Shown here one piece after another: positions 1 to 64,000 of a DNA stretch of 64,000 nt. A model generated the notes under the pieces. That model made no database searches. It saw only the letters and a program-made list of their open reading frames with translations, and was not told where the DNA came from. Source of the stretch: Anolis carolinensis (Eukaryota); contig NC_085846.1 of the NCBI RefSeq assembly GCF_035594765.1, positions 14,123,190 to 14,187,189 on the forward strand, in the 5' to 3' direction. Numbering within the stretch: position 1 is the stretch's first letter; every line of letters begins with the position of its first letter. The position numbers were made by a program, and so were the translations under genes.

Positions 1-8
1 CTGTGCTC

Positions 9-42
9 CGATGATGATGATGATGATGATGATGGTGATGAT
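9..42. repeat. (ATG/GAT)n microsatellite
   Basis: gatgatgatgatgatgatgatgatggtgatgata. Confidence 0.9.
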
Positions 43-128
43 ATATTTTATGGTACTGTTGCATTATCGAGTTGGAGGCCACAAGGGGGTGCTAGAGAGA
101 GAAGGGTGGTCCATTTTATGGGGTAGAG

Positions 129-238
129 CAGGCATGGGCAAACTTGGGCCCTCCAGGTGTTTTGGATTCCAACTCCCACAATTCCTAACAGCCTCAGGCC
201 TTTTCCTTTCCCCCATCAGCCGCTTTGCCCATGCCTGG
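129..238. mobile_element. Short hAT-like MITE (CAGGCATGGGCAAA family)
   Basis: TIRs caggcatgggcaaa ... tttgcccatgcctg; same family recurs throughout the window. Confidence 0.7.
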
Positions 239-499
239 GGTAGAGGGTGAGTTGAAGGAGGAAAACCATTTCTCCCAATTTTTGCTGGTTTTTCCTCCTC
301 TCCCCTTCTCATATCATGAACCAACATTGTTTCCACAAGTGGGACATGTGTGGGGGGAATAACAGAAAAACAGGTGGAAATGATTTTACTCCTTCAACTC
401 ACTTTCTACCCCAGAAAATGGACCATCCTTCTCTCTCTAGCGACCCCTTATGGCCTCTGCCCAGATAATGGAACAGTGCCCATTTTATTTATTATCCAC

Positions 500-2215
500 T
501 TCTCTTTTAAAAAAATAATATTTATTGAGTGTTTTTCATTAAAAGTCGTACATTAAAATTGATGGAGAAAAAATAGAAAAAGAGAAAAAGAAGAAAAATA
601 AAGAAAAAAGAAAAAAAGAGATAAGTGAGAAAGAGAGAGAAAAGAGAGAATATATATATAATAAAAAAGAGAAAAAAGAAAAAATATAAAGAAAAAATAA
701 TAGGGTATTCTTGGCTCCCGGGTATCTTCCTTGAGGTTTCTTTACTTTCATTCTTTCTTCCCTCCTCTTAAATTCTCCTCCTCCTCTTATTTCATATTCT
801 GTTGGGATGGATGTTTTGTTTCTCTTCATACCAATATCTTCTTTTTGTTTTGTTTTAAATATTCCATAATTTGGTTCCAATCTGTCACTTTCATATGGTT
901 CCCCTTGCTTTTTGAGATCAAGAAAGTAAGTCTGTCCATATTTGTTATATCCAGAATTTTTGTCAGCCAATCACCCTCCTCTGGTATTTCTTTCTTTTTC
1001 CATAATCTTGCATAACAGATTCTTGCTGCTGTAGTTAGCAAGAATAAAAGTTTGTCTTTATTTTTCTCTTATTTTTGTTTGTATATTCCTAATAGAAATA
1101 TTTCCGGTTTCATTGGTATTTTTACTTCTAGTATCTTTTGGGTCTTTTCCTGTATTTTTTTCCAAAAGGTCTTTGCTTCCTTAAATGACCACTACACGTG
1201 GAAGTATGTCCCTTCTTTCTTGCCACATTTTCAGCATTTTGTGTTCATATTTTTGTAACATTTTCCCAATTTGTGTAGTGTCCAGGGCCGGCCGGAGAAA
1301 ATTTACAATAGTAAGCGGGGGTGGGGAAAAGCGCCCCTCCCCCCGCCGGCGCCATGGGAGGCGTGGCCATGTGCCTCCCGCGGCGCCGGCAGGCTCCGCC
1401 TCCCGCGCCCTGCCCCCGCCTCCCGCCCAGCATCCCCTGGCCCCGCCTCCCACGCTGCGTGGGAGGCAGGGCCAGGGCACGCTGCGTGGGAGGCGGGGTC
1501 AGGGCGAGTAGCGTGGGAGGCGGGGCCAGGGTTGGCCCCACTTCCCGCGCTACTCACCCTCGCCCGTCTGGCCTTTTCCAGCTGGCCAGACTGCAGTGGA
1601 CCTCCCGCCCAGCGGGACCAGGGCACGCTGGGCGGGAGGCAGGGCAAGTAGCGCGGGAGGCGAGGCCAGGGCACGCTGGGCGGGAGGCAGGGCACCGCCC
1701 TGACGGTGCCCCACCTCCCGCCCAGCACGCCCTGGTCTAGCTGGCCCAAGTTGCTGGACGCAGGCGCAGATCGCCCAGCCGATCTGCACCTGCATCCAGC
1801 AACTTCCGCGCTTTGCCGTTTGGTGCGGCGTGGCGGCTGCAGCGGCGGCGCTACGGGGCACTGTTGAGGCATCAACAGCGCCCCCTAGCGGCGTGCGCCC
1901 GAGGCCACGGCTTAACGGGCCTCATAGGTCAAACCGGCCCTGGTAGTGTCCCATCCGTGTGACATTTTTTATCCAATATTCTTTTAAGTCAATTGCGTAT
2001 GTATATTTTAGGTTTTTTGGCCATATTTCCTCCCATTCCTTTCCTAATAGTTCTCCCGATGTTTTCTTTCCATCTGATCATGTATTCCTTCTCTCTTTCT
2101 GTCTCTGTGGCCCAGTCCAATAATTTCCTGTATATTTTGGTTATTATCTTCCTTATTATCTTATTCCAGACCCCATCTTCCTCTGAGAAGCCTTTCTCTT
2201 TATATTTACCCAAAA
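500..2215 (-). mobile_element. 5'-truncated, frameshifted L1 LINE (ORF2 C-terminus plus 3' UTR), interrupted by a hAT element
   Basis: Minus-strand ORF pieces KIYRKLLDW..EYMIRWKENIG and LTTAARICYARLWKKKEIP..W..KILDI are typical L1 ORF2 C-terminal motifs; pyrimidine-rich 3' UTR and AATAAA (tttatt near 521 on +). Confidence 0.75.
1283..1942. mobile_element. Non-autonomous GC-rich hAT DNA transposon (660 bp)
   Basis: TIRs cagggccgg / ccggccctg; perfect 8-bp TSD GTAGTGTC at 1275-1282 and 1943-1950; internal gggcacgctg..gggaggc repeats in both orientations. Confidence 0.9.
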
Positions 2216-3104
2216 AAATGATGGTTCCAGGCAGGGTACCAAAACAAAACAAAACAATGAACACAAAAATCCAATTAATCACTAAATTACATAAACTATA
2301 TATGTATATGCCAAGCCTTTGCCAGCTATTTATGCCCCATAACGGAAGATGGTCCAAAACAGTGGGATCAGCACTTCGAGTTATTGTTTCTGGTTTGGAT
2401 TATTTTGCATTTGTTGGAGCGAAGATTTCCAGAGTAAAAATGAGAAAGTGGCTCTGTACCTTTTAACAGTTGTGCAGAAGTTGACATTTTGATGGCTGTC
2501 ACTTATTACCTGATTGCACGACAACTCCTGATAAAATGTTCTCTTCTACACAACTGCTAAAGGTACAGGAGCCCACTTCAATATTTAATCTGACAACTCC
2601 AGCAAGGTGATCGCTGACATTTAAAGATTTACAAATTGTTCCATGATATTTCTGGTAGTGTTTGGACTGTAACTACCAGTCCGTGCAGTTTAACACTGTT
2701 CCTGCAAGCTGGGCATCAAGACAAAGTACTTGGATAACCAATATTCATATGAAAGAGGTAGAGTTTATTTTTGGATAGAATATACCTTTTTAGAAATAAA
2801 TCAGTTTTGCATTGTTTGTATACATGGTTGTATCTACTGTGACACCTTGCATCTTTATTGAATTTTATCTAGTACACATTAGTTTGTCATGTAATTATGA
2901 ACTTCTGTAACATCTAACAGCAATTTTAGATACTGTAGCACTATTTGGCAGACACATGCACGTACAAACATACATCCACATTTAGTTTCGATACACTCCT
3001 ATTCTAGAAGTCCCACAGCTTTCGATTTCTCCTCCCTTTCCAATTCACAGATCTGGGCACCCTGATTCAAGAAGCCAAAACCTATAAGGAGTGGTTCGGG
3101 GAGA

Positions 3105-3460
3105 GGATTATATTTCGCTTGGAAAAGAGAAGGTTGAGTGGGGAGATAATGGCCATGTTTAAATATCTGAAATATTTGTCATATTCAGGAGGGCACAAGC
3201 TTATTTTTCTCCTGCTCTAGAGACTAAGGAGCAATGGATTTAAATGGCAAAAAAAGAAATTCCACCTAAATATGAAGAAAAACCTAGTGGTAAGAACTTT
3301 TAGACAGTAGACACTGGACAATGCTCCTTGGAGTGTCTTCTTCTCTGGCATTTTTTAAACAGAGGCTGGATGGCCATCTGTCAGGAGTGCTTTATGTATT
3401 CCTGCGTAGCAGAATGAAGTTGGACTGGCGCTTGTGTTCTCTTCTAACTCTATGATTCTG
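3105..3460 (+). mobile_element. CR1 LINE 3' fragment (paralog at ~9150-9485)
   Basis: ttggaaaagagaaggttgag...ctggatggccatctgtcaggag...ttctaactctatgattct CR1-type 3' end. Confidence 0.7.
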
Positions 3461-4230
3461 TGGCAATTGGATGAAAGCTATAGACTCTTCCCCAGATATA
3501 TATACTTAAAATAAAAAGAAGGGTCATTTGTGCACCCAGTTCACAAGGACCTGTTTATGCCCATCTATTGATTCCAGGGGAGGTGGTGGTTCGGAGGCCG
3601 GAAAAGTTTTCCAAATTCTGGTCTTCCAGGTGTCTTGGGTCCTCTTTCTACACTGTGATATAATCCGAATGATCAAAGCAAAGAATCCACATTATCTGCT
3701 TTGAACTGGATTAGATCAGTCTACACTGCCATATAATCCAGTCAGAGCAGATAATCTGGATTCTATATGGCAGTGTAGAAGGAGCCCAAGACTTAATCTT
3801 CCAGAATGCCTGATTATGGGCCAAGGCAGCTGAGGCTGTTGGGACTTGAAGTACAAAATGCCTGGAATGCTAGTTTGAGGATTATAGGATCAGAGGTTAA
3901 GAACCTAAATACCTGTATTAAATGGAGAGAAATGCTGCTAGAAAATGGCAGGAGGCATCCACATTGTAGAATTATTGCACCATTTTTAACTCATATGGCT
4001 CAATGTTATGGAATCATGGACCAGGTCTTTAGTCTTCTTTGCTAAAGTTGATTGGTGTGTCATAAAGTGGATTCAATAGCAGTTTAACATAGTGCCAAAC
4101 TGTATTCATTCTACAGCAGGCCTGGGCAAACTTCGGCACTCCGGGTGTTTTGGACTTCAATTTTCACAGTTCCTAACAGTGGGTTGCTGTGAGTTTTCCA
4201 GGCTGTATGGCCATGTTACACAAGTATTCT

Positions 4231-5220
4231 TATAATAATAATAATAACAACAACAACAACAACAAAAACTTTATTCTTGTACCCTGCCTACATCTCCCCG
4301 GAGGGACTTGGGACGGCTTACATAAAAACAATCCAATCACAGCATAAATTAACATATAATTCATAACTTCAAAACAAAAAAAACATAATATAAAACAACA
4401 TAGTATGACAAATACTCAAAATCTAGCCCTAGTTACTACATATACAGAGGGTGACTAGTGCAATGCTCAGATAAGGTCATAGGTAAGATAGGGACAGGCA
4501 AGGAAGGGCAAGAAAAGTCGTATTAAAACAGCAAACCTATCAAATGGGGAGCGATGATAAAGTGCCGTCTGAATTTGTAAACAAGATACATGGCAGGTGG
4601 GCCTCTTCAAACAAAAGTGCACCAGCACAACCATGTTTTTAGCTCTCTGTGGAAGATAGACAAGGAGGGAGCCAGTCTAATCTCCCTGGAGAGCGAGTTC
4701 CAGAGTTGAGGAGCCACCACCGAGAAGGCCCTCTCTCTCGTCCCCACCAACCATACCTGAGACGGAGGTGGGAGCGAGAGAAGGGCCTCCCTGGAAGATC
4801 TTAGAGTCCGTGTGGGTTCATAGGGGAGGAGGCGATCATGGAGGTAAGCTGGTCCCAAGCTGTTTAGGGCTTTGTAGATGATAACCTGCGCCTTGAATTG
4901 GGTCCGGAAACTTATCGGTAGCCAATGGAGCTGTTTAAGCAGAAGGGTTTGAAATCGGACCGCTTTCTGTAACTAGCTCCAGTTATTAATCTGGCCGCTG
5001 ATCTTGTACCATTTGTAGTTTCCAAACCGTCTTCAAAGGCAGCCCCACATAGAGCGCATTGCAGTAATCCAGTCTGGACGTAACTAAGGTGTGGACCACC
5101 ATGGCCAAGTCAAACTTCACAAGGTACAGTCGCAGCTGGCACACAAGTTTGAACTGTGCAAAAGCCCTCCCGGCCACTGCCAATGCCTGAGCATCAAGCG
5201 TCAACGCTGAGTCCAGGATG
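4231..5220 (-). mobile_element. 5'-truncated L2 LINE
   Basis: ORF pieces LVTSRLDYCNALYVGLP and GPAYL..RTLRSS..RAFSVVAPQLWNSL are L2 C-terminal signatures; microsatellite tail at 4231-4266. Confidence 0.9.
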
Positions 5221-5477
5221 TTCATCCTCAGAGGTTGTGAGGTCTGTTGGAAACTAGGCAAGTGGGGTTTATATATATGTGGAATGTCCAGGGTGGGAGA
5301 AAGAACTCTTGTCTGTTTGAGGCAAGAGTGAGTGTTTCAATTGGCCACCTTGGTTAGCATTGAATAGCCTTTCAGCTTCACATCTGCCTCAAACAGACAA
5401 GAGTTCTTTCTTTCTCCCACCCTGGACCTTCCACAGATATATAAAACCCACTTGTCTAGTTTCCAACAGACCTCACA

Positions 5478-5520
5478 ACCTCTGACGATGCCTGCCACAG
5501 ATGCAGGTGAAACGTCAGGT
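5478..5520 (+). ncRNA. Minimal type I hammerhead ribozyme motif in a Penelope repeat
   Basis: acct-CTGACGA-t-gcctgc(cacagat)gcaggt-GAAA-cg-TC^aggt; stem I acct/aggt, stem II gcctgc/gcaggt. Confidence 0.7.
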
Positions 5521-5788
5521 AAATAATGCTTCTAGAACATTGCCATACACCCAGGAAAACTCACAGCAAGCCAGTGATTCCTCTGAGGGCAGAGGAGACC
5601 CAAGGACGCTAATGACTGAACAAAGGATGCCCCCCAGGCAAGAGACAAAACCTTTCCAATGCTAATTAGAATGATTAACTGAAACATTAATGCTGGCTTC
5701 CCAGTGACAAAGGACTCTTGCCACACCCTGGACTCTCCACAGATATATATTTTTTCCTTTCCTTGCCTAGTTTATCCATGCCACACAG

Positions 5789-5829
5789 CCTCTGAGGATG
5801 CCAGCCATAGATGTGGGCGAAACGTCAGG
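5789..5829 (+). ncRNA. Minimal type I hammerhead ribozyme motif
   Basis: cct-CTGAGGA-tgccagccatagatgtgggc-GAAA-cgTC^agg; one mismatch in stem II. Confidence 0.6.
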
Positions 5830-6019
5830 AGAGAATACTTCTGGAACATGGCCACACAGCCCGAAAGACATACAACAACCCTGTGATTCTGGCCATGAAA
5901 GCCTTCGACAACACATTCCTAACAGCAATTGTGGGAGTTGAAGTCCAAAACACCTGAAGGGCCAAGGTTTGCCCAAGCCTGTTCTAGTATTCCCTAAACT
6001 CTAGTCGGCTAAGTGTTTT

Positions 6020-6359
6020 GCACTACAACTCCCAGATCATTGGCCAAGGCAGCTGAGCTTTCGCGGATTTGAAATCCAAAAAAACCTGGGCCAGGTAGCT
6101 CGTGCGAAAGAGAGAAGTAAAGCTGTGAATGACTAGAGAGGAACCACGTGATCCCAGGAGGAGGCGGGGCCTGGGAAGCGGCATCCGCGGAGGCCAGTGG
6201 GGCACGAGAGAGGGGGGAGGGAGGCTGGCTTCCGGTTCCGGCCGGGCCTGAACGAGTTGCGGCCTGGCGGTGGGTTCAGTTGGGTTCCACTCACTCCGAC
6301 CGTGCCACGCCGGGACCAGCCTTGTTTGGGGAGCGAAGGAAGCAGAACTGCCTGGGCGG
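6020..6359 (+). promoter_or_regulatory. CpG-rich promoter/5' leader of the ZNF524-like gene (copy of the ZNF865 promoter)
   Basis: ACTACAACTCCCAG 6022-6035, CACGTG 6145-6150, GC box gaggcggggc, tandem ETS-like ttccggttccgg. Confidence 0.65.
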
Positions 6360-6995
6360 ATGCAATCTTCAGAGCCGGAGCTGCTGGCATCAGCCCCGCC
6401 ACCACGGCAGCTGTACTTTTGTCCGTTTTGCCCACGGACGTTCCTGTACCCGTCGGACTTGGAGCGCCACAGCATCACCCACTCAGAGAGCAAACCGTAT
6501 GTGTGCCGCGAGTGTGGCAAGGCCTTCAAGCGCTCCTCACATCTTCAGCGGCACAAGCACATCCATACTGGTGAAAGACCCTTCATCTGCCCGATCTGCC
6601 GCAAGGGCTTCCAGGAATCAGGTGAGCTCTTGCGCCACCAGCGAGTCCATACGGGGGAGAAGCCCTACCAGTGCCAGATTTGCCGGCTGCGCTTCACAGA
6701 ACGCAGCACCCTTCGCCGGCACGCCAAGCGGAAACACGCCCGGGAGACCCACTACCAGCGCTCAGTCGAGGAAGGAGACTGGGAATCAGAAATGGTGCCT
6801 GGAAGTGGTGATTGGGGGACAGAGGACCTTGGCAATAGCTGGAGCAATGAAGCATCAGAGGACTGTGTTGGGGAGGGGAACCAGTGGGGGGAAGCTGTAG
6901 AAGGCGGGAGAGGAAACAGTCCCATAATCATTTCACACCTGCCTGAGACTGAACATATCAAGGACAAAGACAAACTTGGAACACAACTTCCATAA
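6360..6995 (+). CDS. ZNF524: C2H2 zinc finger protein, ZNF524-like, 4 fingers, 211 aa from the first ATG
   Basis: [23 protein letters not shown]...[24 protein letters not shown] matches recalled ZNF524 fingers; acidic tail; position just upstream of ZNF865; AATAAA at 7021-7026. Confidence 0.8.
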
Positions 6996-7828
6996 ATGCA
7001 CAAAGCCTTGGGGCACCAGGAATAAAGGCAAACGGGGAACTGCAATTTTGCCTTGCAGTTTATCTAAAAGGACCTAGACCTTTGCAATGGCACTCAAGAT
7101 GGACATGAACATAAGGATGAGACTCTAACCTCAAGGACTGCTCTAGAACAGAGGAATATGAATGCAATAGCATTGCCAAAGACTGGAGATTTCTGTTGGT
7201 GGGCAGAGCGTCGTGGCTGCCCACTCCTGTGAATGAATATACAATATCATGATATCCAGAGTTATTGTTGAACTGGAGGAAGAGCCTCCTGTATTAACCT
7301 CTCTACAGGGTGGAGGAAATGGAACAGAGAATTTTGTTCTGTTAAGTATCTTGTGATTTTCAAGATAAATGAGTGCTGAGATAATTATGCTCCTCTCATA
7401 ATTGTACCAAACAAAACATTGATATTCGGTAATCTTCTGCAAGATGAATTGTCAATTTCCAAGTTTTTGTTTTTAAAGTTTCCTTTTTAAGATCAGCCTT
7501 TATGGAATAGGACATTTTCAGTTCTCAAACATTTCAATGAAATAACATGTGCAAAAGAACAATAGTTTTGGGGCGTTCTGTTTTTCTGTGTTTTGTCCCT
7601 CTTCCCATACCACCACATCCAGGAAATGTTATCAAAAGCTGGGAGATATTATTCTCTTGCTCTTTGCAGACTTCAGTTGTAGTGCAAGAGTTTTAGAGCA
7701 AGAGGGTGTGTGAACGTATTGCTAAGTATGGGATTGTTGTTTATGCGCCTTCAAGTCAGATCCCATTTATGGCAACCAAAATATAGGGGTTTCATTGCAA
7801 GATTTATTTACAGGAGGTTTGCTTGACT

Positions 7829-8155
7829 AAGGGAGCCCTGGTGGCGAAGTGTGTTAAAGCACTGAGCTGCTGAACTTGCAGACCAAAAGGTCCCAGGTTC
7901 AAATCCCAAGAGCGGAGTGAGCGCCCGCTATTAACTCCAGCTTCTGCCAACCTAGCAGTTCGAAAACATGCCAATGTGAGTAGATCAATAGGCACCGCTC
8001 CGGCGGGAAGGTAACGGGGCTCCATGCAGTCATGCCGGCCACCTGACCTGGAGATGTCTATGGACATCGCCGGCTCTTCGGCTTAGAAATGGAGATGAGC
8101 ACCAACCCCCAGAGTCAGACATGACTGGACTTAACGTCAGGGGAAAACCTTTACC
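7829..8155 (+). mobile_element. Sauria SINE
   Basis: tRNA-like head gggagccctggtggcg..ggttcaaatccc, tail acctttacc, TSD ttgcttgact (7819-7828 / 8156-8165). Confidence 0.9.
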
Positions 8156-10564
8156 TTGCTTGACTGAGTGAGCCTGCAAATCCTAGTCTCCAGAAGTGCT
8201 AGGCCAACATTGTACCCATGCTGGCTCTAAGTGTGGGATGATGTATCATCATTGTGATTTTCATCTGTGAAAAATGGAAGATAACGCAAGGTGAAGGAGA
8301 ACATAAATCTGATTTTCCCTTCTTGTCTCTGCATATGCCAGCAGCAAGAGAGGAGTTACTGATATAAAGTGGTTACTGTCTCTGATAACTGATATAAAGT
8401 GGCTACTGTCTCTGTCTACCTCTTAGCCCCATCCTCTTTTAATCAATGTGCAGTACATTGGGTAAGGAGCATTAATATAAGATTCAGAAGCTTTGCAAAA
8501 CCTTTGGAGGTAAAAACTATTTCAAAGTGTCTTTTCTATAGTCCCCACTATCATGTCCAGGGAACCAATTTGTTTAGAAGGACAACATGACATGTGCCAC
8601 CATCTCAGACTTTTCCCATCTCTTCCTAGTTTGCAGTTCATGGTGATAAGTCATGAGGTCAGTGTAAAACAGGATGAACTTTGCAATTATATGTGTCACC
8701 TTGAACCTTTTGAGGCTGTCCTTAGCACATTTGCAGACCATATTTGGCAGTACAACGAGCATGAGGACTAAGTACTTGGAGAAGCAATATTCATATGAAA
8801 GAGGTAGAGTTAATGTTTTGGATAGAAGATAAATTTTAGAAATAAACCAGTTTTGTATTGTTTGTATAAATGGTTGTGTCCATTGTGACACCTTGCATCT
8901 TTATTGAATTTTATCAAGTACACATTAGTTTACTATGTAGTTATGAACTCCTGCAATGTCTTAACAGCAATTTTAGATGGCAATATTTAGCAGACACATG
9001 CATGTGCAAACATACATCCACATTTAGTTTAGATACACTCCTATTTTAATAGTCCCACAGCTTTCCATTCCTCTTCCACTTCACAGATCTGGGCACCCTG
9101 ATTCAAGAAGCCAAGCCCTTTGAGGAGTGGTTCAGGAACCAGAGTATATTTAGCTTGGAAAAAAAGAAAGTTGAGAAGGGATATAATGGCCATGTTTAAA
9201 TATCTGAAATATTTGTCATATTTTTCTCCTGCTCTAGAGACTAAGGAGCAATGAATTCAATTGGCAGAAAAAGACATTCCACCTAAATATGAGGGAAAAC
9301 CATCTGATGGCAAGAGCTTTTAGGGAGCGGACACTGGACAATGCTCTTTGGAGTGTGGTGGAATCTTCTCTGGCATTTTTTAAACAGATGCTGGATGGTC
9401 GTCTGTCAGGAGTGCTTAGTGTATTCCTGCGTGGCAGAATGAGGTTGGACTGGCCCTTATGTTCTCTTCCAACTGTGATTCTGTGGCAATTGGATGAAAG
9501 CTATAGACCCTTTCACATGTATATGTACTTAAAGCACAATATTCAAAGTAAAATAAAAAGAAGGGCCATTATATCCCTTTTCAACTTTCCCTTTTCCAAG
9601 CTAAATATACTCTGCTTCCAGTTCACAATGATCTGTTTATGCCCATCTATTGATTCCTGGGGAGGTGGTTGTTCGGGGGCCAGAACAGTGTTTTCCAAAC
9701 TCTGGTCTTCCAGATGGCTTTGGCCCCTTCGGCACTACCATATAACCCAGATTATCTGATTTGAACTGGATTATATCAACCTAAACTGCCATATAATCCA
9801 GTTCAAAGCAGATAATCTGGATTTTATATGGCAGTGTAGAAGAGGCCTCTCAAAGCTCAAACTAGGGTCTGATGAAAATAGGAACTGCAGCACAAACACA
9901 GTCCAAGGCTTCACTTCCCAGAATCCCTGATTATAGTCCAAGGAAGCTGAGGCTTTTGGGACTTGAAGTACAAAACACCTGGAAGACTAGTTTGGGGGTC
10001 ACTGGGTCAGAGGTTCAGAACCTAAATCCCTGTGTTAAATGGACAGAAGGGCTGCCAGAAAATAGCTGGAGGCATCCATACTAGAATTAATGCAGTTTGA
10101 CACCACTTTTAACTCATATGGCTTAATGGTATGTTATGGAATCATGGAAGTTGTACTGCATTCATTCTACAGCAGGCCTGGGCAAACTTCAGGCCTCCAG
10201 GTGTTTTGGACTTCAGTTCCTAAAGTGGGTTGCTGTGAGTTTCTCGGGATGTATGGCCATGTTCCAGAAGCATTCTTTCCTGATGTTTCGCAGGCATCCT
10301 CAGAGATTGTGAGGTCTGTCGGAAACCAGGCAAGTGGGGTTTATATATCTGTGGAATGTCCAGGGTGGGAGAAAGAAAGAACTCTTGTCTGTTTGAGGCA
10401 GGTGTGAATGTTACAATTGGCCACCTTGATTACCATTGAATAGCTTTTTGGCTTCACACCTGCCTCAAGCAGACTAGAGTTCTTTCTTTCTCCCACCTTG
10501 GACCTTCCACGGATATATAAACCCCACTTGACTAGTTTCCAACAGACCTCACAACCTTTGAGGA

Positions 10565-10829
10565 CTTTTTTTGTGTCAGGAGCAACCCGAGTTGCTTCTG
10601 GTGTGAGAGAATTGGCCGTCTGCAAGGACGTTGCCCAGGGGACGCATGGATGTTTTGATGTTTTTACCATCCTTGTGGGAGGCTTCTCTCATGTCCCCGC
10701 ATGGAGCTGGAGCTGATAGAGGAAGCTCATCCGCGCTCTCCTCGGGTGGGATTCGAACCTGGCAGCCTTCAGGTCAGCAACCCAACCTTCAAGTCACAAG
10801 GCTTTAACCTCTCCGCCACCGGGGGCTCC
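10565..10829 (-). mobile_element. tRNA-derived SINE (second Anolis-type family)
   Basis: Poly-T on +, ggattcgaacc B-box complement, TSD acct(t/c)tgagga at 10554-10564 / 10830-10840; homologous to 45660-45927 and 55499-55771. Confidence 0.85.
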
Positions 10830-10830
10830 A

Positions 10831-10871
10831 CCTCTGAGGATGCCTGCCATAGATGCAGGCGAAACGTCAGG
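10831..10871 (+). ncRNA. Minimal type I hammerhead ribozyme motif
   Basis: cct-CTGAGGA-t-gcctgc(catagat)gcaggc-GAAA-cgTC^agg with a fully Watson-Crick stem II. Confidence 0.7.
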
Positions 10872-11049
10872 AAATAATGCTTCTGGAACATAGCCATGCA
10901 GCCCGGAAAGCAGCAAGGCAGTGATTCCGGCCATGAAAGCCTTCGACAACACATTCCTAAATGCAATTGTGGGCGCTGAAGTCCAAAACACTTGGAGGGC
11001 GGAAGTTTGCCCAGGTCTGTTCTAGTATTCTCTAAACTACATGTTTTGG

Positions 11050-11439
11050 ACTACAGCTCCCAGAATCCCAGATCATTGGCCAAGGCAGCTGAGCCTTCTG
11101 GGAGTTGAAGTCCAAAAAAAACCTGGACCAGGTATCTTGTACGAAAGAAACTAGCAAAGTGTGAATGACTAGAGAGGAATCACGTGATCCCAGGAGGAGG
11201 CGGGGTCTGGCAAGCGGCATCCGCGGAGGCCTCTGGGGCACCAGAGGGAGGGGAGGGGAGGGAGGCTGGTTTCCGGTTCCGGCCGGGCCTGGACGAGTTG
11301 CAGCCTGGCGGTGGGCCCTCCGCCCCGACCCGCGAGGGAGCAGGGAAGGGCTCTGGGGGGCTCCCCTCACTCCGACCGTGCCACGCCGGGACCAGCCCTG
11401 TTTGGGGCGCGGAGGAGGCTGGGGCAGCGCCATACGCCG
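11050..11439 (+). promoter_or_regulatory. ZNF865: ZNF865 CpG-island promoter and probable non-coding exon 1
   Basis: TCACGTGA 11180-11187, GC box, ttccggttccgg; consensus donor ccg|GTGAGT at 11439/11440. Confidence 0.7.
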
Positions 11440-12300
11440 GTGAGTGCCGACCAGAGCCAAGACGGGCCCGCTCCCCGAAGGAAGGCAGGAAGGCCCTCGC
11501 GCCATACTGTCCTCTGAGGCTAGCCCCCCTCCCCTCTGTTTTCCCCTTTTGCAAACCTCTCTCGCTCTCCTAAAGCCCCCTCCTCCGCCTCACGCTGCTT
11601 CGGCCCCATCGCTTTTCACCGTCCCACCCTACGTTAACATCTGACAACCTGGATCCAGTCTTTCTGATTCACCTGCACATTCTCCCGTTTTACATCTGCA
11701 TAACCCCCGCCCCAATCTTGATTTTCTAGCATAGATTGCTGTTCTGTGTGCCCCCCCCCCCCCAATTGTAAAGGTTGCCTTCTCTCCCTCCCACTTTGTA
11801 GATCACTCCCAAATCTTCTACACCAGGCATGGGCAAACATGGGCCCTCCAGGTGTTTTGAACTTCAACTCCCAACATTCCTAACAGCCTCAGGCCCTTTC
11901 CTTTTCCCCCTCAGCCCTTTTACCCCCCCCCCCCTCTGAAAACCATCCCAGTCTGTATTATGCCCTAAACTAGACCTTTCCAAACATTTCATGTTGGTGA
12001 CACACTTTTTAGACATGCATCATTTTGTGACACAGTCATTCAGTTTTACAAATAAGCTGGAGGTTATTATTATTGTTGTTGTTTATTTTTCTCCCACTTT
12101 TCTCCCATGGGTGGGACACAAAGCAGCAAACAATAATTAAATTGACAGAAATTACATGACACAAAAGCCAGATAAAACTGATAAACAGATAATACAATAA
12201 CCTTTTCTAAGAGATGCAGACACAGAGATAAATTGTTATAATGGAATTTATCGAGATGCAACATCACTCATGAAAACCTTTCACACACACACATATATAT

Positions 12301-12427
12301 CAGGCATGGGCAAACTTTGGCCCTCCCGGTGTTTTGGACTTCAACTCCCATAATTCCTAACAGGCTGTTAGGAATTATGGGAGTTGAAGTCCAAAACACC
12401 GGGAGGGCCAAAGTTTGCCCATGCCTG
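12301..12427. mobile_element. Perfectly palindromic hAT-like MITE (127 bp)
   Basis: 63-bp arms are exact reverse complements around a 1-nt spacer; 8-bp ATATATAT on both flanks. Confidence 0.9.
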
Positions 12428-13902
12428 ATATATATATATATATATATATGATTTATTGCTTATTTCACAGACTCAGGGTTTTCTTGGTATATTCATGGAA
12501 CACACCTGCGCACTGTAGCCAGTGCACTGTTTGGAAAACTGTACTCTAAACATACCCAAGATTTGCAACCAAGCTACTGATTGCAGAACAGTGTAGTGGT
12601 TCTACGGCATTCAATTTTCCTAATTTTTAAAAAATAATACTTTGATTGCTAGTTCCAATTAGAGTTAGACCTCTTGAATCAATGATTGAAGGGTAAGCCT
12701 ACAGTTATGTACATGCCTCTGTGCTAGTTGGGGCTAACCCTTCAAGGTAGTCCATAGGAAGCTGCCCTATACTGAGTCACACAGCTTGAGTTTTTCCATA
12801 GTCCTGTCCCAGTAGGCTTAGACCTGGACTTCTTGCATGCATAGCCTGTGTGCGCTATGACTTTCCTGTTTCTATGCCCTTTACTTCCTCTTGAGGCAAA
12901 TTGCAAGAAAACATGTTACTTAGAATGCATGAAAATCCAGCTCATTAGACATTTTTTTGCTGCCCAGCCTTCACCTTCTGTCTGTTCCTATCTGCTACTG
13001 GCTAACATCATATCCTATTTTACAAGAATCCCCAGATCCATCATTCCCATGTATTCCTCTGAATCAGTGTTTGGAATAGACACATTTTCACATTGCATCT
13101 TGTTTCATTTTGTCACTTTGAATCCCAGCTCTGTCACACATAGCTCCTCTTGTAAGGTTGCTCCCATTCCTATTTCAGCGAATACTAAGATAAGCTGGTG
13201 CTCCTTTCTCCCATTTTATGCTCAGGGTTATGCATATTTCTAAGCGTAATTGCCATAATTATGCAATTGGTCCCATGCAGTGGCTCTGCAGTGTGTCAGA
13301 TGGAATCATTCTCTGCCTTGGGTGCTCTGATCCTTCTGTAACAGCAGACGATGAAACTTTGCACTAAAATCCCTTCTGATGGGCATATCTTCATGCATTT
13401 ATAAATGTATTGCACAGATTCCTCCAGCTTGAGCCTCTAGGGATTAAGCAGAAAATTCTGTACATGCATTTTATTTTGGCTCACTCTGCTCTTCTAGTCA
13501 TGAGGAAGATAGATAAGGAACTGTACACTGTATTGTACTTTTCCCACTGAATAATTTGCCCCATCAATTCTCTGGTTAGGGATTCATGAATGTGTATTAC
13601 CACTTGCTGGATAGTCTCCTTCCTTGATATGCATGTTTTTATCTGAGAGTACAGGTCCTCTTCCTCAGCATTCCTGTCCCCACCCCGAAATTCTGAGATT
13701 TTTACATTCCTGCAACACGGCTTCATTGCCCTTGTTATGTGTTTTTAATTTATCTTTATATAGTAAGTTTGTGACTAGGACTGCTAAATAATTATATGGT
13801 CAGTTTAGACCCACATAATGCAGTTTGAACTGCATTGATACAGCCTGTGAATGTGCAAATTGGTATTTCTGGCACTTCTTAAGCGTTCCTTGTCTGTATA
13901 GA

Positions 13903-14031
13903 GTAGTGGTTCTCAACTTGGGGTCCCCAGATGTTTTTGGCCTACAACTCCCAGAAATCAGTTTACAGCTGTTAGGATTTCTGGGAGTTGAAGGCCAAAA
14001 AAATCTGGGGATCCCAGGTTGAGAACCACTG
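13903..14031. mobile_element. hAT-like MITE (CAGTGGTTCTCAAC family)
   Basis: gtggttctcaac..ggggtccccagat / atctggggatcccaggttgagaaccactg. Confidence 0.75.
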
Positions 14032-16800
14032 GTTGTAGATCTTTCTGGAAATTCCTAACCATGAAAGAAGTATAGCAATGTCTTTTTCAGACATAATAGA
14101 GAGAAAACAGCAAGAACGCACACTGTTTCATTGCCAGTTTTATTTATATATCTCTATATTGATATTGATACATACACACACAAGTGCAAGCTAACGGATA
14201 AAATTGGGAATTCCTGTTTTGTAAGCACTATGCTTGCATTAATTCAACAAATTCCATTCCCCATTGCAACATATGAGGAGCTCTACTTCAGAGCCTTCTC
14301 ACCTATAGTGCTACTCTCCTTAGGTCCTTATCCTACTCTGTCCCACCACCATTACCCATCTAGGACTCCTTAAGCTAACTAGGGCTCTTTGTCTTTTTCT
14401 AGACTCAAGGTTTTGCCCTCTTAAATGTTTTGGACTTCAGCTCCCAGTCAGCATAATCAGTGTTTAGGCATTCCAGGAGCTGCTGTTCAAAATACCTGGA
14501 GAGGCAAAGCTTGAGAATTGCTTCTCTAGATGGCTTGATGTAAACTCTTTGGCACCTCACTTTTCTCTAAATTAAAGTAGACTTCAATTTTTCTAGACAG
14601 GTGCTGTGCTATTAATATTTTGTGGGTTTTTTCCATATGCCTATGTTAGGCATTGCACCTTTTCTGTGCTCACTATATTTCCTAAAATATGGTTAACTTT
14701 AAATAAAGGTGTCTGTAATAGAAGACTGAAGACCTTGCAGGGAATTTGGCTTCTATGTTTCTTACTGCAATAGATTCTGTTCTTTTCCTCTGCTAAGAAT
14801 CCTGAATGCCACATTCCCAAACCATCACTTTTTGTATTATAACTGAGCACATTCTTATTTGCTGTTAGGCCAATTTTCTTTCAGATGTTGAATAATTTGG
14901 ATATCGTGATGGATGAAGTGAAAGGGATAATGAAAATCTTTTACCTTGATCTTGCCTGGGATTATGTGGAGGAAGAATCTTGTAGTTTTTACATTTTTTT
15001 TATTTATATCAGCTTTTCCCCTCAAGATTGAAACCCAAAGCGGCTCCCACTTAACAAGCAATACTTTTAGTATGGTTTTAAGTGTAAATATTAAAACAGA
15101 ATTAAACTTGTACAATTATTAAAACAATTTACTTCTGTGGACCAGGTTGAATTTTTGTGAAGATGCCTTTTTTTAGTCTTGCCAAGGCTTTCAAATGAGC
15201 CTTCATTAAAAACTGGACAAGACTTTTGTTTGGTGTACATACGATGACAGTACATTTTTAGTAATAGGTAGGAGATTGGAAAAGGATACAGCTTCAAGGC
15301 ACATGATGCATCAACCTTGCCAGAAAGCCTAGATCCAATTAGTGCTTGAATGGAAGTTCTTTTGGAGATCCCTTTGTTCCTGGTGTATGACTTGAGAGTA
15401 TTGTTGAAAAGATGTCAGAGCATAAATAAAATGAATTAGTAACATTTATGCACATGAATTCAACTAACGAAGATGTGGGAAATCTGTGGCCTTCTACTTG
15501 TTATTGGAATTATGTTCCCAATCATTTCTGACCATAGATAATTGTTCCTTTTTCCTGGTTTAAGGCATTGTGGTCACATACCATATGCTTCCTCCTTTTC
15601 CAGGAACTTTAGAGAGACAAAAACAATGTTGCTTCAAAGCTACCCAATCCTTGTATTATTGAAGGTTAGCTTTATCCCAACGTAACCCTTGATAAATTTC
15701 CATCATTACTCATCTTATTAAGTTGGGCAGGAACCAGACAAACCTTGGCCACACATTTTCTGGAAAATGCTTGTACTGCTCAAGCATTTCTAAAGGAACG
15801 CAACAGAGTTGTAAAAGGTCTCAGTGCTGAGTACAGTTCTCAGTGCTGCCTTGGCTTTCATCTAATAATTTCAATATCTATAGCTTTACACTAAGGTTTT
15901 GGATTCAGTGATCGTCTGCTTATGGCTGGATCCAGGGGTGATGGAAGCTGTAGTCCTACAGTATATGGAAGGCTATAGGTTCCACTCTCTTTGTTTTACA
16001 TCCCACCTCTCCAAGGCTTCTCTAGAGTCCATTTTGCCTTTACTAATGTGGAAAGCAGAGCTTGGCAACATTACTCTTTTAGATTGCAGCTTCCAGATTC
16101 TCTCAGCCAGTAGTCATGCTAGCTGGAGATTTCTAAAGTGTGGTGAAAGTTTTCTTAAGGACCAGGGACTGCTTCTGGTGTCACTGAATTTTCTAATGTT
16201 AGAAGACATATGGAAAGGTTTGCCTGCTTAGCATGAACAAGAAACAGTTGGCTTGCTGTCTCAGAGCCCTCAAGCATTAGCCAACCTTGTATAGTCTTCA
16301 TATTGTAATTCTAAAGTAGACCACCTTCAGCTCTAGATATTTTGGACTGTATTTCCCATGAACATCAGCCAGCATGGCCAGTGGGCAAGATTGATGGAAG
16401 TTGTAGCCAAAAATGCCTGAGTTTTGCCAGCTAGCATCCTCTCAGTGAACTGTATGTAAAGAAATTATACTGAGCCTTCTCTTTTCTTGAAGTACAGTTC
16501 TTGCAAATTATGAAACGATTAGAATACATCTCGAGTTCACAGCCTCCATGGGAATTCTAGTATGTGTCTTAAGTTTCAAACTGTGAAACAGTCACTGTCT
16601 TTCTGTGTATCTAATCAAGACAGAATGCTATCCTACAAAATAAAATAATTGCAACCAGATTAATTCACAGAATTGATACCAGCTTCAGAATCCAGTGTTT
16701 CTGTATGCATGCAATTGGGATAAATGGAACACAAAATAATATTTATTTTAATAAAACAGACAGTTAGTCTGTGACTAAAAGGAAATGATTGAGAAATATA

Positions 16801-17123
16801 CAGTAGAGTCTCACTTATCCAACATAAATGGGCCGGCAGAATGTTGGATAAGCGAATATGTTGGATAATAAGGAGGCATTAAGGAAAAGCCTATTAAACA
16901 TCAAATTAGGTTATGACTTTACAAATTAAGCACCAAAACATCATGTTAGACAACAAATTTGGCAGAAAAAGTAGTTCAATACGCAGTAATGCTATCTAGT
17001 AATTACTGTATTTATGAATTTAGCACCAAAATATCACGATATATTGAAAACATTCACTACAAAAATGCGTTGGATAATCCAGAACGTTGGTTAAGCGAGT
17101 GTTGGATAAGTGAGACTCTACTG
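16801..17123. mobile_element. Tc1/mariner-superfamily MITE
   Basis: TIR cagtagagtctcacttatccaac / gttggataagtgagactctactg, TA TSD; second copy at 34102-34409. Confidence 0.9.
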
Positions 17124-18087
17124 TACTTTCTTAATGTAGATCCCTTCATGCACCAACTTTAGCTTTCTTTTTGGGTTAGCCTAGGATATATAGGCCTACA
17201 TAATTTTATAATGGCCCAATAAGGTCAGTTAGAACAACTTTCTCGAGGCAATTCAGGAAGTTTTATAAGTTAATACAGAGTTAAGCTGGAGTGTTCTCTG
17301 TTTGTACCCAACATCCCATTGGATTGTATCCATTCTTAGAACCCATAAATCTCCGCAGAACGAGTCCTGTGAATTAACAATCCCCAATTAGTATAGAACT
17401 AATACAAATTTTTCTGACAGTTATATAAAGTGAAGAGTCTGTCATTTAGTGGTAGAGCCAAATGCTTCACATGAACAAGACCCCATTGTCAAATCGAGAT
17501 ATTTCTTGTTAAAGGTCTGAGTAAGCAATTCTGCTAGATACAGAAATAAGATGTCAGATTAAAGCAAGTACTGTATTACTTTATATAGCACATAGTTAAA
17601 CTATGAAGTTCAATACCATAAGATCATAAGTGATTTCCACTTACTTGAAAAAAAAGTAGGAAATGATTATATAAATTCATGGAAGATGACTATCGGTGCC
17701 CACTTGCTATTTCAAGCAAATCTTAACTCTTTGCTTCTGGCATTTTATGGTGACATTAATTAATTTAAAACCACCCAATTTTGTGGATAGAATAGGGGTG
17801 TGAATTCATTTCCCCCAAGTAGGTGGCAAAACCTGCAAGTATTCTGTTTGTCAGTCTGATTTTTTATCTCATTCTTGCATTACGACATTGGTTATGCATC
17901 ATTGTCTAATCCTAGACTACAAACATGAAAAAAATCCGTGTTCAGTAAATGAAGAATTCAACAAGAATTTTTTACCCTGTCTTAAGCATAGCAAATACAA
18001 ATGTTGATATACTTGACATATGTGGGGTACATACATTGCTATCCTGTTTCTCCCCTTTCTCTAGGCAGTGCCCCCTCCTGGGCGGAG

Positions 18088-21024
18088 ATGGAAGCCAATG
18101 CAGCAAGCGACGAGGGTGTGCATTTCCAGAGCTACCCCTTCGACTTTTTGGAGTTCCTGAACCACCAACGCTTTGAACCTATGGAGGCCTACAATCACGA
18201 GCACGCCAAAGCAGTCGCTGCCCTTCCCTGCCCACAGCCACAGTACGACTACACCCAGCAGACGACAGCTGCCCCACCGACCCACTTTGACCGTGTGCCC
18301 ACTGCCCTCGGCACATCAAAGCCCAAAGTTGAAGGCCCATCACCTTCTTCCTCTACAACTGTTTCATCAGCTAACATCCAAGTCAAGAAATCTGAACCAG
18401 GAGGTCCTGCACCGGCTCCTCAGCAGCAGCAGCAGCAACAACAACAACAGCCACCTTACAGCACTCCAGCAGTGGTGCCTGCAACCAGTCAGCCTCTCTT
18501 TGATAGCACAGCGGCTGCAGCCGCTGCAGCTGCAGCTTATAACACTCCTCAGTGGGGCATTGTGGATCTGTCCGGTCATCAGCACCTCTTCAGCAGCCTA
18601 AAACGTGGGCAGGCTCAAACTCCTGCTACTTCTGCTGGTGTTGTAGCTGGTGACAGCCAGGCAGGCAAGGACGACAAGAACTACTTCCGACGTTTAAAAT
18701 ACTTCATCGACCGGCGCTTCCCTTGTGGAGTGTGCCAAAAATCATTCAAGCAGTCATCTCACTTAGTGCAACACATGTTAGTGCACACGGGTGAGCGGCC
18801 CTATGAGTGTACCACTTGTGGGCGCACCTACAACCACATTTCCAGCCTCATCCGGCACCGCCGCTGTCACAAGGACACTGAGGATGCCACAGCAGCTGCC
18901 AGTGCAGCTGATGCTAATGTGGTAGCAGCGGCAGCCGCAGCAGCAGCAGCTGTGGTGGCTGCCAATGCAGCTACTGCTCCAGGTGCTGAGGGAACCACCC
19001 AGCCTCCTGCCCAAAGCAGCAACCCTCAAGTGGTACCTGCGCCTGCTGCGGGCACAGCAGTATCTGCTCTCAGTGCTGCCATAGCTCAGGCTGAAGGCCC
19101 CTTCACCTGCTCTCTTTGCTGGAAGGTGTTCAAAAAGCCAAGCCACCTGCACCAGCATCAGATCATTCACACAGGCGAAAAGCCATTCTCATGCTCTGTC
19201 TGCCAGAAAAGCTTCAACCGTCGGGAGAGCTTGAAACGACATGTGCGGACCCACTCAGACTTGTTGCGAGTGCAGTGCGGAGTCTGCGGCAAGGAATTCC
19301 GGGATGCCTCCTACCTGCTTAAGCACCAAGCAACCCATGCACCTCCTGGTACCTTACCACCACGTCCTGAGTATAAGTGTGATATCTGTGGCAAAGGCTA
19401 TGTGGCTCCTCAGAATCTACTGCGCCATCGGCAGCTACAACACGAAGGAGCTCAACTGCCCAAGGATGGCACCGGTGCCCTGTCCTACCTGCCTCCAGGG
19501 GCCTATCTTCTGCCACAAGACCCACAGGCAACTAGTTCTGATGGTGACACCAAACCAACCTCGTATGGACTTCTCGGTGCTCATCCATTGCTGGTGGGAA
19601 CAGCAGCAGGCAAGAATTTCTGTTGTGGGATCTGTGGCCGAGGGTTTGGGCGCCGAGAGACTCTCAAGCGGCATGAAAGGATCCACACAGGTGAGAAGCC
19701 TCACCAGTGCGCTGTGTGTGGGAAGCGCTTCCGTGAATCTTTCCACCTCAGCAAGCACCACGTGGTGCACACGCGGGAGAGACCCTACAAGTGTGAGATA
19801 TGTGGAAAGGTTTTTGGTTACCCACAGAGCTTAACCCGCCACAAACAAATCCACCGGCTGCAGCTTCCTTGCTCTTTGCCACCCATGGGGCCCTCCTTGA
19901 CACCCATGGGGCCATCGCTACCCCCACCTCCTGAGGGGCTAACGTATGGCTGCTCGGACTGTGGGGAGCGCTTTCCTGACCTCTTTCATGTCATGAGCCA
20001 CAAAGAAGTCCATGTGGCTGAGAAGCCGTACCCTTGTGATGTCTGTGGCAAGTGTTTCGGATTCATTGAAAACCTCATGTGGCACAAGCTGGTCCACCAG
20101 GCTGCTCCTGAGCGGCTCTTGCCACCAGATGAAACCGCAGCTGCGGTAGCCCCTCTGGAAAATGGGATGGCCAGTGGCGACAACTTGACATCTTTTGAGG
20201 ATCACCATCCCACCTTGCCAAGTGGCGAGCGCTTTTCATGCTCCATTTGCGGCCAAACCTTCAAGCATTTCCTGGGTCTTGTGACCCATAAGTATGTGCA
20301 CCTGGTGCGACGCACATTGGCCTGTTCAGTCTGTGGGCAGAGTTTTGCAGGAGCCTATGATCTGCTGCTGCATCGACGTACCCACCTGCAGAAGCGCCAT
20401 TTCTCTTGCCCAGTCTGTGGCAAACGTTTCTGGGAAGCTGCCCTTCTCATGCGCCATCAGCGTTGCCACACCGAGGAGCGCCCTTACCGCTGCACAGTCT
20501 GTGGACGTGGCTTCCTACGTTCGTGGTACCTGCGTCAACACAAAGTGGTGCACACTGGCGAGCGAGCCTACAAGTGTGCCCTCTGCAACAAACGGTTTGC
20601 CCAGTCGTCCAGCTTGGCTGAACATCAGCGCCTTCATGTCGTTGCTCGGCCCCAGCGTTGCCCCACTTGTGGCAAGACCTTCCGCTATCGCAGCAACCTT
20701 CTGGAGCATCAGCGAGTGCACTTGGGTGAGAAGGTCTACCGCTGCGACCGTTGCTCCAAGAGTTTCTTCTACCTGTCATCCATATTACGTCACCAACGTT
20801 CCCACGATGCAAAGCGTGAGTTACGATGTGGGGCCTGCCTCAAGCTCTTCAAAGACCCCAAGTATTTCAGCAAACATCTCCAGGCCCACCAAGGTGGACG
20901 CCCATTCAAGTGCAGCACCTGCGGAGAAGCCTTCTCCAATACCTATGGGCTCAAGAAGCACCGCCACATTCACAAGATGGAGCGCTTTGCTGCTATGGGG
21001 GCTCACAAGGAACAACAACCCTAG
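18088..21024 (+). CDS. ZNF865: Zinc finger protein 865, 978 aa, 20 C2H2 fingers, single coding exon
   Basis: MEAN..EGVHFQSYPFDFLEFLNHQRFEPME..HAKAVAALPC is the recalled ZNF865 N-terminus; acceptor ...ttctctAG at 18064; 20 fingers counted; poly-Q and poly-A tracts. Confidence 0.93.
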   Translation: MEANAASDEGVHFQSYPFDFLEFLNHQRFEPMEAYNHEHAKAVAALPCPQPQYDYTQQTTAAPPTHFDRVPTALGTSKPKVEGPSPSSSTTVSSANIQVKKSEPGGPAPAPQQQQQQQQQQPPYSTPAVVPATSQPLFDSTAAAAAAAAAYNTPQWGIVDLSGHQHLFSSLKRGQAQTPATSAGVVAGDSQAGKDDKNYFRRLKYFIDRRFPCGVCQKSFKQSSHLVQHMLVHTGERPYECTTCGRTYNHISSLIRHRRCHKDTEDATAAASAADANVVAAAAAAAAAVVAANAATAPGAEGTTQPPAQSSNPQVVPAPAAGTAVSALSAAIAQAEGPFTCSLCWKVFKKPSHLHQHQIIHTGEKPFSCSVCQKSFNRRESLKRHVRTHSDLLRVQCGVCGKEFRDASYLLKHQATHAPPGTLPPRPEYKCDICGKGYVAPQNLLRHRQLQHEGAQLPKDGTGALSYLPPGAYLLPQDPQATSSDGDTKPTSYGLLGAHPLLVGTAAGKNFCCGICGRGFGRRETLKRHERIHTGEKPHQCAVCGKRFRESFHLSKHHVVHTRERPYKCEICGKVFGYPQSLTRHKQIHRLQLPCSLPPMGPSLTPMGPSLPPPPEGLTYGCSDCGERFPDLFHVMSHKEVHVAEKPYPCDVCGKCFGFIENLMWHKLVHQAAPERLLPPDETAAAVAPLENGMASGDNLTSFEDHHPTLPSGERFSCSICGQTFKHFLGLVTHKYVHLVRRTLACSVCGQSFAGAYDLLLHRRTHLQKRHFSCPVCGKRFWEAALLMRHQRCHTEERPYRCTVCGRGFLRSWYLRQHKVVHTGERAYKCALCNKRFAQSSSLAEHQRLHVVARPQRCPTCGKTFRYRSNLLEHQRVHLGEKVYRCDRCSKSFFYLSSILRHQRSHDAKRELRCGACLKLFKDPKYFSKHLQAHQGGRPFKCSTCGEAFSNTYGLKKHRHIHKMERFAAMGAHKEQQP

Positions 21025-24000
21025 GGTTGGGGTGATAGCAAGAGAAATGGGCAGTCCTTACTATGGTACTTTAAGGTGAGAGATGATGCTAGTTCCTGGC
21101 TGTTGTGAGCCATGAGAACAGCAGGTTTCCAAATATAATAGGTAAGATGGCAGTGCTTGTTGGCAGAGAGATACTACATTTGTGAAGACACATAAAATCA
21201 CAAGGCCATGAGTATAACAAGCCATGTACCAGAGATTGAATGCAAGTGGGGCTTCAATTGCAAGAGGTAGCTGCCTGGTAACAACAAATGCATATTATTC
21301 TGTCCTCCCCTGGATTTCCTAGCCTAAGTGTCAAGAGAGAGATAATTGACAAGTGGCTACCAATTTTGTATACAGTGTTGGGAATGAAAGCTTTTGGCTT
21401 TTTTTATTCCTTGTGATCAGTCAAAACCAAGTTATGGAATAGTTGTTTTAGAATCGCATCATTTCTGTTGGAAGATATTGAAATGGAGCAGAAGCCACTC
21501 TGGATTCCCCCTTGCAAGAAGAGATGGTGCTTCCTGTATGCCCCTTTCCCTTGAATGGAATAGCAAGAGCAGATCCACACATTGGAGGCAGGACTGGAAA
21601 GGACATGGTATAGTTCTTCAAGAATGCTCACCCCACTTTTTTGCAAACCTCGCCACTTGCTCTATGCCATACAAGCCTTGCTTATTTTCTGGGGAGGAAA
21701 TGTGTTAATTTGTGTGCTTTCTTCACATTTATAAAGACAGTAGATTAGTTATCTTTAAAGACCTTGGGAATTAGTGGGAGGTGGCTGCTAACTAAATAGA
21801 GTTTAACTCATGATCAGAATTGCAAATAGAGGAGTCTTCTGGAATTATGTTCTGGCATATGGTGCAATAGATGCATTTGCACCATCAAATCTCTACCTAC
21901 CTTCCTGTCTCCCAAGACAGTGCAGGTTCACAGTGCAACTAACTGGAGGATCAAAACATGAATGCTTCTTCAAATAAAAAAGAAAGAAAAAAACCCTCTA
22001 CTCAGAGGGCAAACAATTGTGGAAATCTGGTTCAAGCCCTACCTTCTTGTTGACATGCCAGCTTTCCACATAGAGGGAGTATTCAATGTGGGAAAACATT
22101 CCAAGATGTCATTCTCCCATACACATTCTAAATTGGTACACTCCCAGGATGATTGTACCATATACATTCTGAATTGGCCCTCAGAAGGTAGTCAGGAAGT
22201 ATAAAAGTACTGTACATCACTTGTCATCCAACTTGGGTATATGCATGGTGTTTCCCTTATGTGTCTCAGAATGCTACTATTCTTACATAATCCAGAACAT
22301 TTTGACACCTTGCATATATAAGCCTCCATCAATTTATGCATATCATTTCTCAAGCCAGAAGTGGATCGGTTCTGTAAAGGGAGTTATGGTTGGGTAGTCA
22401 CCCATCTCCAGGCCATTTCCACTTGTTTGTGTTATTGCTGTCTCTTTCCTGTGTTGTGAAGATGAGAGAGGTGAAAGGAAATACAACTGGCGATTCCTTA
22501 AGCCAGGCCTGTATGTTGCATTGGCTGCCTAGCACACCTAGCAGGTATTCTGTAGACTGAGCCATAAGCTCATTCCTCTTCCATGCAAGAGATGCAATAC
22601 TCTTACATCAGACTCAGTGCTGGTTGTCTTAGTCTGAGGCTGGAATTTCCCATGGTAGCATTCTCATCTACAGTCTTATATTGAGACCTTCCACCACAAC
22701 CTCTCCAAATGGAAAGGAAGTGGATGGATACAGTATGGGCAAAAGATACTTGTAAATTTCCCATCTTCCTCCTGTGCATCTCCTCTTTGCATTCCTTCAT
22801 CAGGTTTCATAAGATACTTTGGAAATCTCAAGAGACAGGAGGGAAGGTGGCAACCAAAGAGTTCTCGAGATGTTCTCTTGTGGACACCATGAAGCTGATT
22901 GCATCACCACAAAATGGTGGTTGAAGTTGATCTTCCGCTGAAAGCTGTACTATTGGAGATTTGTTGTTTATCCATTTCAGCAAGGGCAGAGTATGCTAAC
23001 TTCTTTCAGGTGGCAGTACCAAAGGTGCCTCCCTACTATTCCTGATCTAGTGCCCCTATGGTTCCTGCCTTGATGAGAGCCGGCCAAGGATATGAGGACC
23101 CAAAGATGCATTTTGAATCCAATGTCTTTGTCCATCCACTCCAGTGCCTGGAAGAAGAGAGAAAGGAGGGTGGCTGTTGCCAAAGGTGTAGGGTGATTTG
23201 TGGGAGAGACAGTTGTGATAGATCTGGACAATAAATAAGTCAGGGTATTAGAAGAAACCTTGCAAAATTGGGTGATACAAAAGTAAGCTGGCTAGATACA
23301 TAATGAACAGAGTGAAGAAGAAGCCTAGTCTTCATTCAACCACAATTCCCATGCTGGCTCAATTCAAGGACAACTTATTTTGCCCATATTGAATCCGACC
23401 TAGTTGGACTAATGTCTCTGATCAGCTGAAATATTACTATTAGCGGTTTCCAAAAGTGGCTGATACCTGGATGTTCCTTTTCTTGTTATATCTTGATATA
23501 AAAATGTAAAGGCCTGAACCTGTAGCTAAAATTCAGTGGAACCTTCCTGTAGTGGTGGCTATACCTTTGCCTGCATTATATGGAAGCTGATTTTTTTTCT
23601 CATATAGAATATTCTCTCCCTCACCTTGGTATTTGCCAGTAGAGCTAAGTCTGATGTTAGATTCCTTTTGCCCTTTATGAATACAACATATCTTAATTAT
23701 ACAATCTGCTTTATAGTGTCATCTGCCTTTACATTTAGTTGAACATTGCTTCTACAGGAACCCCACTGGAAACTGAGAACCTCAGAACTGGCAATTAGTT
23801 CCTACACAAAAGTGTATTATTAGCTTATACTATCCAGAAAATGTGGTCACGACTAACTCAGTATATGGAGTGTTTATTAAATTGTTTAATTGTACCTTCC
23901 CAATTGGACAATGAAACATAAGAGAGCAGAGAGCATAGGTGGGTGAAGAGAAACAATTAGGTTTCTATAATGACTGTTTTAATTGCAAAACTGATGTCCA

Positions 24001-25500
24001 ACCAGGTCTTGTCAAAATGGTAGCCTGTTTCCTAAAGATAAGGAATGTGGTATGACTTTCCTAGTTTGGTTTGGTTTTTAATTTCTCTGATCTCACTAAA
24101 AAAAGAAGTGGTAATTATCACCTTTAACTTCCTTTCCTTTATTCAAAATCAGGATATTTGGCAAGTGGCAAAACACAATTCTTCTCATCCATAAATAATA
24201 TTGAATAAATACTTGCAGTTGGTGTGAGTTGAGAATATGAAATGGCTATCCTTTTTAGTAAAATGTACAATGGAAGTGAGAAGGCATAGTGTTAACTAGC
24301 AAGGGCTTGTCTGACCATTAATATTTGTTGGAGCACAGCTGTTTACATGAAGTCTGTATCCACTCTTCTTTCTAGGAGCAGTTTAGTTTATTAAACTATA
24401 CTCTTCTGTCTTGGTTGGGCTTTGCTAGCTGGTTTGATGTGAGATTACTGTGAACTCAAATAACATATGTGAAAAATACTGGAAACAAAGCAAATTAGGG
24501 TACTCCTTCCTATATATCTGAGGTGGTCTGGCAGATTTGAGACTAGTAGATAAAGGGAGGAAGCATTATTTGATCTGAACTCTATATATGAAGAGGATAC
24601 TGTAAGTGGGTTGAAAAGCTGGTGTGGATTTTGCTTCTGGTTGGATAATTCATTGGAAGACCAATTGGTTTGGAAATTGCAGATGCTAACAACCATCCTT
24701 CCCACTATACTATCTTGGCTTCTATAATCTTGGTTAATTTTTCAGCCCTGAAGTGTGCATGACTGCAATGATGGATGTCACACCGGTCCTCATCAATCCC
24801 AAATGCCTTTTTGCTGTTTACTGGGACTACGTAGAGGGTGGGAATTATACTACATCGTTTTCTAGCATCGGAACCTTTTCAGATTCCTCAAGATGCACAG
24901 CCATTTTCTGAGGATTTCTTCAAACTTGCAGTTTTTTGGGAAATAAGGATTCTCTGTTTCTAACTGCAACTGAATTTGCCTCGATTCACCTCGTCCCAAA
25001 CTGGAGATCGGCATTGTTTGAGAGAGGACTCAAACATCCTCAGACCAATGACTGTTGTATAACCTTTGAATGAAGAGTCGTGCCACTAATAGGACCCAAC
25101 CCATTGCGATCATGTTAGCAAACGACTTTTTGTATTAATATAGATATATACATACATTTATATATAAATACTTCTTTTCTAACTACCCTTTCCTCCCATT
25201 GGCCACAGAGTGCAGGATGTGCAGTTCTTTTGGTGCCAAGATCCAAGACCCTTTAATAGTGTGTACTAAACTATGTATAGGACCCTGTCATTGTCCATGC
25301 AGCTGATGGGCCTGGACCGATAACCTGTCCCTCCTCCACTTCGTTGTACCCCTCGGGGATTGTACAGCGTGTGTTTTCTCAATCAGGGGTGGGGGAATGG
25401 GAATGTGTGTGTGTTTTAAACCAACCAATTGTTTTAAAAGTATCTGATTTATGATGTACAGACTAAACAAACATTAAAAAGAGACAATGAATTGGAGAAA
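21025..25500 (+). other. ZNF865: Probable long 3' UTR of ZNF865
   Basis: No recognisable TE for ~4.5 kb; TGTA near 25455, ATTAAA 25473-25478, then a GT-rich tract near 25530. Confidence 0.5.
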
Positions 25501-27060
25501 AGTGCTTTAAAAGGGGGCCAGGTTTGCTTATTTTGTTCGTGTTGGTGTAAGATGGAGTTTCCCTTTAAGAGTTCAAATGGCTGGATCTTTTACTGACAAG
25601 TCTAGTAACTAGGTACAGTACAAGAATTGGAAAGGTAGTGATTCTCAAAGAATTGAAAACATGGGGAAATCTGTGTATGCCTTCAAATTGTTTCCTCAGG
25701 CAAATAAATGTTTTCTTGGCAATATTAGTTGGTGGTGATGGTTGCCACTGCCTTTGAGGCTTAGAAAATGTAACTTGCCAAAGGCCACCCAGTGGGTTTC
25801 CATGGCTTATGTAGGGATTTGAGCCCTGGTCTCACAGAGTCTTTAGTCCAACACTCAATCCACTACACCACACTGGTTCTTAGGGAAACACATGCTCATA
25901 ATAACAGCAGAGGATAGCTGTGCAGAAATGTTTGCATTTTGCTGATCTGTTTAAAAGAAAAAAAAGGCTTCTACACAAAAGGTGTATGGAGTTAAAGCTG
26001 CTTAATGCTTATTCAAATACCATTGCTCAATGCTGTGAAATCCTGGAACTTGTAGTTTAGTGAGGTACCAGAACTGGCAGAGAAGACTGAAGACTTTAAA
26101 ACTACAACTCCCATGAGTTGTCAAACTACAATAATTATATAGTGTAGATGTACTCTAGGTATTGAAGATGATCACTGCGAATCTAGTATTAAAATTATCT
26201 GGTGAGAAGAGGGTATTTATTCCTCCAAAGTCCTATCCCCCCCCCCCCCTTTATCCAGCCAGAACAAGGGTGTGGATAGCTGTGTAGAAAACTTAAGTGT
26301 TTTGAACCTTTGAACAATTCACTGTCCAACTTGAGATTGATGGGCCTGGTTGGACATAACCCTCTGATCTGGTAGGTATGAAGAAGTGGACAAGCTGAAG
26401 GAGACATGCATTGTTAGCATAATTTTCATAAAAATAAGAGAAAAGGAAAATTCTTGCATAGCCAACAGAAGCTTGAGGTTTCAGAATTGTGAGTACACAA
26501 ATCTAAATGTTGATATTTTAAGCAAATCGTTAAAAGTAATCTTTCCAAAGAATATTTTGTTTTTTATCTCTTGTGGGGGGGTACATATATACACAATCCA
26601 ATAGCATCCATAAATTTGGTGAATTTAAATTGGGGTGTAAAAATACAAATTCAAGTTAGGCATATTTGCTTGATAAATCTCGCTCTTCCTCCATGAACAG
26701 GGATTTGCCATATGCCAGTATTTTTTTTTCCTAGTTGGATATTACCTACCAGGCTGGCAGCACTTCTTTAACGTCCTTTTAACCTGAGATGCCTGGGGTA
26801 GATGTAGGGACTTTCTACAAAGCATATATCCTGTAATTAAGCCATGTTTTTGTCTTCATTTTGGCTCTTTCTTAGCAGTTGAAAACAAGACTACATCATG
26901 TAGAATTATTGTATTTGCTCTTTCTTAACTTGCTCAGGTCTCCTATGTGAGAATATGATTAATACCTAGAACATTTACATGATACCAGTAAGAGTCCCTT
27001 TATACTTCTTAGACATTTTAGCCCTTACAACAAAAATGGTCAAAATTGCCTTTTAAAATG

Positions 27061-27390
27061 TAAGGTAAAGGTAAGGGATTTCCCCTGACATTAAGTCTAG
27101 TCGTATCCGACTCTGGGGGTTGGTGCTCATCTCCATTTCTAAACTGAAGAGCCAGCATTGTCCATAGGCGTCTCCAAGGTCATGTGACCGGCATGACTGC
27201 ATGAAGTGCCATTGCCTTCCCACCAAAAAACGGTACCTATCGATCTCATATTTGCATGTTCTCAAACTGCTAGATTGGCAGAAGCTGGGGCTAACAGCAG
27301 GAGCTCACCCCACTCCCTGAATTCGAACTGCAGACCTTTAAAATAGCAAGGTCAGCAGCTCGGCAGTTTAACCCACCCACCAGGAACTCC
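27061..27390 (-). mobile_element. Sauria SINE
   Basis: aaggtaaaggt...cccctgacattaag...ggtgctcatctccatttctaa; reverse complement of the 7829 copy. Confidence 0.88.
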
Positions 27391-28356
27391 TCAATTTAAA
27401 CGTGTAGGAGGTGACTTTCCTTTATAGACCATAAGTACAAAAAATACGGTACTCTGGAAACCACAAATTCGGAATAAAACTTTGATTACGTTGGAGATAA
27501 TGAGTTTCATGAAATGCACCAAGCTCAGCCAACAATTTCAATTTCTTTTGCATATAAGAAAAGTCCTTAAAAGGGCCACTCTTAGAAGAGACAATAAAGA
27601 TCTTTAAGGGTTTGCACTGCAAGATGTACAATGAAAACAACAGAAATGGGGATGTGTACACCTTTTCTAAAAAAAATGCATAGTATAATAGGAAGGAGCT
27701 TCGAGAAATGCCTTAGTTGGCCCATGCTATGCTCTTTCTTCCTAACTTTCTTCAGAACTATATAAACATTTACTAATATTTGGCATGAAGGTTTAAAAAA
27801 ATACTTTGGATTTCCAAAGCACAATGTCAAGAATCATGATTTACTTCTAAACAGTGAATTTTGAAAAGATTTTATTTCTAGCTTTGGATATTTGCTGCAA
27901 GTATTTACAAGGATTTCTGAAACACCTTTTCTATAGCCCTTTCCCCTTAACTTGCTCCAATGCTAATGTAACATTGCTTTATTCAAATCTTTCACCAAAT
28001 TCCTTTTTATAAAATCAGATATGTGCTCCTGAGTGTAGGCACATATTTAAAACCCTGTGTGTATTGGTTGCTACAAATCAGATCATCCATTTTTTAAAAA
28101 AAGAGTGAATATACTGCCAATACACTGTAGGAAAAGGTTTGTATCGATAGCACAATGGTTTACATGTTCAACCAAAATTCAACAGGGCTTACACTCAGGT
28201 TAAGTGAATACAAACCATCTAATTTCCAGCAATGGTGTTGAATTTCATACATTAAGCAAATTTCCCATGATATATTTTCGTCTATTTGTGATGGGAAGGG
28301 ACACATGTCCATACAAGGCACTGACTACTAGAAAGTCTGCTCCACTCCCTCTATCT

Positions 28357-28491
28357 CAGTGGTTCTCAACCTGGGGTCCCCAGATGTTTTAGACCTACAA
28401 CTCCCAGAAACCCCAACCAGTTTACCAGCTGTTAGGGTTTCTGGGAGTTGAAGGCCAAAAACATCTGGGGACCCCAGGTTGAGAATCACTG
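28357..28491. mobile_element. hAT-like MITE
   Basis: TIR cagtggttctcaacctgggg; near-perfect 8-bp TSD ctctatct / ctccatct. Confidence 0.85.
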
Positions 28492-29141
28492 CTCCATCTA
28501 GATCTAACATATATTCTAAAGTGACATTCTAGCTCCCAAAGATTAAGTCCTGAACAGAATGCCAAACCATGATTTAGTATTACACAACTGGCTAAGATTT
28601 ACATGCACCCTTCTCTCAACATTTCCTGATTCTTGGCAAAGCAAGATTTGCACCAATCATTGCTTACTCACCAATTTAATTACAAATAATGGTTTGATTG
28701 CTGCTCTAGCAATGGTTTTCAAATAATCTATTTACCAAGAAGTACAAAGGTACTGTATTGTAACATCTCGTTAAAGCCAGTTTTTTAAGTGTTTAATAGG
28801 TTCCTGGATTTGTCACACCTCATTCACTATGCTCTTGTTGATATTTGTTGTCCTTGAGCCTTATTAGCACAGGAGTCTGCTGTATAGTAACCGTCACAAC
28901 TAGCATTACAGGAAGAAAGAAGGAGCACATAAGCCTATGGTTTGCGCATGAAATGCCAAACCATAGTTTTTCATGACATTAAAACCACACCATAGGAGTT
29001 AAGAACTTTCTGTATTCTATAAAGGTAAAAGATTGTCAGGATACTGAACTCAGCACCCATCAACAACAAAAGTAGTACCCACAGTTCTATCTATAGCTAC
29101 ACTTCCATTTCCCAATGACAGGTTTGTTCCTTAAAACGGTA

Positions 29142-31121
29142 TCAGTGTGGCTTGACACTCCATAGGTCTTTCACTATGACTTTACCCCCATGTCTTGTCC
29201 CCTCCTGCCCATGAAGCCGGCGATGCTTGGCAAAATTGGAAGAATTATTAAAACGCCTGTAGCAGACAGCACACTCAAAGGGTTTCTCTCCAGTGTGTAG
29301 CCTCCGGTGAGTAACCAGGGCTGAGCTTTGAGTGAATCGCTTGCCGCAGACGTTGCAACCAAAGGGCCGTTCGCCCGTGTGAACCCGCAGATGCTCCTTC
29401 AGATCTGTGGCCCGACGAAACTGCTTGGGGCATGCAAAGCACAGGAAGGGTTTGGAATCTAAATCTGGCAAAGAGTGCTGTCTATAGGTTTCAGGTTCTT
29501 GAAAAGGAAAACTAAGTGGTGAACTCCCATCTTCTTCCCAGTGATGGGAAACGCTTCTAAATTGGTGTTGTGAATGGCTATGGGAGGACGCAGAGATGTC
29601 ACAAGGCAAGGACCATGGTTCAGGACTTTCTCGCTGCCAGGGAGATGCATTGTTAGATATGCCTATGGTAGAACAATCCTCAAATTCATCCTTTTCTTTC
29701 ATTATCCTAATATTTGGCTCTTCCCAGGTCAAAACATTACTCTCATTGGCACGTGTCCAGGAAGACACTTTGGGTGCAACAACATTAATATTTTTGGGAG
29801 TGTCTACTTGGACGTTCATCCATTTCTCCTTGTTGGTGCCCCCATCCTGGGTTACCTCTTCAAACTGTCCAGGGTTTTGGTGTCTTAGGTCATCAGCGAC
29901 ATCTGCATTACTGCCGTTTTGCCTCGGCTCCAAGATACTAACATCCATATTTGGATTCAGTCCACTGAGATGGCTTGTACCATTTTGCCTCATGTTTGGG
30001 CCAGTACCATCTCCACTCCTGTGCTTCAGCCCTTTAAGGTAGTCTCCATTTGGCCTCCTTAATAAATAGCTCCTGACTCTGCTCTCTTGACCCTGTTTAT
30101 GAATACCCTTCCTGTCGCCATCAGCTTGCAAAAGGCCTTTCCCAAAACTGCTGCCATCTAGCTGTAACTTATTACTGTTCTCCTCAAGTTGCTTGTGTTC
30201 TTCCCGAGTGTGACTTCCACCAGCTTTATTTGGCCTCAGGGCTTTAGTGTCATTTTCACCACTCACATTCCTCAGTGGCTGGAAGCTGTGGCCATTTTCA
30301 GTCACTTCTGAGCCTTGGCTACATTCACCACTGTCTCCCAAGCAACCATAATCGTATTTGCTATCTTCCATCTTAACACCAATACATCCATGGCTACTCT
30401 GCCTTGTTTGATGGCTACTGTCTTGTCTTAGTCCTCTTCCTTTGAAATAGGCCATATTGTCACTAGGTTGCCTTAAGCTGCCATTTTGAGGTATCCTGTT
30501 ATTGGAACTAATGCCTTGCCATTCCTTAGGGTCTTGGTTCCTCCTGTTCTCACCATTATTTAATTCTTGGGTGACCTGATAGCCATTTTGTCCTTCTGTG
30601 AACTGGCTCTGTTTCTTCCCAAGAAAGAGATCACAGTCTTTCTCATCATCCCTTGTGTTACAGTGGCCAAACAGTTGGCTGTGGATGCGTTGATGCTTCC
30701 GGAAATTAGAGCCGTTGTTGAAAGACTTAAAGCAGACGCCACAGTGAAAGGGCCGCTCGCCAGTATGGATGCGCATATGGCCAGAAAGCACGGAGCTCTG
30801 GGTGAAACGCTTGCCACAGACACCACAGCCGTAGGGCCTTTCACCGGTGTGAACCCGTTCGTGGTCGCGCCGGTCAGAAGCCCTCTTGAACCGCTTGGAG
30901 CAGAAGGAGCAGGTGTAGGGCCTCTCCGTAGGGTGGCCCATGGCCTCTGGATTGTCCGGCAACCAATTCTGTGGCTCTAAAACAAAGCTTTTGCATCCTG
31001 GGCATTGTGGAACGTGTCCTGTGGGCCCAGCAAGGGTTGGCAAGTCCTCTTGGCAAAATGGGCAGATGGAGGGGATTTCTGGCCCTGTCTCTTCTTTCAC
31101 CGTCACCAGCTCTATCTCCAT
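29142..31121 (-). CDS. ZNF784: ZNF784-like zinc finger protein, 659 aa, two clusters of 3 C2H2 fingers
   Basis: [10 protein letters not shown] / [10 protein letters not shown] / [10 protein letters not shown] match recalled ZNF784 fingers; convergent with ZNF865; acceptor ttttctccAG before 31163 and an in-frame stop upstream of the ATG. Confidence 0.8.
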
Positions 31122-31817
31122 CAGGAGGCCCTGAAGCAGGGCTACAAATCACAATATTTGCCCCTGGAGAAAACAAAAGAAAAGTCAATATAGTAACAAC
31201 AGCAATAATAAATTTATTACCAACCTCCCTATGTCAAGAGAGATAGAAGGTGGGTTTAATGGAGCACAGCACAGTAGGCCAGGGCTCAATTTACAGAGCA
31301 CAGCTGAAAAGGTACAGATTTCTCCTACTTACTAGTTTTAAGAGTGTCAGGGAAAGGGGAACCCCTGAATACTGATAAAATTAGTTCAACGTGTGAACTT
31401 CAGCTCATTCGTCTTCCCTAATTCAAACACCCATAATGTTCTTAAAGCATTTATATTTATTAATCCAGTGCCTTTCCATCCAAAACCAGCCAAGGTGACT
31501 AATGGTAAAACATGATGACAAAATGATTTCAGCCAAATTGCAATGGTCAGTAACAAGAACAAACTGCTGGCTTCAAAAAAGCAGTTGAAATCAACCAGGC
31601 AAATTACTGTTAAAACTGATGTGCCTCTAAGGTTAACTGATTTAAGGCATTTCTGTATCACCTCCCAGCCTGCAAGGATTCACCAGGAGATGAACCCCCC
31701 CCCCAAAAAATTAGAACAAACCAAAGATAAAAAATGATTTGAAAAACATACCTAAAATCAACTGTAGATTCCAGTATTGAAAAAAGTTAAAATGGCAATT
31801 CAAACACTGAATGCATT

Positions 31818-32660
31818 GGGTTGCTGTGAGTTTTCCAAACTCTGGTCTTCCAGATGTCTTAGGCCCTTCGGCACTACTATATAATCCAAATTATCAAAGC
31901 AGATAATCCACATTATCTGTTTTGAACTAGAATACATCACTCTAAACTGCCATATAACCCAGTTCAATGCAGATAATCTGGATTTTATACGGCAGTGTAG
32001 AAGGGGCCCAAGACTTCACCTCCCAGAATACCTGATTATGGGCCAAGGAAGCTGAGGCTATTAGAACTTGAAATACAAAACACCTGGAAGACTAGTTTGG
32101 GGATCACTGGGTCAGAGATTCAGAACCTAAATCCCTGTATTAAATGGACAGAAGGGCTGCCAGAAAACAGCACGAGGCACCCACACTGTAGAATTAATGT
32201 ACTTTGACACAATTTTTAACTCATATGGCTCAATGGTATGTTATGGAATCATGGAAGTTGTACTTTGACCAGGTATTTAGACTTCTCTGCTAAAGAGGGC
32301 TGGTGTCTCATGAATTGGATTCAATAGCAGTTTAACATAGTGCCAAAGTGCATTTATTCTACAACAGGCCTGGGCAAACTTCGGCCCTCCAGGTGTTTTG
32401 GACTTTAGTTCCTAGCAGAAGATTGCTGTGAGTTTTCCAGGCTGTCTGGCCATGTTTCAGAAACATTCTTTCCTGGCATTTCTCCTGCATCTATGGCAGG
32501 CATCCTCAGAGGTCGTGAGGTCTGTTGGAAACTAGGCAAGTGGGGTTCATCTATCTGTGGAAGGTCCAGGGTGGGAGAAAAAACTCTTGTCTGTTTGAAG
32601 CATGTGTGAATGTTGCAATTGGCCAGCTTGATTAGCATTTAAGGGCCTTGCAGCTTCAAA
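31818..32660. repeat. Third partial copy of the duplicated block (matches ~3607-4230 and ~9690-10440), bounded by Penelope sequence
   Basis: ttttccaaactctggtcttccag...cagaacctaaatccctg...caggcctgggcaaacttc...ttgctgtgagttttcc in the same order. Confidence 0.85.
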
Positions 32661-32756
32661 GTTTCCAACAGTATTTGGCTATATCTTTTCTGACTTGGGG
32701 AATTCTGTGTTAGGTTGCCACCATCGAGAACACCTTTTTCAAGAGAGGCAAAGCTA

Positions 32757-33160
32757 CCGTATTTCCCCGAAAATAAGACAGTGTCTTATATTAATTTTTG
32801 CTCCCAAAGATGTGCTAGGTCCTGTTTTCAGGGGATGTCTTATTTTTCCATGAAGAAGAATTCATATTTATTGTTGAACAAAAAAAATGAGCATTTATTA
32901 TATACTGTACAATAGTTGTCATCACAAACCAGCATAACCAGACAATCTGTGAACTCTATCAAGAATTTCTTGTTACTACCATTATTTCCATGTACAACAA
33001 TCACTGAACCTGCATGCTCTGGTGTTCTGTTCAGCGGGCATGCTTCCAAATAAAAACTTTGCTAGGTCTTACTTTCAGGGGAGGCCTTATATTTAGCATT
33101 TCAGCAAAACCTCTACTAGGTCTTATTTTCAGAGGATGTCTTATTTTTGGGGAAACAGGG
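32757..33160. mobile_element. Non-autonomous Tc1/mariner-superfamily element
   Basis: TIR ccgtatttccccgaaaataagaca / tgtcttatttttggggaaacaggg, TA flanks. Confidence 0.8.
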
Positions 33161-33291
33161 TAGTCTCTTCCTGCTTTCCTTTCGCTTGCTAGCAAAGACA
33201 TTTTTATTTTTAAAAGCTTTTCATCTATAAACAAAGACCTGCTTGCCTTCCTTATATAGTCCTGCCTTGCAAAGGGGGGGGGGAGGGCCTA

Positions 33292-33507
33292 AGGTGCATC
33301 TACACTGTAGAACTAATTCAGTTTAACGCCACTTTAACTGCCATGGTTCAATGCTATGAAATCATAGGAGTTGTATCTTTACAAGGTCTTTAGCCTTCTT
33401 TGCAAAGAGTGCTGGTGCCTCAGCAAACGACAACTCCCAGGATTCCACAGCTTTGAGCAGTTAAAAGTGGGATCAAACTGCATTCCTTCCACAGTGAAGA
33501 TGCACCG
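33292..33507. mobile_element. Palindromic MITE (ggtgcatctacactgtag family, Harbinger-like)
   Basis: ggtgcatctacactgtagaa ... acagtgaagatgcacc. Confidence 0.7.
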
Positions 33508-33725
33508 CTAGCCAAGAGAGAACAATAGCCCAAAGCCTCGCAGCAAAGCAGAGAGACAAAGGGGGTGCGGGGTCAGGGAGCAAAGAGGGCTCGATGATTG
33601 GCTTCCCTGAGATCCCTTCTGCAAGCCCGGCCCGCCGCTCCTGCTTCACTTGGGTCTCTTTGTTGCCTTGCTTCATCGCATTGCACCCAAGGCTGATCCC
33701 TTCCCCTTCCAGCACCGATCCTCAC

Positions 33726-33990
33726 CTGGATCTGCTCCCTCCAGTCGATCTGCAAGATTCCTCCTTCCAAGATTCCCCTTCCAACTTTCAGGATTTCTTT
33801 CAAAAGGGAAAGAAGCAGTTGGGGCAAACTCCCTTCCTCCTGCTGCTGCTGCTGCTTCTCCTCCTGCTGGTGTCCATTCTCTTCCCTAACAGGCGCCTCC
33901 CCTTTAAATGCAACCCAAAAGGAAATTAAAGGGGAACAGACCGGTTTGTCGCCTCTCTTTTTTGCCTGCCGTCAAAAAGGCATCTTGAGA
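33726..33990 (-). promoter_or_regulatory. ZNF784: Probable non-coding exon 1/promoter of ZNF784
   Basis: Minus-strand donor cag|GTGAGG (ctcacctg at 33721-33728) in a GC/CpG-enriched patch. Confidence 0.5.
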
Positions 33991-34101
33991 TTGCTCCTCC
34001 TTCCACCACTAAATAAAGGGGCAGACTGGTATGTAAAGTTGGGAAAGTCTAATAATTATTATTATTATTATTATTTTATTAAATAATAAATAAATAATAT
34101 A

Positions 34102-34409
34102 CAGTAGAGTCTCACTTATCCAAGCCTCTGGATAATCCAAGCCATTTTTACAGTCAATGTTTTCAATATATCGTGATATTTTGGTGCTAAATTTGTAAAT
34201 ACAGTAATTACAACCTAACATTACTGAATATTGAACTACCTTTTCTGTCAAATTTGTTGTATAACATGAAGTTTTGGTGCTTAATTTGTAAAATCATAAC
34301 CTAATTTGATGTTTAATAGGCTTTTCCTTAATCCCTCCTTGTTATCCAAGATATTCGCTTATCCAAGCTTCTGCCGGCCCATTTAGCTTGGATGAGTGAG
34401 ACTCTACTG
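34102..34409. mobile_element. Tc1/mariner-superfamily MITE (inverted relative to the 16801 copy)
   Basis: Same TIR cagtagagtctcact, TA flanks. Confidence 0.88.
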
Positions 34410-34522
34410 TATATATATATATTTATTAAAAAATAAATAACTAATAAACAATACAAAATAATATGTATATAATAGTATAAAATACAGTAATAACAAAACA
34501 ATATTTATATAATATAATAACA

Positions 34523-34981
34523 GGTTTGCCGTGAGTTTTCCGGGCTGTATGGCCATATTTCAGAAGCATTCTCTCCTGATGTTTCGCCCACATCTATGGC
34601 AGGCATCCTCAGAGGTTTGGAGGTCTGTTGGAAACTAGGCAAGTGGGGTTTACGTATCTGTGAAATGATGTCCTGAGTTGGAGAAAGAACTCTTGTCTGT
34701 TTGAGGCAATTGTGAATGGTGCAGTTGACCACCTTGATTAGCATTGAATGGTCATCCAGCTTCAAAGTCTAGCTGCTTCCTGCCTGTGGGAATCCTTTGT
34801 TGGGAGGTGTTAGCTGGCCCCGATTGTTTCTTGTCTGGAACTCCTGTTTTCAGAGTGTTGTTCTTTATTTACTGTCTTAATTTTAGAGGTTTTTTTAATA
34901 CTGGTAGCCAGACTTTGTTCATTTTCATGGTTTCCTCCTTTCTGTTGAAATTGTCCACATGATTGTGAATTTTGTCAACAC
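34523..34981 (-). mobile_element. Penelope-like element 3' fragment
   Basis: Homologous to 46525-46990. Confidence 0.8.
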
Positions 34982-35971
34982 ATTAAAATAATAAAATAAT
35001 AAAACGAATACAAAATAATAATGTACTGTTCCATTATTCCAAAAGAATAGTAATAACAATGATTACAAAAGAATAATGGTTACATTATTTGTGTTGTTTT
35101 GTTAAATTTATTTTATGCTGCTTATTTATTTACTTAATTGATTATGTACTATATTTTTATTTTATGTACTTTATTTTTATCCTGCCTTTTTCAAGACACA
35201 GGGACTCAAGGCAGCCTAATCATGAACATGACACAATACAATATGAATGGAAAACAAAGCATACAAATACCAATATAAAAATTAAAAAAAAAAACCAATT
35301 CAATCTTTGTGTAATGGAGTTTAAGGATTAAAATACAATTTCAAGGACACTGTGATTTGCACACAAATTGAGGTTGCTGTGGGCGCAACACAGAGTACTA
35401 ACCACTATACAAGGCATGGGCAAATTTGGGCCCTCCAGGTGTTTTGGACTTCAACTCCCATAATTCCTAACAACTTCAGGCCCTTTTCTTTCCCCCCTCA
35501 GCCACTTAAGCTTAAGGAAGGGGCCTGAGGATGTTAGGAATTGTGAGAGTTGAAGTCCAAAACATCTGGAGGGCCCAACTATGCCTATGCCTGCACTATA
35601 CTGTCATTTTCAGAGTTATAGCTCAAAGGATTTGAGAGGCAACAGGTTACTAATCCTTGAATCACATCTGTAATTGTTTCTATGGGATAGGAATTATGGT
35701 ATACTTTGACTAGATACATCCATCTGGTTGTTTATTTTACAACATCTGTTTATCTTGCACCATGCAGCCCACAGTTTGTTTGTTTTGTTTTTTTCACAAT
35801 ACAGAGTTTAGCATTTGCAACAATGTCAGCCTTCATCCCAATCCCAAAATGTTTCAAGACCTCTATGCTGAAGGAAGTGGTTTGCAAATGTATAAACAGA
35901 TTGGCAAAAAGAACGTCCATGTTCAAATCTATGGTCTGTATGACCTTCCGAAATGCTCTAGTTGTCATACG

Positions 35972-36235
35972 TTACATTATAATAAAATAAATAAAATTAC
36001 AGGTATATATATCTGTAATTTTATTTATTTTATTATAATGTAATAATAATTAGCATGCAAATTGGCAGTTTATTTGTATTGTATTAATTTTGCATTAGCT
36101 TTATCTGACACCTGCCCTTTCCCGAATGTAACAAACTGATATATATATCTCAGTATGTTACATTCAGGAAAGGGCAGGTGTCTGATAAAGCTGATGCAAA
36201 ATTAATACGATACAAATAAACTTCCAATTTGCATG
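35972..36235. repeat. Two adjacent fold-back palindromes (35972-36043 and 36054-36235)
   Basis: Arms read directly as reverse complements; both are centred on TATATATA. Confidence 0.9.
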
Positions 36236-36610
36236 TTTGGACTATTGAGCCACCCACTTCTTGATATACATCTGGATTTTTAATTTTATTCTGGTGCATA
36301 AATGACTGTCTTTCTCCTTCAAGGAAAGCTTTTTGTAGGAAGTGTCACCCTTGTGTCCCTCCAGATGTTTCAGACCCCAACTCCCAGAAGTCCTAGCCAG
36401 CTTGTCCAAGAGCCAGGAATTCTGGGAGCCAAAGTCGAAAACACCCGGAGGGCCACAGGTTTGCCACCACTGGTGTAGATGAACTCAAGGAAATTCTGCA
36501 ATCAAATCATGACCTCTACTACTGAGCTACAGTACTTCTTCTTCCCCTATTATCATATCAATAATCAAGGCAATGAATTGGCATTCAATATATTGTGCAA
36601 AGTTCTTGCA

Positions 36611-37086
36611 ATGTGTTGTCAAAGGCTTTCATGGCCTGGGTTGCTGTGAGTTTTCCAGGCTGTATGGCAATGTTCCAGAAGCATTCTCTCCTGATGTTTT
36701 GCCCACATATATGACAGGCATCCTCATAGGGACCACCAAAAGCATTGCCCAAACATGAATCAAGGAACATGAAAGGCACAGCAAACTAACTCAACCAGGG
36801 AAGTCAGCCATAGCAGAGCACTTGCTGAACCAACCTGGACACAGCATATTATTTGAGAACACAGAAATGTTGGACCACTCTAACAACCACCATGTCAGAC
36901 TACACAGAGAAGCCATTGAAATCCACAAGTATGTGGAAAATTTCAACAGAAATTATAAAGCCTCACTTATCTAGTTTCCAACAGACCTCACAACCTCTGA
37001 GGATGCCTGTCATAGATGTAGGCAAAACGGCAGGAGAGAATGCTTCTGGAAAATAGCCATACAGCCCGGGAAACTCACAGCAACCC
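36611..37086. mobile_element. Inverted-structure Penelope-like insertion with a GIY-YIG fragment
   Basis: Inverted repeat halves; internal sequence homologous to 46980-47200; flanking aaagt(t/c)cttgca at 36599-36610 / 37087-37098. Confidence 0.8.
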
Positions 37087-38287
37087 AAAGTCCTTGCAGT
37101 TTTCCAAGTGTTCTGATCTGTCAGGGAGAAATCAATTTAACCCTTTGCTATTTTTCAGATAATTAGTCCCAGTTCTTCTCTGCTCCTCCCACATTCCTTT
37201 TTGTTTTCTGCTTACTTCAATTGCTGTGAACTGGGTTCAAAATACAAAAGTTTGCACTCAATTAAGACAGCAAGAGAGAAAGGAGGGGAGAGGATGGCGC
37301 CTTGCTCTTTCCAAACAGTCTCAGGCAAAAGCAAACTACTGCAGCCTCTCCTGACTTATGTGTTCTTCTTCAGTGAAACATTTTGCCATCTAGACAACAC
37401 TTTGATGTTGCTTGATCTACTAGTTTTGACCATAATAATAGTAATAATAATAATAATAATAATACGTTATTAATCTACTGAGTGTTAGAAGGTATGCCTT
37501 TGTTGCATGTTTTTGTACCATTTCTCAATGCAAAGAACTCACATTGAATTAATGGATCGTCATCCAGCTACAAGATGGAAGTCATACAGCATCACTTTAT
37601 TTGGGTAGTACACAAAGATGAACCAAATCACCATAGAACTGTTTTTATTAATTTAAAAAAGAAAAATGACAAAGAAGACTCACATAGATCAAAGATTCCA
37701 CATGATACATGAAGTAGAGGAAACATGATCCAGGGATTTCCCTGGCGTCTTTGGAGGCACCATTTTATCTGGCACCTTGGAACACATGCCTGTATATCAG
37801 TTTCTCCTGCTTCTGGTCCATCCAACCCATCCTTTTAACTCTGTAAAGGAACAGGAGATCCTATGCTTGTTAAATATTGTAGGAAACCATAACAGTCTAA
37901 TCTGATAATACCCCATGGACTGAAAGGCAGAGGGAAGGCAAAGTACTTTATTTTGCTTTGTGTAGAATTGGGGTTTAAATCCACAGACACATAGATGCTG
38001 ACCCACAAAGACTTGGAAAGTTATCTGAATAGATTCCAGTTGGCTAATTTGAGGACAGAAGGAAACAAGGCCTGAAAGCAGAACACATGGGACATGGTAC
38101 AGATCTGATTTGGAGGCTGGACTCGCATCAGAAGTAGCAGCAGCATCTTTCTGAAGGAATGTAAAATCACATTTTCCCCACTGGAAAAGTAAATTATTTT
38201 AAATTAAGACAGTTAAGGTCTAAAAGCAGAGACATATCCATTATCCATCCTTCAGTGCCCCCACTCTTCATATATATCCACATACAG

Positions 38288-38729
38288 CAGTGATTGCCAA
38301 TCTTTTTTTTGACCAGGAACCACTTTGACCAGGGACCACGCTCCAACATTAGTACCAAAAAGGGTTACAAATCAGTTTTTGGTCAACTTTAGATTCCGTT
38401 TGGTTATTTGGGGTGCCTATTCATAAAATTGCACTGGAGAGACCACATGAGCTCTTGTTTCTGATACAGAACATATGCCATCCAGTAGTCGCCATCTACT
38501 CGCCCACAGAATATATATTTCATAATCTAAAATTGATGTGGTCTATCCAAGGCAATTTTCTGAATCAGCACCCCAAACAACCCCAGGAACAGGCCTAAAA
38601 ATTAAGACAACAAGAAAAAAAATTGGTTGGTCAGTGTTATTATTTGTAGTAGTAACGGTGAGGCCATGGATCATATTTTAGTTATTGTGGACCACTAGTG
38701 GTCCATGAACCACAGGCTGGGAATCACTG
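38288..38729. mobile_element. Non-autonomous hAT element
   Basis: TIR cagtgatt / aatcactg; degenerate 8-bp TSD acatacag / acaaatag. Confidence 0.65.
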
Positions 38730-39879
38730 ACAAATAGGAATCAGCCTTAGTCAGCATAAACATTTGTGTGGAATGCCATGAATTACAGCCCACAAACCCT
38801 TTTCTGAAGGAGCATTCACCCCACCTTACTCCAACACTATGTCTTTCGGCCGATATTTCATTTAGCTCTTTCTAAACTTCATACTACCACTTTTGCCAAA
38901 AGGTGTGTCATGTGAGAATGGAATGGGCTCGACAAGAATGTAAGGACAGTCTGTTCCTGAGATGATGGGAGCCCAGGATGTAAAGCTAAAGATCCATCCT
39001 GTCTCAGGTCAGCATTTGGCACTTCCAAATAAGACAACTGGAATTTATAGAATCCAACTGGAAATTTTAGCGGAAATTCTATGCCAAAATAAGAAGCAAC
39101 ATCCTCACTGTCCCAATCTAGCAATCCTTCACACCCAAAGCAACTTGAACATTATCCACAGGGCAGTTTTCTAAAATAGGAATACTCTAGTTCTCAATTG
39201 AGTAGATGTCTCCATGCTATGTTTGTGGGTGGATATAAAATAAATGGAAGCTTCTAGATAGATTTCAAAGCCAAGTGTACCATTGATAAGAGTTATTATT
39301 AACAGGCAGTGGAGGAATATATCCATGCCATACATGCAGAGTCTAGGCAAGGCCTGCTGGATTTTCCCTACCACCCATTATAATCTGAGACAAGAAGATT
39401 TCCTCAGGGCACTAGTATGCTCTGCTCTCTATTGTAGAGAAGGGGGTTGACCAGGTAATGAATTCATGCTAAATGTATGTGGCCTTCAAGGGTAGTGCTA
39501 ACAGGGGACAAAGCAGGAGGAAACAGATCTTCCTGATGGGTTAATGAGGAGCATAGGCAGGCAGGACAGACTAAGCATTTCTACAAAAGGGTGGTAAACC
39601 AGATTGTCATGACACTGGGCAGAAGGTATCTGTTTGAGGACTCAGGAAGTTGGCATTTGCATGCCAGATACTTTGTGGTATAGCTGGGTATGTGTTTCTC
39701 CATTCCACATTTTGTTTTTCACAGAAGCTGCCAGTCATTAGTCTGACAGATGTGGGAGTATCAATCCATCAGATGTGGGCAGAAATTTTCAGGCTAGGAT
39801 TAGCTCAGCATGCACGGATGCTAGCAGGGCCTGGACAGCAGGTTCCTAAGGCCTGGGTAGGTCCTCACGCCAATTATTT

Positions 39880-40659
39880 CTAGCACAAGTCCCCCAAAAG
39901 GCCAGTCTCTATGCCTGGAGGGAGGAGCTGCAGGCGGTGCTTCCGGCGAATGTGCCTCTGGAGGGTGTTGCGTTCGCCAAAGCGCATGTGGCATGCCTCG
40001 CACTGGTAAGGCCGCTCGCCTGTGTGTACCCGCTGGTGATGCGAGAGCTCCCCCGAATCCCGGAAGCTGCGCTGGCAGATAGGGCACTGGTGGGGTTTCC
40101 GTCCCGAATGGGTATACTTGTGGCGCTCCAGGTGGGATGTGCGCTTGAAGGCTTTGCCACACGCCCGGCAAACATGGGGCTTGCTCTCCGAGTGGGTGAT
40201 GCTGTGGCGCTGCAGGTACGACAGGTATTCGAATGTCCGTGAGCAGACAGGGCAGCTGTAGACCTTGCGCAGGGAGCCCACGCTCCCACTGTCATTGCTC
40301 CCTGCAGCCGCCACGCCCTCTTCCACCAGCACAGTGTAAGGAAGACCCTGACTGTCAATCAACAAGTAACGTCCCAGTCGGGAGGATTCGCCTTGTTCCA
40401 CTGTCCCTCCAGAAATGTGGGCCCTCCTGCCTGTTCCTGGCAGCCCATTCAAACCCTGAATGAGAGCACTGCTAGCAGAAGGAACTGGTGGACGAGAGAG
40501 TTTAGGAGGCAATGTTTGGACATCCTCTCCCTCACTGGCTTTTTCCAACTTGATGGGCTTCTCCACATCACTAGGAGGATCTTGCAGGCAGGGGTGTCCC
40601 ACAGATTCCGGTGATCTATGTGGATCTCCGACAGACTTGGAATGTCTCTGCAGCTCCAT
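39880..40659 (-). CDS. ZNF581: ZNF581-like (ZNF580/581 family) protein, 259 aa, 4 C2H2 fingers
   Basis: YLLIDSQGLPYTVLV motif and [25 protein letters not shown] match recalled ZNF581; acceptor ttgtAG before 40705. Confidence 0.85.
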   Translation of the reverse strand: MELQRHSKSVGDPHRSPESVGHPCLQDPPSDVEKPIKLEKASEGEDVQTLPPKLSRPPVPSASSALIQGLNGLPGTGRRAHISGGTVEQGESSRLGRYLLIDSQGLPYTVLVEEGVAAAGSNDSGSVGSLRKVYSCPVCSRTFEYLSYLQRHSITHSESKPHVCRACGKAFKRTSHLERHKYTHSGRKPHQCPICQRSFRDSGELSHHQRVHTGERPYQCEACHMRFGERNTLQRHIRRKHRLQLLPPGIETGLLGDLC

Positions 40660-41490
40660 CAGTATCTTCTTACAGTTATTATTCCCTCAGGGTGGAACGC
40701 CGAGCCTACAATAAGAACCCAAAGTGCACTCATTGTTCAAAGAAAATAAACAATTCAGATAGGTATATTCAGGCAAACTATTAAAGCTTTAATTAAGTTG
40801 GGCTCCCAGCCAATTAAAGCGTTGTCGCTGATTAATCACCTTCTTTTTAATCATTCAGTTAATCAATGGAAATAAAAGTGGCATGTTGCCAACACCAACA
40901 TAGCTGCCTTTTCAAGGTGTTGAAGGGAGACCTAATGTAACTTGCAATTAAAGGCAGGAAGGCTACTGCCTCTTAAGGGAAGGAAAATCATTGGAATGTT
41001 TTCTTACTCTCTATTGTAAAACACCAGTAGCAAAAAACCCTGACAATATAAACAGCTCAATCTTTGCTGTTGATTCTACCAATTATGAATGGCTCTACTG
41101 ATAAATCAAAAGGCAGTGTGATCCTATGTTTACCTGGAAGGTAGACTTGCTTCATTTAACTGTGCTTTCAAATCAAATTTTTAAGCAATTATTCTTATTT
41201 TAAATTTTTTATTAGAAATAGCTTGATTTTTCTCTCTATTCATTTTATCTCAGTGAGATATATTAAGTTGTGAGAGAGTAACTGACCCAAAGGACCAGAA
41301 CTTGGATCACCCAAATTTCAGTCCAACACTCTGGCCGAAATCCAAATGAAAGTGAGGGAGTGTTTATCTCATAAAATAAGGACAAAACTTGGCTGCAAAA
41401 CTGCAGCTGCTTAATTTTACAACTGCAGCTAAACATTTAATCCCAGGGCTATTAAAGCTGCAATCCTAGTCACACCTGAGTAAGTACAAG

Positions 41491-41754
41491 TAAAGGTAAA
41501 GGTTTTCACGTGACATTAAGACTTTGAGGTTGGTGCTATTTCCATTTCTAAGCCGAAGAGCCGGCATTGTCCATAGACACCTCCAAAGTCATGTGGCCAG
41601 TATGACTGCATGGAGCACTGTTACCTTCCTGCTGGAGCGATACCTATTAGTCTACTCACATTTGCGTGTTTTCAAACTGCTAGGTTGGCAGAAGCTGGAT
41701 CTAACAGTGGGAGCTCACCCCGCTTCCCAGATTTGTACTGCTGCACCACCGGGA
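41491..41754 (-). mobile_element. Sauria SINE with internal deletions
   Basis: aaggtaaaggtttt..ccatttctaagccgaagagccggc..gctaggttggcagaagct. Confidence 0.85.
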
Positions 41755-44214
41755 TATTAAGTAAGTATAGGCCATGCTGAAACAGTGGAACAGACCTCTG
41801 AACCAGCACCCATTGATTTGAACTACACTTTTCCTAAATATGGAGAATCTACATGTAGTGAATTCCAGATAAGAAGAAACTATATCAACCATTGTAATAG
41901 AATCAGTTTTGCTCCCCTTCCTTTTGCAGTGTAATTCAGCAGAGCTCTGAGAATGGTTTCGAAACTGCAGCAAATGCAGCACTCCGCTGCTAAACTGCTG
42001 AGTGGGGCGGTTAAACAAGTACATGTTACATGTTTGCTCAAATAACTGCAGTTATTACCAAGCAAAGTTATTAATATCTAAGTTCCTTAATAACATGGAA
42101 CCTGATTTTCTGAGGGAATACAGTCAGCCCACCATTTTTGCTGGAGCAAGGGGACCTGAACCTTTTGAAAAATCTACAAATAAAAATCACTTTTTATGCG
42201 AGAGAGCATCTCTCTAGTTTGGTGGTTCTCAACCTGTGGGTCCCCAGATCTTTTGCCCTACAACTCCCAGAAATCCCTGCCAATTTACCAGCTGTTTCTG
42301 GGAGTTGAAGGCCAAAACATCTGGGAACTCACTTAGAGCAGGCAAGGCCAAACTTTGGCCCTCCACGTGTTTTGGACTGCAACTCCCGCAATTCCTAACA
42401 GCTTCAGGCCCTTCGGGGGAAAGAGAAGGGGCCTGAGGCTGTTAGGAATTGTGGGAGTTGAAGTCCAAAACATCAGGAGGGCTGAAGTTTGCCCATGCCT
42501 GACCTAGAGGTTTCTACAGAGAACGGATTACTCAAATCCACCAAAGTGAAATCCACAATTATGCAAGGCTGACCATACTTTCTCTGCCGTAAACCCGCCT
42601 CTGATGTACAGATGGCTTCCAATGCAAGAGCCTACTCTGTTGTAACACCTGCCATTGAAATCCAGCAAAGCATGCACCAGTTTTTAGGATGTTTTAAGTA
42701 CTTATTAAATTTTTATTTGTTTAATCAGACATTTGCTGATTTTGAAATCTAGCTTAGATCTTCAGTTTTTTAGTATGAATTTTTATATTTTCCTTTTCAT
42801 TGTTGTTCAAGAATGTCTGTGCAGTGTCCTGAGATTTTGTTAACAGAAAACAACACTTGGGTGTTTTAAATTTAAAATATAAATAAAATCAATGCAGGCA
42901 TTATTTAGGACAGGGAATTTTAAAGTCTATGTATCCTAGCAATGCTAAGACTGCTGGCATAACTGCTGAAGACTTGCACAAAATATATGTTGCCTTAGAT
43001 CCTGGTAATCTAATCATTAGTTCTCATCATTTGTGTGAATTATAGTCCAATTTGTAGAGTTGAGTCTGCAGCAGTACAGTATATAAAACAGAAACTACAA
43101 CAATGACAGAGCGAAGACAGAGGAGCTGGAAGAACATTAGCTAGGAGGCCAGAGCAGGTTAATATTATGAGACTTCATCTGTAGAGAAGGGTTGAAGATC
43201 CTTAGATCTCCAGGTGTTTGGCTTGCAAATCCCACCAGCTCCAACCACATTGATCAATGGTTAAAAGTCAAAGGAACTATCGTCCAAAACATCTAGAGAG
43301 CCAAATGTTCCCATCTCCGGTCTAGAAAAAGGAGACACATGGTTCTAAAGTGTAACAGAATATCAAAAGAGTATGAAGGACTAAGAAAACTGGTGAAATG
43401 GCATGCTGCTACCAGCAACTTGTTTATATATAGCTCTGCCCATGAGCAAACAGCAAAAAGTTAATCTAAGGCCATTTCCAGGTAAAAGGGGAGGACTTCC
43501 TTTATATCCTTCCCACATCAACATTATGACAAACTATTTGAGTCCTAGCTGTGAGGCTGAGACTGCAATGCCTCCTCTGTCTTGTCCTCAATTTGCAGCT
43601 CTGTCCCTGATTTGTCCATCATCCTATTAAATGTCTTTGGGAGGTTTGCAAAGCTTGAGGGGAATTGTGTTCCTCCTATTGCTTCCCCCAGAGCTGATAT
43701 GCCTTGCTGCTGAATATAGAATTTCAATTTTACTATGATAGTTAAAAGGAGGGGCTTGCATAGGCACAACTATGGATGGAAAAGCTTTGGATGAGTGGAA
43801 GTACGAAAGGGTAAGGAATGTTGTTATGATGAGCAAGTGCATCCAGGATCTCTACATATGGAATGCATCCATTGTCAGATAGGACATTTCCCTCATGAAC
43901 TTACACATCTTTTCTATGGTAAGAGCTTTTTGGCAGGGGAATATGCTCCCTCCAAAGTCTCCTTCTCTGGAGGTTTTTAAGCAGAGGGTGGATGGGCATC
44001 TGTCGGGAGGGATTTGATTGTATTTTCTTGCATGGCATGTATAATCTGATATGATGCCACAAGAATGTGAATGTATATTACTGTTGCTTTAAACTGTTTA
44101 TTTTATGATGTTTTATACTTAATATCGATGTATTTGGATTGTTGTTTACATGATTTTAATATGTTTTAGGCCGCTTTGGATCCCGTGAGGGAGAAAAGCA
44201 GGATATAAATAAAG

Positions 44215-44260
<46 letters not shown>
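44215..44260. repeat. (ATT)n microsatellite at the tail of an L2-type 3' end
   Basis: About 15 ATT units after ccgctttggatccc..gggagaaaagcaggatataaataaag. Confidence 0.9.
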
Positions 44261-44261
<1 letters not shown>

Positions 44262-44445
44262 GCCTTTTAACCTTATAATTCCATGATTCTACATTCTTAG
44301 CTTCAGATATTTACACATAGCCTGAAGGACTGGCACCAAAGCTCTCCAGAAAGCTCCTGGAACATGCCCTTGTCACGTCCTCTCACAGTTCACATCATCC
44401 CTCACATGCAGAACTGGTCACATAACGCCTTGGCCTCAAACTTAC

Positions 44446-44871
44446 CCTTCTTGGGCAATGTTCCAGTGTCTCAGCTCTCATTTCAGCACCAAAGGCGGGA
44501 CCTTATCCAGAAAATGCCTTTTGTTATCATCTTGGAGTAAAGTCTGCAGGAACGTCCAGGTGGAGGTCTTCTTCAACTCAACTGGCAGCAGGTGCTAAGG
44601 ATCCATGCAAAGCATTCAGCGGGACCAAGCCGGGTTGCATGTTGTGTACGAATGGCAAAACGTGGCCCAGGTCCAAAGTTACCAGAAAGGAGGAGGACGA
44701 GGATGAAGGGATTGAGCAACGCCACCTTAACATCCATGTATTGCAGGCATAGGATGATCTCAAAGCGTCAACAGGGAGAAGCTGCAAAGTTGCCCAAGGC
44801 ACAACTAGCGGTGATGCTCGAGAGAAGTGGAATCCATCCATCAGGCGGAGCTGTCAATAGGCCAACGCATC
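44446..44871 (-). other. Probable 5' UTR exon of the ZNF581-like gene
   Basis: Minus-strand acceptor tttttttttaaacaccctttccAG and donor aagg|GTAAGT. Confidence 0.55.
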
Positions 44872-45189
44872 CTGGAAAGGGTGTTTAAAAAAAAAGATCA
44901 GAAGTGATGATTTGCCTTCAGCTTTTGGGGGGGGGGATCTATCTCCAAATGTCAGATTGGAAGAAGCCAGTCCTGTTTTGTTTTGCAGCAATACACTTCC
45001 AAAGATGAGAGAGAGAAGGAACTCTCTAAGGGTACCATCTTCCACCTGGACCCCCCTCCCAAAAGACCCACAACAGGGATCTCAGCCAGGGTTCCTGCCC
45101 CACATTTCCCCCATCAGTTGCCCATGAGCAGCCACTAAAGTGTCCTTTAAAGAGAAATGGGAAAGCAGCAGGTAGAAGGGAAATGCATT

Positions 45190-45650
45190 AGCAGGGAGGG
45201 AGGGAGGCTGGAGGAAGAGCCCTGTGGAGGGAGGGAGGGGTCTCGGGAGGGGGGTTTCTACCTGGCTCTTCCAGCAAGGGAGGGGGGGGGGGTTGGGGGG
45301 GGGGAGGAGACAGAGGAGGAGTGGGTGTCACCGCGAAAAGAGTCCTGACGGAAACGCAGCAGCCTCTCCCACCGGCTCCGGGGAGAGAGGTTCCCGGGTA
45401 AACATTCCAGTCTGGAAGGGCGCCACGGCCTTCTCTCCCAGACACCGAGCCCGCCTTCCTCCCGCTTGTCGTCACCCCCTTCGGCCTTGAGCCTCGGCCT
45501 TCCGTTCTCCCCACTCGGCATCACCGAGGCATCTCCGTGGGGCCAGGAAGGGGGTCATGCCCAGGGGCCTCTGGAGCTGAGATTCCTCCTTTCACTTGGG
45601 GTGGGATCGCTCTAGAATGGAGCCCGCGCCCCAGCAAAGAGCTCCCCACC
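45190..45650 (-). promoter_or_regulatory. CpG island, probable promoter/exon 1 of the ZNF581-like gene
   Basis: High GC/CpG, G-runs, candidate donor gccag|GTAGAA near 45261 on the minus strand. Confidence 0.55.
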
Positions 45651-45659
45651 CCACCCTCA

Positions 45660-45927
45660 TTTTTTTTTCGTGTCAGGAGCAACTTGAGTCACTTCTGGAG
45701 TGAGAGAATTGGCTGTCTGCAAGGACGTTTCCCAGGGGACGCCCGGATGTTTTGGCGGTTTTACCATCCTTGTGGGAGGCTTCTCTCATGTCCCTGCATG
45801 GAGCTGGAGCTGATAGAGGGAGCTCATCCGCTCTCTCCCCGGGTGGGATTCGAACCTGGCAGCCTTCAGGTCAGCAACCCAACCTTCAAGTCACGAGGCT
45901 TTAGTCCACTACGCCACCGGAGGCTCC
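45660..45927 (-). mobile_element. tRNA-derived SINE
   Basis: Homologous to 10565-10829. Confidence 0.85.
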
Positions 45928-46524
45928 ATTTCTGGCCTATGATTATAGAAAAAGCACACATCCCACCCCAACAAAGAACTTAGCTCCCCCCCCCAACTCC
46001 ACAAATCTGGGTTTTAGTCTTTGCTTGAAGGAAAAGCAGGCCCCCTCCCAGCAAAGAGGGTAGCCCTCCTTGCTTCCCCCAATTTCTGGACTCTTGTCTC
46101 TCTTTGCTTGTGACAAATGCAGTTTCCCCGTAAACAAAATATTCAGCCCATCTCTCCCCTCCCTGGCATTTCTGGACTCTTGACCACACTTAGTCCGGGC
46201 ATGGGCAAACTTCGGCCGTCCAGGTGTTTTTGGACTTAATAATAATAATAATTTTATTTTTATACCCCACGCCATCTCCCCAAGGGGACTCGGGGCGGCT
46301 TACATGGGGCCAAGCCCAGACAAAACAGACAATATAAAACACAACAATAAAACAAATCAATCAACAATAAAGCAAGTCATAAACAAATAAGATCATATAA
46401 AACAAACATGCTTGATAAAATCCTGGGTTGGCTCCTAAAAAAAACTGGGCCATAAAAGTGCTAGTAGTATCAGATATAGTCGGGGAGACTTCAACTTTCA
46501 CAATTCCTAACAGCTTATTCGGCC

Positions 46525-47282
46525 TGTATTGTCAAAGGCTTTCATGGCCAGAATCACTGGGTTGCTGTGAGTTTTCCAGGCTGTATGGACATGTTCCAGA
46601 AACATTCTTTCCTGACGTTTCATCCACATCTATGACAGGCATCCTCAGAGGTTGTGAGGTCTGTTGGAAACTAGGCAAGTGGGGTTTATGTATCTGTAGA
46701 AGGTCCAGAGTGGGAGAAAGAACTCTTGTCTGTTTGAGGCAAGCATGAATGTTGCAGTTGATCACTGATTAGCATTGAATAGCCTTGCAGCTTCAAAGCT
46801 TGGTGCTTACTGCATGGGAGAATCCTTTGTTGGGAAGTGATTAGCTGGCCCTGATTGTTTCTTGCCCGGAATTCCCCTATTTTTCAGTGTTGCTTTTTAT
46901 TTACTGTCCTGATTTTAGAGATTTTTAATACTGGTAACCAGATTTTGTTCATGTTCATGGTTTCCTCTTTTCTGTTGAAATTATCCATATGCTTGTGGAT
47001 TTCAATGGTTTCTCTGTGTGGTTTGATATGATGGTTATTAGAGTGGTCCAGCATTTCTATGTTCTCAAATAATATGCTGTGTCCAGGTTGGTTCATCAAG
47101 TGCTTGGCTATGGCTGACTTCTCTGGTTGAGTTAGTCTGCGGTGCCTTTCATGTTCATTGATTCGTGTTTGGGCAATGCTGCAGTTGGTGGTCCCTATGT
47201 CGAGTTGTCCACAGCTGCATGGTATTCGGTAGACTCCTGCAGAGGTGAGAGGATCCCTCTTTCTCTTTGCTGAACATAGCAT
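46525..47282 (-). mobile_element. Penelope-like element 3' part: GIY-YIG endonuclease remnant (46884-47282) plus terminal repeat
   Basis: GVYRIPCSCG..IGTT..QTRINEHERH..EKSAIAKH..GH..E.IEI..NFNR is the PLE GIY-YIG signature; lies inside a MITE spanning ~46196-47342. Confidence 0.9.
46611..46651 (-). ncRNA. Minimal type I hammerhead ribozyme motif
   Basis: Minus strand cct-CTGAGGA-tgcctgtcatagatgtggat-GAAA-cgTC^agg; weakened stem II. Confidence 0.55.
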
Positions 47283-47901
47283 TTAGGAATTGTGGAAGTT
47301 GAAGTCCAAAACACCTGGAGGGCTGAAGTTTGCCCATGCCTGACTTAGTCCCACTTCCCCTTCCCACTTCTTATTTCTGGGGAAAAAATGTCTGTGCTTC
47401 TAGGAAAAATCCCTCCCCCCCTTGCAAAGAAAGAGCTTAATCCTACTGCTCCTCCACTTGTGCTCCACGACTGTGGAATGACCTGCCGGATTAAAACAGA
47501 ATTAAAAAGCCTATCTCTTCCGGCAGGCCTACCCAGTCCATTCTGAATCATGAGTTTGAATGTGCATTTTGTACCGCTCCATGTTGATTTTGTACCCTGT
47601 GTTTGGTGCATGTTTTTATAACTATGTGCTTTTATGTATTTTATTGTGTGTGTGTGTTTTTTTGTTCATAAGTTTTGATTCTGTTGTGCCCACTTGGAGA
47701 GTCAGGTAATAAATAAAATGTGTTATTATTATTAATTATTATTTCTTGACTGTTGTCTTTACTTGGAAGAAAAGCAATCTTCCCCCAAACAAAGTTTCCA
47801 GGCCACCCCCACACCACATTTCTGGACTCTTGTCTTTGCTTGGAAAGCATGTCTCTCCAAAAAAATCCCATTTCCCCCATCCTCCATTTCTAGACTTACA
47901 G

Positions 47902-47933
<32 letters not shown>

Positions 47934-49334
47934 ATGCTTTCTGGACTCTTGTCTTCGCTTATAGGAAAACATCTTTCCAAACAAGGAGTTCAGCCCCTTT
48001 TCCACCCTGATCCCAATTTCTGGACTATTTCTTTGTGCATTATCTGACATGGGAAAGTATGGGCAAAGTTGTCATCCCCAAGCTCCTTACCCTTTCACTC
48101 TTTTCTTTAATTGTTGGTCCCTCAAATGTTAGACCTGTTTCTGGATATTCCAAAAATGGCACCAGTTTTCCCCTATCAGCTCTAGTTTCTAAGATGGCAT
48201 TTATCAGTTGCCATCTGCTCACTCATTGAAAACCATGATAACCATATAAAAGAAACTAGAGCTGATGGGGTCTATCCAATGCAATTTTCTGAATCAGAGT
48301 CCCAAATAATCCCAGGAACAGGCCTAAAAACCCATATATCCTGACTGTGAGACCCACTTACCTCATGCCTTGGTCAAGGTGCACTCTTCTTATCATCTGA
48401 GGATCATCTATTCCTTTCAGACCCATCTGGATGATCCAGATCCTGTTTTTGCCAAGACTAGAATCGCTAACTTTGAATGATCACATCCCATGTTGCCTCC
48501 CCTCTGCCCTCATAGGACAAAACTATTTTTCCCTTCATGTCCTAACGAAGAATACAGTAGATACAGTATGTGTGATATATTTAGGGTGAGGTCTATTACA
48601 GCATCGAACATTGTTTTCCCAACCCAATGGGATAATGACCGGGCACAGGTATCCTATTTTTAATCTTAATTGAGGGTTTTGGTGTTAAATTCATGTTTTT
48701 CATGCACATGTTCTGGCATCCTCTCCAACGCTTTTGCATTCTTCTCCAGTCCTTTGTATCACCACTTTAGGACAGGCTTCCTCCTTATTTATTTGGGAGA
48801 TCTCTTTTTCAATTAAAGATGTCCAGCCTCCCCACCCAGCTGAGTTTTCACTCAGTTCTTCTTTTGGAAAGATGTTGAAAGAAGTACTGCTGAATCCTTA
48901 ATGGCTGCCTTTTGAGGGGTTGAAGAATTGATTTATTGCATTTGTGTACATGCCTTCAAGTCACTGTTGATTTATGGCAACCCTGTGAATTTCAAAGTGT
49001 TTTCTTAGGCAAGGAATACTCAGAAGTGCATTATACCCACCCTCAAATGTCTGACTCTTGGCTATGGCAGTACATGTTTGTAAAGGTATGGAGCAGTAAC
49101 AAAAATCAAGGTGTGAAATGAAAGACAGGCCATGTTTTGGGATAGCAGCTAATAACACCAGAGATGCATTAAAACAGGCCTAGGAAAACTTTGGCCCTCC
49201 AGGTGTTTTGGACTTCTACTCCCACAATTCCTTACAGCTGGTATCTAAGAAACTAGAATGGATGTGGTCTATCCAATGCAATTGTCTGAACCAGGGCCCC
49301 AAATAAACCAGGAACAGACCTAAAAACCGTGAAA

Positions 49335-49650
49335 CTCCCTTCCACAAGAGACCAGGATCGCTCCATCCTGCTAGCTTTCCACAAGCTGGTCAAGACCTTG
49401 CTCTGCCAGCGAGCGTTTGTGGAAGAATAAGGGGCATGCTGCTGGGAGAGATGTGGGCGAGATTTGGGGAGGGGGGTAAAAGGCTATTTAAGTGTATTTA
49501 TTATATTTTAATATGTTTTTTAACCTTAATAAACACTGTATTATTTCTTTTTTTAGTTTTTGTATTGTGCTTTTTAAACTATGACTAAAGTGTGGAATTG
49601 TTGGCTGCCTTGAGTCTCCATAGGGAGAAAGTCTGGGTATAAATAAAGTA
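49335..49650 (+). mobile_element. L2 LINE 3' end
   Basis: Degenerate C-terminal coding remnant and tail ggctgccttgagtctcc..gggagaaagtctgggtataaataaag. Confidence 0.6.
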
Positions 49651-49661
49651 AATAATATATA

Positions 49662-49945
49662 TCCTCCACAATGGATTGTCACCTTGTCTTGATGAGGGGG
49701 CTTGCATCTTTCAATGAACTTGTAGGCGTAACCACTGAAGTCATGCACTCGGGGGTGGGGGGGTGCAGTAGTGGTTCCAGACCAAACACAATCCGAAGAC
49801 CTCAACGGTGGATCAGGCGGAAGATAACATGGTACATGTTACAATGGCTGCGAAGGCTGCAACAGATTGAGAAGCCACCGTTAACAGGTGTTTTCCAAGA
49901 ACTTGGAAGGCCATCATACTCGGATGAGGGATCGCCAAGTAAGTA
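49662..49945 (+). mobile_element. Short RTE-like non-autonomous element (5' end fused to 3' tail)
   Basis: 5' caccttgtc..gagggggcttgc..caatga resembles RTE 5' ends; 3' tail ccaagtaagtaa. Confidence 0.45.
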
Positions 49946-50144
49946 ATATATAATAATAATATAATAATAACAACAATAACAACACATTTTTTGGTTTGGC
50001 TGTGAAATACAACAAGTTGAAGAAACAATGTTCAAAGGAAAGCTCTCTGCACATAATCAAAAGCACGCTTATCTTGCTTACCTGGATCATAGTAGCATTG
50101 TCAAATGGATCAGAGCCTGAGACTTCTTTGATGTTTTAAAAGTA

Positions 50145-50504
50145 CAGGCAGTCCCCAAGTTATGAACAAGATAGGTTCTGTAGGTTTGTTCTTAATCTGA
50201 ATTCATATTTAAGTTCGACCAGTTACATTTTAAGTGTAGCTCCAGCCATGTAATCAAGTGTGTGTGGTGTACGTGCTTTGGATAGCTTAAGGAAGGTTTC
50301 ATAGCCCCTTGGTGTTTGTTTTGCTCTCTGTGCTCCTATTCAAAAGATTTCACTGCACTTTTTGTTCTTTGTTAATTGGATTTTGAAAAATGTTGGCTTG
50401 TGTGGAAACAAGAATTGGTGATAAAGCTTCAGTGGAGACACTTTTTCCCCATGATAACTGTGAATCATTTGTAAGTCAGATGTTTGTAACTCAGGGACTG
50501 CCTG
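50145..50504. mobile_element. Tigger/pogo-like MITE
   Basis: TIR caggcagtccc / gggactgcctg, TA TSD. Confidence 0.8.
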
Positions 50505-50692
50505 TACATGCATAGGGAGGGGGGGTGGCCAGGTACTAAATCATGAATGTTGTGTCCTTGAAAAGAAAATCCATTTGGATCAGTGAAGCGTCCCTGGGGT
50601 CCAGTGCTGGGGGGCACTATCACGAGTCACTCTGCCAAAGATGGCTCATCTACAGGTGCCAGCGGTCATTCCCTGTAGATGCGTGCTTCACC

Positions 50693-51375
50693 CGTTGGAA
50701 ATAACAATATCCCAAGCCTTTCACTATTTATTTGTTAATGTATATATTTGCTATATTTGCTAACCTGTATTCTACATGTACTGTTTGTTGATTTGCCAGT
50801 TTGACTGTACCTCTTTGGTGTGGGAAGGTTTATAGACATGTGATTGTACTGAGCATGTTCAGACTCAGGACTCCATTTTGTGTCCAGTCTGTTTTACACC
50901 TCAGTGGAGGTGGATGCCTGTTTGAATCACACCTCAGTGGAGGTGGATGCATGCTGCTGTTTAGACTTCAGTAGAGACATATGAGTTATGGACTTCAGTG
51001 AGTACAACTATACCTAAAAACTATGGACTATTGATTAAGAATGATACCCTGTGTATTCAACACACAGAGAACTTCATCCTATCTATACCTGAACTTTAAT
51101 AAGAAATGTGCTTGTATATTAATTTAATACAAGATGTTTGTAAGTAAACAAGATACGTTATTTTTTTTTTAAAGAAGACTTTGATTTTTTTTACATCTCT
51201 GAGTGCATATTTTAAACTAAGGGTTTTTCAGGGGAGCGTATATCTTTTGTGCAATTACAACTGCAACTACAATTTCAACTTCAAAGAAACAACCATCCTC
51301 TGCTAACCAGATCTATTTTAGTAGTGGCATGTCTTTGTCTTTGGCAGTTCAAAGACATGGTTCTTCAGTTTAACA
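50693..51375 (+). mobile_element. Probable solo LTR related to 60905-61585
   Basis: (c)GTTGGA...AACA ends, 683 bp, patchy similarity to the 60905 LTR; no TSD found. Confidence 0.45.
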
Positions 51376-51589
51376 GCGGAGTTGCCTGTGTGCCATTACA
51401 TGAATGCTTATGAATATCACTTGTTCAAAGTGTTGACTTCTAACAAGGTCATACTTTTCTTGACTAGCGGTTTTCAAAAGGTGATAGAATATGACATCAT
51501 TTTTTTCCTTTTCAGTAAGGTTATGCTTGCAATTTGTTTTCAAAGGGATATGTGCCCACCAGAGAGTGGGTGCAGTTATTTCCAATAGC

Positions 51590-52420
51590 CCTAGAAGCGA
51601 TGGAACCTCCTGAAGGGGACCTGTCACTCCCGACCTGTCCCTCCCTCGGTGGGCCAGGTAGAGCCCCCCGCCCTTTGGGCCGGCCCCGCGCCTCCTCCTC
51701 CTCCTCCTCCTCCTCCTCCTCCTCCTCCTCCTCCTCTTTAGCCGCTCCTCCTTCCTCAGCCGCACTTGCCAGCCGCTGCCTGTCCGGATACTCCGGGGTG
51801 GATGCGCCCCAAAGAGCCAGGTATGGGCTGGGCCAGGAGGGGGTTGCCTTGCTCGCCCTTGGGGTTCCCTTCAGCCTGGGGAGGGGCTGTGGGTGGAGGC
51901 CCTGGGGTGGGCTCCCCAAAGGACCCTCTCCTTTGCGCCTCTCCATCCCCGCGTGTCCTGGGGCTCCGGGGAAATCCAGGCGCTTCCGAAGTCCTGGCGC
52001 GCACGACATTTGGGCAGGAAGGGAAGCAGGAAGGGGGGGGGGGCTTTCATTACAGGATGGGATCCGGGGCCATTTTGGAGGAGCGGGCACCCGTTTTGCA
52101 GCAGCGGGGACCGAGGGATCTGGTTTCCTTTGGCAAAGGCTCGACTCCAAATCCTCTCGCCCCCGCCGCTCCAAATTGGCCCGAGTTCCTGCTTCTAGGC
52201 GCCCTCACCTTCCCGGGATTCTTCCTTGGTGATGCCCACCGCCAGAGATGTCTTCCCCCGTGGGAGCAAAAGTCCGACGCTGACCTGGATCCACAAAGCA
52301 TCCCCAAAGCGAGCGCGCACGGGGATCAAGTGGCCGGTTGCGCACCTGAGCCAGAGAGAGAAACCGCATCGTTTACGGACCCTGTCACACTGCACTGTGG
52401 TCAAGCGCGTTGAGTTCGTT
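51590..52420 (+). promoter_or_regulatory. CCDC106: CpG island, probable CCDC106 promoter/non-coding exon 1; includes (CCT)n at 51691-51736
   Basis: GC/CpG rich, about 2 kb upstream of the first coding exon. Confidence 0.6.
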
Positions 52421-52820
52421 TTAATCGCCATGGCAACATCCTGTGGACTCCTGGGGCTTGTCCTTTGCTGAGGTTCCAGAGACACAGATAACACTCTCTG
52501 CCTTGGAGATTCCAGATATTCTTCCCTAAGGGATGAACTCCAAGATTCCACAGGATGCTGCTATAGCAGTTAAAGTAGAACCGTGGGGTTAGAACAATGC
52601 AGTATCATCAGGCCTATAGCCAGAAAAAAAGGGGGGGGGGGTTAAGTGGGGTTTGTTAAGGGATACAGAAAACTGGGTGAGTTTTTGGAAGGATCAACAC
52701 CAAGATTAAAGTAGATGTATGTGTAGCAAGGGTCCACGTGTAGGTGTGTTGCATGGGTTAATAGATGCAAGTGATTTCTCTTGCTGCAATAATAATAATA
52801 ATAACAACAACAACAACAAC

Positions 52821-53662
52821 AGCTGGCACGACAAACACATTGCATGGAAAGTTCCTTGACAAAATTGAAGGAAAAGCTGATAAGGAGAAGACCTGGCTAT
52901 GGCTCCCGAATGGGACACTGAAGAAGGAGACAGAAGGCCTGATCCTTGCAGCCCAGAAGCAAGCCATCAGAACAAATGCAATTAAGGCCAAGATCGAAAA
53001 ATCAGCTGATGACCCAAAATGCAGACTGTGCAAGGAAACCGACGAAACCATTGATCATATCCTCAGCTGCTGTAAGAAAATCACACAGACAGACTACAAA
53101 CAGAGGCACAACTATGTGGCCCAAATGATTCATTGGAACTTATGCCTCAAGTACCACCTCCCAGTAGTAAAGAACTGGTGGGATCACAAACCTGCAAAAG
53201 TATTGGAAAATGAGCACGCAAAGATACTGTGGGACTTCCGAATCCAGACTGACTAAGTTCTGGAACACAACACACCAGACATCACAGTTATGGAAAAGAA
53301 AAAGGTTTGGATCATTGATGTTGCCATCCCAGGTGACAGTCGAATTGACGAAAAACAACAGGAAAAACTCAGCCGCTTTCAGGACTTCAAGATTGAACTT
53401 CAAAGACTCTGCCAGAAACCAGTGCAGGTGGTCCCGGTGGTGATCGTCACATTAGGTGCCGTGCCAAAAGATCTCAGCTGGCATTTGGAAACAATAGACA
53501 TTGACAAAATTACGATCTGCCAACTGCAAAAGGCCACCCTGCTGGGATCTGTGCACATCATCCGAAAATACATCACACAGTCCTAGACACTTGGGAAGTG
53601 TTCGACTTGTGATTTTGTGAAACGAAATCCAGCATATCTATCTTGTTTGCTGTGTCATAATA
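52821..53662 (+). mobile_element. 5'-truncated R4/Dong-clade non-LTR retrotransposon (CCHC knuckle plus restriction-like endonuclease), one in-frame stop
   Basis: LHGKF..TEGLILAAQ.Q, CRLC..ETIDHILSCC, RHN, WDFRIQTD*, PDI..IIDVAIP; sits in a (TAA)n/(CAA)n tract. Confidence 0.9.
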
Positions 53663-54036
53663 ACTTTATTTTGTACCCTGCCTCCATCTCCGCGAAGGGA
53701 CTCAGGGCGGCTGACATGGGGCCAAGCCCAGATAATTACAACAGACTGAAATAAAATACATACATAATACACATCATCAGCAGGTAAAATACGTCAAGAT
53801 AAAAACACATTTATACACAGGAAGGCCATTATGCAGTTTCTAACTTTACAATGAATGACTGCTGTGATCGATTGCACCCTGCACTTTGGTTCTTTCTTTT
53901 GAAGTTCACGTTTTAAGGAAATCTAAACCCTATTTCAAATAGAAGAACAGGTGGTTCTACAGTTCGCCATGTTTTAGCCATTTACATTCCTTTTCTGTAG
54001 GTTGATAGTCTCCATCCTGCCTGGGGAGGTAGGACG

Positions 54037-54106
54037 ATGAGTGAAAGTAACCATTACCAACGGGCAAATGCAAGTAGGAGACGTCGTGGAGGTGCAGCAA
54101 AGCAAG
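54037..54106 (+). CDS. CCDC106: CCDC106 coding exon 1 (MSESNHYQRANASRRRRGGAAKQ)
   Basis: Acceptor ttttctgtAG at 54000, donor aag|GTAAGC, phase 1 compatible with the next exon; SRRR motif as in the recalled human N-terminus. Confidence 0.7.
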
Positions 54107-54467
54107 GTAAGCGTATGTCAGTTAGAAGCTGCCATGTTGGCTAAAAGATACTAGGAGTTGCAGTGCAAAAAACCAGGGTGAAGAAAGCTATTTTTCTTCA
54201 TGCCAACATATCAGATATGCAAGTGAACATGAACTACATGTAATGTGTGCATGTTTTCCTTCCATAGTAGTTTCTTTAGCCATTTTTTATGGTTAGAGGT
54301 CCCAACAGTGTTCTGTAATGAAAGGAGGTGCAACTAGTACTTTCCAGATACTCAGAATTATATCTCCCATAAGACACAAGCAGGACAATCATTGCCTTGG
54401 GGTAATAAGCTCATACTCCAAAACATCTGGGGGGACACAAGCTTTAATTCTTCCTGTAACAGTATGA

Positions 54468-54950
54468 TTTATTTATTTATTTATTTACAGTATTTATATT
54501 CCGCCCTTCTCACCCCGAAGGGGACTCAGGGCGGATTACAATGAACACATATATGGCAAACATTCAATGCCAATAGACAAACAACATTCAGTTTTAGACA
54601 GACACAGAGGCATTTTTTTTAACATCTTTCCAGCTTCACGATTTCCGGCCACAGGGAGAGTTGTTGCTTCACCGTCCATTGGTGGCTGTTCTTCCTCTTC
54701 TTTTCCTCGTGAGCAGTTTTATGGTGTTGTAGATTAGTTAAATTAGCCTCCCACATAAAGCGTCCCTAAATTTTCCTTAATTGACAGATGCAACTGTCTT
54801 TCGGGGCTGCTAGGTCAACAGCAAGCCGGGGCTATTTTTTTTTTAATGGTCGGAGGCTTAACCTGACCCGGGCTTCGAACTCATGACCTCTCGGTCAGTA
54901 GTGATTTATAGCAGCTGGTTACTAGCCAGCTGCGCCACAGCCCGGCCCCC
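54468..54950 (-). mobile_element. tRNA-head SINE with an L2-type 3' tail
   Basis: Minus-strand head ggggccgggctgtggcgcagctgg..gagttcgaagccc; tail ccgccctgagtcccc..(TAAA)n. Confidence 0.8.
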
Positions 54951-55142
54951 TGATGATGGTAAGCAGGACTGTTTGCCACCATCTCCCCAAACTATGTTCA
55001 AAAGCAGAGCTGCTTTACTTCAGCTATTTGCTAAACTCCAGCACTATTTTTCCTTCCTGTAGGATTTCATGCACAAAGAAAGCTATTAGGCTCCTGTATT
55101 TCTTCTCTTTATCACCCATTCCCTTGGTTTATGTGTTTACAG

Positions 55143-55256
55143 TGAAAGAAAATAATGAAGCTTACAAACTTTTGGATGAACCGCTCCAGATGGAGTCTCA
55201 GACACAAACTCAGCAACAATTGTATTATGGCTTGAGCCCACCACAGAATTTTGATG
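55143..55256 (+). CDS. CCDC106: CCDC106 coding exon 2
   Basis: AG/GT bounded, 114 nt, KENNEAY..DEP..LYYGLSP..NFD. Confidence 0.8.
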
Positions 55257-55498
55257 GTGAGAAAAAAAACACATTTTCCAACCCTCCATGTGTAGTATTT
55301 GTGCATCCTTTAAATACATATTGGATTACTTTTGGCCTTCTGCATAGGATGAACTACAACTCTCGGAATTCCTGACCATTGGCCATAATGGCTGAGGTTT
55401 CTCGGAACTGATATGCAAAGCCATCGCAAGGGCTAAAGCTTCCCCACCCTTCGATGCAATCTCTTGTGTCTGATCATGAGGTCAATAAGGATAAAAAA

Positions 55499-55771
55499 GG
55501 AGCTGCGGTGGCGCAATGGGTTAAACCCTTGTGCCGGCTGGACTGCTGACCTTGAAGGTTAGGTTGCTGACCCAAAGGTTGCCAGTTTGAATCAGTGGGA
55601 CAGGGTGAGCTCCCGTCTGTCAGCTCTAGCTTGCGAGGACATAAGAGAAGCCTCCTAACAGGATGGTAACACATCTGGGCATCCCCTGGGCAACGTCTCT
55701 GAGGATGGCCAATTCTCTCACACCTGAAGTGATTTGCAGTGTTCTTAATTTGCTTCTGACATGATTAAAAA
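55499..55771 (+). mobile_element. tRNA-derived SINE (diverged)
   Basis: ggagctgcggtggcgcaatgggttaaacc...; related to the 10565 family. Confidence 0.8.
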
Positions 55772-55832
55772 ATGGAATCGATACTCTCCTACTGAAGTGA
55801 AGGATCTGTGTAGGAGACCTGCAGAGTTATAA

Positions 55833-56255
<423 letters not shown>

Positions 56256-56615
56256 TAAAGGCTCTTTTGGAAGGAAGAACAATCTAGGCGAGAGGAATGG
56301 GAACCAAGATATCCCGATTTTCATCTAACAAGAGTAATGGTCACAATTTGAGAGATGGTTGCGCCTAAATGCTACAAGTGACTGCTTTGTCCTCCAAAGA
56401 ATGACATTGACTCCCATAACCACTGATTGGTGGAAGCTGGAATCTATCTACTTTTGGGAGGCCATAGGTTGCCTACCCATTTGAGTAAAGGGCTAGGTCT
56501 CCCTCAATATCAGTCAAGGATATTGTGCATGCTAGTCTAGAAAACAATGCCAAGTAGAACGCAGTGTCTCTCTCCATACCATGCCCTTTGCCCCTTCTCC
56601 TCCCTCTCTTCTTAG

Positions 56616-56795
56616 ATGACCACTTTCGCAGCAAACAGGCCCTCCGGCGGAATGGGGATGCGACGGACGATGACAGTATGGGCTCCTGGCTGACTGCCAG
56701 CCCTGAAGAAGGGGGCTCCACAGAACACAAAAAGCAGAAAGGTGGGACTAACAGAAGACGCTTTGTGAAACCCAAAATGCGTGAGAGGCAGAGAG
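56616..56795 (+). CDS. CCDC106: CCDC106 coding exon 4
   Basis: KQKGGTNRRRFVKPKMRERQR; AG and GTGAGT boundaries. Confidence 0.9.
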
Positions 56796-57475
56796 GTGAG
56801 TAGAGTAAAAAAATGTCCCGCAACCCTGCTTCTCATCTCCCAATTTTTCTTCCCTCACAAACGTATTAAATATTGTCAGAGTCTCAAAAAACTACTCTTG
56901 GGGATTTTAGTTCCTAGAAATCCCTGGAGAATTTGTGACATTGCAAGCAAGCATTTTTTTTCCAAGCCCAAAAGTAGTTTCCAAGAATCTGGATAAATGG
57001 TTACAATAACATTTTTTAAACATTATTTTTCTTTCTTGACCCATCCCCACTGCCTTTCTCTCTGCTAATCTGTTTCCATTCTTTATTTCATATTTCTGTC
57101 TGCTCTTCATTATGTATATCTCTTACCATTTCTTCTCCACTTCTTGCTACAAAATTTCACCATTTATTTCCCTGTGTCCTTTTCATATCCACCAATATTT
57201 TCAATTTCTACATTACTGGATGATGCTGATTTTGTTGTTCTCATTACTTTCCATTCTTTGTTTGGTTACTGGGGCATTCTCAACACTTCCATGCTACTGA
57301 TTATATATAATTATCTGCTTTCCCAACATGACGTAATGTGGTCACTTTCTTTTCCTGGTGGTCTGTCTCATTTCTTATGGTTTTTCCAACTCATCTTGGC
57401 TTTTAAATCCTGGTCCATGAACCATCACTCTTCTACCTTTCTCTATTTTGCCCCGTACTTTTCATCTGAACCTGA

Positions 57476-57898
<423 letters not shown>

Positions 57899-60800
57899 CT
57901 TCCCGCCTTTGGCTGCTGGGGCTCACTTTGTAAGCTGTTATACCTCCATCCCTGCCCAATCTTTTCCAAGCACCTCTTGTGCCCTCTCTCGCCATCTCTT
58001 TGGTCCTTGCCAAACATTCCCCACAGCTTCAAAGGCTGGATAAAGACAGCTTTGTAGGCTTGGCTAACTTGCTCATGAGGTGAGGGAATGATCAGTGTTA
58101 ACTTCTTAAGGTGTATCGCTTAATCTGACTGGATGCTCCCACTGGACCATAAGGAACACATTTCATTCTTTACTTCCACCTGAGAACTGACAAAAATGGT
58201 TATTCAGAGGACAGGTGAAGTAAGTCAGTGGGACAGAATTTGCTGTATCCAAAGGTAGATGCTTGGGAGTTGCTAAAGCGGTAGAGTGACACTGTTCAGA
58301 TTGCCAAATTGTTAATAGGAAGTACACAGCTTGGGAAAGTTGTTTTGGACTCCCATATTCTCCCAGCCAGTATGTGTTGGCTCAGAGATTTCAGGAATTA
58401 CATTAAAAATATTTTGTGAAGCTCTGGAAATGTGAGCCCTGCCTCTAAATCGGTTTCTAGCCCACAAACGTGCATGGGATCATGTTCTCGTGCACACAGA
58501 AGTCTTTTGTTGCACATCAATTGTCTGAAAAGATAAATAGTTACAAGTTGATAAATACATTTCCTTACCTCATTTTTCCCATGTCGTAGCTTATTTACAA
58601 AGAGCCACAAAATTAAGTGAGGATGCTTAGATGCCAATTCCACGCTTATTCAATAGAGTGGATAAGGATGTGTGTGTGTTCCATCTGGGCCAGATCTTTC
58701 CCCCATTTTGGATTCTTTAACCCAAAGAAGCAAATGGATGGAGAGGAATGGCTCCAGGGTCTTTGCAGCCAATAACTTTCACTGGGTCCTTTCTTCTTTC
58801 CTTGCTTTGGGATTCATAGGTTCATGCAACAGGCTTGCTTTCCCAGTTCTGACACAGTTCTGGAAGCAATAGCGTTGGGGTTTTCAGCCGAAAGCTGGAT
58901 TGCTTCCTCCAAGGGGCTCTTCTGCTTCTGCACCTTGTTGAAAATGTCTGCAAAAGCAAAAGAAAACCCCAAATTGCAGCCCCTTATTGAGCTAAGGATC
59001 CTGAACTGGGTCCTATTATATTATAGTATAATTATATTTATTATATTATATGTAGTTGTCCAGTTATGTTATTTAATTTTATTTATCGGTTACTTTGTTA
59101 TAGTTATGAATTGATTTTTGGGATTAGGCAGGGTTGTTTATTTTGTCTTTGTTTAATGTATTATGGCATTGAATGTTTGCCATTTTTTGTTGGAAGCCAC
59201 CTTGAGTCCCTTCGGAGAGATAGGGCAGAATATAAAGTTTTATTATTATGTGTCTAGTCCTGCTGCTTAAATTGGCCTCAACCTACAGACAACAAAGGTC
59301 TCCTTACAAAGCGATTTTTGATGGAGGATTCAGACACTTCATGTGCCAAGCCATTATTCGATTGCCCTCTCCAGTCTGCTGAGTGATTAGACTAGACCTG
59401 AGAAGGCATATATGGTGGGGTACCATTGCTTACCCGCACTTTATAAGAATTCTCTCCCTGCTGCTTTTCACTCAAATTTTCCTCAGACTGGAAGGATCAA
59501 CTGCACTGTTCAGAGGTCTCTAGATACTTTCCTTCAGCCTCCCAAAATATTCCCATGTTCTGTACATATCTCATATTTTTTACCTCATGGTTGTGCCAGG
59601 CTTTTTCTTCTATTTCTGTTTACCTATTACTGGCACTCAAACCAATATGTTTTTGCTTATTGTTTATTTGTTTTGGTTGGGGGGATGATGTTGTACTCTT
59701 GTATTGTGTAATTTGTTTTTTAACAATTTGTTCCATCCATGGGAGAAAAGTGGGATAATAAATAAATAAATAAATAACTTGTTTTTCTGCCAATTTTTGG
59801 TAATTTTCATTCTTTTTTGCTCCTTTTATGTGAGCACTGTGCGTGCGCAGACACGGTGCAGGCTTTGTCAACTGAGGCTTTTCAGGTGCTTTGGACTATT
59901 GATCCTTTCACTAGCATGGTGAATGGTTGGCCATGATGGGGATTGTAGTCCAAAGTATCTGGAGGATGTCATCTAAGAAGGATGTTCAGCACATTTATGG
60001 CTTCAGGATACCACTGTGGATGTGTATGACAAAGAATGAATATAAGGATGTCAACAGTTTACCTCTGGTTTTTGGGAATGCGCTCATTTATTCAGTGTAA
60101 TTAATGGGTTGTTTCCACTGTGCCTGTAATTTTTAACCCTGCCCCATTTTCCTCTTGTGTTTAAAATATTTTAAAAATAAAAAGTTTAAAATTATATCTA
60201 CTAAGATTTAAGTTAAACTGTGTTTTGAATAAAACTGAACATCTGTGATCTATCTATTTATGTATACATTGGTATCTATCTATATCTATACTGCCTCTTT
60301 GGGAATGAACAAGGAGACTGGATATGGGAGACATTCAAATTCTCAGCCAATCATGTATTTTCTAGAGGTCTTTGGATTAAATTATCAAATTATGAAATAA
60401 AAACAATCACCTGGCTTCACAGTTGAATGATGAAGGTAAATTATAATATTCTGAAAGGAATATCCTAGCTGTAAAAAACAAGAGGGGACATGGGCTAGGT
60501 GCATTTCTGTGACTTCACTGAATGGCTCATGTTTGGAAGTAACTGGCAATCCATACCTTTCAAGAACGCAAAGGGTCTATTGGGCTACAACTCCTAACAG
60601 CCTCAGACAACACTGCCAACAATAAAGGATGAACAGAGTCTGCTATCAACACTTGAAGGGTTACACCTTTCCTCCACCCTACGACGAAAGATACATCAGG
60701 CATCCTTGCAGAAACATAGCCAAGTTAATCAGGATCCTCATGCAAAGGGATCCTTGTGGCACTTTTGAGACTTAAGACCCCATACACATTTTTACAGTAT

Positions 60801-60904
60801 ATTATGCAGTTTCAGAATGAAGTTTAACAACACTAAAGTGTGTTATATGGCAGTGTGTGGACTCATATAATCCTGTTCAACGCAGCTAAACTGCATTCTG
60901 AAAC

Positions 60905-61585
60905 TGTTGGAGATAGCAACCTTCTCAAGCCTCCTCTATTCAATGTTTTGTCTGTTTTCTAATGTCAGTTTATTTCCTGAAGTGTATGTCTTAACTGGTT
61001 TGCAGTTTCCTTAGCTCTTTGTACTTAAAGTAGTGGGAGGGGCTTCAGACAATGTGACTGGTTCAGTGACTGTTCAGTTTTATGTTCAGTGACTGTTCAG
61101 TTTTATGTTCAGTTTTAAAAGGATGACAGTTAGAAGTCAGTTGAGGCTTGAGTACAGAGGTCTGTTAGAGTGCAGAAGCCAATGTAGGAAGCTAGAAGTC
61201 AGTCGAGGCTTGTGTTTCTTTGGAAGTAGATTATTATTAAAGAGAGCTGTACAAAGCAATATAGTTTTGAAGAGACTCTTAAAGATTATAAATTAAAGAT
61301 ACAAACTGAAATGTTTTAATGTTTAACTTGACAAGAAATGTACCTGTATCTTTAAATACATGAAGTTATGAATAAACAAACATGTTATTTTAAAAGAAGT
61401 ATACTTGAATCTTTGTCTGCTGACAGCATCAAATAGAAACAAAATACCTATGTGCCTAGAGATTGTCCATTATCCAATAAACTAAAAGAACACCTCTGAA
61501 ACTCTGCTACCCAATAGGTTATGACCCTAACAAGTCATAATCCCCATTAGGTTGTGATCATAACAGGTCATAATCCATCCCAACA
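60905..61585 (+). mobile_element. Solo LTR (681 bp) inserted in a MITE
   Basis: TGTTGG...CCAACA ends, perfect 5-bp TSD GAAAC (60900-60904 / 61586-61590), internal AATAAA; a 5-bp TSD fits Copia or BEL/Pao. Confidence 0.8.
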
Positions 61586-61759
61586 GAAACTGCCTTATAC
61601 GGCAGTGTAGATGGGTGCTAACCTGAGACACTGATAGCATAAACTTTTGTGGATCAAGGCTGCATTCACACTGCAGAACTGCAAATGGTTTGATGCCACA
61701 TTAATTGCCACAATGCTATGGAATTCTGGGGAGTGTAGTTTTGCAAGGTATTTTTCCTT

Positions 61760-61986
61760 GGTTTTGTTGTATATCTTTCGGGCTGTGTGGCCATGTTCCA
61801 GAAGCATTCTCTCCTGACGTTTCGCCCACATCTATGGCAGGCTCCTCAGAGGCTGTGAGGCCTCTGAGGATGCCTGCCATAGATGTGGGTGAAACGTCAG
61901 GAGAGAATGCTTCTGGAACATGGCCACACAGCCCGAAAGACATACAACAACCCTGTGATCCCAGCCATGAAAGCCTTCGACAACAC
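61760..61986. mobile_element. Head-to-head inverted Penelope mini-insertion with two hammerhead motifs
   Basis: 12-bp TSD gtatttttcctt (61748-61759 / 61987-61998); motifs at 61813-61852 (-) and 61861-61901 (+). Confidence 0.85.
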
Positions 61987-62315
61987 GTATTTTTCCTTCT
62001 CTGTCAAGAGAGCTCTGGTGTTTCAGCAAGCTACAAATTCTAAGATTCCATAGGATGGAGCTGTGGAGATTAAAGTGGTGTCAAACTGCATTCATTCGAT
62101 AATGTAAATGCAACCTTTAATCTATTCCATCAGAAGCTACAAGATCCCTTTCGGTGTCTTCCATCCTTGTAGTTCACTATATTTTAATTTGGCAGAAGTT
62201 AGACGTTTTTAAAATAATCAGTTGGATTGAAGTGGGGAAAGAATGTATATTTTATATTTTTATTTACATTTAGATAATTTATATTTATATATAAATGTAT
62301 ATTTATATATAATCC

Positions 62316-62650
62316 AGGGCAGTAAATAAAGAACAACACTCTGAAAACAGAGGAATCCCAGACATGAAACAACCAGGGCCAGCTAACACCTCTCAACAAT
62401 GGATTCCCCCAGGTAGCCAGGCCTTGAAGCTGCAAGGTCATTCAATGCTAATTACAACATTCACACTTGCCTCCAGCAGACAAGAGTTCTTTCTCCCACC
62501 CTGGACCTTTCAGAGTTATATAAACCCAACTTGCCTAGTTTCCAACAGACCTCACAACCGCTGACGATGCCTCCCATAGGTGTGGGCGAAACGTCAGGAG
62601 AGAATGCTTCTAGAACATAGCCATACAGCTCGGAAAACTCACAGCAACCC
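62316..62650 (+). mobile_element. Penelope-like 3' repeat with a hammerhead motif (62561-62598)
   Basis: CTGACGA-tgcctcccataggtgtgggc-GAAA-cgTC^agg; ends ggaaaactcacagcaaccc. Confidence 0.8.
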
Positions 62651-62879
62651 ATCTATATTTTCTGGAAATGGTTAATTCATGGAGGGGGGGGGGACAATGA
62701 GACCGAATATGAATTAAACAAGCCAATGAAATAAAATACTGAATGCTTTTGGGATAATGGAAACATGAATTTTACATTAACTTAATGTCCCCTTTTCCAC
62801 TCCTTCCTCCACGTGGTGGACAGGCTCTCCCCTTTGTGTCCATCTTTCTCCCAAACAAGGAGACCAAAAGCAACTAAAG

Positions 62880-63405
62880 GGCGTTTGGCTGAAAAGCCCC
62901 AGTCCCGGAACCAATCACAAAAGGGTTCGCTTTCTCTATTGTCAACATAACACAATGCAGGGAGGAGCCAAGAGCGTGCGACACTTGGGCAGGGGAAGTG
63001 ACGTAGGAGGAAGAACCCGAACATCTCCGGAAAAAGCCGAAGACGTCTTACAGGTTGAGCTCAAACGAGGGGGAGTGACCGCGAGGACGAGAATCGTGAG
63101 AGGAGGTTCTCCCGAGAGTAGCCGAGCGTTTCCGTCAGCACACGAACCTCTCCGGGAAAAAGCCGAAGGTTCAATACGGGCTTCGCTGCAACGGGACTGG
63201 CCCAGACAGACAAGCGCCTGAGAGGACGCTTCCCCCCCCCACCCGAGCGCTTTTCCGAAAGTAGCCGAGCATTTCCGCGAACACCCGAAGCCCGCGCCGG
63301 AAGTTGCCGAACTCAAGGAAAGGCGCCTTTGCGGCCTACTGCGTGAGGCGGCGGTGAAGCAAGCGACAGAAAAGCCAGACCGGGCTTGAGTCTTTTTCCG
63401 TCGCC
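62880..63405 (+). promoter_or_regulatory. U2AF2: U2AF2 CpG-island promoter/5' UTR
   Basis: CCAATCA at 62911, GGAAGTGACGT (ETS-CRE) near 62994, CCGGAAGT at 63297. Confidence 0.75.
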
Positions 63406-63454
63406 ATGTCCGATTTCGACGAGTTCGAGCGGCAGCTTAACGAAAACAAACAAG
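63406..63454 (+). CDS. U2AF2: U2AF2 (U2AF65) coding exon 1; gene continues beyond the window
   Basis: MSDFDEFERQLNENKQ followed by aag|GTGAGT; follows CCDC106 as in mammals. Confidence 0.95.
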
Positions 63455-64000
63455 GTGAGTGGGTGAACGAGAGAGAAAGCGGTGGCCTGGCCTGGGCGTG
63501 AGGGCATTGAAATCCCGCCTGCTTCGGACGCGCCCCCCTTGGTGAGAATGGAAGGGCCCGTTTACCTGAGGCGGACGCGGCGGGCGCAACCATATGCCTG
63601 GGCCTATGGGAGGATTGGTCTCCTTGTTGGCCAACTTCTTCCTCCTCTTTCGCCTGATTTGGCGGGAGGCGATTGGGGCGAGCGAGGGAAGCATGGCCGT
63701 TGGTGGCTTTGCGCGCGCGCCTTTAACGGAGCGGGAGAACGGAGGAGGGGAGGCCTGCCTGGCGCCATCGCTCGCTCCCGTAGCGCCCTTTCTTTACTCT
63801 CTGGGGCCTTCCTTGCTCATAAAAGAACAGGGACAGGCGGCGAAAGGAGTAGGGCCTTCACCGAGCTGACTGGGAGGCCACGAGGGCCGTCCAGCTCAAT
63901 CCCACTCTGCGGGAGCACTCCACCAAAGCACTACCGACAGATGGACATGTGCTTAATAATAATAATAATAACAACAACTACTACTTTATTCTTATATTCC

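What the first reader, a model, noticed from the sequence alone, without database searches (positions are those of the whole stretch)
2713..11439. Promoter capture: ZNF524 fingers placed behind a duplicate of the ZNF865 promoter/exon 1
Seen: 2713-6345 and 8759-11421 are paralogous through the E-box, GC box, ETS sites and most of ZNF865 exon 1. Copy B continues to a splice donor at 11440. Copy A has no such donor and reaches the ZNF524-like ATG (6360) about 15 nt after homology ends. The ORF has only ~16 aa before finger 1 and lacks the AT-hook and LLIDxQGxPYTV motif I recall in mammalian ZNF524 (the latter is present in the ZNF581 paralog here). The ORF is otherwise intact. Inference: a lineage-specific, intronless chimeric gene, co-regulated with ZNF865, that lost its original 5' end.
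Basis: partly seen in the sequence, partly recalled or inferred. Interest (0 to 1): 0.78.

Follow-up and report, generated by a model that had tools for sequence, protein, structure and literature searches.

The report
Chimeric ZNF524 copy behind ZNF865 promoter
In the green anole, one tandem duplication of about 11 kb copied the back half of the telomere-binding gene ZNF524 and joined it to a copy of the neighbouring ZNF865 promoter, making an expressed, shortened extra gene while the full-length ZNF524 survives just upstream; this is a clean but ordinary way for a new gene to arise.

Summary
Window 2713-6343 and 8759-11419 are collinear paralogues. Only copy B keeps the ZNF865 exon-1 splice donor (11440). 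Copy A runs into a 211-aa four-finger ZNF524-type ORF (6360-6995) that lacks the conserved N-terminus.

The window is Anolis carolinensis. An intact 374-aa ZNF524 lies 11.6 kb upstream of the ORF, outside the window. The first protein search missed it because of its length cap.

- **Origin:** The ORF, its 3'UTR and copy A belong to one tandem duplication. It runs from ZNF524 codon 148 to 20 nt before the ZNF865 exon-1 donor.
- **Junction:** There is a single new junction, at 6337-6343, with the 7-nt microhomology AGGAGGC.
- **Age:** Unconstrained parts of the unit all diverge by about 0.13, and dS is 0.114. That is half the A. carolinensis/A. sagrei dS (0.229). The tree puts both anole copies together (100/99).
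- **Expression:** Contigs from small public runs cover 6244/6290-7861 at 14-130x with nothing upstream. The copy therefore appears to be transcribed from the copied promoter, unspliced, and 6360 is the first AUG.
- **Selection:** The new copy evolves fast (12 nonsynonymous and 5 synonymous changes, omega about 0.7) but keeps its reading frame.

It is a new member of a known kind, a tandem-duplication chimera. Co-regulation with ZNF865 and any protein function remain untested.

The parts
2713..6343 (+). Copy A of the ZNF865 upstream region. It is the downstream end of duplication copy 1, and it carries copy-specific insertions at about 4232-5222 and 5489-5788.
   Evidence: It is collinear with 8759-11419, with substitution-only K2P of 0.09-0.20. 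Its 5' edge at 2713 is a deletion boundary relative to Sceloporus and A. sagrei.
6098..6343 (+). Copied CpG-island promoter plus the truncated ZNF865 exon-1-like leader. It holds an E-box at 6145, a GC box at 6160 and ETS cores at 6229-6241.
   Evidence: GC is 0.65 and CpG o/e is 0.77, against 0.69 for copy B. Contigs of run X4 pile up at 5946-6702.
6337..6343 (+). The single novel junction of the tandem duplication. The 7-nt microhomology AGGAGGC is shared by both parental sequences and now reads AGGAAGC.
   Evidence: The three-way comparison covers ZNF865 exon 1 (11413-11419), the chimera, and parental ZNF524 codons 148-150. Contigs from X12 (6244-6388), X7 (6290-6388) and X4 (6292-6702) bridge it.
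6244..6359 (+). 5' leader of the chimeric transcript. It contains no upstream AUG.
   Evidence: The furthest-upstream contigs of the RNA-like runs X12 and X7 start at 6244 and 6290, with no depth upstream. There is no ATG between 6130 and 6359.
6360..6995 (+). ORF of 211 aa, equal to residues 156-374 of ZNF524 minus 8 codons. It holds four C2H2 fingers and the acidic tail. NCBI has annotated it (P0145).
   Evidence: Pfam hits are. It is 93% identical to the parent P0148 and 100% identical to P0145. The ZNF524-DNA structure 7ysf matches residues 14-128. dS to the parent is 0.114 and branch omega is about 0.7.
6996..7707 (+). Duplicated ZNF524 3'UTR and downstream region.
   Evidence: It is 94% identical to window -5210..-4479. 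Contigs cover up to 7358 at full depth and up to 7861 at lower depth. X14 has a contig at 6866-7608.
8156..8355 (+). Distal duplicated block of the ZNF524 downstream flank. A repeat insertion at 7708-8155 separates it from the 3'UTR copy.
   Evidence: It is 87% identical to window -4424..-4225, K2P 0.144, the same as the promoter-region blocks.
8470..11419 (+). Copy B of the ZNF865 upstream region, still in its ancestral position ahead of ZNF865.
   Evidence: 8470-8780 is contiguous with Sceloporus L007:18567-18919 across the 8759 boundary. 8759-11419 aligns to copy A.
11130..11439 (+). ZNF865 CpG-island promoter and non-coding exon 1. The splice donor GT is at 11440-11441.
   Evidence: Exon and donor are conserved in Crotalus horridus about 7 kb upstream of its ZNF865 CDS. 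X4 contigs lie at 10931-11650. Splicing to exon 2 was not checked with reads.
18088..21024 (+). ZNF865 coding exon. This gene donated the promoter and leader.
   Evidence: ORF. It is 81% identical at the nucleotide level to Crotalus ZNF865, and its N-terminal region is 79-85% identical to P0121.

Best explanation
About 11 kb of the green-anole chromosome was duplicated in tandem. The stretch ran from inside the single coding exon of ZNF524 (codon 148) to 20 nt before the end of the non-coding first exon of the next gene, ZNF865.

A tandem duplication makes one new junction. Here the junction (window 6337-6343, 7-nt microhomology) welds the first copy of the ZNF865 promoter and leader to the second copy of the ZNF524 3' part. 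Both parents stay intact. Full-length ZNF524 lies 11.6 kb upstream, outside the window. ZNF865 lies downstream with its own promoter copy and donor.

The fused unit is transcribed from the copied CpG-island/ETS promoter, with a 5' end near 6244-6290. It is unspliced. It would be translated from the first AUG (6360), which is internal Met156 of ZNF524. The product is a 211-aa protein made of the four DNA-binding fingers and the C-terminal tail, without the 155-residue N-terminus.

Shown here: the structure, the junction, the relative age, and the presence of collinear RNA-like contigs.

Inferred:
- That the copied promoter drives the transcript.
- That the protein is made.
- That it still binds TTAGGG-type DNA. 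The human four-finger domain alone does so (PMC10716145), and the ZF1/ZF2 contact residues are kept.

The event dates to about half the A. carolinensis/A. sagrei divergence, roughly 20-25 My if that split is 38-50 My (PMC9635203, PMC9596491).
For: **Identity of the locus.** Exact look-ups place the window on A. carolinensis CM069372.1. They show a 374-aa ZNF524 (P0148) and the 211-aa ORF (P0145) 11.6 kb apart on the same strand. L004 overlaps the window exactly.

**One duplication unit.** The composite self-BLAST gives -5893..-4479 ~ 6337..7707 and -4424..-4225 ~ 8156..8355, in addition to the A/B blocks. All are collinear. Divergence of the unconstrained parts is uniform: promoter-region blocks K2P 0.09-0.20, distal flank 0.144, synonymous sites 0.114.

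**Junction.** The junction shows the AGGAGGC microhomology in both parents.

**Ancestral state.** Laticauda, Varanus, Hemicordylus, Sceloporus, A. sagrei, tuatara, turtles, alligator, a frog and mammals all have the N-terminal LLID-type motif directly upstream of the MQSS...PPPR linker. The CDS is single-exon in Mauremys, both anoles and Sceloporus.

**Timing.** Site patterns are 27: 7: 6 for (Acar1,Acar2) (p = 1e-5). The ML tree is (Scel,(Asag,(Acar1,Acar2))) with 100/99 support. dS between the copies is 0.114, against 0.229 to A. sagrei.

**Expression.** In runs of only 30 and 110 million letters, contigs cover 6244/6290-7861 at 14-130x with no depth upstream. They match the chimera (0-2 differences) and not the parent. 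Both promoter copies keep CpG o/e of about 0.7. Run X4 shows depth peaks at both.
Against: - The library type of the runs is not on record. 'RNA' is inferred from depth and shape, and contigs cannot show true 5' ends.
- Absence of the duplication in A. sagrei was inferred from the tree and not seen directly, because L006 ends before the relevant DNA. Gene conversion across the whole 2-kb ZNF524 part could mimic a young age, although the promoter blocks give the same K.
- Copy 2 lacks about 6 kb of ancestral intergenic DNA. The event may therefore have been complex (template switching) rather than a simple duplication followed by a deletion.
- The omega of about 0.7 on the new copy is not distinguishable from neutrality (p = 0.56).
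- An older RefSeq model (P0151) joins a full N-terminus to this ORF.
Confidence: 0.82

Rival explanations
1. One reading: the only ZNF524 gene of this lineage lost its own 5' end when a duplicate of the ZNF865 promoter/exon 1 was put in front of its fingers.
For: Within the window alone this fits. No N-terminal ZNF524 coding sequence is found at 1-6336 by tblastn. The first word search returned no full-length lizard ZNF524.
Against: An intact 374-aa ZNF524 lies 11.6 kb upstream on the same strand. It is under strong purifying selection (omega 0.02 against A. sagrei). The ORF's 3'UTR and flank are duplicated too. The blank was a length-cap artefact, since 374 aa exceeds the 369-aa limit.
Confidence: 0.03
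2. Same origin, but the chimera is a transcribed duplicate in decay with no function of its own. The promoter copy still fires, and the ORF is intact only because too little time has passed.
For: On its branch there are 12 nonsynonymous and 5 synonymous changes plus a 24-nt deletion. Omega is about 0.7 and not different from 1 (p = 0.56), whereas the other branches total 2 nonsynonymous and 26 synonymous changes (Fisher p = 1e-5). There are changes at or near recognition-helix positions of fingers 1, 3 and 4. The Kozak context at 6360 is weak.
Against: There is no frameshift and no stop. From the indel rate of the neutral blocks (26 events in 2374 nt), about 3.5 events were expected in the CDS, and only one in-frame event is seen (p about 0.04). 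The CDS and 3'UTR of the copy changed at under half the neutral rate. The CpG island is kept. Depth in the RNA-like runs is high.
Confidence: 0.4
3. Two separate events: an older duplication of the ZNF865 promoter region, followed later by insertion of a ZNF524 fragment between the copies. Alternatively, an old single event followed by gene conversion of the ZNF524 part.
For: Raw BLAST identities differ: 78-79% for the promoter blocks against 91% for the ZNF524 part.
Against: The gap comes from indels and constraint. Substitution-only K2P of the promoter blocks (about 0.13) equals that of the unconstrained distal ZNF524 flank (0.144) and dS (0.114). The 27 sites supporting (Acar1,Acar2) are spread evenly over 6347-8313. 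An insertion exactly at the A/B boundary would be a coincidence.
Confidence: 0.08
4. Assembly artefact: a false join or a collapsed or expanded repeat in the long-read assembly.
For: The older RefSeq model P0151 (366 aa) has a full N-terminus joined to exactly this C-terminus.
Against: Contigs from three independent studies cross the junction without differences: X12 6244-6388, X7 6290-6388, X4 5946-6321 and 6292-6702. The copies differ by about 5-13% and carry copy-specific insertions. The unitig break at 6359 falls exactly where the two paralogues start to share 31-mers.
Confidence: 0.02

Closest known systems
Chimeric genes created by tandem duplications that span parts of two neighbouring genes (population and comparative work in Drosophila, e.g. 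PMC5460883, PMC4069613; partial/chimeric duplicates in C. elegans, from my own knowledge of Katju & Lynch)
   Same: - One tandem duplication with breakpoints inside two adjacent same-strand genes.
- A single new junction that joins the 5' part (promoter and leader) of the downstream gene to the 3' part of the upstream gene.
- Both parents kept.
- The new unit transcribed.
   Different: - The 5' donor contributes only a promoter and about 100 nt of non-coding leader, so no protein-level fusion results. The product is an N-terminally truncated parent started at an internal Met.
- It is fixed or old (K about 0.13), not a segregating variant.
- It is in a vertebrate.
ZNF524, vertebrate telomere-binding four-finger protein (PMC10716145; structure 7ysf)
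   Same: - Four C2H2 fingers, 93% identical to the anole parent.
- The RxxHxxR motif of finger 2 and the finger-1 Arg are kept.
- It sits in the ZNF524-ZNF865 neighbourhood.
   Different: - It lacks residues 1-155, including the WGPKLHSALT and LVLIDAEGVPHTV motifs.
- It has an 8-residue deletion after the fingers and 12 substitutions.
- It is driven by a ZNF865-type promoter.
- It is a paralogue, not the orthologue.
Retrogenes and processed copies that acquire a foreign promoter
   Same: An intronless coding unit expressed from a promoter that is not the parent's own.
   Different: - There is no poly(A) tract and no target-site duplication.
- Non-transcribed flanking DNA and the neighbour's promoter were co-duplicated in order and in tandem.
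- The parent CDS is itself single-exon, so the lack of introns says nothing.

Membership tests
ZNF524 family (ZNF524/580/581-type four-finger proteins) | Four tandem C2H2 fingers with the ZNF524-type sequence, including RxxHxxR in finger 2 | tested here: met
   Pfam finds four zf-C2H2 stretches. The ORF is 93% identical to anole ZNF524 P0148. 7ysf matches at 3e-47 over residues 14-128. The motif R58-S60-H61-R64 is present.
ZNF524 family (ZNF524/580/581-type four-finger proteins) | Conserved N-terminal region with the LLIDxQGVPYTV-type motif upstream of the fingers | tested here: not met
   The ORF starts at the equivalent of Met156. In-frame upstream sequence is ZNF865-leader-derived and closed by a stop before 6270. 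The motif is present in all compared orthologues.
ZNF524 orthologue (the one-to-one gene next to ZNF865) | Single copy in the conserved position, descended by speciation only | tested here: not met
   A full-length copy collinear with A. sagrei and Sceloporus ZNF524 lies upstream. The tree places the window ORF as its young sister.
Tandem-duplication chimeric gene | Two adjacent parental genes, both retained, with the duplicated segment collinear and in tandem | tested here: met
   Searches show collinear blocks in the order ZNF524(full), flank, A | ZNF524 3' part, flank, B, ZNF865.
Tandem-duplication chimeric gene | One novel junction joining the interior of gene 2 to the interior of gene 1 | tested here: met
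   The junction is at 6337-6343 with 7-nt microhomology.
Tandem-duplication chimeric gene | A transcript that crosses the junction | tested here: inconclusive
   Contigs at 6244-6388 and 6290-6388 in small, deep, RNA-like runs cross it. The library type is not on record, and contigs do not prove a single molecule.
Retrogene | Loss of parental introns, a poly(A) remnant, target-site duplications and a dispersed location | tested here: not met
   The copy lies in tandem, and flanking non-transcribed DNA was co-duplicated. The parent CDS has no intron to lose.
Pseudogene | Disabled reading frame or neutral evolution without expression | tested here: inconclusive
   The frame is intact and the copy appears expressed. 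Omega of about 0.7 is not separable from 1.

The most novel reading that the evidence does not exclude
The 211-aa product is a lineage-specific, fingers-only ZNF524. It still binds telomeric repeats but lacks the N-terminal effector part. Expressed from a ZNF865-type promoter, it would compete with or modulate full-length ZNF524 at telomeres in the A. carolinensis group. Its burst of substitutions in fingers 1, 3 and 4 would then reflect retuned DNA specificity rather than decay.
Probability: 0.15. Interest if true: 0.6.

Novelty: new member of a known kind. Interest (0 to 1): 0.38.

Why it matters
It is a fully resolved vertebrate example of gene birth by one tandem duplication. Both parents, the junction with its microhomology, the relative date, the shift in selective regime and signs of expression are all in hand. 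It also corrects how this locus should be read: the green anole has an intact ZNF524 plus a truncated paralogue with a foreign promoter, not a damaged ZNF524. If the short protein is made, it is a natural 'minimal DNA-binding domain' version of a telomere-binding factor, and it would be easy to test against its full-length parent. The case also shows how a length cap in a homology search can turn a partial duplicate into an apparent gene truncation.

Tried and rejected
- **First protein word search.** It returned no full-length lizard ZNF524. This was misleading, because the 374-aa proteins lie just above the 1.75x length cap. The exact-sequence cluster look-up found them.
- **Thamnophis locus L001.** An assembly gap sits exactly upstream of the fingers. 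Its model P0001 is fused to a reverse-transcriptase fragment, so it is uninformative.
- **Two ZNF865 N-terminal searches.** They returned only a rattlesnake, a turtle, a bird, frogs and a few generic zinc-finger proteins, and no anole or Sceloporus ZNF865. I could not fetch the DNA upstream of ZNF865 in A. sagrei or Sceloporus, so I could not look directly for presence or absence of the duplication there.
- **Upstream coding exon spliced to a possible acceptor after 'tcttcag' (6372).** Rejected. Contigs are collinear through 6244-6705, and the unitig break at 6359 is explained by 31-mers shared with the parent from 6359 on.
- **Two-event history, suggested by 78% against 91% BLAST identity.** Rejected after counting substitutions only and measuring dS.
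- **tblastn of seven ZNF524 N-termini against the whole window.** The only hits were the junction-proximal residues at 6336-6359 and the ZNF581 motif.
- **CpG island within 10 kb upstream of the parental CDS.** None was found, so the parental promoter was not located.
- **Operators' rules.** The window holds no N.
Full report
**1.

A self-comparison of the window finds five collinear, same-strand blocks joining 2713-6343 to 8759-11419. The base-level alignment of the last block shows near-identity through an E-box, a GC box and two tandem ETS cores. After 6343/11419 the two sequences part.

Copy B goes on for 20 nt to a strong donor (G|GTGAGT, GT at 11440). Copy A goes on for 16 nt to an ATG at 6360 that opens a 211-codon ORF ending at 6995. 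The ORF has four C2H2 fingers.

The depth table from public runs shows that 8884-9680 and the promoter-proximal parts are single-copy DNA. The match is therefore a segmental duplication. The stretches 5700-6097, 7690-8286, 9680-9878 and 10078-11072 are high-copy repeats.

The exon with its donor is conserved about 7 kb upstream of the ZNF865 coding exon of Crotalus horridus (L002:2787-3001). This supports calling 11130-11439 the ZNF865 promoter and exon 1. I did not verify its splicing with reads.

**2. What the ORF is**

The closest proteins are ZNF524 of snakes, tuatara, turtles, alligator, a frog and mammals. All of them carry, directly upstream of the linker that begins the window ORF (MQSS...PPPR), a conserved N-terminal region with an LLIDxQGVPYTV-type motif.

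In the window, the ZNF524 reading frame can be followed only eight codons upstream of the ATG (6336-6359). Before that the DNA is ZNF865-leader-like. No other N-terminal ZNF524 coding sequence exists anywhere in the window. The only such motif belongs to the ZNF581-like gene at 39880-40659(-).

**3. The key correction**

An exact-sequence look-up shows two things. The 211-aa ORF is an annotated protein (P0145), and the window lies on Anolis carolinensis chromosome record CM069372.1. The same record also encodes a 374-aa 'zinc finger protein 524' (P0148).

A. sagrei, Sceloporus and Hemicordylus have 373-374-aa orthologues, and the Varanus model has 295 aa. The 373-374-aa proteins lie just above the 369-aa ceiling of the first search, which explains why it missed them.

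Fetching both loci places the full-length single-exon CDS at window coordinates -6335..-5211. That is 11.6 kb upstream of the ORF, on the same strand and outside the window. L004 overlaps the window head base for base.

The full-length protein has the whole ancestral N-terminus. It is under very strong purifying selection, with omega 0.02 against A. sagrei. So ZNF524 has not lost its 5' end in this lizard. The window ORF is a partial paralogue.

**4. One tandem duplication explains everything**

On the composite sequence (L004 plus the window) a self-BLAST adds two blocks to the A/B set:
- -5893..-4479 ~ 6337..7707, which is the ZNF524 codons from 148 on, the stop and the 3'UTR.
- -4424..-4225 ~ 8156..8355.

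The order along the chromosome is: ZNF524 (full), its flank, ancestral intergenic DNA, copy A | ZNF524 3' part, its flank, copy B, ZNF865 donor, intron, ZNF865 CDS. This is what a tandem duplication gives when the duplicated segment starts inside ZNF524 and ends inside ZNF865 exon 1.

Such an event creates a single new junction. A three-way comparison puts it at 6337-6343. There both parental sequences share AGGAGGC, a 7-nt microhomology. The chimera now reads AGGAAGC.

Comparison with Sceloporus (L007) and A. sagrei (L006) shows later changes:
- Copy 1 is collinear with the ancestral intergenic region, apart from a deletion exactly at 2712|2713.
- Copy 2 has lost about 6 kb of it, equivalent to Sceloporus 12196 to about 18450.
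- Copy B keeps ancestral sequence upstream of 8759 (8470-8758).

Whether the 6-kb loss in copy 2 came later or was part of a complex event cannot be told.

**5. One event, not two**

Raw BLAST identities (78-79% for A/B, 91% for the ZNF524 part) suggested different ages. Counting substitutions only removes the difference:

| Region | K2P or dS |
|---|---|
| Promoter-region blocks | 0.09-0.20 (about 0.13) |
| Unconstrained distal ZNF524 flank | 0.144 |
| Synonymous sites of the two coding copies | 0.114 |
| CDS overall | 0.05 |
| 3'UTR | 0.06 |

The CDS and 3'UTR are lower because they are constrained.

**6. Date and lineage**

With A. sagrei and Sceloporus as references over 6337-8360, the parsimony-informative sites split as follows (binomial p = 1e-5):
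- 27 group the two A. carolinensis copies.
- 7 and 6 support the two alternative groupings.

The 27 sites are spread evenly over the region. The ML tree is (Sceloporus,(A. sagrei,(copy 1, copy 2))) with 100/99 support.

dS between the copies (0.114) is half of dS between A. carolinensis and A. sagrei (0.229), and a quarter of that to Sceloporus (about 0.45). Published dates for the carolinensis/sagrei split are under 50 My (PMC9596491) or up to about 38.5 My among Cuban anoles (PMC9635203). The event would then be roughly 20-25 My old. That is older than the 8-14 My splits within the carolinensis group given in PMC9635203.

Direct absence in A. sagrei was not seen, because the fetched locus ends about where its promoter region should begin.

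**7. Expression**

No run is on record as RNA, so what follows is inference from shape and depth.

Runs X12 (30 million letters) and X7 (110 million), from different studies, carry overlapping contigs from 6244 (X12) or 6290 (X7) to 7861:
- The contigs from 6359 to 7358 have depths of 32-129.
- The furthest-upstream pieces have depths of 14 (X12, 6244-6388) and 61 (X7, 6290-6388).
- Depth beyond 7358 is 14-21.
- There is no depth at all between 6098 and those starts.
- There are no contigs over 8884-9281.

That is far too deep and too local for genomic reads of a genome of about 2 Gb.

The contigs differ from the window at 0-2 positions. The parent differs at about 5%, so the contigs come from the chimera. 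X14 has a contig at 6866-7608 at depth 42. It also has a weak contig (6458-6633, 8 differences) that carries the parent's diagnostic bases.

The contig break at 6359 in both X12 and X7 falls at the first base after the last paralogue difference (6358). From there the two genes share 31-mers. So the break is a graph branch and not a splice site.

The transcripts are collinear with the DNA. There is no ATG between 6130 and 6359, so 6360 is the first AUG, though in a weak context.

Both promoter copies keep CpG-island character, with o/e 0.77 and 0.69. Run X4, of unknown type, has depth peaks of 15-100 at exactly 5946-6702 and 10931-11650, against about 5 elsewhere. This looks like an open-chromatin or promoter-mark library.

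ZNF865 exon 1 has no contigs in X12 and X7. The data give no support for equal regulation of the two genes.

**8. Selective regime**

Changes were polarised with the two outgroups:

| Branch | Synonymous | Nonsynonymous | Other |
|---|---|---|---|
| New copy | 5 | 12 | one 24-nt in-frame deletion |
| Parent | 6 | 2 | |
| A. sagrei | 13 | 0 | |
| Shared stem | 7 | 0 | |

The contrast is significant (Fisher p = 1e-5). The new copy's omega (about 0.7) cannot be told from 1 (p = 0.56).

Several changes lie in the fingers: L to P and Q to P in finger 1; S to I, V to I and R to Q in finger 3; N to S at helix position 2 of finger 4. The residues shown to contact telomeric DNA in human ZNF524 are kept. 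These are the finger-1 Arg and the finger-2 R-x-S-H-x-x-R motif (PMC10716145).

The F at residue 23 of the reference is the ancestral I in the contigs of three runs (6425-6426).

Against pure decay:
- The indel density of the neutral blocks (26 events in 2374 aligned nt) predicts about 3.5 events in the CDS on this branch. One in-frame event is seen (p about 0.04).
- The CDS and 3'UTR of the copy changed at less than half the neutral rate.

I read this as strongly relaxed constraint with some remaining selection on the frame. Function is open.

**9. How it most likely works**

The copied ZNF865 CpG-island/ETS promoter fires. It makes an unspliced mRNA whose leader of about 70-115 nt is ZNF865-exon-1-derived. 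The mRNA's body is the ZNF524 3' part with its own 3'UTR.

Translation from Met156 would give the four fingers and the acidic tail. In human ZNF524 the four fingers alone bind TTAGGG duplex with a KD of about 90 nM (PMC10716145). A fingers-only protein could therefore occupy the same sites without the N-terminal part.

That last step is inference. Neither translation nor binding was tested.

**10. Comparison with what is known**

This is the textbook route to a chimeric gene by tandem duplication across two neighbours. It has been studied at scale in Drosophila (PMC5460883, PMC4069613).

It is not a retrogene. Non-transcribed flanks were co-duplicated in tandem, and the parent CDS has no intron to lose.

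It belongs to the ZNF524 family by its fingers, but it fails the N-terminal motif and the one-to-one orthology tests.

The protein model is already in NCBI's annotation. I found no paper that mentions ZNF524 together with Anolis, and the one paper holding both ZNF865 and Anolis is on an unrelated subject. The origin appears undescribed.

The older RefSeq model XP_003225058.2 (P0151) joins the parental N-terminus to this C-terminus. It is best explained as a chimeric model from the earlier assembly.

**11. Verdict**

The finding is a well-resolved, lineage-specific chimeric partial duplicate. It is a new member of a known kind and of moderate interest.

Noticed in passing
window 1300-1950: An orphan CpG island (GC 0.73, CpG o/e 0.73) with 21-27-nt tandem repeats at 1451-1531 and 1612-1695. 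It lies in the intergenic DNA between parental ZNF524 and copy A. No BLAST match was reported for it in the A. sagrei or Sceloporus loci (low-complexity filter on, hits of 120 nt or more listed).
   Followed up: partly
window 6425-6426: The reference reads GT here, while contigs of runs X12, X7 and X4 read AA. Residue 23 of the ORF is therefore F in the reference and the ancestral I in other individuals. This is either a polymorphism or a reference-specific change.
   Followed up: partly
protein P0151 (XP_003225058.2), relating to window 6360-6995: An older RefSeq model of 366 aa joins the parental ZNF524 N-terminus (with one residue different) to exactly the window ORF. No such N-terminus lies upstream of 6360 in the current assembly. 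It is probably a chimeric model from the earlier assembly.
   Followed up: partly
window 5946-6702 and 10931-11650: Run X4 (library type not on record) has contigs with depth 15-100 at just these two CpG-island copies, against about 5 in the unique DNA between them. It has none over 6894-7291. This resembles an open-chromatin or promoter-mark library.
   Followed up: no
L001 16460-17362 (Thamnophis sirtalis): An assembly gap lies directly upstream of the ZNF524 fingers. The RefSeq model P0001 bridges it by fusing a reverse-transcriptase fragment to the fingers.
   Followed up: yes
window 5700-6097, 7690-8286, 9680-9878, 10078-11072: Very high-copy repeats, with summed contig depth of 1e3-1e6 in all four runs. 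One family is present in both promoter copies (5223-5581 / 10226-10564, partly as inverted copies). The 7708-8155 element is an insertion specific to duplication copy 2.
   Followed up: partly
window 29142-31121 (-): A 659-aa ORF with two clusters of three C2H2 fingers separated by a linker of about 400 residues, in the position of ZNF784. It was not examined further.
   Followed up: no
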